Shown: positions 1 to 64,000 of the stretch, one piece after another
Position numbering within the stretch: position 1 is the first letter of the stretch
Layout: every line of letters starts with the position of its first letter
DNA from: Gigantopelta aegis
Lineage: Eukaryota
Reading direction: 5' to 3'
Assembly: GCF_016097555.1 (NCBI RefSeq)
Contig: NC_054701.1
Coordinates: 67,224,366-67,288,365 of the forward strand
Length of the DNA: 64,000 bases
The notes under the pieces: generated by a model
The model's input: the letters and a program-made list of their open reading frames with translations, nothing else
Database searches by the model: none
What the model was told of the DNA's origin: nothing
Translations under genes and position numbers: made by a program

Positions 1-46
1 ACTCTTTGATTGAGTACTTGAAATAAATTTTCTTGTGAATTTGTAG

Positions 47-123
47 GTTTGAATGAGAATGTTGACGAAAGTTCTGGCTCTGTCAGTGATGATCGACAAC
101 AGAGTTCAATGTCATTTGCCCAG
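47..123 (+). CDS. Candidate internal exon of an unknown + strand gene whose 5' part lies off-window. Encodes ..LNENVDESSGSVSDDRQQSSMSFAQ
   Basis: Acceptor aatttgtag|G at 45-46 and donor CAG|gtactt at 124. Open frame with 2 leading bases, in phase with the next exon. Confidence 0.35.
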
Positions 124-409
124 GTACTTACTATGTCAAACCAACTACTTTACATGATAACCTTAAATAAAACAGCTGATTTAACTTGTATATTCTACCC
201 CAGATACACCACCACCACCTTTTGACAGTTCATACTTCATGTTCCTTTTAAGTTTGTGTATATTAATCTTGAATAATCATGTCTTTTGTCTGTAAAGCAA
301 ATAATAAAAAATAAATATTATTGTAGACTTTGTTTGGACTGTGTGTTAATAAATTACTACTGTAACAATAATAAATTATATAAATAAGGTTCTTCTGGGT
401 TTTTTGTAG

Positions 410-602
410 ATGTTAAAAGCTGGCAAGACACGGCCATGTGCTTGGTTAAAACCAGTTGAGAACACTGCTTCCGTGGAGAAACCAACTAAGGTGTCTGGAG
501 ATGTAGAAAGCGACGACGAAGATGGCATTCCAGTCCCTCAGTTCCAGGATTCATTCAGCAGTGCATTGTCTGCTGCCTTGGTCAGTCTGGACAAGCCTAA
601 AG
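410..602 (+). CDS. Exon of the same unknown gene. Encodes MLKAGKTRPCAWLKPVENTASVEKPTKVSGDVESDDEDGIPVPQFQDSFSSALSAALVSLDKPK
   Basis: Acceptor ttttttgtag| at 408-409 and donor AAAG|gtttgt at 603. This is a 64-codon open frame in an AT-rich background; the ATG at 410 may be the start. Confidence 0.45.
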
Positions 603-1249
603 GTTTGTTATTATTAATAGTAGGACGGGATCTAGCTCATGTGATAGATCACTCACATCAGGTGCCTGAGTCCAAGGATTAAAACCCCTTGTGGACCAAT
701 TCGCTGATCGTTTTTTTTCCACCCACCTGATCAGTGTTCCATGACAAGTATATCAAAGGCAGTAGTATGTTCTGTCGTGTCTGGGAAAGTATATAAAATA
801 TCTCTTGATGCTAATGGGGGAAAATGTTGCTGGTTACCTCTGTGTGTATGTCAGAATTACCAAACATTTAATGATTAATTAATCAATGTGCTTTAGTGGT
901 GTCGTTAAACAAAACAAACTTTAACCTTTGATGAATATTTGTCATTCTCAAAATTCATATACAAATAATCTGTTTTCAAGGGAGTGTGGAACATGCATGT
1001 ACAATAAAACCAAAAAAAAGGATATGTGAGTATGTCATAAAGGAGGTGGGATGTAACTCGATGGTTGAGAGCTCACCAGAGGTGCTGTGGATCATAAGAT
1101 TATCTGCCCTTAATGATCTTCAAATAGGAAAGTGACATTTTAAAAAATGCTTTGCTTAGTTTTTCAATAGTAGTAACCTATGTAACGTTCAAAATATTTC
1201 ACAAATGATGTATTTATTGTACTTTTTTTTTTATTAATTTTTTTTCAAG

Positions 1250-1335
1250 ATGGGGAATCAAAACCTCAGAGCAGCAAAAAGAAAAAGAAGAAACAACAGC
1301 TTCTCTTTACTACAGCAATGACACGTGGGAAATAG
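1250..1335 (+). CDS. Terminal exon of the same unknown gene. Encodes (D)GESKPQSSKKKKKKQQLLFTTAMTRGK* with a Lys-rich tail
   Basis: Acceptor ttttttttcaag| at 1248-49. Phase 1 from the previous exon gives GAT. Stop TAG at 1333-1335. Confidence 0.4.
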
Positions 1336-3644
1336 GCCATTGTGTTATCAACAGAGACTTAACGGAGCATTGCTATTTCTTACCCAGCTACGTCTTACCC
1401 AACGCGGATGATTAATTTACCTGTGGATTGCTAATATGTAGAGCTATATTTCATCTATAGCTAACCCTGTTATTCAGATGTTTTTTGCCTGCCTGCATTT
1501 TGTGAATTACCGTAATTCTGTATATCCTGTTAATCAATTTTTCAGTATATAGATGTATATTTTAATACCAGTACTAATTTCCAAGTATATTGGTGTATAT
1601 TTAATCCAGTTCTACATCTATAAAGGATGCAGGTGATGCAAATGGAAGTCTTTCATTAGGTTTTAAATTGATAATGACGTACAGTTAAAAGGGGAGATAA
1701 GGACTTCCTTTTGGTGAACGCAGTGTTTTCATCAACTGCCATTGTTAGGAAAAGAAGCAACCGATTTTCTTTGTTGTAATTTAGTCAGCATAAGCATGTT
1801 GTTGTAAACTGCTGGTTTTTCCATATTCTGCCAAAATTAATATAATAAAGTGATTGTTGTTATAATTCACCAGGTCATGTGTAGTGTTCTGTTAACATTG
1901 CTTCATATGACTAATACTAGTGCTAAACGATGTCAAGTATTCTGACATAAAACTTGGGATAATTAACACTACTGCTGTGGTTATTAAAGATATTTTATAC
2001 ATGACACGTTTAAAGAGACTATCCTGAGTTTGCTAACTTTGTTAGATCTTTACGACAAATGGAGCATTTTTCTATAACTGAAATCGCATATTAAGTAAAA
2101 AAGAGTTTTAGAATATGCAGAGCTAGCTGTGACATCAAATTCACCAGCTGTGAATTTTAAAAGCAAATGTCAAATTTTATGTCTATTTGGGCTAAATAAT
2201 TGCATGAAATAATTTATATTTGTTATAAAATTAACTGCTTTGATAAGTTTTAAATAGAGAAGAATGCAACGAGTTGTTTTAAAATGTATTTAACAAGCGA
2301 AAGCGAGTTTAATACATTTTTAAACAACGAGTGGTATCTAACGGACACAAATATATTATTTTATTTCTTACATATCCTCAAAAACCAAGGTTTAATCAAA
2401 TTTTAACATCTTTATCGATTAAAAGATATTTACAACCCTTTGCACTTGTAGCTGACTTGTGCGTGACACACACATTACCAGGTTAATTATACGTCGCAGT
2501 GTAATCGATTTACACCGTGCTGTTTTTTTTATTGTATGTATGGCATTGGTGACCTGGTCATCACCTAGGAGCAGTCGGTCGTATGTCTTGAAATTGTTAG
2601 CACTCGTACATGTAAACCACTATAATGCATGGTGTACTCGTCAACGGGTGAGTAAGAAAGATAATTTAGAGAAATTAAGAGTCCCATGTCTGTTTCTGAT
2701 CATTCTAATGTGTGTTGAATATTTTGTCACACAATTATTTTTATCAAGAAAATTTCTGGAACGTCTTAAGAAAGTAGCATGTGACATTTTGTCTTGGTTC
2801 TGTTATTTTTGAAATATTAATAGTAAATTATGCCATAAACTGAAAGTGATCAATTTTTATTTATCATCAATGTTGGTGATTGCAGTAAATTTAAATTCAC
2901 GCACACAACCGTTTGGTGGAATGTTGCCATTTTTGAAGTAATGGCATATTAGGTTGTACATTAGTCATAATCCACTGAAGTGGATAGCATTTAATGCTGA
3001 TATTCTATATTTGTAAAATGTACATCTGAGTCCTTTTTCCCCTCTATATTATTTATGTTTGCTTTTTATGAAAGTTGTGTTTTAAAATGTTGTTTATTTT
3101 GAGGTTTGCGTAGATGAGCCACTAATTCACTACCTGTGTTAGTGGTCCTGTTGATATTTGCTGTTAACTTGTTGTTTGGCTGTTTGTAAATAAATCTGCT
3201 ATATTTGTGTAATGATCTTTTGCTGTGGGATTGGGTGGGTGCAAAAAAAAAAAATGCATTCAGCTTTTTGCCAATAATAAATGAACTATTTGTATCCATA
3301 CCCCTTCCCACCCCGATAAAGTTGCCCATTAAACATTGATTATTTTTGTGATCCTGGGCTCAGTTCCACAAAGCAGTCTTAGATCTTAGCCCTAAGATCA
3401 CCTTATGTGCCTAACTCTGGGAACATTTTGCTTTTAACATCTTGATTAACGATATTTCTAGTGAATTGAAAATGGATTAGCAACTACTGTTTAATGTTTT
3501 AAAATTGTGTAGTGATTCTGTGTAACTTTCGTAGCAAATCGCGACACGATACTGAACAAAATGTTCCCTGTAACTACTGTTGCAATTATGGTGATCTTAG
3601 TGCTAAGATTGCTTCATGGGATGGGGCCCTGGAATGGTAGTGAA

Positions 3645-3764
3645 TTACTGGGTAAACTATTCAAGACTACTACAGGGTTCTTATGCGTCCTGGAAATCCT
3701 GGAATTACTGGGTAAACTATTCAAGACTACTACAGGGTTCTTATGCGTCCTGGAAATCCTGGAA
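3645..3764. repeat. Perfect tandem duplication of a 60-bp unit, 2 copies (ggaattactgggtaaactattcaagactactacagggttcttatgcgtcctggaaatcct)
   Basis: Identical consecutive 60-mers read directly. ORFs 3561-3788 and 3616-3801 are artefacts of this repeat. Confidence 0.85.
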
Positions 3765-5333
3765 TGTCCTGGAATTTTGCAATTTTAAAATCCAAGCCTG
3801 AAATGTCTTGGGGGAAAAAGCATTAAATTTTATTGTTCTGGAAATTTAGGCCAAAAATTCAGTGGTTTATTTTGTTGGCATCTTTACTTTTGTTGTCCTC
3901 ATAAGCTGTCTAAATTCAAACAACAATTTGTTGTAAAAACATTCATTGATTGAACATTTCATGTCCTGGAATTGTTTTTGAATGTCTTAAAATGTTATGT
4001 TTTTTTCAAGTGTAAGAACCCTGTACTACTACTAATACTACTACAACTTTGCTTTTGTTTTCCATTTGTTACATTTATGCACAAACTATTTGTTTTAAAT
4101 TTTGGACAATCCAGATGCTGCAGTAGAAACTAGCAGAAAATTGTAAAAGGAATGTGCGTGCTTGTTTTGATGCCATTGTCGTGGTTTTTGTAGTCTGATG
4201 GTTTACTGAATGATTTTTGTTTTTTGTTCCTGGTATGACAGTACGGACAGCTATTGAATTGTTAACGTCAGCACAACAGCATTGCTTGATTGTTTAATTT
4301 ATGACAAATTATGTTTATCATATACTACAAAATGTGATAGTTCCAAAAGTTTGGTGATTTGTTTTGACTGATTAAAACAGAGAAGTATTAGTGTTGTTTT
4401 CGTGATCACTTAATTTTACAAGGTGTTGTGGCACCCAGATAAATGTTTTGAAGATTTATAACAATTGTATGCTATCTCATTTGTAGTCTTTTTTTCCCCC
4501 CGCTCTTCACCACAACCCCCACGCCTGGTGATGGAATCTTATTTTATCTTGCTTAATGCAAATATAAAGATTAAAATTACCATTGGGTGATTAAGACAAA
4601 GTGATTGTTTTTATAGTCAGTTTAGGTTTGTCAAGTTCTCAATTTCTTTTGTATACTTTATACTATTGCAGTTGAGAACTAAAATAAAATGTTTAACAAC
4701 ACCTGGGTAATTTTATAGATTTATATAATGAGACCTCAGAACAATTCACAAAGCTCTCTTAGGCTCTGCTAGATAACAAAGCATCCTCTTTGCAAGTCTT
4801 TTAGCATTGCACTGCGAGCTAGCATAGTTGCAAGAGTTTAGTGAATTAGGCCCCTGAACTACATCCTCCCCATCCTATTTTCAATTAATAATGGTCGTAC
4901 TTAAAAATGGTTTGTTCTTTATGATTATCCTCTAAAGAGTGAATCATTCAACATGGTAAATTCTTATAATTGATGCTGATGGTTTTAATTAATGTGTAGA
5001 TTTTAAAAATAAATATCACTGCTAAATTTGCATGGAATAAGCAACTCTGTTGTAAATAGAAATAAATTGTTTGTCATTTGGACCACACTGATGATCTAAA
5101 CGAGATATACATAAGATCTTATTTTAGACAAATATCTATAGAAGTCTACAAAATGTTATAATTTCCATAAATGCATTGGTTTTAGATATATTCATATTCT
5201 AAGCAAAAAGAAAAGTAAAAATATTTTTAAATGACTACAAACTCATCGCTGCTTTAAAAAATCATTTTAAAATAAAAGAAAAAACAAACAAAAACAAGTA
5301 ACTGTATATTTATGAAGTTCTTATTGATCACAT

Positions 5334-5521
5334 TTACTGTAGTTCTGCATTACAAGTATACTGCTTTTCATTCAAACGTCCACCTTCAATCTTGTATATT
5401 GGAGCAAACAAATCGTCTATTGGCATGTTCCATGGAAACCAAATGTTGATATCAATCCATATGCACAGAGTTCGAATTCTCCATGGTTTGAGTTCTTCTT
5501 GAGGAAATATTTCCCTAATTT
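5334..5521 (-). CDS. Candidate terminal exon of an unknown minus-strand gene. Encodes ..IREIFPQEELKPWRIRTLCIWIDINIWFPWNMPIDDLFAPIYKIEGGRLNEKQYTCNAELQ*
   Basis: Minus-strand acceptor ttttcttgcag| (its AG is plus ct at 5522-23). A 61-codon open frame ends at a TAA whose reverse complement is plus tta at 5334-36. AT-rich 3' flank. Confidence 0.35.
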
Positions 5522-5849
5522 CTGCAAGAAAAAAGAAGTGAGGTTTACTGTGTTTGTAAATGTGGATTAAAATCGATTCATGTATTGTGCATTTATCACA
5601 CTGAAGCTGGTGAATCTGCTTATCGGGATAGTCCTACTATATAACTTTTTTTGTGTCGTTCAAAATACTTTGAGCTACTAGAGTTGCGTCAATTAAAAAA
5701 ACAAAAAACAATAAACAAAGAAATGGGGGGGGGGGGGGACGCCCCAGAAAATCTATTAAAGAACACAAAAAAACCCACCAAAATAAAACAAAAAATCTTA
5801 ATATAATATAATATACTCGGTAACCTAAACTATTTTAAGAGTACAAGCA

Positions 5850-6150
5850 CACGGTCATAGGCGTACGAGCTCCCATTTTTTCAAGTGAAAGGTCTGCTGA
5901 TGTTTACCCTAATTAAAACGAAAATGCCTGGATCTGGATAAGAACGTTTATTTACATTATTTACACTACCCCTACCAGCTAAACAGGGTTCCAAATGACA
6001 AGTGCATTTTAAAATGGATTACAACTGAGTAGACTCATTTAAATACATGGAGAAAAGTGTTTCTCGTGTCTGAATGCGAAGATTTTTCTTTAACACCGGG
6101 GGAGGGGGGTTGACCGCCACCACCCCTAAGTTTTGTACGCTTACTCACAT
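5850..6150. repeat. Dispersed repeat copy A. Begins ataggcgtacgagctcccatttttt and contains aaaacgaaaatgcc and gaatgcgaagattt
   Basis: Shares several blocks with 9545-9890 and 6360-6560, all read in this window. Confidence 0.4.
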
Positions 6151-6359
6151 AGCTCAGTTACACGAAAAATCTGCCACCTTAATTGGATATAAGCACGAAA
6201 GTAAATTGAAACCTTAGCAGGACTAACCTTTTGGTGAGGTACTTGAGCATCTCAATAAATAAAACGTTGGGAGCAGACTATAATCCATTGTAGACAGGTC
6301 TACTGAGTGGTAGGATCAACCACCAAACACCTCCGCTAATATAATTACTATGCAACATG

Positions 6360-6560
6360 TATAGGCGTACGGGCTCCCATTTTTGTAGGTGGGCAGGTCT
6401 TAATAAATCTTATTTCAAATTCTACCCACCTCAAACTTACCCTCCCCCCTCTTGCACTCGTGCCTGAACCTTCGGAATATGGGCAGGCTGACTTGCCCGA
6501 ATTAAACGGACATGAACGAAAATGCCCGAATTTGGAAAAATAAATAAAATTAGTCATATT
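6360..6560. repeat. Related dispersed repeat copy (ataggcgtacgggctcccatttttgtagg ... gaaaatgcccgaatttgg)
   Basis: Similar 5' block and internal block to the copies at 5850 and 9545. Confidence 0.35.
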
Positions 6561-6664
6561 AGCATTACTACCAAAGAGCTATCGAGGGTTGCAAACGAGT
6601 CACTAAGTGAGTATATTTGCAAATGATGACTATAATTTACAAACAATTCCTGCAAAGCCCTTAC

Positions 6665-6800
6665 CTTCAAAACTGGAACGTTCCATGGCATACATAGGGA
6701 CGTTTCTACAGAAATCGTCAACGTATTTACTGCCGGAGCTGTCCACCTGTTTTGAGGTCTGGTAGTGTATTCCATTGCTACACGAGCGAATGGTCTTGCC
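6665..6800 (-). CDS. Candidate internal exon on the minus strand. Open in two frames, so the product is uncertain
   Basis: Minus-strand acceptor atattgcag| (plus ct at 6801-02) and donor |gtaagg (plus ccttac at 6659-64). 136 nt with no stops in two frames. Confidence 0.2.
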
Positions 6801-6874
6801 CTGCAATATCGAGTAATACGTTATAAAATCTTCTGAATTTTAAATAGTGTCGTGGTCTTGTATTGATATATATA

Positions 6875-8438
6875 TACTACTCAAAAGAATTTAAGGGTCA
6901 GACGATATTTTCGACATTATTTTCTGAATGTCAATTATATTAGCTAGACCATAATGTCACGCATGGTATTGTTCCATTTTGACGAAAGTGGGTCTAAGCA
7001 ACCCATAAATGAATTAAAATCAACTGTCATTGACACTGTCGACTAGTTCTAATGGCGAAAACATGCTTACATTTGCACGTAAATTAGGGCGAAAGCGAAA
7101 GGTCTGCTAAGTGCCCATAACTTGCTTTTTCACAAAGCGCTTCATTTGCACGCTTTGCACGTGTATTCCATGTTCCCAATGCTGAATTTCCGTATAATTG
7201 GAGCTTGCGTTCGTGTACGGTGCACACTCCAAATTCGACAATGGTACGACTTCAACTGACTATCGAAGATCGAGGAAGGGCTATTGCTTGGCTTCAGGAT
7301 GGCAATACGTAAAGAAATGTTGCTCTGAGACTTGGTGTCAGTCAGAGTGTCGTTGGCCGACTGTGGCAACGGTACCAAGCAACGAATTCTGTTCGAAATC
7401 GTCCACGTTCGGGAAGACCCCGAAGCACTACAAATAGAGAGGACCGCTACATCACCAATATGGCTCTACGTCAACGCACAACCACTGCACGCCGATTACG
7501 TGACAATCTGCGGACTGCGACTGGAACTCGAGTGTCTGATCAAACCATACGCAATCGTCTGAGAGCCAATAATCTACGCTGCCGTCGCCAGGCTGTTCGA
7601 CCACCACTCCTACCACGTCACTCCTACCACGGCCAGACGTCACTGGTGCACGCTTCATCTGCGGTGGCAACGTGTTCAGTGGGGTCGAGTGATGTTCACT
7701 GACGAGTCCAGGTTTAGTCTCCAGTTCAACGACGGTCGGGTTCGTGTCTACAGACGTCCTGGGGAGCGCTTCGTTGACGTTAACGTTAGACAACGTCACC
7801 GTTTCGGTGGTGGCAGCGTCATGGTGTGGGGCGGCATCTCTATCCACCACAGGACCCCCCTCTATGTGGTGGATGGCAATCTGAATGGAATCCGCTATCT
7901 GAATGAGATTGGCGGCGGGGCAGTTCTGCAGGATGACAATGCCAGACCCCATCGCGCCAGGGTGGTAACGGACTTTCTCAGACAACAAGGTATCGCCAGG
8001 ATGGATTGGCCAGCATATTCGTCTGACTTGGCCCCAATAGAGAACGCCTGGGACGAATTAGGCAGGAGAGTTCGGGATAACCATGCCCCTCCGGCCAACC
8101 TTCATGATCTGGGTCAACTTCTTATGGCAGAGTGGCAGGCCATTCCCCAAGAGTTCTTCAGACAGCATGAGGCAACGATGTGTCGAGTGTATTCGCGCCA
8201 GGGGTGGATTCACACACTATTAAACGAATGTTCTAATGTGTAAAATCCATGTTTGACAACCTTCAACTTTGACAGCATGTCATGTGACTTTCTTGTATAC
8301 AGTGACATTTATTTGTGTTTTTTTGTAAATATGGAACAATAAATAAAAAATTTGGTGTAGTTTACATCATCAATCTAATACACTCTGAAACTTATTTGGT
8401 TATAAATTTTTGACCCTTAAATTCTTTTGAGTAGTATA
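6875..8438 (+). mobile_element. Tc1/mariner-family DNA transposon, about 1.56 kb, non-autonomous because the transposase is a pseudogene
   Basis: Terminal inverted repeats of about 28 bp: TACTACTCAAAAGAATTTAAGGGTCA at 6875-6902, and its reverse complement ending at 8438. Both ends are flanked by TA. An internal Tc1-like transposase ORF is present. Confidence 0.85.
7241..8243 (+). pseudogene. Tc1-like transposase of the DD34E type, interrupted by a premature stop and at least two frameshifts
   Basis: The N-terminal helix-turn-helix part MVRLQLTIEDRGRAIAWLQDGNT ends at a stop at 7310. The frame then shifts (RLWQRYQATNSVRNRPRSGRP..). A second shift is caused by an 11-bp tandem duplication, ctcctaccacg twice, near 7600-7625. 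The C-terminal 184-aa ORF 7689-8243 carries VMFTDESRF, QDDNARPH and SSDLAPIENAW. Confidence 0.85.
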
Positions 8439-8475
8439 ATATATAAAAAGAAAACTATAGGCGCCAGTCGTCTCC

Positions 8476-8502
8476 CTCGACCCCCCCCCCCCCCCTCTCT
8501 CT

Positions 8503-8546
<44 letters not shown>
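8476..8546. repeat. Compound simple repeat: (C)17 then (CT)6 then (GT)20
   Basis: Read directly. Confidence 0.95.
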
Positions 8547-8548
<2 letters not shown>

Positions 8549-8839
8549 TAAATACAAGCCAAAACAAATGTGATGATTCATTATAGTAACGACAACCTTT
8601 TAAACTTTTACGTTTGCTGTTGTACAATCACACACACATATATATATACACGTGTGTGTCGCCATACACACTTGGTCCTAAACCAATAGAAACGTGTTTT
8701 TTTTTTACACATCGACAGTAAAATAACTGGGAAAATTATCCCGCACCTTCCGACTTGCCCAAAGCTATTTTCAAATGAATAACTGAAGAAAGGGGTTCAG
8801 CATACAAATGATCGACCTTAGTCCATACGGTGCACACGT

Positions 8840-9200
8840 CTGCCTGCCAGGTACCAGCTATAAACACAGGTTATAGAGAACTTCGATCTGCCTCTCTCTC
8901 GCCTTCCATTTCATTTCACTTCAACTTATTTTCGTGCTTATATCCAATTAAGGTTCAAGCAAGCTGTCCTGAGCACACACCTCAGCTATCTCGGCTGTAT
9001 GTTCAGGACAGTGAGTTAGTTATTAGTGGCTAGTGACAGAGAAGATGGTGTAGTGGTCTTACACGTACCCATTGAGTCGTTAAAACTCGCTCTGGGTGAG
9101 AGCCGGTACCGGGCTGCAAACCCTGTACTTATGTCCGATGGCTTAACCACGATACCACCGAGGCCGGTACCTTCCCTTTCTCCTTCCCCGGTACAATCAG
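8840..9200 (-). repeat. tRNA-derived SINE, family C, in reverse orientation. Its tail is ..ttaattggatataagcacgaaa..
   Basis: Reverse complement of the family seen at 22340, 56575 and 63030, including the ggttcgcagcc B-box-like block and the tggcgcagtgg A-box-like block. Confidence 0.55.
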
Positions 9201-9368
9201 TTATGGCCATTGCATGTACCCCTATATGTGTGGTATTGCACAGGGACAAATGGGCGCCAGAATTTGTTTTCTGTAATAGCCTAAAGCGTTCGTCTATCAA
9301 AATAAATATAATTATTAAAAACATAAAATTATCTTTTGTATGAGATCTGCTACATCATTTAAATATAC

Positions 9369-9482
9369 GCCACTTACTTTTCTGCTTTTTAGCTCCTTAG
9401 CGGTTGTCTTGAAATCCTTAGCTACTTGACCAAGGAAACATCCTCGTCCTTCCTTTTCTCCGTAAGGCACGTACTTGATGGC
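9369..9482 (-). CDS. Candidate internal exon on the minus strand. Encodes GVLAIKYVPYGEKEGRGCFLGQVAKDFKTTAKELKSRK
   Basis: Minus-strand acceptor tctatcgcag| (plus ct at 9483-84) and a consensus donor |GTAAGT (plus acttac at 9363-68). 38 open codons. Confidence 0.25.
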
Positions 9483-9544
9483 GAGGACACCCTGCGATAG
9501 ACATGGCATATGATCACCTATTACTAACAAAGAGCGAATCACAA

Positions 9545-9890
9545 TTACAGCAATCATAGCTAGGCGTACTTGATCCTATTTTTTGTGGGAAGACAGACTG
9601 ATTGTTTGTCCGAATTAAATGAAAATGCCAAAATCATGGTAACAGTGTTGATTAACATTTGTACAAATTATTACAAAACGGCTATATATGGTTCCAATGA
9701 TGATGGAAATACATGTACATGATAAAAAGGTCAGCTCATTTTGCCAGAACGTCTTGTTCGCCTTTGCCCGAATGCGAAGATTTATCCTAGTGCTAGAGCA
9801 AATCCTCAAATTCGGGGCAAAATTATTGACTCCCCGGTTTCGATCGTACGCTTATGACATCAGTCATAAGCAATCTTCACTGTAGTAAGA
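9545..9890. repeat. Dispersed repeat copy B, related to 5850-6150
   Basis: Shares ctaggcgtac..., aaatgaaaatgcc, gaatgcgaagattt and gtacgcttat with copy A. Confidence 0.4.
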
Positions 9891-10423
9891 TCCTTTTGTG
9901 TGCGCGCGTGTGTATCCGAATGTGTGCGCTCGTGTGTGTATATTTACAAAATTATGTGGTCATGCATATCTCTAATGACGGATAGTGTGGCTGTGTGTGT
10001 GTGGATGTACATTGTAAACTATAATTACCTCGACGAGCATAAATGTAAGTTTTTGTTAGCATAAGGGGTATATTCCTCTGTGTCCTTCTCATTAATAAAT
10101 CTGGGGAGGGGAACCGCGTGACCCTTGACCCTTGTGATATTTCAGGCTATGCTTAGCTACTGGTTGATACTTTTCTCTTGTTTCAGCTCTTTACAGCGTT
10201 TTCCTTTCGAATCCAGATATACCATTTCTTTCTTTCTTTTTAATCATGTCCTAATGTTGGTTAACTATTTTTGGTGGGGCAGACGTCGGGCCTTTTGAAT
10301 TTCAAGATTTAACTGGCTATCTTTAAACAAGATATATTTTATGAAGCTCAGTATACGTGTACTCGTTATGGTATTAGTAATTAATACATTAAAAGAGAAG
10401 GCGCTAAGGCATGTTTAAAGATT

Positions 10424-11100
10424 TTGACACTAAACTGTCAAGGACTTGGGGATTCAGAAAAGAGAAAAGATGTGTTAAACTATTTAAATTGTAAGAACTA
10501 TAACATTTATTGTCTCCAGGATACACATTTTACGACAGCCTTAGAACCGTATATACAGACGCAATGGGGGTATAAATGTTTCTTTAGTTCATATGCTACA
10601 AATGCCAGAAGCGTAGCCGTTATGATTAATATTAATTTCAAATACAGTGTACACAGAATTAAAATGGAGAACTTGGGGAATTTTATTTTAATAGATGTTA
10701 CAATTAAAGGTGAAAGAATTACACTAGCAAATATATATGGACCAAATGATGACAACATAATTTTCTTTCAAAACATATTTGAGTATATTGTACAATTTGG
10801 AAATGATAAATTCATAGTATGCGGAGACTTTAGTATTTAGTATTAAATCAAGACTTTGACATGGACACTAAACACTATTTACATGTTAACCACCCAAAGG
10901 CTCAAAAAGTAGTTGTTGAAAATATGGAAATGTTTGATGTAAAGGATGCATTTAGAGAATTATATCCAAATTTTAGACAATATACTTGGAGAAAAAAGAC
11001 ACCGCCAAAACAAGCCAGATTAGATTTTTCCTTATAACAAATAATTTAATGCCAACTGCAGAGAAAATAATAGTTGAAAATAGCTATCGCTCAGACAACT
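10424..11100 (+). pseudogene. LINE AP-endonuclease domain, broken
   Basis: Stop after ..GDFSI at 10840. Endonuclease-like sequence continues in another frame (DFDMDTKHYLHVNHP..YTWRKK..). Confidence 0.7.
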
Positions 11101-11741
11101 CAGGAGTAGTTTTATTTATGTAGCTAAACCAATTTAAAACAGGTAGAGGTCTGTGGAAATTCAATAATTCGTTGCTATTATGTAAAGATTATGTTAATCT
11201 AGTAAAGGATACAATCATAAAAATTAAATACCAATATGCAGTACCAGTATATAATTATGAAAAACTAGAATTGATTTCGGATGACGAAATCCATTTTTCT
11301 GTAAACGACCAACTTTTCTTAGAAACGCTGCTCATGGAAATAAGAGGAAAACAATATCTTATGCGTCTTTTAAAAAGAAACAAAATAATGAATTAGAAAC
11401 TAAGTTGTCCGATGATATTAAACGTTTGGAGGAAGAACAAAATATTGTTTCAAAAGAAATTGAAAAAAACCCTTATGAATTAATGGAACTGCGAAGAGAA
11501 AAGCTTAAAGGTCATTATATTCGGTCACGTGCAAAATGGATAGAAGAAGGAGAAAAACCAACAAAATATTTTTGTAACTTAGAATCAAGGAACTATTTTA
11601 GCAAACTTGTTTCAAGAATACGTTTAGAAAATGGATAAGAAATCCGAGGTCAAGAAGAAATTCTTAAAGAAACTAGAGCTTTCTATCAAAAACTTTACTC
11701 CGCACCAGAAGGACAAGATGACAAGGATATAATAGAAAAAA

Positions 11742-12691
11742 ATGGGTGAATTAAACTTTAATAAATTAACTGATGAAGAATCTGAACAATTAGAAGGTGA
11801 ATTAAAATACTCAGAAGTACTAGCATTTCTCAAAACTATGAAAAACGATAAAAGTCCTGGATCTGATGGATTTACTGCAGACTTCTTTAAATTCTTCTGG
11901 ACTGATCTCGGTCACTTTATAGTCAGGTCTATTAACAATAGTTACTCCATTAAGGAAATGTCTAGTGTACAAAAATTTGGTATAATTACATGTATTCCCA
12001 AAGCAAATAAACCTAAAGAATTTCTTAAAACCTTTATTGAACTGTACTTATAAAATGGCATCCGGCTGTATCGCAAACAGAATACAACAGGTATTAGATA
12101 AAATAATAAATAATGATCAAACCGGCTTTATTAAAGGACGATATATTGGAGAAAACATTAGACTCATATACGACATTATGCAGTACACTGATACACAGAA
12201 CATTCCAGGTTTATTGCTATTTGTCGATTTCGAGAAGGCCCTTTGACTCGGTATCGTGGTCATTAATAAATAAAGCACTTGATATTTTTAATTTTAAATC
12301 TTCGATTAAAAATTGGATCAAAACATTGTATAACAACTCTTTATCAAGAATATTGCAAAATGGTTTTCTGTCTGAACCGTTCATGCTAGAAAGGGGGTGT
12401 AGACAAGGGGACCCGTTGTCGCCATATATTTTTATTATTTGTGCTGAAATTTTAGCTATTATTGTTAGAAATAACGAAGCCATTAAAGGTATTGATATAG
12501 ACGGCCAAGAATACCTTATATCGCAATACGCCGATGACACAAGCTTCATTCTTGACGGATCTCCCGAGTCCTTGTACGGTACATGTAAAGTTTTAGATTA
12601 TTACGCACGTATTTCTGGTTTAAAAATAAATGATTTTAAATCAAAAGCCATAAGGATTGGAAGTAAAAAGTTCTCTAACGAGTTTTTTTAA
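11742..12691 (+). pseudogene. LINE reverse transcriptase domain, frameshifted
   Basis: Reverse transcriptase motifs are split over three overlapping ORFs in different frames. Confidence 0.75.
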
Positions 12692-14965
12692 CATGCACGA
12701 TGGAAGTTGGAATGGGGGGCAACAGATTTTTGTATACTTGGTATTAATTTCTCAGTTACCTTGGAACATATCATGCATCTAAATTATAATATTAAAGTAC
12801 TGGAAATTAAAAAATTAATGAAATTATGGTCCATTAGAAAATTAACGGTTTTGGGGAGAATAACTGTCCTTAAAATCGTAATAATACCCAAGCTAATATA
12901 TTTGCTAATATCATTGCCAGACCCAGGGAAAGGTTTAAAAAAAATATATATATAACGACGCTATTTCATAAATTTATTTGGCAGAATAAACCAGAAAAGC
13001 TCAAACGTGATTTAATAGCACAAGGTTATAAAGCAGGGGGTATTAAAATGTTAAACATATATCATTTTAAAACCTCGTTAAAATTTTCATGGTTACGGAT
13101 ACTGTTTTTAAACAATTCAAAGTGGGTTACCCTTTTCAAATCCGTTACAGGTATCTCAAAGAACGATTTAATAATATATGGTGATCCTTTTATTTCTAAA
13201 AAATGCAATGAGATGTCAAACATGTTTTGGAATGATACATTACTGAGTTGGATAACTACTGAACAAAAACATAAGCCACAATCTGTAGATGATATTTTAT
13301 CAGTTAACATTTGGCATAATAGTGAAATAGTTATAAATCATAAACCATTTTTATATAAACATTTTGCCCAAAAAGGTATAATCTTCATGAACGATTTAGT
13401 AGATGATTATGGAGAATTTTAAAAGAAAAATATCATGTTAATTCAAATTTCATTAGCTATGCTTCACTAATAAATGCTGTGAAATCATTCATATCAACAT
13501 TTACTGATTTTAGGATGATCGTTTCAAAAAAGTGAATAATCCAATTTTCCCTTTTAGGTTAAGACTTGTTTTGAAAAGTAAACAGGGATGTACGGACATG
13601 TATTGCAAACTCAACCATAAACGCATAATCCCAAAAGCGCAGATAAAATATAGAAATCAAGGATTTAATTTTGACTCAAGTGATTGGAAACAATACTATG
13701 AATTACCTTTCCAAAGCATTAACGATACAACTTTATTATGGTTTCAGTATCGTATCCTACATCGGATTTTAGCAACAAACACTTTTTTATATATATGATT
13801 CATTATGTAGATTCTAATATGTGTATATTCTGTAATAACTTCCCAGAAACTCTACAACATCTATTCTATGAATGCACTCAGGTTAATACTTTATGGAAAG
13901 CTGTAGAAGACTGGGTTTTGTCCAAAACAGGAATTGTTGTCCACCTTGACAAAAATATTGTTATGTTTGGTATTATTAACAAAAAGAACGTTAATATAAT
14001 TAACTGGCTAATTATTAAAATTAAATATTATATATACTGTACGAAAATGCAAGAAGAAAAAAACAACTATCGCGTCCGTTCAAAACGTTTTGCAAAACAA
14101 ATTTGAAATTGAGAAATATATTTATTTCAATAACTGCAACTATGAAAAGTTTAATAAAGAATGGGCACAATGGCTCAACCTTTTTATATAGTGAAAGAAA
14201 GAGAAACAAAACCCATTACACTTAGATAACGATCTACTCAAAGGAAAAACTTTTTGTGATAGCATGTTCATATAACATTCCAACACAGGCCCGACTGTTG
14301 TTCCTGTTATTATCATCAGTTTAATTCTGCTTCGTTACTCATCATCAACTTTAGGTTTTTCTTTCTCTTCTTCTTCTTCTTTATCTTCTTCTTCTTGTTC
14401 TTCTTGTTTTCCTTGTTTTTCTTCTTCTTCTCTCGTTGTTACCCTTTTTTCTTTTTCTTTTTTTAAAGTCCTGGACCATAAGGCGTGTATAAAAGGAAGT
14501 ACTATTTTATTTTGATTTGTATCTGCATATATCAGAATAGAATGTAATGTGAGTGCGTACGTGCGTGCGTGTATGCGTATGTATATGTGTATGTTTGTAT
14601 ATATGTATGTATGTTTACACATGTATGAATATTAATTTAAAGATAAATTGTAAGGCGGTGTATCAGGGCTACCCAACCCTGGCACTGTCTAATGGTCTGG
14701 GAACAATAAAAAAAATCGTTTAAAAAAAAGAAAAGAAATCAGAGCCCCATGATATGTGTGTGTCTTTGTTATTGTCTGAGAGTTGGATAATTGCTAGTTA
14801 TCATATGATATACGTAGATAAATAATATGAAAGGAGAACTTAATAACCGCCACCCATCCAGTTGCTGGCATCTCAGACTTTTATATAGAACTCGACTAGT
14901 TTCTGTGAAGAGAACTGGATCACTGGAAGAAAATAACTTTAAAAAAAAAGGTATATGAACTGACC

Positions 14966-15132
14966 GTTTCGAAGTCGTGGAAGCTGTGTGACTTGTAAAT
15001 CTGGGCGTCCTCTAGCTGTCTGTCGTCCGAGTTCATGAGAATCTGTCGGTCACCAACCAACTCGGCGTGTTCTTCGATCTTCAGGACATTCCCATCGTCC
15101 GTCCGCAGTTCTCGAGTCCACCTGGCGATGGT
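14966..15132 (-). CDS. Candidate internal exon on the minus strand. Encodes TIARWTRELRTDDGNVLKIEEHAELVGDRQILMNSDDRQLEDAQIYKSHSFHDFET
   Basis: A GC-richer island of about 55% GC. Minus-strand acceptor tactacag| with its AG at plus 15133-15134. 56 open codons. Possible donor ACG|gtcagt. Confidence 0.3.
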
Positions 15133-15178
15133 CTGTAGTATTTAGAAGAGGTAATAAATGAGAATAAAACAGAATGTT

Positions 15179-15345
<167 letters not shown>

Positions 15346-16257
15346 ACATGTTAAATAAATTTATGAATTTCTCTTTTTTTCCCCACTCATATTTTTATTT
15401 TGTATATATATGATTGTGCTATAGAATATGACCACATTTCGGGAATATCTAATATAATGTTTAAACAGTAATTCAGGAGTGTAAGACAGTCAAGTATTGA
15501 TTTAAAAAATAAATATAAAACACCATACCTCGCCATTTGGTTTACAAAAACAAACTCCAACAAAAGCGCTAACCAACAACAACTTCAACATATTTCTTCT
15601 GCGCTGGAACCGGTGTATAAGATGTTTGTTTTTTTCAAAGGTTTTCTTTCCTAAAGATTAATCTTGGAAGCGTCTTTATTTATACAACTCGGTAGGAAAT
15701 ACGTCATTAAAAACATCCTGGGCACAACAAAAATAATAACTATTTAAAAAGAAAGAAAAAAAATTGACCCAGAGTCTTTAACCTGTAAAATATTTAAGTG
15801 GGATGATTCGATTGTAATCTGTATTCTCGGGAAATAAAATAAATATATATTTTGACCAATCGAGAAACGATTACCTTTCTATTGGCTGGGTAAACGTCAA
15901 AAGAAGGTCAGTTGTTCAAAACACCCGCCGGGTGTATTTACTGTATATCGTGTGCGACATCAGAAAATAACACTACCCTCTCTTCTCTAGCGTCACCTTT
16001 ATGACTATTGTCATTGACGTATGAAGGATTCTGAACCATATGCATGCTTCTCGCTCCTTCCACATACCGTGTAGGAGTCGGTCCCCATAATCGCCAAATG
16101 CGAAAAACATATGAAAGTGGCGACAAAATGATTAATGTGGCGAAAGTCTCTGGCGAATTTTTTTTTTATGAGACCCCCCCCCCCCCCCCCCCCCAAATAA
16201 ACCCAACTCAAAACAAAAACAACAAAAAAGAAGTTTTAAATAAGAGCCCAGCTTTAT

Positions 16258-16545
16258 GTATCCAGTAACAAAGAAGGAAGGAGATGTTTTATTTAACGAT
16301 AAAGTCAACACATTTTATTTACGGTTATATGGCGTCAGACATATGGTTAAGGAACACACAGATATTGAGAGAGGAAACCCGCTGTTGCCACTTCATGGGC
16401 TAGTCTTTTCGATTAGCAGCAAAGGCCCTTTTATTTGCACCATCCCACATACAGGATAGTACATACCACGGCCTTTGTTACACCAGCTGTGGAGCACTGG
16501 CTGGAATGAGAAATAGCCCAATGAGCCCACCGACGTGTTTTTTTG
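16258..16545 (-). repeat. tRNA-derived SINE, family A, reverse orientation
   Basis: The tail motif gaaggaaatgttttatttaacga..ggcgtcagacatatggttaagga comes first. The body matches the + copies at 28905 and 43204. Confidence 0.7.
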
Positions 16546-17104
16546 CAGTGAGGTCTGGTATGTAAAGTCTACCTTCTACATAGGCTACCTTCATGGACTA
16601 CAGGCCCGTAGCATGGTGGACATTATTGGGGAGGGGGTGGGCAGTTGAACGAGCGCCGCGGGCGCGAGTTATTTGGGGGGTCCGGGAGCATGTTCAAATG
16701 TTTTTTGCCCGTTACTGTAACTCTCGCCGTTAATCTTGATCCGTTAGTTTCGCTACAACTTTTACATTCAGTCGATATGTAAATGTTATCCCCCCCAAAA
16801 AAAAACCCCAACAACAACAAAACACAGCCAAAATTATTGGGGGGCCCGATCCCCCTGGCCACCCCCCTGCTACGGGCCTGGGCTACTATTTTATATGCAC
16901 AATCCCCCCAGACAGGATAACACATATCATGGCCTTTGATATGCCAGTCGTGGTGCACTACATGGAGCGAGAAATACATGTATATATATGAAGATTTAAA
17001 TAATGCTTGACATGGAGAATAGTGGTTAAATCGCTTTATTTTTGCATAATTCTTTTGTCTTGACAGTAGGCCTATTTGACCATTTCTACAGTAAAGTAAA
17101 GTAA

Positions 17105-17480
17105 AGTTTGTTTTATTTAACTAGAGCACATTGATTTTTTATCTTATCATCGGCTATTGGACGTCAAACATATGGTCATTCAGACACTGTTTTTTTAGAG
17201 GAAACCCGCTGTCGCCACATAGGCTACTCTTTTACGACAGGCAGCAAGGGATCTTTTATTTGCGCTTCCCAGAGGCAGGATAGCACAAACCATGGCCTTT
17301 GTTGAACCAGTTATGGATCACTGGTCGGTGCAAGTGGTTTACACCTACCCATTGAGCTTTGCGGAGCACTCACTCAGGGTTTGGAGTCGGTATCTGGATT
17401 ACAAATTCCATGCCTCGACTGGGATCCGAACCCAGTACTTACCAGCCTGTAGACAGATGGCCTAACCACGACTGGTCATT
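17105..17480 (-). repeat. tRNA-derived SINE, family B, reverse orientation
   Basis: Reverse complement of the 27455-27840 copy. It ends with the head ..cctcgactgggatccgaacccagtacttaccagcctgtagac. Confidence 0.7.
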
Positions 17481-17734
17481 TCTACAGTAGTCCGTGTCAT
17501 AAACAGGCATACATATAATGTTCAAAATAAGTAGGGGATATTCAAATATAACAACATATAACAGAAATGTATTAATTTTTATTGCAATATTAATTAATGG
17601 TAAAACACAAGTACTCATGTGACAAAGGATTGGCATTAAAGATTATAGCCAGGATAGTGATGTAGGTCCGGAGGAGACACAGATAGGCAACAGGGGTGGT
17701 GCTCGTCAATTTGACGTGTTCAATATTTGCACTA

Positions 17735-18275
17735 GTAACGGGTAAAACCCCCGCAGTTCGCAAAGCACACACGAATCCGACGTGACATGCTCCTGATTAA
17801 ACGTGCAATAATATTTTGGGAGAACCTGTCCCATTCCTCTTGGAGAGCGGCGCCTAATTCAACCAAGTTGGTTGACTGACGTTGATGTTGACGTTCTCGG
17901 AGACGTCGTCCGATGATGTCCCACATGTGCTCAATGGGTGAAAGGTCTGGGCTTAGGGCTGGTTACGGTACGGGTAGTTTTGATGTTCTATATTGCTGCA
18001 GATACGTAGTGACCAAAAGACTCTGGTGAGCACGGTCGTTGTCGTCCTGAAAAATAAAATGGCGTCCAGCCTGACGTGCGAAAGGCACAACGATCGGTGC
18101 AAGGATGTTGTCCCAGTGACCCTCCCATGAACAATATGCAGCTAGGTTCTGGCAGTCATGGTGATACCACCCCACACCATAACGGACCCTCCTCCAAATC
18201 GGTCATGAGGACGGACGGCGAAGTGTACATTGGGACGTCACTAGACACGCTGTCGTCGATCGTGGAAGTCTAGTG
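17735..18275 (-). mobile_element. Tc1/mariner transposase remnant: the C-terminal DDE part only, truncated and frameshifted
   Basis: Minus ORFs 17963-18175 (..FQDDNDRAH..) and 17732-17926 (MWDIIGRRLRER..LIRSMSRRIRVCF..) match Tc1 transposase C-terminal motifs. Confidence 0.7.
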
Positions 18276-19243
18276 TGAATCTATTTTTTTTTTTTTATTT
18301 TTTTTTTTTATTATTATTTTTTTTTTATTATTATTATTTTTTTTATTTTATTATTATTATTTTTTTTTTTTTTTGGGGGGGGGTGGCAAAATTGGGCAAA
18401 ACGGCCAATTACCTTTGTGTACGATATGTCGTACCTTCTCTCCCTTCGTGAACAATCTTTAAATATTCAAACAAACCAAACGTAAAAAGGACAGAAAAAA
18501 AAAGAAGATAAAAATTAAAGTTTCTTTTGTTTAACAACACCACTAGAGCACATTGATTTAATATTTAACAAGGCACAATATTTCACGCGAACCGTCACGC
18601 AACATTAAAATCATGCGAATCACCCATTGGAACGTTTACATTCTAAAATTATAAGTTACAAACTTCGGGATCATCGGAATTTTATTAGCTATGCAAATAC
18701 AACTACCAAATACTGGGCTATCTAAATGAAAGTCAATCACGTACATGAGGCCGGATAGCACAAACCATGGCAATTGTTGAACCAGTTATGGATCACTGGT
18801 CGGTGCAAGTGGTTTGTCCCCAACCCATTGAGCCTTTCGGAGCACTCACTCAGGATTTGGAGTCGGTATCAAGATTAAAAGAACAAAGAAATAAAATAAA
18901 AAAAAAACTTAAGGAAAAAAAGAAAGAAAAGGAAAGAAAGAAAAACAACGAAAGAGAGGAGAAATGAATACGGTGGGGGTATTTTCGTCCTTGGAGAACC
19001 AGAGTACACCGGTATGTAACTGACGTCAGTGTGGTAAGTGAAATACCTCGCTGGTGATTGGATGATATATATTTATACATCCTTCTTGTTTACCTTCACC
19101 GAAGTAATCGAAGTGGACTTTTCAGGTGGGTGGATATTTCCCTCTCATTTGCACAACCTACAGTTAATACACTTCACTGTGTCACATTTTCACCTTTACA
19201 TTCTCACCTGCACTATGATGTGAATAAAACCTTTGAGACTAAT

Positions 19244-19277
<34 letters not shown>

Positions 19278-20136
19278 AGATATATTTGTAATTTGTCACA
19301 AAAGGCAGGTCTATAACGTGTATTATATAAGTTATTGGTAAGTTGTACTACCACCATACCCATTATTACTTTAGCACCGACATTTGTCATTTAAAGTAAT
19401 CAAATATATTATATGAAAATTAAGTATACTAAGTAATATTTATAAACCTCATAAAAACAGGTCATGTTTGTTCAAAGACTCGCCCACTACTGTTCTGATA
19501 ACGTATTTGGGGTCAAGGTATGTTGTTTATTCAAGCGTGACTAAAATGGCTATAGGCCTAACACATACCACTTACAATGTATGTCCTTGCATACTAGTCT
19601 ATGTACGTCAGTAAAACACACATATCAAGCGCGGTAACTAGTACTGTAGTTAATACATGTAATTACGGTTGTAACACAAGCATGGCGAGTGTAAACCTGT
19701 TTCGTATCGATTGTTTAATGTTAAAGTTTGTTGATGGTAGTTGCTATTGCAACCAAGGCCAAGTCACTAATTGTTACCGACCATAAACATGAATATGCAT
19801 GTGTATATAATGGTGCTCCACCCGATTAAATATGTTAATGAAAATTAATACTGTCAGCATTTTAAAAAGTAAAGTGTAAAAAAAATCAGTAGATTAATTT
19901 ATTACATTAACTAATATTGAATGAGGGGTACTGAGTAACAGCTAGGGCAATTGGTTTATTGCTATACTTTAAAACTTAAAAAAACTATATAAAAAAAACA
20001 AACACCGTCCCCCCAAAAAACCCCAAAACAACCCCCCAACAAAACAATCTCCCCCCAAAAAAACCCCAACCCAACCAAACAAAAAACAAAACAAACCAAA
20101 CCACACACCCTCCAACAACCAAACAAAAGAAAGAAA

Positions 20137-20455
20137 GAAAGAAATGTTTTATTTAACGACGCACTCAACACATTTTATTTACGGTTATATGGCGTCAGAT
20201 ATATGGTTAAGGACCACACAGATATTGAAGACTGGAAACCTGCTGTTGCCACTTCATGGGCTACTCTTTTCAATAAGCAGCAAGGGATCTTTTATATGCA
20301 CCATCCCACAAACAGGGTAGCATATACCACAGCCTTTGATATGCCAGTAGTGGTGCACTGGCTGGAACGAGAAATAGCCCAATGGGGATCAATCCCACAC
20401 CAACCACGTATCGAGCGAGCACTGTACCACTGGGCTACGTCCCGACCCTGCAAAG
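20137..20455 (-). repeat. tRNA-derived SINE, family A, near full length, reverse orientation
   Basis: Runs from the (TTC)n tail to the tRNA-like head. The head reads gggtcgggacgtagcccagtggtacagtgctcgctcgata on the reverse complement. Confidence 0.75.
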
Positions 20456-20689
20456 TTTGAAGTGCACTTAACCATAAATTACCAAATCTATAGGAATTGG
20501 AGACAGAATTACCTCGTGCTATTTTTGTAGACTGCACTGGCTTCAGAAATAAATGGAAGAGAAAAATAAAAGATAGGCCCTAACAGCTACTCTTTTCGAT
20601 TGGCAGCAATGGATATTTTATATGCCTAATAGGCCCACTGACGGGGATCGATCCCAAACCGACCGCACATCCAGCGAGCGCTGTACCAC

Positions 20690-20725
20690 TGGGCTACGCT
20701 TCGACCCCACAACCAAACAACATCC

Positions 20726-20817
<92 letters not shown>

Positions 20818-21019
20818 TTGGGATTTTAAAACAAAATAACCTCAGTGAGTAACAGTATAGTATTGGTATTAACACTAACCAAGAGGAGTTATTATGTACT
20901 TCCTTTTACGTTTGGAGTTAGTACTTGTGTTTAATTAGTATATATGTGCGACTTACACTTGGTCTAAAGACTAACTAATATTGCTTAAAACTCTTCGACC
21001 CCACAACCAAACAACATCC

Positions 21020-21072
<53 letters not shown>

Positions 21073-21255
21073 TGTTGGGATTTTAAAACAAAATAACCTC
21101 AGTGAGTAACAGTATAGTATTGGTATTAACACTAACCAAGAGGAGTTATTATGTACTTCCTTTTACGTTTGGAGTTAGTACTTGTGTTTAATTAGTATAT
21201 ATGTGCGACTTACACTTGGTCTAAAGACTAACTAATATTGCTTAAACATATGGAG
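20690..21255. repeat. Tandem duplication of about 290 bp, 2 copies. Each copy carries a (TA)n microsatellite: (TA)42 and (TA)20
   Basis: The blocks cttcgaccccacaaccaaacaacatccccatatata.. and ..aaactgttgggattttaaaacaaaataacctcagtgagtaac..cttaaa each appear twice in a row. Confidence 0.85.
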
Positions 21256-21484
21256 TCTTTTACGGTCACTTTCTCACAAAGAGGATATACCAGGGCTGAG
21301 TTCAGCCAGACCGAACAGAAAAACGTCCGCTAGGCTGGAATATGCGCTCAACAGTAAACCAAATGGCCACGTCAGGAACCAAACAAATAATTCGCGAACG
21401 TAAGCGAAACGTTTGCTGGCTGAACTTGGGGCAGGCGTGAAGGACTGATTGGAAAAAAAAAAAAAAAAAAATAATAATAATAAT

Positions 21485-21515
<31 letters not shown>

Positions 21516-22339
21516 TTATAATAATAAGAGAAAAAAGAGACCCCCCCCCCTCCCAATCCCCCAAACTACAACCACAACACTACAATAAGTCTGCCCACCA
21601 TTATTTTGGTATCGATTCCATGACCAACCCCACCCCACAGCTGGAGAGAAGTAAAGGGGATGTTTGTTTAACGATACCCTGCTTTAAAACATTGTTTAAT
21701 CAAATGCTATTAAATTTCTAATATATGGTAATGTATGTGAGACAAGAAATCCGATATGGCCACCTAGATTCACCCTACTGGTTATAATATAGTAAGCTAC
21801 AGGGGCGGATCTACGAACGATTCTACGGAGGGGACTAACGGGAAAAGGGCATCCCAGTGAAGGCGCGGGTGCAGAGGGTGGCTTTTCAGGGTCAAACTAC
21901 ACCTCTACTCAAAACGAGTCGTAGCTAGCTAGTGGGGGTGGGGGGTGGGGACAAAAAATCCGCAAAGCATTATAGAAACTTAAAGAAAATTCTCTTCTTA
22001 ACCGTTTAAGGAGTTTTAGACAATTAACTCCCTTCTCCCCCCAAAAAACCCCCCCCTAGCTACGGCCCTGTTTTTTTTTCAATATATTTTCCAGATGAGC
22101 ACGACTTGAATCCCCTAGAAACTCCATTCAACAGTCCAGACCCCCCCAATAGTTTCCTGCACACACGCCTGCAAGGGAGAAAAAATAAAGAGGGGGTAAA
22201 AGGGGGGAATAGGGGTAACTTCGGACTTTGGTATCTTCGGCCTGGTAACTTCGGACCCGAGTAATCTCGGCCCCAGGTAATCTCGGACCCCATCGGCTTA
22301 GTTAAGAGGAATTCCGATGACATTTTTCTACTGGTTTCG

Positions 22340-22600
22340 ACGGCGCAGTGCCTAAGCAAACGTCGGTCTTACAAGAATGACAGGTACAGGGTTCGCATCC
22401 CGGTACCGGCTCCAGCCCAGAGTGAGTTCTTAAGGGCACAACGGGTAGATGTAAGGCCACTACACCCTCCTTTTTTTCTCATTAACACTCTCAATAACAT
22501 ATATCTACTAACAATTAACCACTGAGGTGTGTGCCATAACAAGTGTGCTTGAACCGTAATTGAATATAAGCACGAAAATAGTTGAAATGAAATACGTTTT
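22340..22600 (+). repeat. tRNA-derived SINE, family C, inserted inside the TIR element
   Basis: Head ..cagggttcgcatcccggtaccggctcc.. and tail ..cttgaaccgtaattgaatataagcacgaaaatagttgaaatgaaat. Confidence 0.55.
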
Positions 22601-22785
22601 TTCATTTTATGGCATATGCAGTTCAAACGTTCATTTCAATACGCATATTTCTCCAAAAGTATGGGACATATACCCAGTTGTTGTTTGTTTGTTTGTAAAA
22701 GGTTTAACGTGTGTATATACCACGAGAGTTTCACACACGCCTGTCCTGGGCTTAATCTCTGGCCTTTGCCAGTGAATAAGTCCAG

Positions 22786-22787
22786 GA

Positions 22788-22826
<39 letters not shown>

Positions 22827-22830
22827 TTGA
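22786..22830. repeat. (G)45 homopolymer
   Basis: Read directly. Confidence 0.95.
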
Positions 22831-23209
22831 GTTTGAAATGGTCGGAATTTGGAATAAGTATTTAGTAGCGTCCAGCGACTGCGCGGACCGACTAGTAGAC
22901 ACCGAAAATGGGCCATGTTCTGATTGGCTGAATTTCGATTCCTTCGGATCTAACTAGAAAAATCTAAGTCTACGGAGAATAACTACACCTAACATCATGT
23001 CCGGACTAAGAATTTAAACCCAAAAATAAGTTAGACTGCTCGGCCGAAAAGGTTTTACGGTGATTTGAGCAATTGAGCGGGCGCCAAAGTAAAATGCGTT
23101 GGACTATTTATAAAAAAATAAACATGAAAATTTTGAAACTCGATTGAAAAATGTTTAAAGTCCAACTAAGCCCAAAAAGGAGGTTACCTGTCCTAGTTAA
23201 GGTTGGCGT

Positions 23210-24088
23210 CTACGGGGAAGAGATGATGTAGTCTTCGTTGAAGTGGGGCACCAACTTCCTGAAGTTGTGGCCCCATAGGCATTGGGCCAGTGGCAGGTAC
23301 TGGGCGCCGGCGATGATCTTGATGATCCTGTGGACGGTGTGGTTGTCCATCTCTTTGTAGAGGATCCCCTGTCTGTACAAGCCATCCCGGCGTGAGGTGA
23401 AGACCAGGACCTGTCCGATCCCCCGTAGATCCCCAGGGTGGATGGCGATCTGGTTGCCATCCGGGAAGGTCTTCCTCTTGGATCCCGCCTGGCAGTTTGT
23501 TGGGATCCGAGACGTCACCGATCACGTACTTGACGTACTGACTCTTGATTTTCCGTTTCGCGAGCTGCCACTCTCTGGAAGAAGCAGAAGGCCGCGTCTT
23601 GGCTGGTTGGTCCCCCGGGGGGGGGGGGTCACGGCCTTCCGCTTAGCAACTCCAACATCCAATGCCGCCGTCGCGGAGTCCCCCGTGGGTGGGGGTCTCG
23701 ACGCAGACACGCGACGGACGAGGACAGGTGAAGCAGGCCGTGGTGCACTGGGTAGTTGCTCCTCTTTCCGCTTCTGCACAGTCGGTGCGGCTGGTTGGCA
23801 AGTCGCCTCCTTTCGCTCCGTCTGGATTGGTCGTGGTGGGGGCAGCGACGCAGACGGGACCGCCGCTGGCGGTTGAGCCACCAGCTTTGTCCCCGCCTGA
23901 GCTGTCCCTGGCGCACGTTTCTTCTTCCTTGTCCTCTTCCTCTTAGTTGTGACCGCGTCACCGTACACCAAGGTCACGGTTGCCCGTGACCCGGTGTACG
24001 CGACGCGGTACTCCAACAGCAAGCCATAGCTAGCCATCAATCCCCCCAGGTGGGGGGGGGGGGGGGGGGGGTTAGGTCGAGAAAGCAC
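23210..24088 (-). CDS. Hypothetical protein encoded inside the TIR element. N-terminal half is basic and Pro/Ala-rich (..TTKRKRTRKKKRAPG..). C-terminal half reads ..FPDGNQIAIHPGDLRGIGQVLVFTSRRDGLYRQGILYKEMDNHTVHRIIKIIAGAQYLPLAQCLWGHNFRKLVPHF..
   Basis: Two same-frame minus ORFs, 23522-24088 and 23210-23518, are separated by a single TGA (plus tca at 23522-24). The island 23190-24090 is about 65% GC against about 35% in the flanks, so long ORFs in every frame are expected and confidence is low. Confidence 0.3.
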
Positions 24089-26523
24089 TAAACCACGTCT
24101 ATTCTCATTGCTAGTTCGCTTGAGAGTGTACCCAGTTGTACATATATTTTATTTCTAAAGTACTAATCAAAATTATACCCAGGTAATTTTCGAGTCTTAC
24201 ATATTAGTTATAAAACTGCCTGGAATAAAAACCATAAAAATGTTTCTGTATTATCATGACCTGTTATGGTATTCCAACAACCGGTACCAAAAATGACAAT
24301 AAATGACCTATTTTGGTATATGCACCCGTATAACAGTTAAGGTATATAATATACCATTGACGCGAGGCCATGTTTAATTGAGAAGATTTCATTAAGTAGA
24401 TCTGTGTTTTTGTGGGACTTGTTTTGAGAATTGATTAATCGGCTATTATGACATTGATGTTGGTGCTGCTCCGTCGGCTGAGGGTGCTTTGAACTGCATT
24501 AGGTATATGGCCTCTCCTTATGAACATCATTCTAATAGTGGGGTCATTTGATTGGTAATTAGTAACGATGAACGTCCAGATTACAGTTCACATACACTAA
24601 ATGGCCTCTCAATGCATTATTCACCAATGGCTAAATTCGGATTGTTTGATAGGTATTACAATGCTTATATGCCGAGGATTCAAACATGCTTAATGTGGGC
24701 ATAGCATCTGATTAAAATCAGGAACACCTACCAAATCAAACCATTGTAAGAAGGGGACGGGGTATGAGCTGAATAAATGTTTAAAAGTTAATAAACAAAA
24801 TATACACAACAAAATGTACAATGAATATATAATAATGTTTAATTAAATAACAAACTCATTTTGAAATAATAATATCAGGTTGTTTAACAACAAACTTTCG
24901 TTTGCGTATAACCTAGATATAAGTTGTTTTCATTAATACAGAGGCCGAGATTACTCGGGTCCGAAATTACCAGAGCGAAGTTACCAAAGTCCGAAGTTAC
25001 CACGTTCCAAACTTGGGGGGCACTTGTTATACAGTTGGCAAAATGGGTCTTATTTCATAACTACTAGTATAATTGTCCTACAACTTAATATAATTGTCTT
25101 ACTACTAAACGTGATTAACCAACAATTAAAATTGATATCGATCTGTTAAACAATTATTGGCATAGAGTATAGCCTGACGTTTACACACGGTCGTCGGGTT
25201 TTTGACTTGATTTTGTAGCTGGCTTTATAGACGCTTGGTATAATGAACTATCAATAAGGCTATACAACCTTCTATATTGCTGATTGTTGTGAAATACCCT
25301 AGCAATCAAACACGGTATTATATGAGCGAATTCATACGAAGGCTATTTACCGGTAGAAAATAAACACGCAGTATGGGGATATCTGTAGTTGTCAGCACTT
25401 TTTGTCCAGTGGTTGATCGGCAGTGTTAGTCAAATCTATTTTAGGAATATTGCCGAGTTCATGCGTCAGTCGTAGTGTGGGTAAAAACCGACATTGCACA
25501 ATTCACGTGAAAAAAACACCGCCCCAGACTTGTCGAGCACACAGGGTTCTATCATTTGTAAGTATAGCAAGACAGACAGGTAGATATACAGTTTACTAGA
25601 TTTTAAAAATGTTGTCAGCTTATAACAGCGTGGTATATTAGTTGTTTATTACAAGGTCACTCACCATTCGTACTTAACATAATATAGGATAGACACAATA
25701 TTAATTTATATAAATTTTACATATGAAACATTTCGAGAATATTTTTATCAGGTGCGTGTGCAGGGGTTGCCCCCCCCCCCCCCACACACTTAATGACTTA
25801 ATGTGCGTTGTGCACTAGGTTGTAACATTAATTTGTAAGTATATGTAAACAAACGGGTAGGCATACTAGACTAGAAATATTGCGAGTTTTAAGTTATAAA
25901 GTATATAAGCTTAAGTATCACAAATGCAGCATAAAGTTTTATAATTTATGACTGTTAATAATCTCAGTATTTTATTTACATGTAATTTCCCCGTTAACCA
26001 TGTCCCATAACTCTTTAAGGGCCAGACTATACACATTGCCCCCCCCCCCCCCCCCCCGTTGAAAGATGATCGAAATTTAGATTTGAATAATAATTTTTTG
26101 TTTTGCCTTTTTACTCTGACCAATTATCTAGAAACTTAACAAGAATATGGGTCCTGTTTTTTCACTCAAAAGATATTTTTGTACTCTATCGTTTCTTTCT
26201 GCTAGCATTCTGCTGTACTTAGCCTCTGTTGTTTTTTTGAAGATAAAAGAATGGTGGAAACAAGTAAATCTTAGTAAACATTGGGGGAGTGGAGCTGATT
26301 GAGGTCAAGGACAAAAGCAAAGTTTCCAGAGGGGTTCGGGGGTATCCTTCCCCTGTAAAATTTTGAAAATTATGTCATGAAATGCCATTTTCTGCATTCT
26401 ACAAGTAATATTTTTGCCTGAGATTTATGTAACAGATATAATATTGTGATAAAGTTTCAGTTTAAATTTAATTAAACATTTTATTATTACGTTTAACAGA
26501 TTTGTCAGTAAGCAGCATTCAGC

Positions 26524-26663
26524 ATGGCAGCACCACGGAGATCAGAGGAGAATTCCATCTTCCGAATCCCCCCGTACTTCTACCTGCACTGCCTTGACCA
26601 GAATAGCAATGTGACCCGCTTGGAAATCGGGCCCAAGACCTACATCAGACAAGACAATGAGAG
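26524..26663 (+). CDS. MVP: MVP exon 1. Encodes [46 protein letters not shown](R)
   Basis: Matches the vertebrate MVP N-terminus ([43 protein letters not shown], from memory). Donor AG|gtgaga at 26664. Confidence 0.85.
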
Positions 26664-27454
26664 GTGAGACTCAAGATGTACAGTCTTAAAACAGGTCGTA
26701 AATTAAGTATTTGTTGCCCAGGGCGCTGACTTAACAACGGCATCGATGGCAATTGCCGTTGTTGAGATATAAATTGCTGTAGGTAGAGACCATCACCGAT
26801 AGCATTTTTGTGCTGCTGGATAAAAGTTACTGGCAAAATGAATATATCTGGTGTATGTTATCTGTCAGTATTTAACATTTGTACATTTGAAATATGTCTA
26901 CATGCAATAAAATAACCTGTAAGTCATATTTATTTTCTGTGAAAGTTGCCTTTTAAAAAAATTGCCATAGGTTTACTCAAAATTTCCATTGGTGGGCTGT
27001 TTCGCACACAGCAATTGTTTTCTTTTTGATGCCATGGGTGACAAATTCATAAGTTCCAGTCCTGGTTGCCCACAATTTAAAACCCCCAAAAAACTTGTCT
27101 TGGAAAAACAACTCACTAACTGCAATGTTGAATCTGACTACTGCAATTTTTATCAAGTTACTTGCAACAAATAAATATGACTGAAAGATTATTTTGCTGT
27201 ATGTAGACATATTTCTATATACAAATGTTAAATACTGGCAGATAATGTGTACCAGCTGTTTACATTTTGCCATAGTTATAAGCTCTACTGATGGCAGTGA
27301 GGTATATTCCAGCGGCACAAAAGTGCTGTCGGTAATGCCCCTGATCAACAGCAATTTATATCTTGTTAAGTTCAAGCCCTGTTAAAATAAAATCCAATCT
27401 TATTAGGTCACTTTGACCTTTAAGGTCTGTCATTATATCCAGGGCTTCTAGATT

Positions 27455-27840
27455 ATGATGTGGCGTCGTGGCAGGCCATCGGTCTACAGGCTGGTAGGTA
27501 CTGGGTTCGGATCCCAGTCGAGGCATGGGATTTTTAATCCAGATACCGACTCCAAACCCTGAGTGAGTGCTCCGCAAGGCTCAATGGGTAGGTGTAAACC
27601 ACTTGCACCGACCAGTGATCCATAACTGGTTCAACAAAGGCCATGGTTTGTGCTATCCTGCCTGTGGGAAGCGCAAATAAAAGATCCCTTGCTGCCAATC
27701 GGAAGAGTAGCCCATGTAGTGGCGACAGCGGGTTTCCTCTCAAAATCTGTGTGGTCCATAACCATATGTCTGACGCCATATAACCTTAAATAAAATGTGT
27801 TGAGTGCATCGTTAAATAAAACATTTCTTTCTTTTTCTTT
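27455..27840 (+). repeat. tRNA-derived SINE, family B, in MVP intron 1
   Basis: Head ggctggtaggtactgggttcggatcccagtcgaggc. Body is shared with family A. The tail ends ..gttaaataaaacatttctttctttttctttctag. Confidence 0.75.
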
Positions 27841-28904
27841 CTAGATTATGATAGCCCCACTCCCATGGCTTGTGATATCAATGTTGTGCTAGTAAATAAC
27901 TACTAATAAGATGCCCGACGGCTAGTCAATTTTTCTTTGTCAAATGTTGCAGTTAAGTCTTATTTTGTAAATATGATTATGCTGCCCCCACCCCAACCCC
28001 CAATCTTACTGTTTTTAAGCTCTATCTCCCTGTTTATGTGACATATCTGATTATTACTATTATTTAGTAAAATTGTATTAACTTAAAACTAAAGTAGGGC
28101 TGGTGAATTTTTAATTGTGGCTAGTAAAATTTTTTAAATCACTGATCCCATGGCTAGTGGATTTTATAACTATTCTAGTAACCGTGTTATATCTAAGCAA
28201 AGCTCAGGACTAGAAAGTAATGGCTGCGATATCTGTTGTCATCAGTCAACGGCTGTACTGGTTTGAACACTGGTTAAAAAATATTGTGATTGGTTAAACT
28301 TAAAGGGATAATTTTGTGTTTATTTGTTACAAAAATTACTGATTTAAAATAGCAGTAGTCAGGCTCAAAATGGCCAAAACCTTTAAAAATTGCTGTAGGT
28401 AACAAATTATTAAGTTCAAGCCCAGAAAGCCAGTGTCACACGATATTCAGATGATCTGTTATTTGACCAATCAAATTACACTTAATATTGTAGACACTTT
28501 ATATAAAACTTAACAATTGGCTAATTTGGCAATAGACTTGATGAGCCCTTATTATAATTTAATCCCTGATTTCTACTTCATTTCCAGTCTGGGAAAGTGC
28601 ATATAAAAGATACCTTGCTGTATTAGGGAAAAAAGTAGCAGGTTTCCTCAAATGACTACGTGTCAGAATTACCAAATTTTTGACATGCAATCGCCGATAA
28701 TCCGACGCCATATAACCATAAATAAAATCTGTTGAGTGCATCGTTAAATAAAACATTTCCTTCCAATAGCTGATGATGACTTAATCAATGTGCTTTAATG
28801 TTAAACAAAATAAACTTTAACTTTTTTTATGTATGCATGGATCTGCTGGTTTTCTCTCTCAAAACTGGAACAGTTTGTAACATTTTAACTTAATCCCTTA
28901 ATTT

Positions 28905-29240
28905 GTGGGGCAGGACGTAGCCCAGTGGTAAAGCGTTCACTTGCTGCACAGTCGGTCTAGGATCGATCCCCATCGGTGGACTCATTGGGCTATTTCTTGT
29001 TCCAGCCAGTGCTCCACAACTGGTGTAACAAAGACCGTGGTATGTACTATGATGTCTGTGGGATGGTGCATATAAAATATCCCTTGCTGCTAATTGAAAA
29101 GAGTAGCCTATGAAGTGGTGACAGTGGGTTTCCTCTCTATATATCTCTGTGGTCTTTAATCATATGTCTGACGCCATATAACTGTAAATAAAATGTGTTG
29201 AGTGCGTTGTTAAATAAAACATTTCCTTCCTTCGTTCCCT
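28905..29240 (+). repeat. tRNA-derived SINE, family A, full length, ending 23 nt before MVP exon 2
   Basis: tRNA-like head gggcaggacgtagcccagtggtaaagcg..ggatcgatcccc carries A-box-like and B-box-like blocks. Tail ..gcgttgttaaataaaacatttccttcc. Confidence 0.8.
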
Positions 29241-29262
29241 TAGTTTGTACTATAATTTCCAG

Positions 29263-29582
29263 AGTGGTGTTGGGTCCCGAGAAGATGATCATTGTTCCCC
29301 CGCGCCACTACTGCGTGGTGGAGAACCCCGTGATCCGAAACAAGGACCTGGAGATCGCCTTCAATGAGGCGGGGCAGGTCAGGCTTCACCACGCCGACCA
29401 GGAGATCCGCCTCGCCCAGGAGCCGTTCCCACTGTACCCGGGGGAGGTGCTCAAGCAGCCAGTCACACCCCTTAAAGTCGTCCCGGCCAACTCGGCGCTT
29501 CGGCTGAGGGCGATCCTCGACTTCGAAGACCAGACGGGAGAGAAACGGACAGCAGGCGATGAGTGGTTGTTTGAAGGACCAG
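29263..29582 (+). CDS. MVP: MVP exon 2. Encodes (R)[55 protein letters not shown](G)
   Basis: Acceptor atttccag| at 29261-62. Donor G|gtaaga at 29583. Aligns with human [48 protein letters not shown]. Confidence 0.9.
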
Positions 29583-30694
29583 GTAAGAATAAAATGATGG
29601 ATGTAGTTATAAATCTATCGTTTGTCTCACAGTGAACACCTTTTTTTTCTTCATACTATGGAATTTACTACATACTATGGAATTTACTACAAGTTATTTA
29701 TTTCAGAGCCGTAGCCGATGATGAATTAATCAATGTGCTCCAGTGGTGTCGTTAAACAAAAACAAACATTTTTAAAATTTCTGAGCCAATTGTTTAGGTT
29801 TTTTTGTTATTTCCAGAGCATGTTTACTTTTCTTCTTATGTCAAACCAAACTGAAATTATTTATAAAAAACCCCTTTTTTGTAGGATGGGACCGGACAAT
29901 AGTTGTGCATTATAAACTAGCTCTTATACCATTTAATGGGTTTTTTCTTTTTTTAAATTTAATTTGTTTTTTTTTATATAAATTTTATAAACCCCAGAAA
30001 CAAATTTGGTAGTGTCAGGGTATACCATTTTACATAAAATGGAACAAAACCACCAATTTTACATTAAGACATATTCCAAAATTGACAGTCCTGTCTGTGG
30101 GATGGTGAATATAAAATATCCCTAGCTACTAATGGAAAAATGTTGCAGGTTTCCTCTCTAAGATGGATCCAATCAACTGATTGGGTTTTTTCTCTCATTC
30201 CAGCCAGTGTATCATGACCAGTATATCAATGGCTGTGGTGTGTGCTATCCTGTCTGTGGGATGATGCATATAAAAGGCCCCTTGCTACTAATGGCAAAAT
30301 GTAACATGTTTCCTCTCTAAGACTATGTCAAAATGACCAAATGTTTAATATCTTATAGCTGATGATTAATAAATCAATCTGCTCTAGTGGTGGTGTTAAA
30401 CAAATGTTTTAACTAATGGGTTATACACCTTCCATTCTTACCAGTTCTTATACCCCATTTTATGTTAGGATGTTAAGACTAAAGTCAAAAGCTAGTAGAT
30501 TGTTTTTGTACTAGCACAACTCAGTACCATAAATGTTCTAGTCTGTGCACACTTCACAACAACCATCTCCACACCCAGCAGACTCCCACTGGTCAGGTGA
30601 AATGATTTTACAAGTTCATAATTTCAAAAAAAAATCTGAATTCTCAGAGATGTCTTTTGAAAATATATTAATTTGCTGTATGTTTCTATCACAG

Positions 30695-30921
30695 GCACAT
30701 ATATTCCCAGGAAAGAAGTTGTCGTGGAAGAGGTTGCTAGGGCGACTGTGATAAAACCGAATCAGGCGATTCGCCTGCGTGCGAGAAAGGAGTGCCTGGA
30801 CCGTGACGGCAATGCCCGCGTGACAGGAGAGGAGTGGCTCGTTAAGAAGACAGGTGCCTACCTGCCCGGGGCGTACGAAGAAGTCATTGATGTCGTCAGT
30901 GCATACATCCTCACAGAAAAG
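30695..30921 (+). CDS. MVP: MVP exon 3. Encodes (G)[64 protein letters not shown]
   Basis: Acceptor tttctatcacag|. Donor AAG|gtagtc at 30922. Aligns with human [43 protein letters not shown]. Confidence 0.9.
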
Positions 30922-31142
30922 GTAGTCTCACCTGACAGGGTTTCATTTTATTTTGTTTTTATTATGTTTGTTTTTTTCTCATTCTAACTAGTGCCACATA
31001 ATTAGTATGTGCTGTCCTGTTTGTAGGATAGTGCATAAATAAAAAAGATCCCTTGCTGCTAATGGAAAAATTTACTGGGTTCCTGTGAAGACTGTGTCAG
31101 AATTACCAAATGTCTGCCATCCAATAGCTGATGATGACCGAC

Positions 31143-31522
31143 CTTGGTGGTGTCATGGTTAGGCGATCGGTCTACAGGCTGGTAGGTACTGGGTTCAGAT
31201 CCCAGTCGAGGCATGGGATTTTTAATCCAGATACCGACTCCAAACCCTGAGTGAGTGCTCCGCAAGGCTCAATGGGTAGGTGTAAACCACTTGCACCGAC
31301 CAGTGATCCATAACTGGTTCAACAAAGGCCATGGTTTGTGCTATCCTGCCTGTGGGAAGGGCAAATAAAAGATCCCTTGCTGCTAATCGGAAAGAGTAGC
31401 CCATGAAGTGGCGACAGCGGATTTCCTCTCAAAATCTGTATGGTCCTTAACCATATGTCTGACACCATATAACCGTAAATAAAATGTGTTGAGTATGTCG
31501 TTAAATAAAACATTTCTTTCGA
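31143..31522 (+). repeat. tRNA-derived SINE, family B, in MVP intron 3
   Basis: Near-identical to the copy at 27455-27840. Confidence 0.75.
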
Positions 31523-31918
31523 ATAGCTGATGATTAATTAATGTCCTCTAGAGGTATCATTAAACAAAACAAACATTTAACAAATATTATGTAGACAAAG
31601 TGTCACAAAAATCGTATACTCCAAATAATTGTAGTTTTAATTGTTGTGGTATGTGCTGTCCTATCCTTCCAAAAAAGTACTTTCAAGAAATATATTTCTG
31701 TATACAGTAAAGTACACTTATAATGAATTACTGCATAGAACAAACTGATCGTAAAGTCCTGTTTTATCTCCCTATACATTGATAACCAACTTATGCAAAT
31801 GTGCACAGCGAACTGCTTCTATAACGAACTAACTATCAGGATCCCTTCCAGTTCATTATAAGAGTACTTTAACTGTAGCTACATTGTAAATGCTAACTGC
31901 AATATGTATGTGTTACAG

Positions 31919-32044
31919 AAAGCTCTGCACATGCGGGCGTTGAGGACGTTCAAGGATGACTTTGGCATGACACGGAAGAACGGCGAAGAATGGCTGATTA
32001 CTACCAAGGACACCGAGGCACACATCCCTCATGTGTATGAGGAG
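31919..32044 (+). CDS. MVP: MVP exon 4. Encodes [42 protein letters not shown]
   Basis: Acceptor tgtgttacag| at 31917-18. Donor GAG|gtgaga at 32045. Aligns with human [42 protein letters not shown]. Confidence 0.9.
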
Positions 32045-33437
32045 GTGAGACTAGCCGGGCTGTCTGTTACAGTTTATCATAGTGATGACGTCCATAAATA
32101 GTAGTTACTAAAACTGATCAGTCCCTGGTTGGGCCTCTGGCTTTCCAGAGACAGGACCCGAGACAGACATGCTCGAAACCTTAGTGGTATAGGAGCATGT
32201 TAAAATATATTGCACTTGCACTATAACTGTCATATTTGTCTTGCCTTTATGCAGTGAAAAAGGCAAGATATACGTAGAGATTATTATACGAGCTTGTGTG
32301 TTGTACTGATTTTACAAAACGAGGGTCAGGATTATTGTATTAACTGAGCGAGAGCGAGGGTAATACATGAATCCTGACATAAGTTTCGTAAAAATCAGTA
32401 CTATTCACATGCGAGTGTAATAATTTCTTTATTATACAAAATATTATTTTCATGAATAAAGAGCTAGGACCATGTCAAACTGTTTCAAACATAACTGAAA
32501 AGAGACGACGAAACGACGTCATTTTCCGAAATGATATCATTAAGATAAGCGTTTATACTGGGGAAGCTGCATTAAGTTATGACATTGCTACACAAAATTA
32601 CGTCATTCGCTGTGTAAGTGAAATCGTTAAGACACACGTGGGTCATACTGGATATATTTCCCTGAATATCTTGAACTATGTGGATAATAAATGTAGATAT
32701 TACTTTTCCCACAGAGAAAGCATTAACGTTTGCGGTATAGCTTAAGTTTTACGTTTAGATCCGTTTCTCACAGACTATAAGTCCTAGATAAGTGATACTT
32801 GTCTTATGGTTGTTCATGTGGATGTTCAGGTGCATGTGAAAAGAATTAAGAATTAATTAATTAAAAGTTTTGCTCAGCGTTAAAAGTTTTGTGTTTAAAT
32901 TCAATTCTCAAAAACCTTTTAAGTCCTAGATCAATAAAACTTGGTTTGTACTTGCAACTATGGATGTTCATCCAGTGGCGTAGCATGGGCGGTGCCACCA
33001 GGGCAGTTGCCCTGAGCACAAAATTCTGCTGGATTGGTGGAAGGGACTTGGGGAGTGCTAATGGTCCACTGGTTGGGGGGCGCAGTACTTGCCTTGCCCT
33101 GGACGCTGGTAACCCATGTGTTCATCACAATGCATGTGACTAAAATAAAACTTATTAATTACAATTTTTAATTGCATTTCTTTTATTCTACTTACAATTT
33201 GTGACACCCAATAGCCAATGTGTATTTTTGTGCTGGAGTGTCGATAAACATTTATTCATTCTTTTATTAAATTGTTTTTTAAAACATTCACTGAGATGAA
33301 CTTTTTATTGATGCAACTATCAATACCGAATACATTTATCGTAGGCGAGATGTTTACTTGAATTCTTGTTTGTTTATATAAACAATGTGATGTATTATGC
33401 ATCTTATTTTATGATGTATGTTAAACTTTGTGTTTAG

Positions 33438-33548
33438 GTTGTGGGTGTGATCAACATTACTACGCTTTCTAACAGACAGTACTGTGTGATTCTCGACCCC
33501 ATTGATGAAACGGGAAACCCTCGACTCGGTATGAAGAGACTGGTGAAG
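33438..33548 (+). CDS. MVP: MVP exon 5. Encodes [37 protein letters not shown]
   Basis: Acceptor tgtgtttag| at 33436-37. The donor is a GC donor, AAG|GCAAGT, at 33549-54. Aligns with human [37 protein letters not shown]. Confidence 0.85.
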
Positions 33549-34402
33549 GCAAGTCGTGTTTTTAGCGGACGTATGTACTAATGAATTTGAAAGATAAATA
33601 TACAACTGTGTGTTACTTTTATTCTGCTAATTGTGACCCCGTAATTGCTTTTAGAATAGTATAATTTTGATAATGAAATGCATGTTAATAATTACAATGC
33701 AGATTTGATGAAAAATATTTAGAAAATTATATATTATAAAAACTAATTCAATCTTAATTTTATTCCACATTATTTTACTTTAAAATATGCATTAAAATCA
33801 TGTATTTGATATTTTTAAAAAAAGAGTAATTTATTGTATTTTTGACATGCAATTCAGTACAAAACGTTGATGGTATTGTCATATTTTCCTCTGGTGCATC
33901 AAAGATATTCAGTGGTATTTACTGAAAATGCAAACAGACCCCTTGCTGCTGTTCATGTGACGTGGCTGGTCTGGTGACAAGAGGCTTTTTCTTTCCTTCT
34001 CTAGACCCAGTGTCGAAATAACTCTAAACAAAATAGCCTCAGTTTAAAATGTAGGCCTTCTGGACCCAAGCTTATAAAACGTGAGTCCAGACTCGATTTC
34101 TAATGAAGTCGCACACATTCATTTTGTCTGGGGGTGTAATGACATTAGTGTCACACTTAGTCTCGAGTCTAGACTCTTAATTGTTTTATAAGCACTGTTA
34201 AACACCATTCCTGTTCATTGTTCCTGGCAGTTACTATATAATGTATTAAACATGTGTTTGCAAGGAGAGAAGTCCTTCTTTCTGATGTCAAGGGAGAAGT
34301 TGGAAAAGGGAATTCAGAATGTGTACTATAATGCACTATTATGCACTATTGTGCACTATTAGGTACTATAATAAGCTGTAATGTACTAATGCATATTTTC
34401 AG

Positions 34403-34537
34403 GGAGAGAAGTCATTCTTTCTGATGCCAGGGGAGAAGCTGGAAAAGGGAATTCAGAACGTGTACATCCTGGGAGAGGACGAGGGACTTATCCTCCGCGC
34501 CACTGAGACGTTCAAGGAGAAGGATGTCGGGGAAAAG
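34403..34537 (+). CDS. MVP: MVP exon 6. Encodes [45 protein letters not shown]
   Basis: Acceptor gcatattttcag| at 34401-02. Donor AAG|gtaaaa at 34538. Aligns with human [33 protein letters not shown]. Confidence 0.9.
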
Positions 34538-34552
34538 GTAAAAATGGTTATA

Positions 34553-35500
34553 AACATAACACTACACACGTCAGGGGTGTAGACTGGGTGCTGGGGGGGG
34601 GGGTTTGGACGAACATATCCAGTCATACACATAACACACACATCAGGGGTGTAGACTGGGTGCTGGGGGGGGGGGTAGACTGGGTGCTGGGGGGGGGGGG
34701 GGGGTTTGGACGAACATATCCAGTCATACACATAACACTACACACGTCAGGGGTGTAGACTGGGGGGTGGGTGGTGTGTTTGGATGAACATATCCAGTCA
34801 TACACATAACACTACACACATCAGGGGTGTAGACTGGGTGCTGGGGGGGGGGGGGTGGGACGAACATATCCAGTCATACACAAAACACTACACACGTCAG
34901 GGGTGTAGACTGGGGGGTGGGTGGTGGGTTTGGATGAACATATCCACTTTCATACACATAACACTACACACATCAGGGGTGTAGACTGGGGGGCGGGGGG
35001 GGGGGTTTGGACGAACATATCCAGTCATACACACAACACTACACATGTCAGGGGTGTAGACTGGGGGGTGGGTGGTGGGTTTGGATGAACATATCCACTT
35101 TCATACACATAACACTACACATCAGGGGTGTAGACTGAGGGGTGGGAGGGGGGGGTTTGGATGATGAACATATCCACAGTCATAAACATAACACTACACA
35201 CATCAGGGGTGTAGACTGGGGGGTGGGGGGGGGGGTTTGGACGAACATATCCACTTTCATACACATAACACTACACGCATCAGGGGTGTAGACTAGGGGG
35301 GGTTTGGATGAACATATCCAGTCATACACATAACACTACACACATCAGGGGTGTAGACTGGGGGTGGGTGGTGGGTTTGGATGAACATATCCAGTCATAC
35401 ACATAACACTGCACACGTCAGGGGTGTAGACTGGGGGGTGGGTTGGTGTTTTTGGATGAACATTATACACATACACATAACACTACAGACATCAGGGATG
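34553..35500. repeat. Minisatellite in MVP intron 6. About 12 copies of an approximately 78-bp unit with a G-rich core (ggggtgtagactggggggtgggtggtgggtttgg)
   Basis: Successive units ..acataacactacacacgtcaggggtgtagactgggg..tttggacgaacatatccagtcatac.. read directly. ORFs 34453-34984 are artefacts. Confidence 0.9.
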
Positions 35501-36379
35501 ATGGGGAGGTTGGTGGATTTGGATGAATAACACTACAGATATTCTACCACATGATTGAGACAATCCTTTGTGCACATAATGTAATACGGTAAAATTGCGC
35601 AATTAATCATTTGTTGTTTGTGATTTGCGGAAGTCTAGTTTTTGAGTTTCTGATCTTTTGTTTGGGCATTAAATTTAGGACATGATTTACCTGGACATAA
35701 TCAACATAACATATTTTGGACCCAAAGATCAACTGTTTTCGTGAGTGTGCTTTAAAATTATTCAGAGTGCATACATTAAGGAGGAAGAGTTGTCTGCCCT
35801 TTCATGTGAAGTGTCATAGTGATGCTAGTCACACTAAACATGGTAGTGATACAAATATTTTATATGGTCGGTTGTGTTATCACTAACATATATGGGGTGT
35901 CAACATGTCAACCCATTGAAAAAACAATTTTAAAAGCTCGGAAAAAACAAGAGGTGCTTAAATATATTTAAAGGTGAGGATCGGTCCCCTGTAGTGCAGG
36001 GCACATATTAAGTCAATGCTTTTCTTAATGTGCAGGGCGAGTTGCTTCCCTCTATTTAGCAAATTTAAAATGGTGGGCAAATGTCTTATGTTGTTGTTGG
36101 AAGATTTATTTTGTTAATAATGATGCAAGTACATCAACTGGGATTTAGTGAGTATGATAGGTCATACATTTTTGGTTTGTGTGTCCATTTGTTGCACTAT
36201 TTCGGTTGAGAAATGGTTGAAACATGGTGCCACATGTTTTGAATGCCAGCTATGTAGAGGATATGTAAGAATATTCGGACGTAGAAAGAACCACACTTTC
36301 GATGTCCGTTCAGACTAGGTCCCTTGGTCCACTCTGGATCTGCCTCTGAGCAGTAAGATTCCATTGTGTTTGTTAACAG

Positions 36380-36529
36380 GAGATAACTCGCAGACCTGGA
36401 GACAAGTGGATGATCCGTGGACCTAAAGAATATGTCCCACCCGTTGAAGTCGAAGTTGTGATGAAGAGACAGGCCATCCCATTGGACGAAAATGAAGGCA
36501 TTTACGTCAGAGATATCAAATCGGGAAAG
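36380..36529 (+). CDS. MVP: MVP exon 7. Encodes [50 protein letters not shown]
   Basis: Acceptor tttgttaacag|. Donor AAG|gtaatt at 36530. Aligns with human [45 protein letters not shown]. Confidence 0.9.
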
Positions 36530-37370
36530 GTAATTCAGAAAAATGTGTTTTTAAAAATCTGTCCTAGTTTATCCTAAAAGTTTGTTTTCTTTAACAACAC
36601 CACTAGAACACATTGAATTATTATTAATCATTGGTAAACATTTGGTAATTTTGACAGTCTTTGAGAGGAAACACACTAAATGTTTTCCATTAGTAGCAAT
36701 GGATCTTTTATATGCACCATCCCACAGCCAGGATAGCACATACCACAGCCTTTGATATACCAGCTGGGGTGCACAGGCTGTTGAATTAAACAAATAAAAC
36801 AGTATATGATACATTGTAGAACAATGCAAATAAGAATGACTACATCTGACAGTGATTACTAAATCAATGTGCTATAGTTGTGCAATGAAATAAAACAAAC
36901 TTTTCATGGAATCTACAGTATTTAACACACTATTATGTAATATATAAATATTATACATTTCCTGGCTCCACAATGTAGTTAGTACGGCCTCCGTGGGTCC
37001 AGAATGTATTGGACTCGAGTCAAACCTGACTACCTGACTACTTGAGTACCTGACACTTACACTAGATGATAATGAGATTAAGGAATAAAGTAAAATAGCA
37101 TTATGTATCTGAATTCCAGCGTTGAACATGAATGCCAAATGGTGCCATTATATTGCATTCCACACATTCGATTTTTTGTTTTCCTTCCATATCTCGTAGC
37201 ACTATAATGTAACTGGCATCAAGCATATGACAAAATGACATAAAACAATATAATTAAATGAGAGTGCTCTCCCTTGCATGGGTACTCGAGTCCTGTGAAC
37301 GGACTTGAGTCTTACTAGACTCGGTCCGTGGCCGAGTACTTGTGGAGACTCTGGTATTTGTTTGCTATAA

Positions 37371-37688
37371 CAGGGGCGGGATGTAGCCGAGTGTCAAAGC
37401 GCTCTCTTGGTGCCCCGTCGGTCTGGGATCGGTCCCCATCGATAGACCCATTGGGCTATTTCTTGTTCCAGACAGTGCACCATGACTGATATATCAAAGG
37501 TTGTGGTATATACTACCCTGTCTGTGGGATGATGCATATAAAAGATCCCTTGCTGCTAATCAAAAAGAGTAGTCCATGAAGTGGCGACAGCGGGTTTCCT
37601 CCCTCAATACGATGTGGTCCTTAATGATATGTCCAACGCCATATAACTGTAAATGTGTTGAATGTGTCTTTAAATAAAACATTTCAGG
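37371..37688 (+). repeat. tRNA-derived SINE, family A, in MVP intron 7
   Basis: Head gggcgggatgtagccgagtgtcaaagcg..ggatcggtcccc and the shared body and tail. Confidence 0.75.
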
Positions 37689-38275
37689 CCCGTAGCCAGG
37701 ATTTTTTTTTGGGGGGGGGGTCGTTTAGGCTTATAGTTAGGGTGGTCCACAGGGGGTATTAAAAAAAAGTCACCCATAAGTCACCCCCCTGATCCCCCAT
37801 TGGCTATGGGCCTGCATTTCCTTCCTTTAGTTGCTATTACAGTAGCACATTTGGTTTCATTATACAGTATTGATCTCGAAGGATTGTTTTAGGCTTTCTT
37901 GTTTTATATGCTTATAAAAACTGGGTTTTTTGTTTAACGACACCACTAGAGCACATTGATTGATTAATCATCGGCTATTGGATGTCAAACATTTTGTAAT
38001 TCTGACTCGTAGTCAACATTGGAAACCCGCTACATTTTTCCTAATGCAGAAAGGGATGTTTTATATGCATCATCCCACAGACAGGATAGCACATACCACA
38101 GCCTTTGATATACCAATCGTGGTGCACTGGCTGGAATGAGAAATAACCAGATGGGCATGAAAAGTATTTAACAGTTTTTGTATAAAATCATTAAAGATTA
38201 TTTTACACTTGTTTGTTCATCTACGTATCCTTTCATAGAATCAACAGTATTTAACACGTTTTTATTTTCTGCCAG

Positions 38276-38514
38276 GTCCGTGGTGTCACGGGTATAACAT
38301 ACATGTTGAACCAGGACGAGGAGCTGTGGGAGAAGACGGTGCCCCCCACCGTCGAGGGACTTCTCCAGCAGGGCAAGGACCCTCTGGCCGACCGTAGTGA
38401 TCGCAGTGCGCGCGAGTCCACGCCGAAAACTCGCGACAAGACGCGGGTCATCAACTTCCGGGTTCCTCACAATGCGGCTGTTCAGATCTACGACTATAAG
38501 GAAAAGAAAGCAAG
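38276..38514 (+). CDS. MVP: MVP exon 8. Encodes [64 protein letters not shown](R)
   Basis: Acceptor ttttctgccag| at 38274-75. Donor AAG|gtaggt at 38515. Aligns with human [65 protein letters not shown]. Confidence 0.9.
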
Positions 38515-39209
38515 GTAGGTCATTCCGTTTTGCAAGCGTCTGAAAAGTGCAAGAGCGATAATTTTGTTTGCAATGTGTACTTTTGCGTAACCCATTTTTC
38601 ATTGTGCTATAACTTTTAGGAGTCTATTGGTAATTTAAAGCACTTGCTTGATGCTCGGTCGGTTTGGGATCGATTCTCGTTTGTAGGCCCATTGGGCTGT
38701 TCCTCGTTCAAGCCAGTGCACCACAAAGGCCATGGTATGTGCTATCCTGTCTGTGGGATGGTGCATATAAAAGATCCCTTGCTGCTAATGGAAACATTCA
38801 GCGAGATTCCTCTCTAAGACTATGTTAAAATTACCAAATGTTTGACATCCAAGAGTTCTAGTGGTGTCATTAAACAAAACAAACTCGAACAGTAACTTTA
38901 GGATATCAATTATATTGTTGTATCAGGTTATGCAAAAGGAAATGTGTTATCTGTAATTTGTTTTGTGTAATCCATAAATGTTTTACACAAATTTCAATTA
39001 TCAAAGACCTGGCTCCATCAATACATACATATATATAATTAACTAAAACGTACACAAAATTGGTCTTGAAACATAATTATTTGCTCTTGTGCAATTTTAT
39101 GTTTGGATGACCAAATATCTAGTTTGAAAATGTGCTGAGAGGAACCATTTCTTTCTATGTATATTTTTTCTCTCTCGCTCCCTCTCCCTCTCCCTCTCCA
39201 ACTCTCTCC

Positions 39210-39320
<111 letters not shown>

Positions 39321-39453
39321 CCTCCTTCCTTCCTATCTTTTTGTACCACCACTACCAACATTGTAGTTCAATTAAGATCACACCAATTTCTTTTATAAAT
39401 AATCTTGTGGATGTTCCTACCAACTGTATGTGACATGTTGTTTGTTATTTCAG

Positions 39454-39651
39454 AGTTGTGTTTGGCCCTGAGCTGGTGATGCTTGGTCCAGATGAACAGT
39501 TCACCCAGCTCAGTCTGTCTGGTGGGAAGCCCAAGAAACCCAACGTCATCAAGTCTCTGTGTCTGCTGCTCGGCCCAGATTTCTGCACAGACATCATCGT
39601 CGTGGAGACGGCTGACCATGCCCGACTTTCTCTTCAGCTCTCATACAACTG
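39454..39651 (+). CDS. MVP: MVP exon 9. Encodes (R)[65 protein letters not shown](W)
   Basis: Acceptor tttgttatttcag| at 39452-53. Donor TG|gtaagt at 39652. Aligns with human [63 protein letters not shown]. Confidence 0.9.
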
Positions 39652-40211
39652 GTAAGTCTGTTGTAATACACAAGGTTATAATATTTCTTAAACTTTTTTT
39701 TTATTTGCTGATAAAATATGGATAAAAGTGACCTTTGGGAAAAATAGTCTGATTACTACCAAATTTTACTATATAATTGGATTTGAATCCTGAAATGTGG
39801 AAACGAGTCCCATTTTAGTAATGGATCTTCTGTTGATACATGATTCATCTAACTTTCGTTCCAGCCAAGTGCTCCACAACTGGTGTAGCAAAGTCTGTGG
39901 TATGTACTATGCTGTCTGTCGGATGATGCATATAAAAGATCCCTTGCTGCTAATCGAAAAGAGTAGTCCATGAAGTGGCGACAGCGGGTTTCCTCTCTCA
40001 ATATCTGTGTGGTCCGTAACCATATGTCTGGTGCCATATAACCGTCAATAAAATGTGTTGAGTGTGTCGTTAAATATAAGATTTAGATGGTATTCATAAT
40101 TAATTTTGTCACAGGTTCAGTTTTAACCATTGTGATAATTCTGTAATTCTAATGAGTAACTACTGCCAACATACCTATAACAGTATTTAATGTAAGATCT
40201 GTACTATGCAG

Positions 40212-40353
40212 GTTCTTTGAAATCAAGTCGAAGTCTCCCGAGGAAGCGGCCAAGCTGTTCAGTGTCCCGGACTTTACGGGAGATTCCTGCAAGGCCATCG
40301 CCTCCCGTGTGAGAGGAGCTGTAGCTCAGGTCCAGTTCGATGACTTTCACAAG
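40212..40353 (+). CDS. MVP: MVP exon 10. Encodes (W)[47 protein letters not shown]
   Basis: Acceptor ctgtactatgcag| at 40210-11. Donor AAG|gtttgt at 40354. Aligns with human [49 protein letters not shown]. Confidence 0.9.
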
Positions 40354-40622
40354 GTTTGTACTCGACCCCATGTAATATATAGAGGATTCGTCATCAGGGT
40401 TTTTAAATATGGAAAATATCAACCAATACTACATTTACTGATTAACTGGACAAGGTTGATATTTTCCATATTAATCTTTAGACTACTGGATTAATTTTTG
40501 ACAAAAACCATGTTGAGTGTGTACAAGATTTTTGCTCTAGATCTAGTGTCTTTTACACCTAATAGCCACAACTTGAAATAGTGTGCAGCGGTATCTTTAA
40601 ACAAACATTCCTTTCCTTTCAG

Positions 40623-40834
40623 AATTCTGCTAAAATCATCCGAGCTTCCGTGTTCGGCTTTGATGATAAGAACAAGGTGCGCGACCGGTTTATTTTCTCC
40701 CAGAACAGCCTGGTGATCACGAGCATCGACATCCAGTCGGTGGAGCCCGTCGACCAGCGAACCCGCGACTCGCTCATAAAGTCTGTGCAGCTTGCCATCG
40801 AGATCACAACCAACTCGCAGGAAGCTGCTGCCAG
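40623..40834 (+). CDS. MVP: MVP exon 11. Encodes [70 protein letters not shown](R)
   Basis: Acceptor ttcctttcctttcag| at 40621-22. Donor CAG|gtagat at 40835. Aligns with human [50 protein letters not shown]. Confidence 0.9.
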
Positions 40835-41640
40835 GTAGATACCGATTGATATTATACACATGGTATAAAATAAACCATATTATACATATGATATAAAATA
40901 AACAGTATTATACATGATATAAAATAAACAGTATTATACATGATATAAAATAAACCATATTATACATATGATATATAATAAACAGTATTATACATGATAT
41001 AAAATAAACAGTATTATACATGATATGAAATAAACAGTATTATAACATTAATATCACCACCAACTCACAGGAAGCTGCTGCCAGGTAGATACCGATTGAT
41101 ATTATACACATGGTATAAAATAAACCATATTATACATATGATATAAAATAAACAGTATTATACATGATATAAAATAAACAGTATTATACATGATATAAAA
41201 TAAACAGTATTATACATGATATAAAATAAACCATATTATACATATGATATATAATAAACAGTATTATACATGATATAAAATAAACAATATTATACATGAT
41301 ATGAAATAAACAGTATTATAACATTGAGATCACCACTAACTCACAGGAAGCTGCTGCCAGGTAAATACCGATTGATATTATACACATGATATAAAATAAA
41401 CAGTATTATACACGTGATATAAAATAAACAGTACTATAAACATCGAGATCACCACCATCTCACAGGAAGCTGCTGCCAGGTAGATACAGATTGATATTAT
41501 ACTATAAACATTGAGATCACCACCAACTCTACAGCCAGGTAGATAAAAATTGGCATTACACACATGATATAAAATAAACAGTATTATAAACATTGAAATC
41601 ACCACCAAGTCAAATGAAGCTGCTGCCAGGTTGATGTGAC
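40835..41640. repeat. Tandem array in MVP intron 11 that repeats the exon-11 3' end plus the donor site. It is interleaved with a 27-bp minisatellite (atgatataaaataaacagtattataca)
   Basis: Copies of caccaactcacaggaagctgctgccaggtagataccgattgatattatacacatg lie near 41053, 41335, 41455 and, more degenerate, 41510 and 41600. The true junction is at 40805-40850. Confidence 0.85.
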
Positions 41641-41825
41641 AGTATTCAGAACATTCAAGAACTCTGTGTTTAGTCAATAATATCATGAAGGTGATATTGT
41701 TAGTATGCACATTGAGTATCAGCATGCATATTGAGTATAGGGGTATTGGTAAGAAAGTAAGAAATTCTTCATTTAGGCTTTGTACAGCTGCTATTCACAC
41801 ATACCCCAACCTGTATTATCTTGTA

Positions 41826-42040
41826 TTACCAACCTCGGTAGTGTTGTGGTTAAGTCATCGGACATAAGGCTGGTAGGCACTGGGTTCGCAGCCTGGTACC
41901 GGTTCCCACAACTAACAAGTAACCTACTGTTCTGGACAGATAGCTGAATTGTGTGCTCAGGACAGCGTGCTTGAACCTTAATTGGATATGTCCCATTGGG
42001 CTCTTTCTTGTTTCAATATCTGTGTGGTCCTTAACCATAT
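41826..42040 (+). repeat. tRNA-derived SINE, family C, fragment in MVP intron 11
   Basis: ggctggtaggcactgggttcgcagcctggtaccgg..cttgaaccttaattggatatgtcc. Confidence 0.5.
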
Positions 42041-42110
42041 GTCTGATGCCATATAACCGTAAATAAAATGTGTTGAGTGCGTCATTAAATAAAAAATTTC
42101 CTTCCTTCAG

Positions 42111-42354
42111 ACACGAGGCTGAGCGACTGGAGCAGGAGGCGCGCGGTCGTCTGGAGCGCCAGAAGATCAGTGACGAGGCGGAGGCCGAACGCGCCCGCAA
42201 GGAGCTGCTGCTGTTGCAGGCGAACAGCGCCGCTGTCGAGAGCACAGGGCAGGCAAAGGCCGAGGCTCAGTCCCGCGCCGAGGCGTCCAAGATTGAGGGT
42301 GAGGCAGCCGTCGAACAGGCCAAGCTGAAGGCTCAGGCCATGAAGATTGAGGCG
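42111..42354 (+). CDS. MVP: MVP exon 12. Encodes (R)[81 protein letters not shown]
   Basis: Acceptor tttccttccttcag| at 42109-10. Donor GCG|gtaaga at 42355. Aligns with human [83 protein letters not shown]. Confidence 0.9.
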
Positions 42355-42375
42355 GTAAGATTTGGTTTTGTTTCA

Positions 42376-43127
42376 TACTTTGTTTCTTGGTAACTACCAG
42401 ACAAGACAGATGCCCCATTATATCCATTTGTACCCTGCCTGTTTAGTTTGTTTTATACTTGGTGGTCATGCTTGGTCTTTGTTCTTTCTTGGTAACTACC
42501 AGACAAGACGATGCCCCATTTATATCCATTTGTACCCTGCCTGTTTAGTTTGTTTTATACTTGGTGGTCATGCTTGGTCTTTGTTCTTTCTTGGTAACTA
42601 CCAGACAAGACGATGCCCCATTTATATCCATTTGTACCCTGCCTGTTTAGTTTGTTTTATACTTGGTGGTCATGCTTGGTCTTTGTTCTTTCTTGGTAAC
42701 TACCAGACAAGATGATGCTCCATTTATATCCATTTGTTCCCTGGCTGTTTAGTTTGTTTTATACTTGGTGGTCATGCTTGGTCTTTGTTCTTTCTTGGTA
42801 ACTACCAGACAAGACGATGCCCCATTTATATCCATTTGTACCCTGCCTGTTTAGTTTGTTTTATACTTGGTGGTCATGCTTGGTCTTTGTTCTTTCTTGG
42901 TAACTACCAGACAAGACAGATGCCCCATTTATATCCATTTGTACCCTGCCTGTTTAGTTTGTTTTATACTTGGCGGTCATGCTTGGTCTTTGTTCTTTCT
43001 TGGTAACTACCAGACAAGGCAGATGCCCCATGTATATCCATTTGTACCCTGGCTGTTTAGTTTGTTTTATATTTGGTGGTCATGCTTGGTCTTTGTTCTT
43101 TCTTGGTAACTACCAGACAAGTAACCC
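42376..43127. repeat. Tandem repeat in MVP intron 12: about 7 copies of an approximately 104-bp unit
   Basis: cttggtaactaccagacaagacgatgccccatttatatccatttgtaccctgcctgtttagtttgttttatacttggtggtcatgcttggtctttgttcttt repeats. ORFs 42362-43109 are artefacts. Confidence 0.9.
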
Positions 43128-43164
43128 AAAAAATGTAGTTACATAAAACAAACTTTTAACTCTT

Positions 43165-43166
43165 TT

Positions 43167-43206
<40 letters not shown>

Positions 43207-43512
43207 GACGTAGCCCAGTGGTACAGTGCTTGCTCGATGCACGGTCGGTCTGGGATCGATCCCCATTGGTGGGCCCATTGGGCTATTTCGTTTCAGGCAG
43301 TGGTATATCAAAGACTGTGGTATGTACTACCCTGTCTTTGGAATAGTGCATATAAAAGAACCCTTGCTGCTTATTGAAAAGAGTAGCCCATGAAGTGGGG
43401 ACAGCGAGTTTCCTCTCTCAATATCTGTGTGGTCCTTAACCATATGTCTGACACCATATAACCGTAAATAAAATGTGTTGAGTGCATCGTTAAATAAAAC
43501 ATTTCCTTCCTT
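43165..43512 (+). repeat. (G)39 tract followed by a family A SINE that ends 41 nt before MVP exon 13
   Basis: Homopolymer 43165-43203. SINE head gggcaggacgtagcccagtggtacagtgc.. and tail ..catcgttaaataaaacatttccttcc. Confidence 0.8.
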
Positions 43513-43553
43513 TAACTCTTTTTTTTTTTTTTTTTAAATATTACTTTCAACAG

Positions 43554-43898
43554 GAGTCTGAGCTGGAGAGACTGACAAATGCTCGCGAGGCTGAACTGAG
43601 ATTCATCAAAGAGCAGAACGAAATGGAGATTGACAAGTCGCGCGAGGTCTCGACCATCGACACGTCCAAGTTCAAGGACATGGTGGAGGCGATCGGTCCG
43701 GACACGCTGCGCATGATGGCCCAGTCCGGCCCCGAGATGCAGGTCAAACTGCTGCAGGCCCTCAACCTCAAGTCCACCCTGATCACCGACGGGTCGAACC
43801 CCATCAACCTCTTCAACACGGCCAACGGGCTGATCGGAGGAATGGTCCCGTACAAGCGCCGCAAGCAACAAGAGGAAGCTGATGATGATTCTGATTAA
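43554..43898 (+). CDS. MVP: MVP exon 13, terminal. Encodes [114 protein letters not shown]
   Basis: Acceptor ttactttcaacag| at 43552-53. Stop TAA at 43896-98. Aligns with human ..[55 protein letters not shown]. The 13 exons sum to 2589 nt, which is 862 codons plus a stop. Confidence 0.9.
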
Positions 43899-43915
43899 AA
43901 AGAAACTTGTCGCTG

Positions 43916-43921
43916 AATAAA
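43916..43921 (+). other. MVP: AATAAA, candidate polyadenylation signal for MVP, 18 nt after the stop
   Basis: Hexamer read at gctgAATAAAttg. Confidence 0.4.
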
Positions 43922-44949
43922 TTGTTAACTTAACAGTGATGATGATGCATAATCATGGTTAATATGGACCAAGTTAACCCTGAACTGAGAATGTAATTGA
44001 AATTATCATTTGTTATATTATATAATATACACCCTCCTGTTTTTACAGTCCATAGCTAAACATTATTATTACGGCCAGTACTAGCTGACATATGCCACTT
44101 TTATAACTTATTAACTTGCATTTTAGTTTTTTTCATTAACATCAGCAGACAAATGGGGTGAGGTGGGGGGCAACCCTCAGTATCCCCAGTCTGTATCTGC
44201 ACATGTTTTCTGTCCATTGCTAAACAATGTTACTATAGCCAGTTCTAGCTGATATTTGCAAGTTGTATTGCCTATTATCTTGTGACATTATCTCTTGAGA
44301 TTTTTCTGACCATAACTCGATTAATAAATATAATTGGGGCTGTGCAAGGATGCTGCTACTGTTTGATGAAGTGGAAAGGTGTCTGTTGGACAAAACGTTT
44401 AGATAACAAAAACATTATTCCTACATATTATCATGTTATTTAAAAGTTGACTCAGTGTGGTGCACATGTGAAGGTTGCCAAGGGTGTTGAATACCCATGC
44501 ATCAGCCATCAATGTAAATGTTGTAACAGTTAAATATTGTGAGGTTGTTGTGATAGTGTCGAAACTGTTAGTGTTGGGTATCTTCATGTCATTCTTGACA
44601 ACAGAATGTCTGCTCAATTCAGTAAGAAACCTGTATTTTCATGTCACCGTATTTTTCTTTCATGTTCACACAATACTGTATTACATTGTTGTTTTCTTAT
44701 GATAGATTCTGTGAGGGTTTTATATTTCAAGAAATGCATATGAGTATTGAAATGTCATGTAATTTGCAAGGGTAACAGAGAAAGAACAGGCCCGTAATAA
44801 CTGGGGAGGTGGGAGGGGTGGCGCGGCACATGCCCCCCCCCCCCCCACTTGTGAGTCTTTTTTTTTATTTATTATTATTTTTTTTAATCACATTAATGTT
44901 TGCCATTGTAACCAAAATCTGATATAGAGTTTGTACCTGATCCGTCAGT

Positions 44950-44983
<34 letters not shown>

Positions 44984-45202
44984 ATATCCCAAAGTCGTTC
45001 CTATGGGCCTGAAGAATGCAGTGTATTATAGGAGTTCTGTAGACAATGGTATGCGAAGATACCTGTATTTGAAAAAAACCAATGCACCTCTTTATAGTAT
45101 ATTTATGTGTGCATGTTACTTCGCTCCCTTCCTTCTCCAACCCTACTGTTCAAATTCAGTAGGCTGTAAATAATGTATATTAAACAGCCACACACACAAA
45201 AA

Positions 45203-45540
45203 GGTATAAAAAGGCATGTTCGTAATTTATTTACAATGAGACCCCTCTGAACTGGATACCTGTGCTACCCAGTAAAAAGTTTTAATGTAAGGGGTATCCA
45301 GTTTACAGAGGTTATATTCTGTACTGATATTTAAAAAGGGACCATGTAAATGTCCAGTTTACAGAGGGGTTTTCACTGTACTGTGGTGTATTGAATTTAA
45401 GTGATTTCGAACCATAGACATCTTGCCTTTAAGTCAGGTGGCTGCTTAATACAGTTCTTGATTGGTTTGTACATATGAGTAGTTGTACATTTTGAGAGTT
45501 GGCCACAATCTTTTATAGTCTAAATATTTACACATTCTAG
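45203..45540. repeat. Dispersed duplicate, copy 1 of 2. About 95% identical to 47456-47790
   Basis: aaaaaggcatgttcgtaatttatttacaatgaga..cacattctag occurs at both sites. Confidence 0.85.
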
Positions 45541-46732
45541 TTTCCCACATTTATAATATATACAATGTCGTGTAGTTTACCTTGTTTGCACAGTTATAAT
45601 ATTTATTTACATTTTGTTTACCTTGAATATTTTTCTTTATTTCTCTATTATTATCATTAAAGAAGTTTATTTTTACAGACATATTTTGAACATCATCTGT
45701 GATATGAACATTTTGTGACTTTCATTGTGGTTTATGCACATTTTGTATGATTATGTACATATTACATTTGTTAGACTGCATCCAACAACCGATGTTTGTT
45801 GTTCATGCTGAAATATTGTTAAACATCCATTCATTTCATTTGTTTTGACTGCTTATCTGGTTTATATTGATAGATTTTTATCAACTCTACAATAGGTATA
45901 TGGTATGGAGTCTACGTTTCTCCATTTGCACAGTTTATTTAAGCCACTATCAAAGTAAATGCATTTTCTCCAGTAATTTTAGAGTGAATGTATCTTCAAT
46001 ATTAGCTTACTAACTAGCCACTTAGTGTAAAATATTTTAGAAAAAGACTTAGGCCTACTACTAACATTTGATTGAAGATGAGGCTACTGACACTTAAACA
46101 AAGATAGAGGCATTTTGTAGTCTGTAATACAATAATTGTACAATATTCTTAATTATAAAGTGGGCATTTTTTTTTGTAGTCTGTAATACAATAATTGTAC
46201 AATGTTCTTAATTATAAAAATGGGTATTTTGTAGTAGTCATTAATACAATAATTGTACAATGTTCTTAAAAATGTATACAATTATAACATAAATGTTAAC
46301 ATTGTTTAATATTATTATTTGTAACATATTAGTACATTGTACAGCTTTCTAGTTTTAAAATTAACTTTGTTTCACTATTCATTGTAATACATAATTCTAA
46401 TATTGCATGCATTTTAGTTTGTTCTTTACTAAAAAAAATTAACCACCCATTCCTAGTTTTTTGTTAGGCTGTTGTCATTGGTGTCTAATGGTTGCATTTT
46501 CAGTTACTGTTGTGGAAAAGTATTTCACTTGTATGTTATTCTGACATTTTTTCTGGGCACTTACTGTTGAAGACAAGACGGAAGAATTATATTTGGAGAG
46601 AGAGTGTGTTCGTTTTATATTACATTTTGTGAAAAAAGATGAAATATTTTGTAATTGAATAAAATAATCACTGAATGTTTGGTGTTTTATTTGATAGAAC
46701 AGAGATTATCCAGATCATACATTATCATGGGC

Positions 46733-46955
46733 TTGGGTGAGATGTAGCCCAGTGGTAAAAGTTCTCGTTCCAGTCAGTGTACCATACTGATACAAAGACT
46801 GTGTGGTATGTGCTATCCTGTCTGTGGGATGGTGCATATAAAGAATCTCATGATACCAATGGAAAAAAAATGTCGCGAGTTTCCTTCGATGACACTGTCA
46901 GAATGACCAAATCAATGTGCTCTAGTGGTGTCGTTAAACAAAACAAAAACTTTGT
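46733..46955 (+). repeat. SINE, family A variant. The head carries a deletion. The tail is the alternative form ..aatcaatgtgctctagtggtgtcgttaaacaaaacaaa
   Basis: Head gagatgtagcccagtggtaaaag. The tail variant recurs at 783-910, 28585-28820, 30090-30420, 36600-36900 and 38640-38890. Confidence 0.55.
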
Positions 46956-46964
46956 TCAGTGCAC

Positions 46965-47345
46965 CGGCCTTGGTGGCGTAGTGGTTAGGCCATCGGTCTA
47001 CAGGTTGGTAGGTACTGGGTTCGGATTCCAGTCAAGGCATGGGATTTTTAATCCAGATACCGACTCCAAACCCTGTGAGTGCTCCGCAAGGCTCAATGGG
47101 TAGGCTTGCACCGACCAGGGATCCATAACTGGTTTAACAAAGGCCATGGTTTGTGCTACCGGGTATCCTGCCTGTGGGAAGCGCAAATAAAAGATCCCTT
47201 GCTGCTAATCGGAAAGAGTAGCCCATGTAGTGGCGACAGCGGGTTTCCTCTCAAAATCTGTGTGGTTCTTAACCATATGTCTGATGCCATATAACCGTAA
47301 ATAAAATGTGTTGAGTGCGTCGTTAAATAAAACATTTTTCTTTCT
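46965..47345 (+). repeat. tRNA-derived SINE, family B
   Basis: ggtggcgtagtggttaggccatcggtctacaggttggtaggtactgggttcggattccagtcaagg.. and the shared tail. Confidence 0.75.
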
Positions 47346-47455
47346 TTGTTCAGTGCATGTCAAAATTACCAATCGTTTGACATCCAATAATTTATTTTTA
47401 AAACATTTATTGTCCCAGATCAATGTGAAAATGATGGGAGTCTTGAATCATTGAA

Positions 47456-47790
47456 AAAGGCATGTTCGTAATTTATTTACAATGAGAACCCTCTGAACTG
47501 GACACTTGTGCTACCAAGTAAAAAGTTTCAATTTAAGGGGTATCCAGTTTACAGAGGTTATATTCTGTACTGATATTTAAAAAGGGACCATGTAAATGTC
47601 CAGTTTACAGAGGGGTTTTCACTGTACTGTGGTGTATTGAATTTAAGTGATTTCAAACCATAGACATCTTGCCTTTAAGTCAGGTGGCTGCTTAATACAG
47701 TTCTTGATTGGTTTGTACATATGAGTAGTTGTACATTTTGAGAGTTGGCCACATTCTTTTATAGTGTAAATATTTACACATTCTAGAGAA
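47456..47790. repeat. Dispersed duplicate, copy 2 of 2 (see 45203-45540)
   Basis: Read directly. Confidence 0.85.
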
Positions 47791-47884
47791 GCGCAAATGA
47801 TGGGAGTCTTGAATCACTGACTTAGTGTTTGTAACAACGGCCAATAATTAATAAATCAATGTGCTGTAGTGGCATCATAAAACG

Positions 47885-48182
47885 AAACGGGGCGAGACGT
47901 AAAGCGGTCTGGGATCGATCCCTGTCGATGGGTCCACTGGGCTATTTCTCATTCCAGCCAGTGCACCACGACTGGTATATCAAAGGCTGTGGTATGTACT
48001 ACCCTGTCTGTGGGATGGTGCATATAAAAGATCCCTTGCTGCTAATAGAAAAAGAGTAGTCCATGAAGTGGCGACAGCGGGTTTCCCATCTCAATATCTG
48101 TGTGGCCCTTAACCATGTTTGATGCCATATAACTATAAATAAAATGTGTTGAGTGTGTCGTTAAATAAAATATTTCCTTCCT
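47885..48182 (+). repeat. SINE, family A, with a 5'-truncated head
   Basis: ..gggatcgatccctgtcgatgggtccactgggctatttctcattccagccagtgcaccacgactgg.. and tail. Confidence 0.7.
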
Positions 48183-48382
48183 TCATAAAACAAAACAAAT
48201 TTGTTCAAAGCTTATTGCTGTTTCATTCAATGAAGCAGACACTCGTGTAGTTTAGATGAGTATTTCAAGTTCCATTTAACAACAGGCCAAGAGATAATGC
48301 ACCCACCATTCACTACAGTGGGTGCTCAAGAGTGCTAGTAAAACAAGAACTGTCTTTAACTTATAAAATTAATAATCTTTCG

Positions 48383-48700
48383 GGTGTGAGACATAGCCCA
48401 GTGGTAAAGCACTCGCTTGATGCGCGGTCGGTCTAGGATTGATCCCCGTCGGTGGACCCATTGGGCTATTTCTCGCTCCAGCCAGTGCACCACGACTGGT
48501 ATATCAAAGGCTTGGTATGTGTTATCCTGTCTGTGGGATGGTGCATATGAAAGATCCCTTGCTGCTAAACGAAAAGAGTAGTCCATGAAGTGAAGATAGC
48601 GGGTTTCATATCTCAATATCTGTGTGGTCCTTAACCATATGTCTGATGCCATATAACCGTAAATAAAATAATGTGTTGAGTGTTGTTAAATAATAAAAAA
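48383..48700 (+). repeat. tRNA-derived SINE, family A, full length
   Basis: Head gagacatagcccagtggtaaagcactcgcttgatgcgcggtcggtctaggattgatcccc. Confidence 0.75.
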
Positions 48701-49169
48701 AATCTTTCAAAATATATTGAGAAATAAAACAGAACAAAGCCTTTTAATTTCAACAAAAATTTAATATTTATGTACATGTTAATACATGTTATATAAACAT
48801 TGACAAAAAAATACAGTTGTTAAACTATGTACAGCACCTGGCGTACTAAGAAACCTAAACGATGTAAAACTGTATTCACATAATTAAAGAAACAACATAA
48901 GTACATGTACCAATACGTATACACCATAAGGCTACATGTATGTAGAGAAGTGTACATGAGAAACCAATAAGATACCATTTTTCTCTTATGGTGATGTTTC
49001 AAAACATCCGCGGTGTAAAGTTCAGTGGACGGTTTGAATATGACATATAGGTCATTACCATGGAGCAATCAATCAGATATGATTTGGCCATGTGATATAA
49101 AATACTTTTTAAAGGTCTCTGTTTGTTTCAAACAAAAATGTAAAGATTAGAAAATGCAACATTATTTTC

Positions 49170-49420
49170 TCTCTGACCGACTCGGTCTACAGGTTGGTAG
49201 GTACTGGGTTCGGTTCCCAGTTGAGGCATGAGATTTTTAATCCCTATACCGACTCCAAACCCTGAGTGAATGCTCTGCAAGGCTCAATGGATAGGTGTCA
49301 ACCACTTGCACCGACCTGTGATCCACAACTGGTTCAACAAAGGCCATGGTTTGTGCTATCCTGCCTGTGAGAAGCGCAAATAAAAGATCCCTTGCTGCCT
49401 GTCTTAAAAGAGTAGCCTAT
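49170..49420 (+). repeat. SINE, family B, 3'-truncated, followed by (G)25
   Basis: cggtctacaggttggtaggtactgggttcggttcccagttgagg..ctgtgagaagcgcaaataaaagatcccttgctgc. Confidence 0.65.
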
Positions 49421-49512
49421 GTGGCAACAGGGGGGGGGGGGGGGGGGGTTCCTAAAAAAAAAACAGTGTCAGAATGACCATGTTTGACGTCCAATAGCCA
49501 ATGATAAGATAA

Positions 49513-49642
<130 letters not shown>

Positions 49643-51997
49643 TCATAAATGACAATAATTAAATTTCTATTCTGTCATAGCAAGAATTACTAGTTTGAGA
49701 CAAAAATGACAAAATGCAAGAAATAAATTAAATATTCACATAAAATTCCACTTTTAAATTAAACCTAAGAAATATAGACTTCACATGACATGTACATGTA
49801 TAAGACGTATATTCTATAATGAAGTACGTACTTTTTAAAACTAATTTTTTTAACATACTGACGGACGTAATACACATGTAGGTTATTCATAAACATCAAA
49901 TTACAAGCACCTTTTGGAATCAAAGCTGCCCGGTCAATACATGATTTTTGAAAATATATGCCATTGGTTATTAAAAAACAATTCTGATAGTTTTCTGAAC
50001 ACAATGGAATCAATATGTGTAAACAGGCACATGTGCAGGAATTTTAGCTGGGGAGTCTAGACTGGCGAGTGAACTTTATGGGGGGGGGGAGAGGGTGTCG
50101 AGTCATGCTCACCTGGAAAATATATGGGGGGGGGGGGGGGGGGATTTGCTTGAAAAGAGGTGTGTTTCGAGCCCCAAAACACACGTGCCTGGTAAATTTA
50201 CTGATAATGTAAAAATTTAGCAGCACAAATTACAGTGCAATAACAATATATATAGAAAACAATACTTCTGAATAGCAACTATATAATATTGTATATATCT
50301 ATGAATGTTTTTTGTTTTCAATATAAAAATAACATCCTGAATATATTATAATGACTGCATACACCGAAATAAAATGCACAAGGGGATCTGATTAAATCAA
50401 AATGCATCACTGTTAACACTTGGTTTAAATACTGAACATCCAGTCAGTGGGCTAGAGTGATTATTAAAAATACCATACTAAATACATTGAGAAATAGAAA
50501 GTTATCCAAGAATTTGATTAACCAAATTGGAAAAACCTCTGAATCTGGGTCATCCTTTAAAAAATAAATAATTAAATGTTATTCGTAACCTTGATCAATG
50601 TTTATTTAAAAACAAAACAAAAGAGCTCCCCCCACCACAAAAAACAACAACAACAAAAAAACGCTGCAGCAAACATGACTAAAAAGAGAAATGACTCAAG
50701 GTAATTATTTTCTTTTTTGCAAGTTTGTCAAGTTACAAAAACAATTGTCATTCATTTTTTTTTTTTTAATTTTAAAATGTTACTTGCACTATATGTACAA
50801 CTGATTTTTAATTCACCATTTTTTTTGTATTATATGATTGTCAAAGTATCAATAGTGACCAAAAAAAAAAAGAAGAAAAAAAACAGAAAAGAAAGAAGTA
50901 GCATATACTATGCAGTTATTATATGTACACGTGCAATCTTGTTTATGATAATGGATTTTATTGTACGAGTTCACATTGCCACTGAATTAACCAGCTTTAT
51001 ATTTTACATAATTATTTGTCATTTCCAAATAAGCAATCCTGTCATACTAAATGTTTGGTAACCAAGAAATCCTGTTATACTAAAACACTTGACAACCAGT
51101 ATAAATACTATCAAATCATCTGATCTGACACTCCAGTGCTTGCCATTAGCTGATACAAAATATACATTTCTCCAAACATAATAATGTGAATATCATAAAT
51201 ATATAAAAAAAAAAAAACTAATAGCATTTATTTATTAAAGACTATTTCAAACAGTGGAAATGAGAATTACAGTTACAATATGATGGGCTGAATATACAGA
51301 CTATATTGACCTTACATGCATGTAACTACATTGTATTTTCAATACTTAATCATTTGCATTTAAGAAAAACAGTCTTCGTAAATCCATCCCGATGTCATTG
51401 GATAGAAAAATAAGTCTGCAAATTGAGCTAGATGCAATATTTGCTGTTTAGATTATGGTGAAAACAGAATCACAGTCTTATCCACTTTTCAATCAATCTG
51501 ACACGAGTGCTCATATACTTCTCTGTAACAACTTAAGGCTTAAAGGCGCATAACCTAGTTTTAAACAGTAAAAAATGGACACTAAGTTTAGTTAATTTAC
51601 AAACCTGTAACTCATTTGGATAAAGTTACAATAGATTGAAAGAAGAGTCTGTATGTTGAAACCCGGAATATCCTTAAAAATAGACTAGAACTCAAATCAA
51701 TAACTCCTACTTCTCAGACGTGCTTGCGTCTTTAAAAATATGAAAAATGCATTTTTTGGTGTTAGAAACACCAGGATGACCAGAAACACTTCGGTTCTAC
51801 AGAAATGGATAATCTAAAGAATAAAACACAAGTAATGTTTGATTTCAGTGATCATAAACGGCTCTAATAGTGAAAATAACCATATGTCCGACGCCATATA
51901 ACCATAAATACAATGTGTTGAGTGCGTCGTTAAATAAAACATTTCTTTCTAATAGTGAAAAATATGCTGTAGTGTTTAAAAACTAGGGTGTCCCTTT

Positions 51998-53815
51998 AAA
52001 TTACATGTTTATTACTTGTTTCTTGTTGGCTAAAGCATTGTACTTGTTTACAATGTGCAAGGTCTGTCAGTAGTGGGTCTGAATCCCTTATATTCAAATT
52101 ACATGTTTATTACTTGTTTCTTGTTGGCTAAAGCATTGTACTTGTTTACAATGTGCAAGGTCTGTCAGTAGTGGGTCTGAATCCCTTATATTCAAATTAC
52201 ATGTTTATTACTTGTTTCTTGTTGGCTAAAGCATTGTACTTGTTTACAATGTGCAAGGTCTGTCAGTAGTGGGTCTGAATCCCTTATATTCAAATTACAT
52301 GTTTATTACTTGTTTCTTGTTGGCTAAAGCATTGTACTTGTTTACAATGTGCAAGGTCTGTCAGTAGTGGGTCTGAATCCCTTATATTCAAATTACATGT
52401 TTATTACTTGTTTCTTGTTGGCTAAAGCATTGTACTTGTTTACAATGTGCAAGGTCTGTCAGTAGTGGGTCTGAATCCCTTATATTCAAATTACATGTTT
52501 ATTACTTGTTTCTTGTTGGCTAAAGCATTGTACTTGTTTACAATGTGCAAGGTCTGTCAGTAGTGGGTCTGAATCCCTTATATTCAAATTACATGTTTAT
52601 TACTTGTTTCTTGTTGGCTAAAGCATTGTACTTGTTTACAATGTGCAAGGTCTGTCAGCAGTGGGTCTGAATCCCTTATATTCAAATTACATGTTTATTA
52701 CTTGTTTCTTGTTGGCTAAAGCATTGTACTTGTTTACAATGTGCAAGGTCTGTCAGCAGTGGGTCTGAATCCCTTATATTCAAATTACATGTTTATTACT
52801 TGTTTCTTGTTGGCTAAAGCATTGTACTTGTTTACAATGTGCAAGGTCTGTCAGTAGTGGGTCTGAATCCCTTATATTCAAATTACATGTTTATTACTTG
52901 TTTCTTGTTGGCTAAAGCATTGTACTTGTTTACAATGTGCAAGGTCTGTCAGTAGTGGGTCTGAATCCCTTATATTCAAATTACATGTTTATTACTTGTT
53001 TCTTGTTGGCTAAAGCATTGTACTTGTTTACAATGTGCAAGGTCTGTCAGTAGTGGGTCTGAATCCCTTATATTCAAATTACATGTTTATTACTTGTTTC
53101 TTGTTGGCTAAAGCATTGTACTTGTTTACAATGTGCAAGGTCTGTCAGTAGTGGGTCTGAATCCCTTATATTCAAATTACATGTTTATTACTTGTTTCTT
53201 GTTGGCTAAAGCATTGTACTTGTTTACAATGTGCAAGGTCTGTCAGTAGTGGGTCTGAATCCCTTATATTCAAATTACATGTTTATTACTTGTTTCTTGT
53301 TGGCTAAAGCATTGTACTTGTTTACAATGTGCAAGGTCTGTCAGTAGTGGGTCTGAATCCCTTATATTCAAATTACATGTTTATTACTTGTTTCTTGTTG
53401 GCTAAAGCATTGTACTTGTTTACAATGTGCAAGGTCTGTCAGTAGTGGGTCTGAATCCCTTATATTCAAATTACATGTTTATTACTTGTTTCTTGTTGGC
53501 TAAAGCATTGTACTTGTTTACAATGTGCAAGGTCTGTCAGTAGTGGGTCTGAATCCCTTATATTCAAATTACATGTTTATTACTTGTTTCTTGTTGGCTA
53601 AAGCATTGTACTTGTTTACAATGTGCAAGGTCTGTCAGTAGTGGGTCTGAATCCCTTATATTCAAATTACATGTTTATTACTCGTTTCTTGTTGTCTAAA
53701 GCATTGTACTTGTTTACAATGTGCAAGGTCTGTCAGTAGTGGGTCTGAATCCCTTATATTCAAATTACATGTTTATTACTTGTTTCTTGTTGGCTAAAGC
53801 ATTGTACTTGTTTCC
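51998..53815. repeat. Satellite array: about 18.5 copies of a 98-bp unit, highly homogeneous
   Basis: Unit ttcaaattacatgtttattacttgtttcttgttggctaaagcattgtacttgtttacaatgtgcaaggtctgtcagtagtgggtctgaatcccttata. Only a few variants, such as cagcagtggg, occur. Confidence 0.95.
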
Positions 53816-55659
53816 CTTATCTGAATGCACAAAAAGTTCAAATAGCATTGTTTGTAGATCTTTGACAAATAATCTACACCTACAGCAAAAACAATGTTCG
53901 ACAAATGTTTGATAAAGTCACTAGCCCTCACGGAAGCTTTGGCTAGTGCCCTACACATGCATTATAGTAATACAGTTGATAATTTCCACTAGTCCAGACC
54001 AAAACTTCACTAGCTGGGACCAAAGGCTAGTGGATCTGTTGAATAGTGTGACTGATATCACAAATATGGATTAATTGCTCAAAAGAACACAGCAGAACCA
54101 ACATGCAGCTGTGAACTAAACCCATAAACTGGGTTCGATCTCACGTCCATCTAGAAAATTCTTACAAATTAGTTCAGTAATTATAACAAATATAAAATGT
54201 CACACAGTGAACCAAGTGAGACAAAAATAAAGTATAAACTCTATTTATATAATGAACACAGCATAACAAAAACATCACAAACAAAGCAATCATTACATTT
54301 ATGAATTATACGTTATATCGGGCCATGTTAAAGAAACAACAGTTAAAACTTTACTATAACTCATCTTAGTAGTGTGGTGTTGAACAGGTACTTCATTATT
54401 ATTATATTAACCTCTATTACGAGGCATTCACATTTATCATTTCACCAGTTTACAAAGAGTACTTTCTCCATTCTCCATTCCTTCAAAAAGAAGAAGAAGA
54501 AAAAGAAAAGAAAAAGAGTCCATATATATATATATATAGAACTACATGTACATGCCAGTTGTTGTCTCATGTTGTTTATTCCAGAGTTAATAGAGCGCAA
54601 GAAAATTACACCACGAGACTAAATAGCAGGCAAATGGTATAAAACATTGTGCACTATAAACTAGTTCAATAAATGGCATAGAAAAATAACTGGTATATAT
54701 ACATGTATTTCTGTATTTATGACATACCACATTTGTATATTAGAATTATAGAAGTTAGTTAATCAATGAAAGGGTCACATGATTTCTGGCTATATATTAC
54801 ATCCTGGTGATTTTTGATAATCTGCATGAAATAAATACCTGCTCTCCCCCCCCCCCCCCCCCCCCAAAAAAAATACACCCCCAGTGAGCCCAGGACAACA
54901 GGTTTGAACCTTATTTGGATAAATGCACTGCAATAAAATTATACATAGAGGATAATAAACAAATTACCATTTATTATCAAATTTATGTCCTGAGTGAAAT
55001 AATTTTAATTTGTCAATTAGTAGTTGGTGTGATTTTAAAATTGTGTAACCAACACACTATTAAACAGAACAAATATTTGCATGAAAAATGTTGTAGCTTG
55101 TATTGTATAATATGTAATTAATTTTCAGTCTAATACAATTAATCAGTGGGCATGAATATCTGAATGTAATGCTAAAGTAAAACTTTACTGATGAAATTGA
55201 AATTAAATCTTAGCTACCACTATGTACACACAACTTTTCAAAAGATCTATATATAAACTGAAAACGTAACTTTGATTATCACAGGAATTGAACAGTTAGT
55301 ATTGTAATCTACACACAACTCAAAAGCTAGTCTGATATTGAAGAGTGATTGTGTAGATGTACATAAATGAATGAACTGATGAGCTGCGAGAAGTTACAGA
55401 AATTATTTGTCCCATATGCAGTAATGTTGCAAACCCAAGCCTTTGGCAAGTTTTACACTTAATATTCTAAATATGAAAACCTACACATAAATGAAAACCT
55501 GACCTGATCCCAGGAAAATGTTTGTAAAATACTCAGTGGCATAGCGGGTGGGGGGAGGGGGACGCATTTTTTTTTTACTGTATTAAATTTTATAAAATCA
55601 TACATACATAGTGTGGGTTCGCCCCCACAATGGTGGGTTGCCCCACCCAATATACTAAG

Positions 55660-55768
55660 GGCCACATTTACAAATCCTGTTTTTGCCTTGTTCATGTGTA
55701 ACCATAAACATTTTACAATGCTTAAACACCTGCATTTTAACAAAAACAGGCTTCGTAAATTCAGCCCT
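55660..55768. mobile_element. MITE-like element of about 110 bp with approximately 19-bp terminal inverted repeats
   Basis: Left cacatttacaaatcctgttttt at 55663-84. Right aaaaacaggcttcgtaaattc at 55743-63, whose reverse complement is gaatttacgaagcctgttttt. Confidence 0.5.
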
Positions 55769-56071
55769 AAAATATACTGGACAAAAAAAAGAAAAAAAGA
55801 AAGAAAAAAAAGAAAAAAAGTGTGACAGAAGACTAATACTAACAGTTTGGTGTATATATACAAAACTCAACAAAAAACACAACTGATTAAAAAGTGTTAA
55901 TACTTCACAGGGATTCCATCAAATGCCCAAACAACTCATATGACTGGAATGTACGCGCTGCACACTCTTCACACTTTCTACAAGCTTGTGGGACATTAAA
56001 TAAGCAGGACTTGCTTTGGGTGATCAGTAAAATTTGCCAAATTATCTCACAAATGCAAAACATATAGGGTC

Positions 56072-56330
56072 AAATTTACAAAGCCTGTTTACATCTGACA
56101 CACGTGTAACTACCAGTGGTGTAGCGGGGGTAGGTGGGGGCATGGGGTCCATGCTCCCCACAATCAAACTTTTCTGTTTGTTTTTAATGAATTACATTTT
56201 ATAAAATCATACACACATAGTGTGGGTTGTCCCCCCAATCAATATAAAATACTGGCTACGCCAGTGGTAAATGCATACATCAAATATGTTTAAACACCTG
56301 CATTTAAGAAAAACAGGCTTCGTAAATTTG
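56072..56330. mobile_element. MITE-like element of about 260 bp with the same terminal inverted repeats. It encloses a copy of the ccagtggtgtagcggg.. repeat
   Basis: Left caaatttacaaagcctgttt at 56071-90. Right aaacaggcttcgtaaatttg at 56311-30. The internal block matches 55535-55660 and 32965-33110. Confidence 0.5.
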
Positions 56331-56574
56331 GCCCCTAGGTATTTTTCAACAAAATATCAATTATTACACACATTATTTTGCCAAATAAAAATAAAATTTC
56401 GCCAAATTAAAATAAAATTTCGCCAACTGTTCTCAAAATTTTGCAATTGGCAAATTTGGGGTGTGTCAGAGCTAGCCGTGAACAAGCTTCTATCTGGTGA
56501 TAGCAGTTAAAATATGTCAAAATGATAGTCTGGGAATATGCTGCTATTTCAAAGGTCTGCTATTCCAAACCTTA

Positions 56575-56820
56575 GTCCAACCGAGTCGTGGTTACGCCAT
56601 TGGACTACAGGTTGGTAGGAACAGGGTTCGCAGCCCGTACTGGCTCCAACCCAGAGCGTGTTCTTAAGAGCTCAGTGGGTAGGTGTAAGGCCACTACACC
56701 CTCTTCTTTCTCACTAACCATCTAACAGCTAACCTACTGTCCTGGACAGACAGCCCAGATAGCTGATGTGTATAAGCATGGAAAATAAGTTGAAATAAAA
56801 TGACTCAGTAAGCTACAACA
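56575..56820 (+). repeat. tRNA-derived SINE, family C
   Basis: ggttacgccattggactacaggttggtaggaacagggttcgcagcccgtactggctcc..agcccagatagctgatgtgtataagcatggaaaataagttgaaataaaatga. Confidence 0.6.
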
Positions 56821-57797
56821 TAAGTAATGGTATGTTATTTTATGGCAACTGTCCAATTACTGCTTTTGTTTAAAAGCCTACGAGACAGAGACTCAGAGGG
56901 TAAAAGGGGGGTGGGGGTGGGGGGGGGGGTGGGGGCCCACAACTGCCCACCCACCTCAAGTCCTAGAGCAAGTTTTTGAAATAAATGCAAAAATTGTGGC
57001 TTACATTCGAGCAAAATGTGCTGGCCTGAAACCTTTTCACCACATATTTCCATCATTCTAATTACAATAGTTGTCATCGATGTAAAAGTACCTAATGATT
57101 TGTTTGGAACCATATCTTTAGCTGTTTGGCAGTAGTGCTAATATAAAAATCAGAATAAATGTTATTTAGATGCAGGAATTTTTGTTTAATTCGGCCAAAA
57201 ATCAGTCTGGCCTCCTATGAAAATTAGAGCCCGTATGGCTATACTGGAGAAAACTTGAGTGTTTTCTCTTTTATAGATACATTACCTGTCCTCAAAATTC
57301 ATCCCGCCCGGGCCTCCCCGCTTCCTGTTCTCCGTGCGATGCACTCAGGGAAAAAGAAGGAAGTTACAGTCATGTGACCGGAACTAGAGAGCAGTATGCA
57401 GTAGAAGAATTTAGGCCATCCCATTGGCTGTTGGGATGTTCGGACCAGACCACTTGCGTGGGGGGGAGGTGCACTTGTTTGAGGACAGGTAATGTATCTA
57501 TAAAAGAGAAAACACTCAAGTTTTCTCCATTTCTATAGACATTACCTGTCCTCAAACAAGTGCAGCATTCAACAGATGGTGGTGGGTGCCGAGATCCGTA
57601 GATGCTTGTGATAACTCCCCAACCGGAAAGAGGCTGACTAGTGGAAGAATAAGGCCAACCTTGGTAAGCCCTCATCCTAGGGATGCCCGTCACAGACCAA
57701 TGCAGGTGATGTTAGTAACAACAACCAGAATGGTGGCATCCGTCAGCAGTGGCAGGTACGGCTCCCAGAACAAGGACCAGGAGGCGGCTGCCACATC

Positions 57798-58624
57798 TCA
57801 TGCTGGTTCTGACAGGTGGGAAGTCGTAGCCACCAGGGATGCAGGTGTTAGGTAACCCTCACGTATTGAAGTGTTATTCAACAGAGTCTGTGCAGCAACA
57901 ACTGGACCCAGATGATGGAACCCCTCAACGTCTTCTGTGGAGACATCCCTCAGATAATAGTTGGCGAAGATGGAGTCCGTATCCCAGAAACAACCAGTGA
58001 TAATGTGCTGAATGGATGTGTTGCAGTGCAGGGACATCGTGGCAGCCAAGGCACGGAGTTCATGCGGATTAGAAGCAGACGGAGCAGGTAAACCCTCCTT
58101 CTGATAGGCGGTCAGGATAGAAGACCGGATCCAGGTGGCCACCGTGTTCTTGGTAAGGTCCCTCAACCGACTCTGGTTACAGGAAAGGAAAAGTCTTTTG
58201 CGATGTTGTCGAAAAGATCTGGTCCTCTCGATGTACTGGTGCAGGGCTCTGACAGGGCACAACGCCAAGTCCTCAACGTCCGCCGGACCAACGATAGAGG
58301 AGAGGGCCTGCACAACATACGAACGAGGCGCTTGGTCTGGTAAACTGATTCTTTGCAACAAAGTTCATGAGTAACCCCCAAGTTGACTGCACGCCGATCT
58401 TGGTGAAAACGTACCAAGTCTACATCAAGAGCATGGAGTTCTGAGACACGGGCAGCCGTGGCAAAACCGAGTAAAAACACCGTCTTCCGCATCAAGTCTT
58501 GCAGGGAAGAGGATTCGATCGGCTCATAAGGTGCGGTCGATAACGCTCGTAACACCAGATTCAGGTCCCATCTTGGTGGCCGAAACCGGTGTACTTGATC
58601 ATCAAGGCGAAACCCTTTGATCAT
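57798..58624 (-). pseudogene. Tyrosine recombinase of DIRS type. It is split over two overlapping frames, so it carries a frameshift
   Basis: ORF 58163-58624: ..WDLNLVLRAL..FLLGFATAARVSELHAL... ORF 57798-58361: ..LCPVRALHQYIERT..HELRALAATMS..CFWDTDSIFANYYLRD. These give the R, H-x-x-R and tyrosine motif pattern. Confidence 0.65.
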
Positions 58625-58720
58625 CTTATGGATCTCAGGAATACCCGATAACTTCGTTCCAGTAGCGACATCACGAACAGTAGCGATGACCGAAAACGTA
58701 CCCAGCGATGGTAGACCCCT

Positions 58721-59687
58721 TTAATCGTAAAGTGGTCCGCAGATACAGCCAAAAAACCCAGCAAGACGAAGTATCTGGATCGTCTGAGGTTTGAGGTTTT
58801 GCCGGACACACCCTCGGTGAAAGCAAAGCCATCTGACGTTGTAAGCCACAGTAGTAGATGATCTGTGCGCTTTCAAAATGGCCGCCGTAGACTGTGAAGA
58901 AAAACCTTTCTTTCTCAAACTCTTGGCGATAAAGTCCACGCGTGCAGTTGGAACAACTGCGGACGTGGATGGTATAGTCTTGACGTGGGATGCAGCAACA
59001 GATGATCCCAGTCTGGCAGCGGTAAAGGATGTGGATCGACAAGACGTATTAGATCTGGATACCACATCCTGGATGGCCACATTGGAGCAATGAGTAACAG
59101 GCAACAATGGTACAGCTGAAACCTCTGAAGCACCCTTGGAAGGAGGATTCGTGGAGGAAAAGCGTACGCTTCGGGATCCAGCACCGGAGACACGTAAACC
59201 CTCAGCTGATGGTTGAATCGTGTGGCGAAGAGATCGATGTTTGGTGTCCAAAGTCTGTCGCACACCCATCGAAACGCTTCGGGATGGAGCATCCATTCCG
59301 TCGGCTGTGGAGACGACGGCCGAGACAGTGTGTCGACTAGTACATTGGAAACCCCTGGAATATGGCGAGCCCGAAGTTGCAACGGAATCTCGTCAACCAG
59401 CTTGTAGAGACGATAAGTCAACTGCAGCAGACTGCTGGAGTGGGTTCCGCCCTGACGGTTGATATAAGCCACCGCGGTAGTACTGTCTGTGGCTACCATG
59501 AGAGAGGCGCCTGACAGCATCTCTCGCCAATGAAAGATGACGTAACTGACAACATCTCCAACAGGTTGATGTGTAGATCGGCTTCATCTGGAAACCACAG
59601 CCACCAACAGGGACTGGACTGCAAGGCGACTGGTAACCGGATCAGCAAATCTGCGTTATTGTACTGAATGCATGGATTCAGAAACAA
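58721..59687 (-). pseudogene. DIRS RNase H-like domain (..ATDSTTAVAYINRQGGTHS..ARHIPGVSNVLVDTLSR..NIDLFAT..) plus a degraded reverse transcriptase tail (..YNNADLLIRLP..)
   Basis: Minus ORFs 58915-59520, 58721-59296 and 59493-59687. The frames overlap, which implies frameshifts. Confidence 0.55.
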
Positions 59688-62324
59688 ACTGGATACCGCG
59701 ACCTCTAAGCATAAAATGTTGCGCCGACGTCAAAATTACTCTTGCAATGATACTTCATGAAACAGTAAGAGAGTGATTCAGGAATCAAGACATCGGAAAC
59801 AGCGACCCCGTGATACAGGCAAGAGCCAAGACAGCGTAGCAACTCGCTACGCTACATGCCCGATATACCTGGAAGTGAAGCAACGCAAAACAGCAACCGG
59901 CTAAAATCCACGGCCGTCACACCACCCGGTGCGAAAACAGCAGCAGAGACCATCTAGACAGCATCGGTCACGAACTCTGGCGGTAACAACAGTAAACGTC
60001 AGTGAGTTGATAAGCCGCAATGAACCATAGGAAAACGGTGACGGTAAAAACCCCCGTACCACGTGATGGCAACTGGATAACTTCCGGAACCAGCGGAAGT
60101 AGCGACTGTCTTGCATCGCCACCGGATATAGAGAACGATCTGCCGAATGTCGCTGAACCTTCCTCGAACAAGAGAATATCGGTGCACGGGATCTCAACAC
60201 AAGTGACCGGACCAGTAGACTTTCTTCGTCACCAACCCGGAACGCTTGTAACGTCGACCCCTTCACGGCAAAGAGCCGTATGTAGACCACAGGTCTGCCA
60301 AGATTACCGGCTTGTGCTGAAAGTCAAGAATGGATCGCTTCAGGCAAGTCGGTTGACGATAGTGTGCAATCGTAGTGCACATCGACGTCACGGAAGATAT
60401 AAGGTAGACCAACATCAAAGTCGACGGCTAGAACAAGGCATATCCTCTGGCATCCTGCACATGAGGAGTTATGGTCGCCATGTACAACATGTACGCTGAA
60501 CTGAAGCCATCGACAGGACGTGCCAATCTGTAAGTTCTAGGAAGACGTCTGGTCCCGCCGGAAACAGCGTCATCCAAGGCCGGCGTCACACCGTTGAAGG
60601 ATAGGTTAAAGACGGGATACGTTCGTTGTGACGAATGGGGAACGGCACAAACGAAGTCGAAGTCTACTCAAGTAAACCGACATCGGATCAGTCCTCAAAC
60701 GGAAACCTTCTAGAATGGTGCGAGTGGACTGTGAAGTGACGAAAGCATATACACCGCAGCGAGACAAACAGTCACAGCCATGTGGGTCACTGCGTCCGGA
60801 TCTTCTATAACGGAAGGTGCCGACGCATCATCTGGAAAATCGGTCAGTAACCTGGCACAGGCACTTCGATCCAATGTACTGGCTGCATCGGAAACACGGA
60901 CCGTGGACGGTCCCGTCAGGAGCCGGTGTAACCCTGAACGCCGAATCAGCTGCCGACTGGTGTGGACGGTACGATGTACACGGACCGGCAGGAGCCGGTG
61001 GAACCCTGGACACTGCACCACTTCGATCGATCACGGGACGACGGTACCGAACGGTGAGCCGATGACGCAATTTTCCAATTCGTTACAGGGCTCCGTCTGC
61101 TTGCTGGAACAACGATACGCACGGGCCAGTTACTGGTAGCCGTGTAAACCGACGGGGGCCTGTGGCAGCCAACGATCGAATGCCGATATCTGCCGGTGGA
61201 ACCTCCGTGGCGATCATCGAACCCGGACCCTTCTTGGCTGAAACCGGTGGATGGGCCAGCGGCGGTAGCATATCAGATATGACAGCCAGACAATCCCTCA
61301 GTGACAAGTGGTCCGCCGCATCCAGATCTTCCAGCACCGCATGAACCGATACATCAGAAAGTCACGTAGCACCCGTGAACAGGCCAGTCGCTCTGGTCAT
61401 GGCCCGATGGAGATACCGGAGAACCGGACCGTGGGCGGTCCCGTGTGGATACCAAGGAACGGATGACCACATCGTCGTTGGATGTGGCAAGGACGGCAAC
61501 ATGTCGTAGACAGCCGCCAAGCAATCCCTCATAGTCATATGGTCCGTAGAGTCGGGCTCTTCAATGACAGATGCCGCAGGCGCTTCATCACCAAAGTCTC
61601 GTAGAACTCGAGCACAGGCCAATCGATGTACCGTAATGGAAGCCGCTGGTTAAACCGGACCGTAGATGGTCCCGTCTAGCCCTCGGAGGCCTTGGAAGCC
61701 ACATCAACTGAAGGTTGGCGCTGACGATCTGTGGAACCCGTAGGGAGCCATACAGGTCATGTGGAACGGCTACGGTCCCGGCTCCGATGCGCCGAAGGGG
61801 ACTTCCCCGCCGAAGATCGGTGAGCCTTGGAATCCGTGGAGCGTCTATCTGAATGAGCCGGCTTCTTAGAGGGCTGCGTAGAGACCGCAGGCCTGTCATC
61901 CGAAGTCTTAAGTAACGGTGGAGCTGAAGAAGCCGCACCCCCTGAAGAGGGGACTGGAACCGGACCTGACCCCGAACTCGCCGATTTAGGTAAGGTCGCC
62001 ATTGACGCCATTGTTTCTTCCAGCATGGTCGGTAGAATTGAACGTAACTCTTCCGCCCACGGAGTCAGCAATCGAAGGCGAAGATTCCACCTTCTTGGTC
62101 CTCGAAGATTCCACCTTCTTGGTCCTCGCTGACACCACCTTCAGGTAAGCCGCGAACTCGACATCAGACAAGCCCGCACAAAGGTCGCATCTAGAAGTGA
62201 GGCCACACGAACACGACAACCTGGGTTGCCGCCGGCTAACTTCTTGCAGCGTAACACGCTCGAACTAGTCGCCTGAACATTATCAGATATGATAATAGTA
62301 ATTTTTCAATCTGTGAAAAGAAAG

Positions 62325-62700
62325 AAAAAACCAACCATAACACAAATACAAAGCCGGTAAATAAAGACGCCATTTTGCAAATGGCGTCCGACACGACAAC
62401 CGGCGATATAACAACATTTCATGTAATTAACACTTGGCAAGTCAAGCGAAATACGCGAAAGACATATGAAAGCTAACGAAAGCTAACGAAAATTAAGGTG
62501 AAAAACATTTCACCCAAACACAAAGCCAGTCAACACAGACGCCATTTTGCAAATGGCGTCCGACACGACAACCGGCAATATAAACAACATTTCATGTAAT
62601 TAAACGCTTGGAAGTCAAGTGAAATACGCGAAAAGAACATACGAAAGCTAATGAAAACGAAGGTGAAAAACATTTCACCCAAACACTAATACAAAACCAA
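62325..62700. repeat. Tandem duplication of about 190 bp, 2 copies, inside the DIRS-like element. Each copy has a 10-bp inverted repeat hairpin, gacgccattt-tgc-aaatggcgtc
   Basis: Palindromes at 62366-62388 and 62538-62560. The surrounding ..ccggtaaataaagacgccattttgcaaatggcgtccgacacgacaaccggcgatataacaacatttcatgtaatta.. is duplicated. Confidence 0.85.
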
Positions 62701-63029
62701 AGGTCTTATAAAAGTTGACTCCAAACAGAGCCAAGCAAAAGGACGTCCAGACCCTTTAGCGAAGAGAAAAAGAAGGAAGTTACAGTCATGTGACCGGAAC
62801 TAGAGAGCAGTATGCAGTAGAAGAATTTAGGCCATCCCATTGGCTGTTGGGATGTTCGGACCAGACCACTTGCATGGGGGGGAGGTGCACTTGTTTGAGG
62901 ACAGGTAATGTCTATAGAAATTTTGTTTGTGTACCAGTGATTGCAAGGCCTACAAGGCCCAACAAATTTTTGCATCTCCTAAGACAGTTATGTCCCTTGA
63001 ATAAATTGCTATGCCAGTCAAACTTGGTG

Positions 63030-63300
63030 GCCGGTGGCGCAGTGGTTAAGCTATCGGGCATAACGCTGTTAGGTACAGTGTTCGCAGCCCAGCACCGGCT
63101 CCACCCAGAGTGAGTTTTAACGACTCAATGGGTAGGTGTAAGACCACTACACCCTCTCATCTCTCACTAATCACTAACAATTGACAACTAACCCACTGGC
63201 CTGGACAGACAGCCCAGATAGCTGAGATGTGTGCCCAGGACAGCATGCTTGAACCTTAATTGGATATAAGCGTGGAAATAAGTTGAAATAAAAATGAAAT
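63030..63300 (+). repeat. tRNA-derived SINE, family C, full length
   Basis: Head ggtggccggtggcgcagtggttaagc..gttcgcagccc. Tail ..cttgaaccttaattggatataagcgtggaaataagttgaaataaaaatgaaatga. Confidence 0.65.
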
Positions 63301-63559
63301 GATCAGACCATAGCTCTGGGTGAATCCCCATGAAAATCAAATGTGGTCTGTAACAGTAAAGCTATAAACAATAAAGCTAAACACAAAATTTCAGCTCAGT
63401 ATCTTGAGGCATTGCGGAAACAACAGTCTGGAAAACTAAGTGGGACAGACAGACAGACAGACAGACAGACAGAAGGACGGAGACAAAACCTCTAGTCCCT
63501 CCGGTTGGGCCGGTAGGGACTGATGAGAACCAAAAGAGTGTGACTGATAAGGATACCAG

Positions 63560-63905
63560 TAAGTGTGTCATTGCTTCACTGCATTAAGTGTGTCGTTGCT
63601 TCACTACAGTAAGTGTGTCGTTGCTTCACTACAGTAAGTGTGTCGTTGCCTCACTGCAGTAAGTGTGTCGTTGCTTCACTGCAGTAAGTGTGTCGTTGCC
63701 TCACTGTAGTAAGTGTGTCGTTGCCTCACTGCAGTAAGTGTGTCGTTGCCTCACTGTAGTAAGTGTGTCGTTGCCTCACTGCAGTAAGTATGTCGTTGCC
63801 TCACTGCAGTGTGTCATTGTCTCATTGCAGTAAGTGTGTCATTGCTTTGCTGCAATAAGTGTGTCATTGCCTCACTGTATTAAGTGTGTCGTTGCTTCAC
63901 TGCTG
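63560..63905. repeat. Tandem repeat: about 11 copies of a 31-bp unit, gtaagtgtgtcgttgc(c/t)tcact(g/a)cag
   Basis: Read directly. Preceded by (CAGA)n at 63436-63470. Confidence 0.9.
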
Positions 63906-63912
63906 GCAGTGT

Positions 63913-64000
63913 CTACGAGCGGAATGTGTGGACAGCGCGCACCACATACTGCCGACACACCGGACACTCGGCGAGACGCTTGCCGCACTTGGTGCACGTC
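63913..64000 (-). CDS. Partial terminal exon. It encodes a RING-finger C-terminus, ..TCTKCGKRLAECPVCRQYVVRAVHTFRS*, and the gene continues past the window end
   Basis: GC-rich tail of the window. The reverse-complement frame shows C..C..(11)..CP.CR then a stop whose plus form is cta at 63913-15. This pattern is typical of the end of IAP, MIB or LRSAM-type RING domains. Confidence 0.4.
   Translation of the reverse strand, partial: TCTKCGKRLAECPVCRQYVVRAVHTFRS

What the first reader, a model, noticed from the sequence alone, without database searches (positions are those of the whole stretch)
27455..29240. Three tRNA-derived SINE families with different heads but a shared body and (TTC)n tail; at least 10 copies inside the MVP locus
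Family A (head gggcaggacgtagcccagtggtaaagcg..) and family B (head ..ggctggtaggtactgggttcggatcccagtcgagg) share a roughly 200-bp body (..gtctgtgggatggtgcatataaaagatcccttgctgctaat..ccatataaccgtaaataaaatgtgttgagtgcgtcgttaaataaaacatttc). A sub-variant of family A swaps in a different tail (..aatcaatgtgctctagtggtgtcgttaaacaaaacaaa). Family C has its own head and an ..attggatataagc..ttgaaataaaatga tail. This modular head and tail shuffling is a textbook picture of SINE evolution. The copy density is high enough to affect MVP pre-mRNA folding and splicing.
Basis: seen in the sequence. Interest (0 to 1): 0.5.

Follow-up and report, generated by a model that had tools for sequence, protein, structure and literature searches.

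The report
Mosaic tRNA-derived SINEs filling MVP introns
The repeats are real but ordinary: short tRNA-derived retrotransposons (SINEs) built from interchangeable heads and tails, scattered through the introns of the major vault protein gene of an unidentified animal, in a pattern already described for mollusc SINEs.

Summary
The window holds about 40 insertions or fragments of three related SINE families. They cover 12.4% of the window, and 18 of them lie in the MVP gene, covering 21% of its span. Families A and B have unrelated tRNA-like heads but share a 228-nt body plus tail at 90% consensus identity (z=155). That is not low complexity. At least nine copies have 8-14 bp target-site duplications. 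Many copies are 5'-truncated, and several are nested in older copies.

- The two tails are diverged homologues (73% identity), not unrelated.
- Family B also occurs with both tails, so all four head x tail combinations exist.
- Family C does not have its own head. Its 5' 120 nt are homologous to B's 5' part, so B is a C-like 5' half joined to an A-like 3' half.
- The terminal repeat is (TTTC/TTCC)n.

The same families occur at non-orthologous sites in a related species' MVP locus and in metagenome contigs. No partner LINE was found, and no named superfamily could be assigned. The same two-heads-by-two-tails pattern is published for Littorina SINEs. Effects on splicing are untested. However, one SINE tail forms the polypyrimidine tract of an MVP exon, and an inverted SINE pair flanks another exon.

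The parts
27460..27840 (+). Family B with tail 1 (B1), near full length and the youngest copy (98% identical to consensus). TSD CTAGATTATGAT at 27448-27459 and 27841-27852.
28583..28815 (+). Family A with tail 2 (A2), 5'-truncated. It is interrupted at tail position 104/89 by the next element.
28701..28764 (+). 64-nt 5'-truncated tail-1 fragment nested in the A2 tail. Diverged TSD CAATCGCCGATAAT / CAATAGCTGATGAT.
28907..29236 (+). Family A with tail 1 (A1), full length (92%). TSD CCCTTA(A/G)TTTGT at 28895-28906 and 29237-29248. It ends 24 nt before the acceptor AG of MVP exon 2 (29261-29262).
29712..29767 (+). Tail-2 3' fragment (95%).
30089..30404 (+). Two adjacent A2 fragments: 30089-30163 and the 5'-truncated 30180-30404.
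31005..31574 (+). A2, 5'-truncated, split by a full-length B1 at 31142-31520 (97%). TSD AATAGCTGATGAT, at the same tail position as the 28701 insertion.
36580..36780 (-). A2, 5'-truncated, antisense to MVP.
36853..36900 (+). Tail-2 3' fragment.
37373..37685 (+). A1, full-length head (88%). Its 3' end is cut off by an unrelated repeat.
37928..38155 (-). A2, 5'-truncated, antisense to MVP. It is the upstream arm of an inverted pair flanking exon 38273-38524.
38636..38884 (+). A2 with an A head (from position 23) and tail 2. It is the downstream arm of the inverted pair.
39856..40084 (+). A1, 5'-truncated (consensus 91-318, 93%).
41834..41989 (+). Family C copy with an internal deletion and a truncated 3' end.
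41990..42108 (+). A1 fragment (a body piece plus consensus 223-327, 94%). Its TTTCCTTCCTTC tail directly abuts the acceptor AG (42109-42110) of an MVP exon.
43200..43512 (+). A1, full length (90%). TSD TAACTCTTTTTTTT. A run of about 28 G lies between the 5' TSD and the head. The element ends about 40 nt upstream of exon 43554.
16273..16533 (-). A1, 5'-truncated (consensus 67-327, 92%).
16889..16976 (-). Family A body fragment.
17106..17472 (-). Family B with tail 2 (B2), near full length.
18520..18558 (-). Tail-2 3' fragment.
18748..18880 (-). Family B internal fragment (consensus 80-211, 92%).
20133..20448 (-). A1, full length (88%), with a (TTTC)5 tail.
20586..20698 (-). A head plus a body piece, internally deleted. 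[quoted passage not shown]
46740..46947 (+). A2 with a partial head.
46961..47347 (+). B1, full length including the 5' leader (93%). TSD TTTGTTCAGTGCA. The head at 46967-47039 is the only ARAGORN and Rfam tRNA-like hit in the window.
47840..48184 (+). Tail-2 fragment (47840-47888) with an A1 inserted into its end (47890-48184, 92%). TSD ATAAAAC(G/A)AAAC.
48390..48693 (+). A1, near full length (92%).
49182..49519 (+). B2 (consensus from position 27), with an internal poly-G run.
51877..51950 (+). 74-nt tail-1 fragment. TSD TAATAGTGAAAA.
732..925 (+). Old A2 copy (about 77%).
8907..9162 (-). Family C, full length (88%).
22342..22593 (+). Family C (78%).
56588..56803 (+). Family C with a deletion (89%).
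63032..63302 (+). Family C, full length (90%), with a GAAATAAAAATGAAATGA tail.
26542..43838 (+). Host gene: major vault protein. Exons mapped at 26542-26664, 29263-29584, 30694-30921, 31922-32047, 33438-33563, 34400-34540, 36377-36532, 38273-38524, 39413-39652, 40216-40365, 40605-40835, 42111-42354 and 43554-43838.

Best explanation
These are non-autonomous, tRNA-derived SINE retroposons of one reticulate group, copied into the locus many times by the reverse transcriptase and endonuclease of a partner LINE that I could not identify.

Each element has four parts:
1. A Pol III-type head with A and B boxes.
2. A roughly 95-nt central body (CAGTGCACCAC..GGTGCATATAAAAGATCCCTTGCTGCTAAT).
3. A roughly 130-nt 3' region ending in ..GTCGTTAAA(T/C)AAAAC.
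4. A short pyrimidine microsatellite (tail 1) or an (AAAC)-like end (tail 2).

Inferred mechanism:
- Pol III transcribes a master copy.
- The LINE protein recognises the conserved 3' end.
- It nicks the target with a stagger of about 12-14 bp and reverse-transcribes from the 3' end (target-primed reverse transcription).
- It often stops early, which leaves 5'-truncated copies.

The families differ by exchanged modules:
- A and B have unrelated heads on the same body and tail.
- B's first 160 nt are homologous to the first 120 nt of family C.
- Both A and B occur with two diverged versions of the tail.
- The most economical origin is RT template switching or recombination between SINE RNAs, plus tail divergence that tracks two related LINE lineages.

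What is shown: the sequence relationships, the TSDs, the truncations, the nesting, and the multi-copy presence in other genomes.

What is inferred: Pol III transcription, LINE dependence and template switching.
For: - **Copy number and significance.** About 40 insertions, with E-values down to 1e-170.
- **Shared module.** A1 and B1 are 90.4% identical over 228 nt, z=155.
- **Tails.** Y1 and Y2 are 73% identical, z=10.5.
- **B and C.** B's 5' part and C are 69% identical, z=28. The A and B heads are not related, z=3.
- **All four head x tail combinations** are present. A full-length A2 is also seen in L018, and B2 copies in L008 and L015.
- **TSDs of 8-14 bp** flank the copies at 27460, 28701, 28907, 31142, 43200, 46961, 47890, 48390 and 51877.
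- **Graded 5' truncations** with intact 3' ends.
- **Nested same-orientation insertions**.
- **tRNA-like heads.** ARAGORN gives cloverleaves for the A and B consensuses. Rfam tRNA scores 21.5 bits at 46967-47039. A combined A-box/B-box pattern is found 3 times against 0 in 100 shuffles.
- **Conserved 3' end.** The last 15 consensus positions scored (301-315, just before the terminal repeat) are the best conserved across 53 aligned copies, at 94%. This fits constraint for RT recognition.
- **Other genomes.** The same families occur at non-orthologous positions in a related species' MVP locus (L001, 10 copies) and in unrelated contigs of a JGI metagenome and VAPF01050215.
- **Published precedent.** A 2 heads x 2 tails x common centre arrangement is described for Littorina (PMC4758252).
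Against: - No partner LINE with a matching 3' end was found. The only RT-bearing LINE fragment in the window (10424-14106) has an unrelated 3' end.
- No head reaches the Rfam tRNA gathering score, and the C head gives no cloverleaf.
- Family B carries a conserved T5 run right after its tRNA-like part. That should terminate Pol III early, so how full-length B RNA is made is not explained.
- Because tails 1 and 2 are homologous, part of the 'shuffling' could be ordinary subfamily divergence.
Confidence: 0.93

Rival explanations
1. This is one SINE family with ordinary subfamilies. On this view the 'different tail' and part of the 'different families' reflect gradual divergence of master copies (older A2 giving younger A1), not module swapping.
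For: - Tails 1 and 2 are colinear homologues (73%, z=10.5).
- By eye, A2's region before the tail looks like A1's minus about 18 nt.
- A2 copies are older (77-91% to consensus) than A1 (88-94%) and B1 (93-98%).
Against: - Both tails occur on both heads (A1, A2, B1, B2). Without at least one recombination or template switch, this needs parallel evolution.
- The A and B heads are unrelated, yet they are joined to a 90%-identical 3' module at a sharp breakpoint (A1 position 100, B1 position 160).
Confidence: 0.25
2. Some SINE copies have been co-opted into MVP RNA processing. They would supply the polypyrimidine tract and branch region of a constitutive exon, and they would form intronic duplexes that modulate splicing or back-splicing.
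For: - The A1 fragment at 41990-42108 ends in TTTCCTTCCTTC immediately before the acceptor AG of the exon starting at 42111. The last 275 nt or more of that intron are SINE sequence.
- Inverted A2 copies flank exon 38273-38524. The arms are 84% (87 nt) and 78% (45 nt) complementary. The duplex energy is -173.6 kcal/mol against -52 +/- 6 for shuffles.
- 16 of the 18 copies in MVP are in sense orientation (p=0.0013), and 6 of 6 in the related species.
Against: - There is no RNA data.
- The copy at 42108 is 94% identical to its consensus and so appears to be a fairly recent insertion. Its presence in the related species could not be checked, because L001 stops short of that exon. There is therefore no evidence of conservation.
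- Tolerance of an insertion is not the same as function.
- Orientation counts are not independent, because nested insertions copy the host's orientation.
Confidence: 0.12
3. This is local tandem or segmental duplication of one repeat inside the MVP locus, not transposition.
For: The copies cluster densely and mostly share one orientation.
Against: - Every copy has different flanks and its own TSD.
- The families occur in other loci, another species and metagenome contigs.
- Copies differ in their 5' truncation point.
Confidence: 0.01
4. These are MITEs or other DNA transposons, or tRNA pseudogenes.
For: They are short, non-coding and multi-copy, with a tRNA-like 5' end.
Against: - There are no terminal inverted repeats. 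The 5' end GGGGCGGGACG has no complement in the 3' end ..CATTTCCTTCCTTC.
- TSD length varies from 8 to 14 bp.
- There are 5' truncations and a 3' microsatellite.
- There is no tRNA hit at the Rfam gathering score, and 250-310 nt of non-tRNA sequence is attached.
Confidence: 0.01

Closest known systems
Littorina saxatilis Snail-domain SINEs Lsa_3 to Lsa_6 (Matetovici et al. 2016, PMC4758252)
   Same: - Two tRNA-like heads, each with its own linker, and two 3' body/tail modules are combined reciprocally around a common central domain. All four combinations are present in one genome.
- Family B here also has a head-specific linker of about 85 nt between the tRNA part and the shared body.
- No partner LINE is known for those SINEs either.
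   Different: Sequence identity to the Snail or Nin-DC domains could not be tested, because no reference sequences were available. My recalled DANA sequence gave no significant body match. The host taxon here is unknown.
Highly-conserved-domain SINE superfamilies of molluscs: Meta/MESC, V/Vhc (RUDI), CORE, Deu, Nin-DC (PMC4824008, PMC4758252, PMC11481361)
   Same: - The architecture is tRNA head, then central domain, then a variable LINE-derived tail.
- Tails are exchanged between families (the 'mosaic' evolution described in those papers).
- They accumulate in introns, and SINE-in-SINE or tandem-like arrangements occur.
   Different: - The central body here was found only in this genome, in one related species (L001) and in two environmental data sets. 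It was not found in three more distant MVP loci (L002-L004).
- No significant similarity was found to my recalled CORE (MIR), AFC or V-like sequences.
- Membership of any named superfamily is not established.
Primate Alu elements in introns
   Same: - Dense intronic SINEs can donate pyrimidine tracts and acceptor signals.
- Inverted pairs can flank exons.
- A sense-orientation excess near exons is documented for Alu (PMC3088655).
   Different: - Alu derives from 7SL RNA, has a poly(A) tail and is mobilised by L1. Its pyrimidine tract appears in the antisense orientation.
- Here the pyrimidine tail is on the sense strand of a tRNA-derived SINE with a specific, stringent-type 3' end.

Membership tests
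tRNA-derived SINE (SINE2/tRNA class) | Short (under about 600 bp), non-coding, dispersed multi-copy element. | tested here: met
   Consensus lengths are 327 (A1), 384 (B1) and 267 (C) nt. There are about 40 copies in the window, plus copies in L001, L008-L016 and L018.
tRNA-derived SINE (SINE2/tRNA class) | 5' head derived from tRNA, with internal Pol III A and B boxes. | tested here: met
   - The A-box matches TRGCNNAGTGG exactly, and the B-box matches at 10 of 11 positions, in the A, B and C consensuses.
- ARAGORN at a relaxed threshold folds the A and B heads as cloverleaves.
- Rfam tRNA scores 21.5 bits for one B copy, below the gathering score of 29.
- The C head gives no cloverleaf, but it is homologous to the B head.
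tRNA-derived SINE (SINE2/tRNA class) | Target-site duplications and 5' truncation, as expected from LINE-mediated target-primed reverse transcription. | tested here: met
   TSDs of 8-14 bp flank nine copies. There is a graded series of 5'-truncated copies with intact 3' ends.
tRNA-derived SINE (SINE2/tRNA class) | 3' tail shared with a partner LINE. | tested here: inconclusive
   No LINE with this 3' end is present in the window or in the fetched loci. The LINE fragment at 10424-14106 ends differently. A whole-genome search was not possible.
tRNA-derived SINE (SINE2/tRNA class) | Transcription by RNA polymerase III. | not testable with these tools
   There is no expression data. The conserved T5 run in family B is a caveat.
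Named conserved-domain SINE superfamilies (CORE, V, Deu, Meta/MESC, Nin-DC, Snail) | Central domain homologous to the superfamily consensus. | tested here: inconclusive
   Only sequences recalled from memory were available (MIR for CORE, zebrafish DANA, cichlid AFC, and a V-like fragment). None scored above shuffles outside the tRNA head. Repbase, Dfam and SINEBase were not available, and no sequence strings were found in the papers held.
Named conserved-domain SINE superfamilies (CORE, V, Deu, Meta/MESC, Nin-DC, Snail) | Domain conserved across distant taxa while heads and tails vary. | tested here: inconclusive
   - Within this genome the body is shared by elements with different heads and tails.
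- Across taxa it was seen only in close relatives. It was absent from L002-L004.
- The body is not clearly better conserved than the rest of the element.
MITE / DNA transposon | Terminal inverted repeats and a fixed-length TSD. | tested here: not met
   The element ends are not complementary, and TSD length varies from 8 to 14 bp.
Functional tRNA gene | Reaches the covariance-model threshold and is a stand-alone unit of about 73 nt. | tested here: not met
   There are no Rfam hits at gathering score in the 64 kb, and every head is fused to 190-310 nt of SINE body.

The most novel reading that the evidence does not exclude
The SINEs may be more than passengers in this gene. Four observations point that way:
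- They sit almost exclusively in the sense orientation of MVP in two species.
- One copy supplies the whole 3' splice-site region (branch region plus polypyrimidine tract) of a constitutive exon.
- An inverted pair brackets a 252-nt exon in the arrangement that promotes back-splicing.
- Family B's head keeps a pre-tRNA-like 5' leader and a T5 trailer. This would mean that new SINE heads are captured from read-through transcripts of tRNA genes.

If these observations hold genome-wide, this SINE group would be a systematic source of splice-acceptor material and circular-RNA architecture in an invertebrate.
Probability: 0.12. Interest if true: 0.45.

Novelty: new member of a known kind. Interest (0 to 1): 0.2.

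Why it matters
- **Genome annotation.** These repeats should be masked as SINEs. They make up a fifth of the MVP gene span and explain why its introns are larger than in the related species. For example, intron 1 is about 2.6 kb here and about 0.6 kb in L001.
- **Transposon biology.** The locus is a compact worked example of mosaic SINE evolution: two heads, two tails and a chimeric family, with datable nested insertions. The principle is already published for molluscs, so the gain is incremental.
- **Follow-up.** The only points that might justify follow-up are the sense-strand bias, the SINE-derived splice-acceptor region and the internal T5 run of the youngest family.

Tried and rejected
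- **Rfam scans** of the whole window at gathering score found nothing. Two sub-regions at E<=10 gave only one sub-threshold tRNA hit on a B head, and the rest was noise.
- **Full-text search for six diagnostic 18-23-mers** found no paper. No supplementary files are held for the two key mollusc SINE papers. The families could therefore not be matched to named consensuses.
- **Local alignments to sequences recalled from memory** (zebrafish DANA, MIR, cichlid AFC and a V-SINE-like fragment) gave no significant match outside the tRNA head. My by-eye impression of Nin-DC or V-domain similarity is therefore dropped.
- **Search for a partner LINE.** The window has an RT ORF (12113-12691, RVT_1) inside a degraded LINE at 10424-14106, but its 3' end is unrelated to either tail.
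- **Search for a minus-strand host gene at 16-22 kb**, to explain the all-minus SINE cluster there. I found only Tc1/mariner-like transposase remnants.
- **Search for an upstream TSD copy** for the SINE that abuts the exon at 42109. None was found.
- **Metagenome scan with the 19-mer ATAAAAGATCCCTTGCTGC.** Seven of the 16 loci returned carry real SINE copies. The other nine gave no match to the SINE consensuses beyond the 19-mer.
- **Organism.** It could not be identified. The best MVP exon match is 93% identical, so this genome is not itself in the protein collection.
Full report
**What is at the coordinates.**
The window is eukaryotic, with AT-rich introns and GC-rich exons. The finding's range 27455-29240 lies in intron 1 of a major vault protein (MVP) gene on the + strand.
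- The exon-2 peptide hits proteins carrying the Vault Pfam domains, some of them named 'major vault protein'.

The range contains four elements:
- A near-full-length family B element at 27460-27840.
- A 5'-truncated element with the alternative tail at 28583-28815.
- A 64-nt tail-1 fragment nested inside that element at 28701-28764.
- A full-length family A element at 28907-29236.

**How many copies, and is it more than chance.**
I used self-BLAST with the three local copies. I then BLASTed consensus sequences built from MAFFT alignments. Together they give about 40 separate insertions or fragments between 732 and 63302, with E-values down to 1e-170. They cover 7,934 bp, which is 12.4% of the window, and 21.4% of the MVP span. 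Eighteen lie in MVP. Counts by type:

| Type | Count |
|---|---|
| A head with tail 1 (A1) | 9 |
| A head with tail 2 (A2) | 9 |
| B1 | 3 |
| B2 | 2 |
| C | 7 |
| Head-less tail or body fragments | 10 |

**Anatomy and relationships.**
- The A1 (327 nt) and B1 (384 nt) consensuses are 90.4% identical over 228 nt (A1 100-327, B1 160-384). The score is 343 against 18 +/- 2 for shuffles. This refutes the 'low-complexity' alternative.
- The A and B heads are unrelated (z=3; only the B-box region aligns).
- B's first 160 nt are homologous to the first 121 nt of family C (69%, z=28). B has 25 extra nt that complete the tRNA T-arm, the acceptor strand and a trailer. C therefore does not have 'its own head'. 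B is a chimera of a C-like 5' half and an A-like 3' half.
- The last ~90 nt of the two tails are colinear homologues: Y1 ..ACCATATGTCTGACGCCATATAACCGTAAATAAAATGTGTTGAGTGCGTCGTTAAATAAAACATTTC and Y2 ..ACCAAATGTTTGACATCCAATAGCCGATGATTAATTAATCAATGTGCTCTAGTGGTGTCGTTAAACAAAACAAAC. They are 73% identical (z=10.5).
- By eye, A2's region before the tail looks like A1's minus about 18 nt.
- B occurs with both tails (B2 at 17106-17472(-) and 49182-519). All four head x tail combinations are therefore present.
- The terminal repeat of tail 1 is TTTCCTTCCTTC or (TTTC)2-5, rather than (TTC)n.

**Heads.**
- All three consensus heads match the Pol III A-box TRGCNNAGTGG exactly and the B-box GGTTCGANNCC at 10 of 11 positions.
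- A combined A/B-box pattern occurs 3 times in the window and never in 100 shuffles.
- ARAGORN at default settings calls only the B head at 46967-47039. At a relaxed threshold it folds both the A and B consensus heads as cloverleaves, but not C.
- Rfam's tRNA model gives 21.5 bits for 46967-47039, below the gathering score of 29. Nothing in the window reaches gathering.
- These are tRNA-derived heads, not tRNA genes.

**Evidence of retrotransposition.**
Target-site duplications flank nine copies:

| Copy | TSD |
|---|---|
| 27460 | CTAGATTATGAT |
| 28907 | CCCTTA(A/G)TTTGT |
| 31142 | AATAGCTGATGAT |
| 43200 | TAACTCTTTTTTTT |
| 46961 | TTTGTTCAGTGCA |
| 47890 | ATAAAAC(G/A)AAAC |
| 51877 | TAATAGTGAAAA |
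| 28701 | diverged 14-mer |
| 48390 | ATCTTTC |

- Copies form a graded 5'-truncation series with intact 3' ends. This is the signature of LINE-type target-primed reverse transcription.
- Younger elements sit inside older ones in the same orientation.
- Identity to consensus orders the families as A2 and C (77-91%), then A1 (88-94%), then B1 (93-98%).
- The last 15 consensus positions scored (301-315, just before the terminal repeat) are the best conserved stretch over 53 aligned copies, at 94%. This is expected if the partner reverse transcriptase recognises that end.

**Outside this locus.**
- The best database match to MVP exon 2 is 93% identical, so it is a related species and not this genome.
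- Its MVP locus (L001) aligns to the window only in exons (83-88% nucleotide identity). It nevertheless carries 10 A1-type copies at non-orthologous positions.
- Three more distant MVP loci (L002-L004) have none.
- A metagenome scan with a 19-mer from the body returned seven contigs with real copies, six from one JGI metagenome and one from VAPF01050215. They include a full-length A2 and many B2.
- The families are therefore genome-wide and shared within a clade.

**What could not be established.**
- **Partner LINE.** None was found. The window's only RT-bearing LINE remnant (10424-14106) ends differently.
- **Superfamily.** Reference libraries were not available. Diagnostic strings occur in no paper held, and no supplements are held. 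Alignments to sequences I recalled from memory (DANA, MIR, AFC, a V-like fragment) were not significant.
- **Organism.** It is unidentified.

**Comparison with what is known.**
- The pattern is textbook. Matetovici et al. 2016 (PMC4758252) describe the same thing in Littorina saxatilis. Two heads, each with its own linker, and two 3' modules are reciprocally combined around a common central domain, and all four combinations are present.
- Nishihara et al. 2016 (PMC4824008) and Martelossi et al. 2024 (PMC11481361) describe tail exchange, multiple LINE partners, intronic accumulation and SINE-in-SINE arrays in molluscs.
- I therefore rate this as a new member, at most, of a known kind. Interest is low.

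**The splicing and folding claim.**
This claim is untested, because there is no RNA data. Three sequence-level facts bear on it:
1. The A1 fragment at 41990-42108 (94% to consensus) ends in TTTCCTTCCTTC directly before the acceptor AG at 42109-42110 of the exon encoding ..[13 protein letters not shown]. With the C copy upstream of it, at least the last 275 nt of that intron are SINE. The polypyrimidine tract and probably the branch site are therefore SINE-derived. No upstream TSD copy was found.
2. Antisense A2 (37928-38155) and sense A2 (38636-38884) bracket exon 38273-38524. The arms are 87 nt at 84% and 45 nt at 78% complementary. The predicted duplex energy is -173.6 kcal/mol against -52 +/- 6 for shuffles.
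3. Sixteen of the 18 copies in MVP are in sense orientation (binomial p=0.0013), and all 6 intragenic copies in L001 are too. The counts are not independent, because nested insertions copy their host's orientation. A sense excess near exons is also known for Alu (PMC3088655).

**Oddities.**
- Family B, the youngest, carries a conserved GGGATTTTTAATCC immediately after its tRNA-like part, and a 6-8 nt leader before it. This holds in 6 of 8 copies, including copies from other data sets. It looks like a pre-tRNA leader and a Pol III terminator retained inside a SINE. How full-length B RNA is made is unexplained.
- Two independent insertions (28701 and 31142) hit the identical position of two different A2 tails. 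This suggests a target preference.

Noticed in passing
window 41990-42110: A 5'-truncated, internally deleted A1 SINE ends (TTTCCTTCCTTC) exactly at the acceptor AG of the MVP exon that starts at 42111. The polypyrimidine tract and the likely branch region of a constitutive exon are therefore SINE sequence. A family C copy (41834-41989) lies directly upstream, and no upstream TSD copy was found.
   Followed up: partly
window 37928-38155 (-) and 38636-38884 (+), flanking exon 38273-38524: An inverted pair of A2 SINEs brackets a 252-nt MVP exon. The arms are 87 nt at 84% and 45 nt at 78% complementary, and the predicted duplex energy is -173.6 kcal/mol against about -52 for shuffles. This is the geometry associated with back-splicing or exon skipping. 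No RNA data were available.
   Followed up: partly
window 16273-20698 versus 22342-63302; L001 1-20411: There is strong orientation clustering.
- All 7 SINE copies at 16-21 kb are on the minus strand.
- 30 of the 32 copies from 22 kb onward are on the plus strand, including 16 of the 18 in MVP.
- All 10 copies in the related species' locus are on the plus strand.
- No minus-strand host gene was found at 16-22 kb, only transposase remnants.

The cause is unknown. It could be selection, target-strand preference, or the direction of transcription or replication.
   Followed up: partly
window 40803-41630: The last ~35 nt of the MVP exon ending at 40835 are tandemly re-duplicated 4-5 times inside the intron. 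The duplicated unit also contains the exon's 5' splice site (..GGAAGCTGCTGCCAG|GTAGATACCGATTG) and an AT-rich 26-nt minisatellite. TRF finds periods of 250 and 276 nt at 94% identity, and 119 nt at 90%. This creates several decoy donor sites in sense orientation.
   Followed up: partly
window 27528-27541, 31217-31230, 47040-47053; L015 ~5320; L013: Family B has a conserved T5 run (GGGATTTTTAATCC, which can form a 5-bp hairpin) right after its 73-nt tRNA-like part, and a 6-8 nt leader (GACCGAC) before it. This resembles a pre-tRNA leader plus a Pol III terminator kept inside the youngest SINE family. Family C lacks this 25-nt piece.
   Followed up: partly
window 28701 and 31142: Two independent insertions (a 64-nt tail-1 fragment and a full-length B1) entered two different A2 copies at the identical tail position (A2 tail 89-104, CCAATAGCYGATGAT). 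Several other TSDs also begin near a TAG. This suggests a target preference of the partner endonuclease.
   Followed up: no
window 43172-43199, ~49430-49450, ~16215-16240: Runs of 14-28 G lie at or inside SINE junctions. One example is about 28 G between the 5' TSD and the head of the A1 copy at 43200. They may be untemplated 5' additions or a sequencing or assembly artefact.
   Followed up: no
window 10424-14106 (+); 7689-8243 (+); 17732-18175 (-): Other mobile-element remnants are present.
- A degraded LINE with endonuclease-like and RVT_1 reverse-transcriptase ORFs. Its 3' end is unrelated to the SINE tails.
- Two Tc1/mariner-type DDE transposase fragments. The first has a DDE_3 Pfam hit. 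The second is judged by eye from its translation.
   Followed up: partly
window 37686-37760 and ~16800-16886 (-): A further unclassified repeat (GGCCCGTAGCCAGG.. / GGCCCGTAGCAGGGGGGTGGCCAGGGGGATCGGGCCCCCC) cuts off two SINE copies.
   Followed up: no
window 26665-29262 versus L001 9426-10033: MVP intron 1 is about 2.6 kb here but only about 0.6 kb in the related species. Four SINE insertions account for about 1 kb of the difference.
   Followed up: partly

Follow-up and report, generated by a model that had tools for sequence, protein, structure and literature searches.

Does intron 5 of the major vault protein (MVP) gene of Gigantopelta aegis begin at a GC dinucleotide, at a GT located six nucleotides upstream in the same reading frame, or at both? 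The question is raised by positions 33541-33556 of the window (that is, the whole stretch of DNA analysed, 64,000 nt), which read TGGTGAAGGCAAGTCG: coding exon 5 ends with CTG GTG AAG and is followed by GCAAGT at 33549-33554, the GC itself occupying 33549-33550. For annotation the choice is consequential: a gene finder restricted to GT-AG introns would either take the upstream GT, with two conserved residues deleted, or break the gene model.

The exons of the gene were mapped by tblastn, with a human MVP sequence and a database MVP as queries, and exon borders were set by a junction search in which GT or GC donors were allowed and the resulting joins were scored against mollusc MVP. The gene thus delineated has a 17.4-kb span, and its parts relevant to intron 5 are as follows (here and below, a slash in a sequence marks an exon-intron border or, in a protein, the exon join).

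26524-43898, plus strand: MVP coding region, 13 coding exons encoding 862 aa with the ORF intact, as established from tblastn, the junction search and the assembled coding sequence (CDS).
33438-33548, plus strand: coding exon 5, 111 nt encoding 37 aa, in phase 0 at both ends and preceded by the acceptor tttgtgtttag/GTT.
33549-34402, plus strand: intron 5, 854 nt, predicted as GC-AG.
34384-34402, plus strand: 3′ end of intron 5, with a candidate branch site tactaat (34384-34390), a T-rich tract and a cag acceptor.
34403-34537, plus strand: coding exon 6, 135 nt encoding 45 aa, which opens with GGA GAG AAG (GEK, continuing as GEKSFF...).

The 862-aa product carries the Pfam domains Vault, Vault_2, Vault_3, Vault_4 and MVP_shoulder and is matched by MVP chains in PDB at E = 2e-48; the MVP repeat, shoulder and C-terminal coiled-coil regions form a complete set within the single intact ORF. 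With the full-length protein as query, the closest match was MVP of Haliotis cracherodii (85% identity), followed by those of Lottia (82%) and of Patella, Batillaria and Biomphalaria (81%), mollusc MVPs being 79-85% identical to the product overall. In a neighbour-joining (NJ) tree, Gigantopelta MVP is sister to Haliotis, inside the gastropods. Judged by its sequence, the gene is an invertebrate one of gastropod-like molluscan type, with affinity to gastropod MVPs, and not a vertebrate one. The preliminary description of this DNA had read the locus against vertebrate MVP: its identification as MVP stands, but the vertebrate frame does not, as gastropod MVPs group with the gene and abalone MVP reaches 85% identity.

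GT-AG borders delimit 11 of the 12 MVP introns, and a GC donor is required by intron 5 only. Coding exon 5 here corresponds to the sixth coding exon in five of six molluscs (all but Lottia), owing to an extra intron in their exon 2. Exon 2 of Gigantopelta (29263-29582, 320-nt) is uninterrupted, and Tegillarca, Candidula, Haliotis, Lottia, Biomphalaria and Pomacea have an intron in or adjoining the same stretch, which suggests that an intron was lost in the Gigantopelta lineage. Exon 7 begins at a tandem acceptor of the NAGNAG type (36375-36385, ttaaCAGGAG/ATA); either AG is in frame, with one Glu in or out (GEK[E]ITRR), and this region is variable among homologues.

At the end of exon 5, two potential donors lie within a few nucleotides of each other.

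33549-33554, plus strand: inferred 5′ splice site AAG/GCAAGT (GC donor), placed by the KRLVK/GEK join, the flank score and the match in Candidula.
33543-33548, plus strand: upstream in-frame GT, CTG/GTGAAG (GT at 33543-33544), which belongs to a Val codon; candidate cryptic or minor donor.

The join KRLVK/GEK, which had the top junction score against mollusc MVP, was obtained only with an exon ending at 33548 and the GC donor. To score donor contexts, a position weight matrix (PWM) was derived from 107 GT donors of nine MVP genes and applied to the seven positions that flank the dinucleotide. The flanks of the GC site scored 8.43 bits (99th percentile), which is the maximum among the 107 true donors, and of the 614 GC dinucleotides in the gene it alone reaches this score. 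The 9-mer AAGGCAAGT, on the other hand, is statistically unremarkable when taken alone (two matches in the window vs ~0.5 expected, with 12 of 100 shuffles also reaching two), but its position at a shared phase-0 intron exceeds chance. The two sites are left unseparated by the energies of their duplexes with U1, which in a simple calculation are similar, at -5.6 to -5.9 kcal/mol for the GC site and -5.4 kcal/mol for the GT at -6.

At its 3′ end, intron 5 has an acceptor with a pyrimidine tract, gtactaatgcatattttcag/GGA (ttttcag/GGA); the branch site tactaat was assigned by eye and from the consensus only. Retention of the intron would give a truncated protein, as 854 nt is no multiple of three and an in-frame TAA is found 30 nt in. 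Three other ways of reading the donor were rejected. A U12-type intron is not indicated, as the donor is GCAAGTCG, without /[AG]TATCCTT. A donor at +4 (CAA/GTCGTG) is out of frame unless combined with a poor acceptor, and one at +9 (CGT/GTTTTT) would add the residues ASR; the flank score of each is below -5 bits.

To place the donor in an evolutionary context, eight annotated MVP genes were compared, for which the genomic loci were fetched and each protein was threaded onto its DNA. Seven other animals, ranging from coral to snails, have a phase-0 intron directly after the Lys or Arg that corresponds to the end of exon 5, and its donors are as follows.

Tegillarca: AAG/GTAATT.
Haliotis: AAG/GTAATA.
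Biomphalaria: AAG/GTAAGA.
Pomacea: AAG/GTGAGG.
Acropora: AAG/GTGCTG.
Bugula: AGG/GTGTGT.
Candidula unifasciata (land snail; L003 9841): AAG/GCAAGT, in the annotated model.

The homologous intron thus begins with GT in six of the seven species and with GC in Candidula, where the deposited protein reads LLVK/GEK, so that the GC donor is the one used by its annotation. In the MVP gene of Lottia gigantea (L008 3218/3219) the homologous intron is absent and the equivalents of exons 5 and 6 are fused; on this comparison, the intron is lost there. Both borders of exon 5 are common to Tegillarca, Candidula, Haliotis, Biomphalaria, Pomacea and Acropora, with its start shared also with Lottia and its end with Bugula. 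The same border across these species makes the exon 5/intron border ancient (cnidarian to mollusc), with GT as the ancestral donor. Three GC-AG introns were found in the eight annotated genes, one in Candidula and two in Bugula, and all have (A/C)AG/GCAAGT; those of Bugula neritina (L005) are introns 1 and 2, at positions other than that of the intron 5 homologue. In the tree, Haliotis, Pomacea and Biomphalaria, each with GT, are placed between the Gigantopelta and Candidula lineages, so that the parsimonious account is a T-to-C change that happened twice independently. The GC-AG intron that had been proposed to follow exon 5 is supported by the conserved intron position, the donor of Candidula, the retained residues, the perfect flanks and a gene that is otherwise intact and GT-AG; likewise, the proposed AG/GCAAGT consensus donor is present as AAG/GCAAGT, with a flank score equal to the highest of the 107 real donors.

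The upstream GT is also present as had been described: CTG/GTGAAG lies 6 nt upstream and in frame, and its use would delete Val-Lys. It would place GGAGAGAAG directly after ...AGACTG and drop the GTGAAG codons; use of the GC donor would give a cDNA with ...CTGGTGAAG/GGAGAG. The flanks of the GT at -6 scored 0.38 bits, which ranks at the 6th percentile of the 107 true donors and is equalled or exceeded by 7.6% of the gene's 1150 GTs. A GT at -6 is found as well in Tegillarca, Candidula, Biomphalaria, Acropora and Bugula, in all of which except Candidula the exon itself ends at a normal GT donor, and it is absent in Haliotis and Pomacea, where the residue is Ile. Being the GT of a conserved Val codon, it can be explained as a by-product of coding and provides no evidence for alternative splicing; it is probably only part of that codon.

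Among ~340 homologues, the seven-residue spacing G-x-x-x-L-V/I-K before GE is unvaried and no two-residue deletion at the junction was found, the few exceptions being aberrant models with larger differences. Most of these proteins come from gene models, and clustering at 90% collapses isoforms that are nearly identical, so that a minor isoform lacking Val-Lys would go unseen in this set. Intron-free, transcript-like contigs keep the residues (one, L002, reads AAG CTG GTG AAG GGC GAG), and the solved structures of rat, mouse and human MVP align without gaps across the junction, where the Val-Lys pair is situated within MVP repeat domain 6. The suggestion that the two sites give isoforms differing by two amino acids is thus unsupported, in view of the weak context at -6 and the ~340 homologues without such a deletion.

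Transcripts of the gene were also sought. In protein searches, no protein or transcript of the same species was found, identity being at most 85%; shorter queries returned no match longer than ~1.75 times the query, and full-length MVPs were reached only with the 862-aa query. Exact-pattern scans of metagenome contigs yielded no match to the spliced junction (of either isoform) or to exon 6. A literature search for work linking major vault protein with GC-AG introns found nothing.

Several repeats and duplications are located in and around the gene, one of them within intron 5.

34224-34326, plus strand: decayed partial duplicate in intron 5, which repeats the final ~40 nt of the intron together with the opening 63 nt of exon 6.

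This duplicate has 82% column identity in a pairwise alignment and was also the second tblastn match. Its acceptor CAG is mutated to CAA, which puts it outside the CDS; as an exon, the exon-6-like copy was rejected on account of this CAA and of a stop after six codons when a shifted AG is taken. Intron 11 (40803-41630) harbours tandem duplications that recur every ~250-276 nt, with a 26-nt AT-rich minisatellite interspersed between them. They include the final ~40 nt of exon 11 in four complete extra copies and a truncated fifth, each with a donor similar to CCAG/GTAGAT. A SINE-like dispersed repeat with a 47-nt core occurs nine times in the window (at 20159, 27763, 29161, 31452, 40021, 42036, 43441, 47274 and 51881); six of the nine lie within introns of MVP and have the same orientation as the gene. 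One of these, in intron 11, extends as far as the exon 12 acceptor (…AATTTCCTTCCTTCAG/), whose pyrimidine tract it seems to provide. Intron 6 features ~11 copies of a 74-nt unit (34570-35497) with long G runs on the coding strand, and GC skew is +0.24 across 34-36 kb; intron 8 contains a (TC)n microsatellite of ~75 dinucleotide repeats (39169-39318). Upstream of MVP, transposon remnants are found at 7689-8243 and 10424-14106, comprising a fragment of a DDE_3 (Tc1/mariner-type) transposase and a LINE with endonuclease and reverse-transcriptase ORFs. A GC-rich block at 57800-62000 (51-55% GC vs ~35% elsewhere) has many overlapping ORFs, mostly on the minus strand, two of which had no match in Pfam. 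No intronic RNA was detected when the gene was scanned with Rfam.

The reading that we favour, and regard as very probable, is that intron 5 belongs to the U2-type GC-AG introns and occupies a conserved position, and from the protein join and the donor context we infer that splicing in Gigantopelta takes place at the GC site. U1 snRNA would pair with AAG/GCAAGT at all positions but the C at +2, a mismatch for which the otherwise perfect consensus would compensate, and the intron would be removed to the ttttcag/GGA acceptor, such that ...KRLVK is joined in frame to GEKSFF.... The GC donor would have originated by a T-to-C change at +2 of the ancient GT donor, and the GT at -6, with which the conserved Val codon begins, would be at most a minor cryptic site.

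An unlikely arrangement, in our estimate, is one in which both donors are used, the GC donor for the main mRNA and the GT at -6 for a detectable minor isoform without Val-Lys. The GT at -6 is in frame, its U1 pairing energy about equals that of the GC site and an excess of GC donors at alternatively spliced sites has been reported (PMC2490688), yet a 6th-percentile context that ~8% of the GTs in the gene can equal, the presence of Val-Lys in all ~340 homologues and a GT that is forced by the Val codon, and that also stands beside normal donors in Tegillarca, Biomphalaria, Acropora and Bugula, argue against it. It is hardly credible that the upstream GT is the sole donor, with a mature protein lacking Val-Lys: the protein would lose two residues that all homologues and the solved structures retain, the border is located after the Lys position in seven other species, Candidula has a GC donor at the same place and the context of the GT at -6 is weak, against which it can be said only that this is the one canonical, frame-keeping GT near the exon end.

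The same exon border would be retained if the C at 33550 came from faulty assembly or sequencing, or from a rare allele, in which case the true donor would be AAG/GTAAGT, a perfect canonical site. Although the ancestral donor was GT, as six of the seven other species still have it, and a difference of only one base is involved, such an error or allele is highly improbable: exon 5 within the window bears no sign of poor sequence quality, the GC state occurs independently in Candidula, and perfect-consensus contexts are where GT-to-GC changes are tolerated. The chance that the locus is a decaying pseudogene with its donor knocked out is vanishingly small. A non-GT donor and duplicated exon fragments in introns could be cited for it, but none of the 13 exons is broken by a frameshift or stop, the 862-aa product is 85% identical to abalone MVP and the other 11 introns are GT-AG. 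As for the identical donor in two gastropod lineages, it is very unlikely to reflect selection for a weakened donor, whether for regulated use of the GT at -6 (isoforms with or without Val-Lys) or for regulated intron retention; the neutral alternative is T-to-C drift in a strong context.

GC-AG introns make up ~1% or less of introns. Intron 5 as read here, with its GC donor, is an ordinary new instance of this known class and raises no new question. In U2-type GC-AG introns, the mismatch at +2 is compensated by an otherwise strong donor consensus (PMC2490688; PMC7072748). In its predicted form, intron 5 resembles them in its GC at +1/+2, its AG acceptor, its (A/C)AG/G-AAGT context and its apparent derivation from an ancestral GT at a conserved position, and differs in nothing substantial. 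Tandem 5′ splice sites and the GC-donor-regulated alternative splicing of C. elegans let-2 intron 10, here as cited in PMC2490688, offer a second comparison: a weakened GC donor with a second potential in-frame donor a few nucleotides away is common to both, but the competitor in Gigantopelta is weak and owes its GT to a codon, and the residues at stake are invariant among homologues. The closest likeness by descent is with the MVP intron of Candidula, which is in the same gene, is a phase-0 intron after L-V-K, and has the identical 9-nt donor together with the Val GT at -6; the origin of its GC donor is nevertheless probably independent, given the NJ tree and the GT in Haliotis, Pomacea and Biomphalaria. 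The same GC donor in Candidula illustrates the published view that a change from GT to GC is tolerated where the remaining donor is perfect.

Follow-up and report, generated by a model that had tools for sequence, protein, structure and literature searches.

Tandem copies of the exon 11-intron 11 junction form a lineage-specific minisatellite in the major vault protein gene of Gigantopelta aegis

The MVP gene of Gigantopelta aegis and its introns

The stretch of Gigantopelta aegis DNA analyzed here (64 kb, hereafter the window) carries an intact major vault protein (MVP) gene on the + strand, with 13 exons and a 2,589-nt ORF coding for 862 aa. Its coding segments were located with tblastn, in which a human MVP sequence served only as a probe, and the splice boundaries were set by eye. 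The open frame at 40626-40835 matches residues ~595-674 of solved MVP structures (E ~1e-21). Comparison of the full-length proteins gave 85% identity with MVP of Haliotis cracherodii, the best match, 82% with Lottia and 81% with Patella, and the best matches at the level of exon 11 were 85-90% identical.

Coding exon 11 (40623-40834, + strand, 212 nt) starts with NSAKIIR and ends with the AG of a split Arg codon (...GCT GCT GCC AG|gtagat, phase 2). Only this exon and exon 2 end in CAG within the gene. The authentic 5' splice site, GTAGAT (CAG|GTAGAT), lies at 40835-40840 and is overlapped by an in-frame TAG at 40836-40838. Intron 11 (40835-42110) is 1,276 nt long and is followed by coding exon 12 (42111-42354), which begins with A CAC GAG. 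The gene model thus agrees with a preliminary description made from the sequence, which had named this junction exon 11/intron 11: the MVP gene is intact, and the junction closes its 11th coding exon.

The introns of the gene model are GT-AG throughout, with the sole exception of intron 5 (33549-34402), an apparent GC-AG intron whose donor, AAG|GCAAGT, is the only non-GT donor. Besides intron 11, further MVP introns bear minisatellites that adjoin splice sites, on either the donor or the acceptor side. Intron 6 contains, at 34550-35534, ~13 copies of a 75-nt minisatellite with G runs, which starts ~10 nt past the exon-6 donor and does not include it. Intron 12 has, at 42380-43094, ~7 copies of a 102-nt tandem repeat starting ~25 nt past the exon-12 donor, the first four of which are 94-96% identical. 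A long (TC)n or CT-rich microsatellite (39151-39356) lies in intron 8, ~100 nt upstream of exon 9. In intron 5, a 70-nt copy of the acceptor region with the first 63 nt of exon 6 (34257-34326 versus 34396-34465, 90% identical) precedes the real exon 6 by 139 nt, a short tatgcactat-type repeat (34327-34395) lying between the two; it is the acceptor-side counterpart, in the same gene, of the exon-11 donor array described below. Finally, a SINE-like dispersed repeat occupies 41825-42108 in intron 11. Others are found at 27740-27834, 29141-29233, 43409-43512 and 16273-16377, among other places, and no fewer than 13 copies of the repeat's tail, 88-95% identical, lie in the 64 kb. The copy in intron 11 ends exactly at the exon 12 acceptor, and its terminal ATTTCCTTCCTTCAG thus supplies the pyrimidine tract and the AG.

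Anatomy and history of the intron 11 array

The last 38 nt of exon 11, together with the donor, recur at 41046, 41322, 41441, 41509 and 41591, yielding five decoy donors. The junction 23-mer CAGGAAGCTGCTGCCAGGTAGAT was found five times with at most 3 mismatches (40818, 41068, 41344, 41463 and 41613), with 0 occurrences expected from 100 shuffles. A sixth junction copy (41509-41552) has a 9-nt deletion and was visible in the alignment and in the complete list of CCAG|GT sites, which holds six entries (40834, 41084, 41360, 41479, 41538 and 41629). Homology to the exon opens at CATCGAGATCAC (40796), so that 38-39 nt of coding sequence are repeated, and the aligned copies have in common, from CAT(C/T)GAGATCAC on, 38 nt of exon, the donor and ~24 nt of intron. 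The preliminary description had the exon tail and donor recurring at least four more times, which holds with five extra copies, one of them truncated, but its estimate of ~30 nt for the tail was too short. It had also allowed that the repeat might have been misread; the repeated exon tail was seen in the shuffled-control count, by TRF and in the alignment alike. In-frame translation of four decoy tails still gives I(E/N)ITT(N/I/K)S(Q/N)EAAAR.

The array, at 26% G+C, makes up 801 of the 1,276 bases of intron 11 and consists of six units in the same orientation on the + strand, with TRF periods of 26, 119, 250 and 276. Nested inside it is a 26-nt, AATAAA-containing minisatellite, ACATGATATAAAATAAACAGTATTAT, with 18 copies, all between 40858 and 41587 (0 expected). 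Unit 1 (40796-41045, 250 nt) holds the real 38-nt exon tail, the authentic donor and seven copies of the 26-nt repeat (40858-41043). Unit 2 (41046-41321, 276 nt) comprises a decoy tail, a decoy donor GTAGAT at 41085 and eight repeat copies, and unit 3 (41322-41440, 119 nt) a decoy tail with an ACT AAC variant, a decoy donor GTAAAT at 41361 and two repeat copies. In unit 4 (41441-41508, 68 nt), the decoy tail and a decoy donor GTAGAT at 41480 stand without any 26-nt repeat. Unit 5 (41509-41590, 82 nt) is the one with the 9-nt deletion in its decoy tail, and has a decoy donor GTAGAT at 41539 and one repeat copy. The last unit (41591-41635) is partial and the most diverged, with a decoy tail, a weak decoy donor GTTGAT at 41630 and no repeat copy. 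The remainder of the intron (41636-42110) contains ~190 nt of unique sequence and then the SINE-like repeat. Thus, the minisatellite does not follow every junction copy, contrary to what had been described. A search of intron 11 for structured RNAs of known families and for tRNAs found none.

The same phase-2 intron is present in relatives, where it is short and has a single-copy junction (411 nt in Haliotis, 228 nt in Lottia); three long ENA contigs, L002-L004, likewise have the intron at exactly this place and a single copy of the junction. An intron in this phase-2 position is found in most genomic loci as well, and so it is not a novel one. As the relatives share the position of the intron but hold one copy of the junction, the intron is old and the array lineage specific. 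In one relative (protein match P0007), the ORF runs straight through the junction, indicating that the intron-11 position is absent there or shifted ~12 codons downstream. These comparisons support a gain of 801 nt by intron 11 through local tandem duplications that would have captured the exon-intron junction. The earlier proposal of an expansion by unequal crossing-over that included coding sequence is therefore upheld for the junction-capturing tandem growth, given the single-copy orthologous introns; the crossing-over itself is indistinguishable by sequence from replication slippage or gene conversion.

In the alignment, all five decoys have ACC and TCA where exon 11 has ACA and TCG, suggesting that they probably descend from one founder copy, so that a single capture of coding sequence would suffice, and subsequent amplification may have drawn on the intronic copy rather than on exon sequence. 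Third codon positions at these two sites vary among Haliotis, Lottia and L001-L004, so that either state may be ancestral. Units 1 and 2 have their repeat variants in the same order. Of their differences, 5 substitutions lie in the first 22 nt, while the other 228 nt show just 1 substitution and one 26-nt indel, a clustering with a binomial estimate of ~3e-5. This suggests that the latest exchange took place recently and that its left end fell inside the final 17 nt of the exon or immediately beyond them. One unequal crossover, between the tail of the exon and that of a decoy, was considered as the source of units 1 and 2 and rejected, because unit 2 also differs from unit 3 at 3 sites within its first 22 nt. 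The misfit of this simple model implies that the history must include conversion or lost intermediates.

The sequence past the last copy (gttgatgtgACAGTATTcAgAACATTcaagaact; acagtatt..aacatt) resembles the end of every unit (aaACAGTATTatAaACATT|gagatcac), and the end of unit 6 is probably the original duplication boundary. This resemblance suggests a founding duplication that extended from exon position 40796 to that point of the intron. The copied segment would have comprised ~38 nt of the end of exon 11, the 5' splice site and some 45-80 nt of intron, with its junction at a short stretch of CAT/ACAT homology; the intron itself probably measured no more than a few hundred nt at that time. A 26-nt segment within the unit would then have expanded by slippage. 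This repeat lies between two TATTATA motifs, which would favor such slippage, and unit 4, which has no repeat, looks like the outcome of a deletion between them. Whole units would have been re-amplified and partly homogenized to yield the present six (250, 276, 119, 68, 82 and ~45 nt). The mechanism appears to be ordinary repeat instability that took in a splice junction, and the length of the array is probably polymorphic.

Duplications at the orthologous junction in other taxa

A match to exon 11 (P0001) reads through the donor into a second copy of the exon-tail peptide. In its contig, L001, which is bivalve-like, 76 nt of exon tail and the donor are repeated past a CA-rich spacer (duplication at 780-1012). 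We surveyed 80 metagenome loci encoding exon 11; 27 of them, together with L001-L006, made up a set of 33 genomic loci with the intron present. Loci were collapsed to taxa, and every HSP end was scanned with sliding 20-mers. Fuzzy sliding probes were used in place of TRF alone because TRF missed two-copy cases.

Duplications of the junction were found in four further loci. L014 (200-410 and 900-1310) has two junction copies with a period of 154 and ~60 nt of exon, and also carries the head of exon 12 and its acceptor in triplicate. L017 (247-380) and L028 (248-343) have four and three copies, respectively, with periods of 34-38 and 22 nt of exon, and L032 (218-310) has two copies with a period of 68. 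Over 4.3 kb, L017 and L028 share 99% identity, and one has exactly one unit more than the other, indicating a copy-number polymorphism (4 versus 3). The taxa with duplications are distinct at the level of exon DNA and interspersed with single-copy relatives. L014, L017 and L032 belong to a clade nearest to Logan transcripts and, judging by the JGI sample names, may be gutless-oligochaete metagenomes. The Logan transcripts nearest that clade, L087 and L088, match only the single-copy taxon L010, at 100%.

The intron-11 donor was duplicated in 5 of 23 taxa, compared with 0 of 128 other donor junctions (Fisher p = 5.5e-5, in a post hoc test on an exon-11-centered survey that ignores kinship). When the window and L001, which had been found because of their duplications, were excluded, the proportions were 3/21 and 0/128 (p = 0.0025, likewise post hoc and with kinship ignored). 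Against the two best-matched neighboring donors only (0/34), p was ~0.05. Widening the probes to +45 nt added one purely intronic array and nothing else, and acceptor-side duplications were detected at 4 of 147 junctions, in four different introns.

The events in the window, L001, L014, L017/L028 and L032 differ in unit length and breakpoints. It may be, although we lean against it, that tandem duplication has repeatedly struck the MVP exon-11 donor across lophotrochozoans, with at least five independent events and a cause specific to this junction. Such an effect is plausible, if somewhat doubtful, and unproven. One possible cause would be a mutational hot spot in the conserved ...ACCACCAACTCNCAGGAGGCNGCNGCCAG|GT; another would be tolerance of, or benefit from, extra CAG|GT copies, for instance as self-healing proto-splice sites or as added U1 binding at a weak donor.

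Splicing from reiterated donors

Scored against the donor consensus, the authentic site CAG|GTAGAT matches 7 of 9 positions, and the decoys in order 7, 8, 7, 7 and 6. The sequence of the authentic site is found at three decoys, CAG|GTAAAT at one and CAG|GTTGAT at one; the decoy at 41361 (CAG|GTAAAT) fits the consensus better than the authentic site. The preliminary description had noted that several pseudo 5' splice sites were left in the intron, in keeping with these five, and that all of them would read into stop codons. The latter is true, albeit trivially. Reading through GCC AGG TAG places the stop at 40836-40838 on the authentic donor itself, and therefore any use of a decoy yields a premature stop. 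The exons defined by the decoys would be 462-1,007 nt long, with 9-27 stops each. As predicted from the reading frame, no decoy can make a protein isoform.

Only the first donor yields the conserved EAAAR/K-HE join with exon 12. Among the 120 full-length MVPs listed, the QEAAA motif was found in 114, every one of which goes on to the canonical EAAAR/K-HE join, and the search pattern had no match in the remaining six. From the TAG and the conserved protein join, we infer that splicing to productive mRNA takes place at the first donor (40834|40835). All five decoys would be silent, or their use would give a transcript with the premature TAG that is presumably degraded.

Minisatellites whose first monomer spans an exon-intron boundary have been described in human genes (Borensztajn et al. 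2006, PMC1557585). In intron 7 of human F7 (IVS7), a 37-bp VNTR is present in 5-9 copies and only the most upstream donor is used, in agreement with 5'-to-3' scanning (PMC1557585). The authentic donor is likewise the only one used next to the arrays of LMNB2 (100 bp) and PDGF intron 4 (81 bp) (PMC1557585). In contrast, two proximal pseudo-sites are used beside the authentic donor in IFI6 (6-16) intron 2 and CBS intron 13, according to Turri 1995 and others as cited in PMC1557585. Our searches for literature on MVP and minisatellites found no paper.

By its anatomy, the MVP array appears to belong to this recognized class, as a boundary-spanning minisatellite of the F7 IVS7 type; the class itself is already known from human genes. 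Its first unit holds the exon end and the authentic donor, units 2-6 follow head to tail, and the pseudo-donors are identical or nearly so to the authentic donor, as in F7, LMNB2 and PDGF, all within an intron of an otherwise ordinary gene. However, the exon part is 38 nt in MVP and 4 nt in F7. Nesting of a second minisatellite, of 26 nt, makes the MVP units long and uneven in size (68-276 nt), and the copies are not strictly identical but partly decayed along a visible gradient. What appears to distinguish the MVP case is thus the long exon part, the nested two-level repeat, the decay gradient and the mollusc host. In IFI6 and CBS the reiterated donors were also made by a boundary-spanning minisatellite, but use of a decoy in MVP would retain the TAG and add at least 250 nt, whereas proximal pseudo-sites are used in those two genes. 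The 12-nt unit of IFI6 adds small in-frame insertions. The proto-splice-site logic of tandem duplication has been discussed for Drosophila in a model that concerns new introns (PMC2891723). As in that model, a duplicated MAG|GT segment in MVP creates a spliceable interval of the length of the duplication, with CCAG|GT sites flanking intervals equal to the repeat period, and a coding copy becomes intronic. Unlike in the model, the MVP intron pre-existed at a conserved position, and duplication enlarged it, neither creating nor moving an intron.

Several other accounts of the array were considered. The CAG|GT copies might be proto-splice sites that serve as both acceptor and donor, such that splicing from a donor to the next CAG removes one unit and regenerates the donor in a self-healing (recursive or ratchet) array, and the resulting tolerance would account for the accumulation of copies at the MVP junction in many lineages. 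Every copy does retain ...GCTGCTGCCAG|GT, exon 11 is one of the two MVP exons ending in CAG, its last bases, GCTGCTGCC, are moderately pyrimidine-rich on direct reading, and unit 3 has an ACTAAC 21 nt upstream of its CAG; the proto-splice-site logic is established in PMC2891723, and junction duplication recurs at the MVP exon-11 donor in other taxa. Nevertheless, with AG|GT present, the tract before the CAG is only ~50% pyrimidine and is broken by AGGAAG, an earlier AG (cacAG|gaag) would leave a 14-nt frameshifting remnant, and known recursive sites sit in very long introns while intron 11 has 1,276 nt, all of which make this account quite improbable. Regulated use of the decoys, by which a fraction of MVP pre-mRNA would give a premature-stop isoform and its unproductive splicing and decay would control dosage, might be expected from the four decoys that equal or beat the authentic site (7-8 of 9 consensus positions) and from the constitutive use of proximal pseudo-sites reported for IFI6 and CBS by the work cited in PMC1557585. 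However, Haliotis, Lottia and other relatives lack the array, and hence it is not a conserved regulatory device. Its units are decaying, as seen from the deletion in unit 5 and the GTTGAT of unit 6, and exons of the lengths that the decoys define are long for exon definition. We therefore consider regulated use unlikely.

Binding of U1 can suppress premature cleavage and polyadenylation, a function known as U1 telescripting. The donor copies might persist as U1-binding sites with this role at the AATAAA motifs of the 26-nt repeat, of which the array holds 18. Intron 11 has 15.7 AATAAA per kb, compared with 0-4.2 per kb in the other MVP introns, and in each of the two large units a single donor accompanies 7-8 AATAAA. 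That support is wholly circumstantial, every AATAAA is within ~750 nt of the authentic donor by itself, and analogous duplications in other taxa have no AATAAA repeats, so that a telescripting role appears very improbable. As the MVP introns are rich in dispersed repeats, a transposable element, the capture of a gene fragment or an assembly artefact might also be invoked in place of local duplication. The copies are nonetheless direct, tandem, head to tail and contiguous with the source exon. Neither the 26-mer (outside intron 11) nor the junction 23-mer has another copy in the 64-kb window, the 26-mer occurs in none of 86 related loci, and no terminal or flanking inverted repeats were found around the array; gene-fragment capture would call for a mobile element with terminal repeats and other genomic copies. 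The graded, unit-specific substitutions and indels are not expected from collapsed or misjoined reads. An element or artefact is thus extremely unlikely.

We consider it likely, taking the whole account together, that the array is a lineage-specific, boundary-spanning minisatellite, most likely a neutral outcome of local repeat instability, with the first donor being the productive one. Pure neutrality leaves the repeated hits on the same junction in other taxa unaccounted for.

The locus provides a clean invertebrate case of an intron whose length would have tripled as its own 5' junction was copied, and the near-identical donors of the array, one of which is stronger than the authentic site, form a natural series of competitors. 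Annotation is affected too, since gene prediction and read alignment can put the junction on the wrong copy. If the recurrence in other molluscs and annelid-like taxa is true, these loci would be replicated natural experiments on the choice among reiterated 5' splice sites outside mammals, and MVP intron 11 would inform why some exon-intron junctions are prone to duplication.

Follow-up and report, generated by a model that had tools for sequence, protein, structure and literature searches.

Near one end of the window analysed here, a 64,000-nt stretch of the Gigantopelta aegis genome, lies a degraded retroelement with long direct repeats at its ends. The question raised by this locus is whether those repeats make it a tyrosine-recombinase retrotransposon with split direct repeats, of the PAT-like or Ngaro kind, or whether they were derived from the inverted terminal repeats (ITRs), together with the internal complementary regions (ICRs), of a DIRS1-like element. 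An earlier note on this DNA had described a degraded retroelement with DIRS gene order on the minus strand, and this was borne out: we found a tyrosine recombinase and no DDE integrase. The element does lie where the note had placed it (57352-62912), but its true limits are 57245-62921. We conclude that it is probably a defective copy of a DIRS1-like element, of the type with ITRs and ICRs, in which 181 bp near the right end have been inverted.

We compared this copy with gastropod relatives from Patella vulgata (L003, OW026352.2), Haliotis cracherodii (L004, JAJLRC010000006.1) and H. asinina (L005 and L010), and with an ENA contig (L001, k141_684947). Its features, and the evidence that delimits them, are as follows.

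57245..62921, minus strand: probable DIRS1-like element, defective copy, 5,677 bp (repeats and coding remnants)
62763..62921, minus strand: left terminus, the left ITR (direct repeat, 36-nt inverted repeat, terminal sequences, motifs common with L001)
62343..62686, minus strand: 5' untranslated region, two copies of a 172-nt unit (repeat analysis)
60281..62237, minus strand: gag-like (ORF1) remnants in at least eight ORF pieces (tblastn to L001 ORF1, ORF list, tandem repeats)
59737..60280, minus strand: unassigned 544-nt filler, in the position expected for the gag end and the entire reverse transcriptase (RT) domain
59320..59736, minus strand: RT-RNase H linker and partial RNase H (alignment against five pol sequences; Pfam RT_RNaseH match in the corresponding part of L001)
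58918..59301, minus strand: post-RNase H module, 'MT-like' (alignments with relatives)
57798..58936, minus strand: tyrosine recombinase remnant (tblastn, HMM, alignment, Phage_integrase and Cre profile matches)
57529..57564, minus strand: left ICR (lICR), complementary at 36/36 positions to the first 36 nt of the element
57478..57529, minus strand: right ICR (rICR), complementary at 52/52 positions to the right terminus with its extension
57297..57477, minus strand: 181-bp segment, inverted relative to canonical relatives (direct and inverted repeats, layouts of relatives, orientation of a spacer motif)
57245..57296, minus strand: right terminus, comprising the outer 27 nt of the right ITR (57270-57296) and a 25-nt right extension (57245-57269)

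Terminal repeats and internal complementary regions

The direct repeats of about 150 bp reported at the ends are real. The stretches 57347-57504 and 62763-62920 match over 158 nt with 97% identity (blastn E 3e-72) and, once the first 10 nt are set aside, the two copies (A1 and A2) differ by a single mismatch in 146 nt (99.3% identical). The short inverted repeat noted at the left, low-numbered end of the element (given as 57261-57300 against 57487-57530) also exists and is longer than claimed, with 100% complementarity over 52 nt between 57245-57296 and 57478-57529. A second inverted repeat had been missed: 57529-57564 is 100% complementary to 62886-62921 over 36 nt. Both ITRs and both ICRs have an 18-mer core, TTTGAGGACAGGTAATGT, in common, which occurs four times, only in the element (0.01 occurrences expected).

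Read in sense orientation, the left terminus begins with ATTTCTATAGACATTACC, giving ATT as the start of the element, and at its inner end carries a CCAAT box and a TTCCGGTCACATGA...ACTTCC block. The lICR terminates in AAT, the circular junction, and abuts the rICR at 57529. The right extension (57245-57269) contains an 8-bp hairpin (z-score -4.3). The trinucleotide at the right end is AGT rather than ATT, which counts against our explanation.

DIRS1-like elements have two adjacent ICRs that meet at a 3-nt circular junction, and this is what we found (36/36, 52/52). The internal region and the predicted circle junction are reverse complements over 87/87 nt; aligned as a direct copy of the junction, the internal region agrees at only 97/113 positions, with approximately 16 mismatches and gaps in total, all in the junction core. 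For the ITRs themselves, only the outer 27 nt are inverted in this copy and the other 131 nt are direct. PAT-like and Ngaro elements have the layout A1 ... B1-A2-B2 and a gene order that ends in the recombinase (PMC4157794, PMC9210276), and the layout found here formally reads likewise. A1 equals A2 over 158 nt, but B1 and B2 agree at only 24/27 positions, B corresponds to the start of A in reverse complement, and the junction is a perfect complement and an imperfect direct copy. The internal repeat is complementary, not direct, to the junction, which is the defining ITR/ICR logic of DIRS1-like elements.

The four relatives whose ends are complete (P. vulgata, H. cracherodii and two from H. 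asinina) all have inverted terminal repeats, of 141-186 nt and 98.6-100% identity, in the canonical order lITR ... lICR-rICR-spacer-inverted rITR-rE. This comparison excludes L001 and L002, contigs of the closest relatives that stop at or before the ICR. The relatives share with the window copy the order of the terminal parts, the hairpin of the right extension and an E-box-like motif near the left ITR's inner end. They differ from it in that their ITRs are inverted in full, whereas the window copy is broken, lacks the RT and has 181 bp reversed.

LgDIRS1-3 of Lottia gigantea and AcaDIRS1-2 of Aplysia californica start with ATT and have an AAT circular junction, as do the window copy and most DIRS1-like elements in Table 3 of the 2011 survey by Piednoel et al. 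(PMC3266345). The mollusc DIRS1-like elements described there are about 5-6 kb long, encode gag, RT-RNase H-MT and recombinase when intact, and, like the window copy, combine an lICR of about 36-46 nt with a longer rICR. Their ITRs and ICRs share a core of at least 10 nt, compared with 18 nt here, and their right extension measures 46-49 nt, compared with 25 nt here; the window copy differs further in being without RT and in the inverted inner part of its right ITR. DIRS-1 of Dictyostelium (Cappello et al. 1985; Malicki et al. 2020, PMC7192593) likewise encodes a tyrosine recombinase and is bounded by inverted terminal repeats, with an ICR that is the exact complement of its two extremities, but comes from a distant host and has much longer conserved ITRs (~300 bp). 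On its terminal logic and its canonical relatives, the copy would be placed among the DIRS1-like elements.

The probable 181-bp inversion and its possible origins

The segment 57297-57477 consists of 131 nt of ITR interior (57347-57477) and a 50-nt spacer (57297-57346) that is now reversed. It is enclosed by the 52-nt inverted arms, namely the rICR and the right end, and stands in the opposite orientation to all relatives examined. Flipping it restores the canonical order exactly, with an ITR of 158 nt and a spacer of 50 nt (59-80 nt in the relatives). The spacer motif CCCGCC...CCTCCCCGCTT agrees with the relatives only when flipped, an agreement that is statistically modest (p 0.02-0.17 per relative). 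Through such an inversion the inner right ITR comes to repeat the left end directly over 158 nt, and the best reading is that the terminal direct repeats arose by secondary inversion. Homologous recombination or template switching between the 52-nt arms may have caused it. Site-specific inversion by a DIRS recombinase is also conceivable, given that the ICR repeats the whole circle junction in inverted orientation. The inversion is known from the one copy of this family examined (n=1) and may belong to this locus or to its lineage.

Could the inversion have arisen during assembly, from a canonical DIRS1-like copy whose 181-bp segment was mis-oriented between perfect 52-bp inverted repeats? The arms are 100% identical, making both orientations equivalent paths for short k-mers, and all other relatives examined are canonical. 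However, ordinary reads span a 52-bp repeat, most assemblers resolve such repeats, and the region has no other sign of mis-joining; we therefore regard an artefact as unlikely.

A true inversion would have consequences for the relation between the two terminal architectures, for which Szitenberg et al. 2014 stated that an 'intermediate form' had not been observed (PMC4157794). As the DIRS1 circle junction is nearly palindromic, a single inversion would suffice to produce the formal order A1 ... B1-A2-B2. One might go further and propose that one inversion converts an ITR/ICR element into that order, that the flipped form may be copied, that the element's own recombinase may carry out the flip with the ICR as an inverted attachment site, and that the present copy is a natural 'intermediate form'. 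We consider this extended proposal improbable. What the copy does show is that one inversion between ICR and right end is enough to turn inverted into direct terminal repeats, which bears on the possible interconversion of the two architectures among tyrosine-recombinase retrotransposons.

It is quite improbable that the flipped layout is a heritable variant, competent to transpose, and a living link from ITR/ICR elements to those with split direct repeats. The two ICRs remain perfect, the layout formally provides A1/A2 (158 nt) and B1/B2 (27 nt, 89%), and the 99.3% identity of A1 and A2 around a broken interior suggests a young copy made from a defective template. Yet this is a single copy: the window contains no second one, and a metagenome scan for the 18-mer core gave four matches, of which the two that align extend over at most 27-35 nt, with no further copy among them. 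Moreover, the relatives are all canonical, and B1/B2 are imperfect as direct repeats while the complementary matches are perfect.

The subgroup placement made in the earlier note, a genuine PAT-like or Ngaro element with split direct repeats, drew on the terminal direct repeats of ~150 bp and fits the gene order gag - RNase H - recombinase. It is contradicted by the internal copy of the junction, which is complementary (87/87) and not direct, by the ITRs of the closest relatives with resolved ends (4/4), and by a post-RNase H module that Ngaro elements lack; the direct repeats are explained by one inversion, and we judge this placement very improbable. A composite of a full copy with a second-copy fragment, in which a solo left terminus went in at or beside the right end, is hardly credible, even though DIRS elements often insert into one another (PMC7192593) and the A2 block, flanked by perfect inverted repeats, resembles a small insertion, since A2 runs on seamlessly from the rICR, the main element would have no right terminus without 57245-57529, the 50-nt spacer matches canonical spacers in reverse, and several coincident breakpoints would be needed instead of the one required for an inversion.

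With secondary inversion as the preferred reading, this dead copy belongs to a known kind of element and is ordinary apart from a modest peculiarity of structure. The appropriate annotation label is DIRS1-like, RT-deleted, and neither Ngaro nor PAT. In the flanks, Rfam and tRNA scans gave nothing.

Coding remnants and a missing reverse transcriptase

What is left on the minus strand of the element are pieces of gag, part of an RNase H, the DIRS 'MT-like' module and a tyrosine recombinase. The interior is badly broken: frameshifts interrupt gag and the recombinase gene, and the RT domain and part of the RNase H are lost.

Each 172-nt unit of the 5' untranslated region contains the palindrome GACGCCATTTTGCAAATGGCGTC. 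Separately, a YY1-like GCCATnTT motif was seen in the 5' untranslated regions of only 4/6 elements. The degraded gag-like segment was confirmed by tblastn with ORF1 of the intact relative L001, which matched 62237-62019 (E 6e-5) and 60634-60281 (E 1e-10). This region includes a Cys-rich N-terminal motif (62189-62133), a 24-nt tandem repeat (62079-62142) and one gag block present in three diverged copies.

The earlier note had also recognised an RT remnant, with YNNADLLI in place of a YxDD-type motif. Alignment places that string (59663-59640) against 'FDQPHLLI', a part of the linker between RT and RNase H, approximately 90 residues past the YIDD box in L001; no RT domain is present. We obtained no match to residues 1-389 of the L001 pol, the part that bears RVT_1 (E 7e-22), and an HMM of pol and recombinase with 980 positions matched only at positions 397-978, whether run against the element or against the whole window. 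In 60750-59600, no RT remnant was found by sensitive tblastn, by Pfam searches on three frames or by a custom pol HMM. The filler, queried as 59700-60320, had no similarity to L001-L005 (blastn, tblastx) or to the rest of the window (blastn).

The claim of an RNase H-like segment stood, although the domain is partial. Its first catalytic Asp block (~50 aa) is missing, while the copy still has E in HINLLEM, D in ATDSTT and D in VLVDTLSR. Together with the downstream module, it is 65% identical to the L001 pol (59553-58921, E 3e-89), and across the intact relatives, L001 included, amino-acid identity in this region is 47-63%. At family level RT and RNase H are both present, ORF2 of L001 matching RVT_1 (E 7e-22) and RT_RNaseH (E 1.6e-5); with respect to these domains the window copy is a deleted derivative.

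The post-RNase H module (59301-58918), which is absent from Ngaro elements, has the motif string TEW...DLFAT...AFPP...APxWPxRxW...LHAW. It measures ~145 aa and aligns with six relatives, with a 15-aa deletion in the window copy; this homology associates it with the MT-like domain of DIRS1-like and PAT elements. No methyltransferase match was found in Pfam or among solved structures.

The tyrosine recombinase with its R, HxxR and Y motifs was likewise confirmed. The remnant has an N-terminal SAM-like part and a catalytic part, interrupted by at least one stop and two frameshifts. Across 14 sequences the columns R, K, HxxR, W and Y do not vary, and the window copy retains every one of them (match region 58936-57861), with R at 58462-58427, HELR at 58070-58038, W at 57995-57978 and the Y of FANYYL at 57968-57945. 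A Phage_integrase search had been proposed as a check, with an integrase or DDE domain in place of the tyrosine recombinase counting as a refutation. In Pfam, 12 of 14 family members matched Phage_integrase (best E 3.5e-7), the window copy itself at E 1.8e-4, below the gathering cut-off, and there was no rve or DDE domain match, so that this refutation did not come about. Raw ORF pieces gave almost nothing in Pfam, and stitched translations and homologues were required. Against solved structures, all 17 matches of the recombinase profile were Cre or Tre, and weak (E 0.02 or higher); the L001 recombinase as a single sequence gave no match, only the profile reaching Cre. Amino-acid identity between the recombinase of the window copy and those of the relatives is about 42-65%.

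Intact relatives encode gag, pol (RT, RNase H and 'MT-like' module) and tyrosine recombinase. Overlapping pol and recombinase ORFs are intact in L001 and L003-L005, and the pol match of L010 is split across three frames. A second blastn match, to L001 1649-3308, was considered as an internal duplication and rejected, as it is L002 sequence. In the closest intact relatives the doubly open pol/recombinase overlap extends over ~2 kb. Piednoel et al. (2011, PMC3266345) had described no overlap of this kind for molluscs, and compared with that survey the overlap in these gastropod relatives is new for molluscs.

Movement and age of the copy

As established for Dictyostelium DIRS-1, movement would begin with reverse transcription of a sub-genomic transcript. 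The missing ends would then be rebuilt and joined through annealing to the ICR, giving a circle, which the tyrosine recombinase would insert at a matching trinucleotide (here ATT) with no target-site duplication. We infer this mechanism for the window copy from Dictyostelium DIRS-1.

Both ICRs and both extreme ends are still perfectly matched in the window copy. CpG is not depleted in the element, with an observed/expected ratio of 0.95 compared with 0.62 in the rest of the window. Near-identical terminal repeats (1/146 differing) and undepleted CpG, yet a broken interior, indicate that the source copy was probably already defective. The present copy was then probably made from that defective template with proteins supplied in trans, although the identity of the terminal repeats could also reflect gene conversion rather than youth. 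In experiments with Dictyostelium DIRS-1, the ICR was essential for retrotransposition and the RT acted in trans (PMC7192593); the trans-acting RT is so far the only experimental support for trans mobilisation. For animals, the young-looking termini of this copy around a broken, RT-less interior suggest that trans-acting proteins mobilise non-autonomous DIRS derivatives.

Terminal repeats and a reversed segment

The window is AT-rich (~38% G+C), with 51–55% G+C between ~57.2 and 62.9 kb, where the element lies (57245–62921, minus strand, 5,677 bp). A repeat search of 56800–63300 recovered the direct repeat that the earlier note had claimed. The short inverted repeat described there also exists but is longer than was stated, and a second perfect inverted repeat had been missed:

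62763–62920 (copy A1, left terminus) and 57347–57504 (copy A2, inner right end): direct repeat, 158 nt, 97% identical (blastn E 3e-72)
57245–57296 and 57478–57529: inverted repeat, 52 nt, 100% identical
57529–57564 and 62886–62921: inverted repeat, 36 nt, 100% identical

An 18-nt core, TTTGAGGACAGGTAATGT, occurs four times, always within these repeats (0.01 occurrences expected), so that the terminal and internal repeats are real and far beyond chance.

In the sense direction (minus strand) the element starts at 62921 with ATTTCTATAGACATTACC... Near its 3′ end, TGCACTTGTTTGAGGACAGGTAATGTCTATAGAAAT (57564–57529) is the exact complement of its first 36 nt, directly followed by 52 nt (57529–57478) that are the exact complement of its last 52 nt (57296–57245). 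We built the predicted circle junction from both element ends and compared it with this internal region; the two matched as reverse complements at 87 of 87 positions. In direct sense the alignment was interrupted by mismatches and gaps, ~16 in all and confined to the junction core, where they fall in the hairpin loop and in the two variant forms of the terminal 12 nt. The circular junction is AAT, complementary to the element-initial ATT, the starting trinucleotide most frequent among the elements surveyed by Piednoel et al. (PMC3266345). Two internal complementary regions (ICRs) meeting at the circular junction are the arrangement that defines DIRS1-like elements. The split direct repeats of PAT and Ngaro elements consist of a 5′ A1 and a 3′ B1-A2-B2 whose copies are identical in direct sense (PMC9210276, PMC4157794). 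The window copy formally reads A1 ... B1-A2-B2, with 27-nt B partners, yet its internal copy follows a complementary and not a direct logic, and the proposed placement among split-direct-repeat elements is therefore not supported.

Genomic loci were obtained for seven relatives, in four of which both ends could be resolved:

L003: Patella vulgata, 6,046 bp
L004: Haliotis cracherodii, 6,321 bp
L005 and L010: H. asinina

All four share one layout, consisting of a left inverted terminal repeat (ITR), left and right ICRs (35–46 and 50–58 nt, overlapping by 3–8 nt), a spacer of 56–80 nt, an inverted right ITR (141–186 nt, 98.6–100% identical to the left ITR) and a right extension. A further locus, L012, is consistent with this canonical layout as far as its parts could be resolved (left ICR excepted). 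The window copy has the same terminal parts and differs in the 181 nt between its two 52-nt arms: the relatives carry the spacer and then the ITR interior in inverted orientation, whereas in the window copy 131 nt of directly oriented ITR interior come first and 50 nt follow. Reversal of 57297–57477 restored the canonical order without remainder and left a spacer of 50 nt and an ITR of 158 nt. A modest, independent check came from the relatives' spacer motif CCCGCC...CCTCCCC(A/G)CTT, which is present in the window's 50 nt on the reversed strand only; local alignment scores sum to 58 reversed versus 31 (shuffle p 0.02–0.17 per relative). We therefore read the 'terminal direct repeats' as the presumed product of one inversion between the right ICR and the right end.

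The 52-bp arms could have given rise to such an inversion through homologous recombination or template switching; other possible causes are a mistake while the ICR guided the rebuilding of the ends and a site-specific inversion catalysed by a DIRS recombinase. The last is a candidate since the ICR repeats the entire circle junction in inverted form and the right end amounts to a half-site facing the other way. Mis-orientation of the 181-nt segment by the assembler is a candidate source of the same order of parts.

Coding remnants and the tyrosine recombinase

The minus-strand frames of the element are riddled with stops and frameshifts. A stitched RNase H-to-recombinase translation, used as protein query, found 574 relatives, the best of them 61–63% identical (P0001 from an ENA assembly and P0002 from NCBI GCA_006240915.1); matches with a species name belong to Haliotis asinina, H. 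cracherodii and Patella vulgata, so that a gastropod is the most likely host. L001, the 6,314-nt contig with P0001, holds an intact relative, in which the ORF1 product is a gag-like protein of 700 aa with a Cys-rich N-terminus, ORF2 (pol) matches the Pfam families RVT_1 (E 7e-22) and RT_RNaseH (E 1.6e-5), and the C-terminus of ORF3 (tyrosine recombinase, YR) matches Phage_integrase and SAM-like domains. Alignment of the L001 ORFs onto the window gave the following coding map:

62237–60281, minus strand: gag pieces (ORF1)
59736–58921, minus strand: RT–RNase H linker, RNase H and downstream module (ORF2; 65% identity, E 3e-89)
59491–57861, minus strand: recombinase (E 2e-158 over two frames)

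In this mapping, residues 1–389 of ORF2 had no counterpart in the window. A pol profile built from 14 pol or pol-YR sequences (980 positions) and searched with all filters off gave matches starting at position 397 and none before it, in the element or in the whole 64-kb window; Pfam found no RVT_1 in any frame of 60750–59600. The 'YNNADLLI' that had been taken for a reverse transcriptase (RT) motif aligned in a multiple alignment to FDQPHLLI of L001 and SLELQDLI of L003, which sit in the RT–RNase H linker, ~90 residues past the YIDD/YLDD box. The same alignment identified TDSTTAVAYINRQGG as a conserved RNase H strand, as the earlier note had proposed, in a domain that lacks ~50 residues containing the first catalytic Asp. 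The conserved module behind RNase H, which has a 15-residue deletion in the window copy, corresponds to what the DIRS literature calls the 'MT' domain; neither Pfam nor solved structures yielded a methyltransferase similarity for it.

The gag region of the window copy is broken into at least eight ORF pieces, including three diverged copies of one block (the region of L001 ORF1 383–426; window 60749–61625), and has a 24-nt tandem repeat at 62079–62142. The gag gene of L001 carries an 18-nt tandem array (L001:1099–1482); the repeats in both copies suggest a tendency to repeat expansion in the N-terminal half of gag.

The claim of a tyrosine recombinase held. The R, K, H-x-x-R, W and Y columns are invariant in 14 sequences and all kept in the window copy, whose recombinase gene is interrupted by at least one stop and two frameshifts. 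Phage_integrase was matched by 12 of the 14 family members (best E 3.5e-7). Searched against solved structures, the YR family profile gave 17 matches, all of them to Cre or Tre and weak (E 0.02 or higher), with alignments covering the catalytic Arg and the HxxR...W...Y segment.

In four of four intact relatives the YR frame (pol frame minus 1) is stop-free over 1.94–2.01 kb of overlap with pol (L001:2921–4919; L003:5446–7456; L004:4792–6733; L005:5097–7038), and the third frame across these overlaps contains 32–57 stops. The 2011 survey reported long pol/YR overlaps in half of the DIRS1-like elements, none of them in molluscs (PMC3266345).

Origin and classification of the copy

With the first 10 nt excluded, a single difference in 146 positions separates A1 from A2; these 10 nt are the 'divergent ITR' part, common to each end and its own ICR. 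The CpG observed/expected ratio is 0.95 in the element versus 0.62 elsewhere in the window. Under the DIRS-1 model a single template serves to rebuild both terminal repeats, and their divergence therefore dates the insertion. The termini are near-identical while no RT domain is left in the window copy, and ~0.7% divergence is too little for the damage in gag, RT and YR. The template was thus probably already defective, and we infer that it was copied with proteins supplied in trans. The RT of DIRS-1 works in trans and the ICR is indispensable (Malicki et al., PMC7192593). Alternatively, gene conversion between the repeats could account for their near-identity.

Molluscan DIRS1-like elements are well documented (Lottia, Aplysia; PMC3266345), and we class the window copy as a defective member of this superfamily, belonging to a clade with representatives in Patella and Haliotis. 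Its post-RNase H module sets it apart from Ngaro elements. Since the DIRS1 circle junction is nearly palindromic, a single inversion gives the formal A1 ... B1-A2-B2 layout. Interconversion of the two architectures would require intermediate forms, none of which had been observed (Szitenberg et al., PMC4157794). The window copy looks like such an intermediate, as a single dead copy that is no proof of viability. The mildly new aspect is the flipped right end.

Terminal motifs and surroundings

The right extension contains a small hairpin (window 57245–57269, 8-bp stem, z-score −4.3) that recurs in relatives without sequence conservation (L003:9183–9215; L005:8644–8676) and is reminiscent of hairpin priming as suggested for DIRS-1 (quoted in PMC7192593). 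A CCAAT box and the block TTCCGGTCAC(A/G)TGA...ACTTCC, shared with L001, lie at the inner end of the left ITR (window 62763–62850, minus strand, with a copy at 57347–57434; L001:300–345), and a CACGTG motif is found in the ITRs of L003, L004 and L010. These motifs resemble promoter elements, and in the flipped copy their second set is directed outward into the flank. The 5′ untranslated region (62343–62686) has a 172-nt unit in tandem duplicate, 86% identical, with the palindrome GACGCCATTTTGCAAATGGCGTC in each.

Two copies of a SINE-like repeat of ~200 bp (56590–56790 and 63030–63240; ~83% identical, same orientation) flank the element on both sides, with no tRNA or Rfam match. Just past the element lie a (GACA)7 microsatellite (63444–63473) and a 25-nt minisatellite with 14 copies (63557–63903, consensus CAGTAAGTGTGTCGTTGCCTCACTG). 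Elsewhere in the window, plus-strand ORFs at 7689–8243, 10424–10840, 12113–12691 and 29195–29635 were read by eye from translations as a Tc1/mariner-like transposase remnant, a LINE endonuclease and RT (QYADD box), and a major vault protein-like exon.
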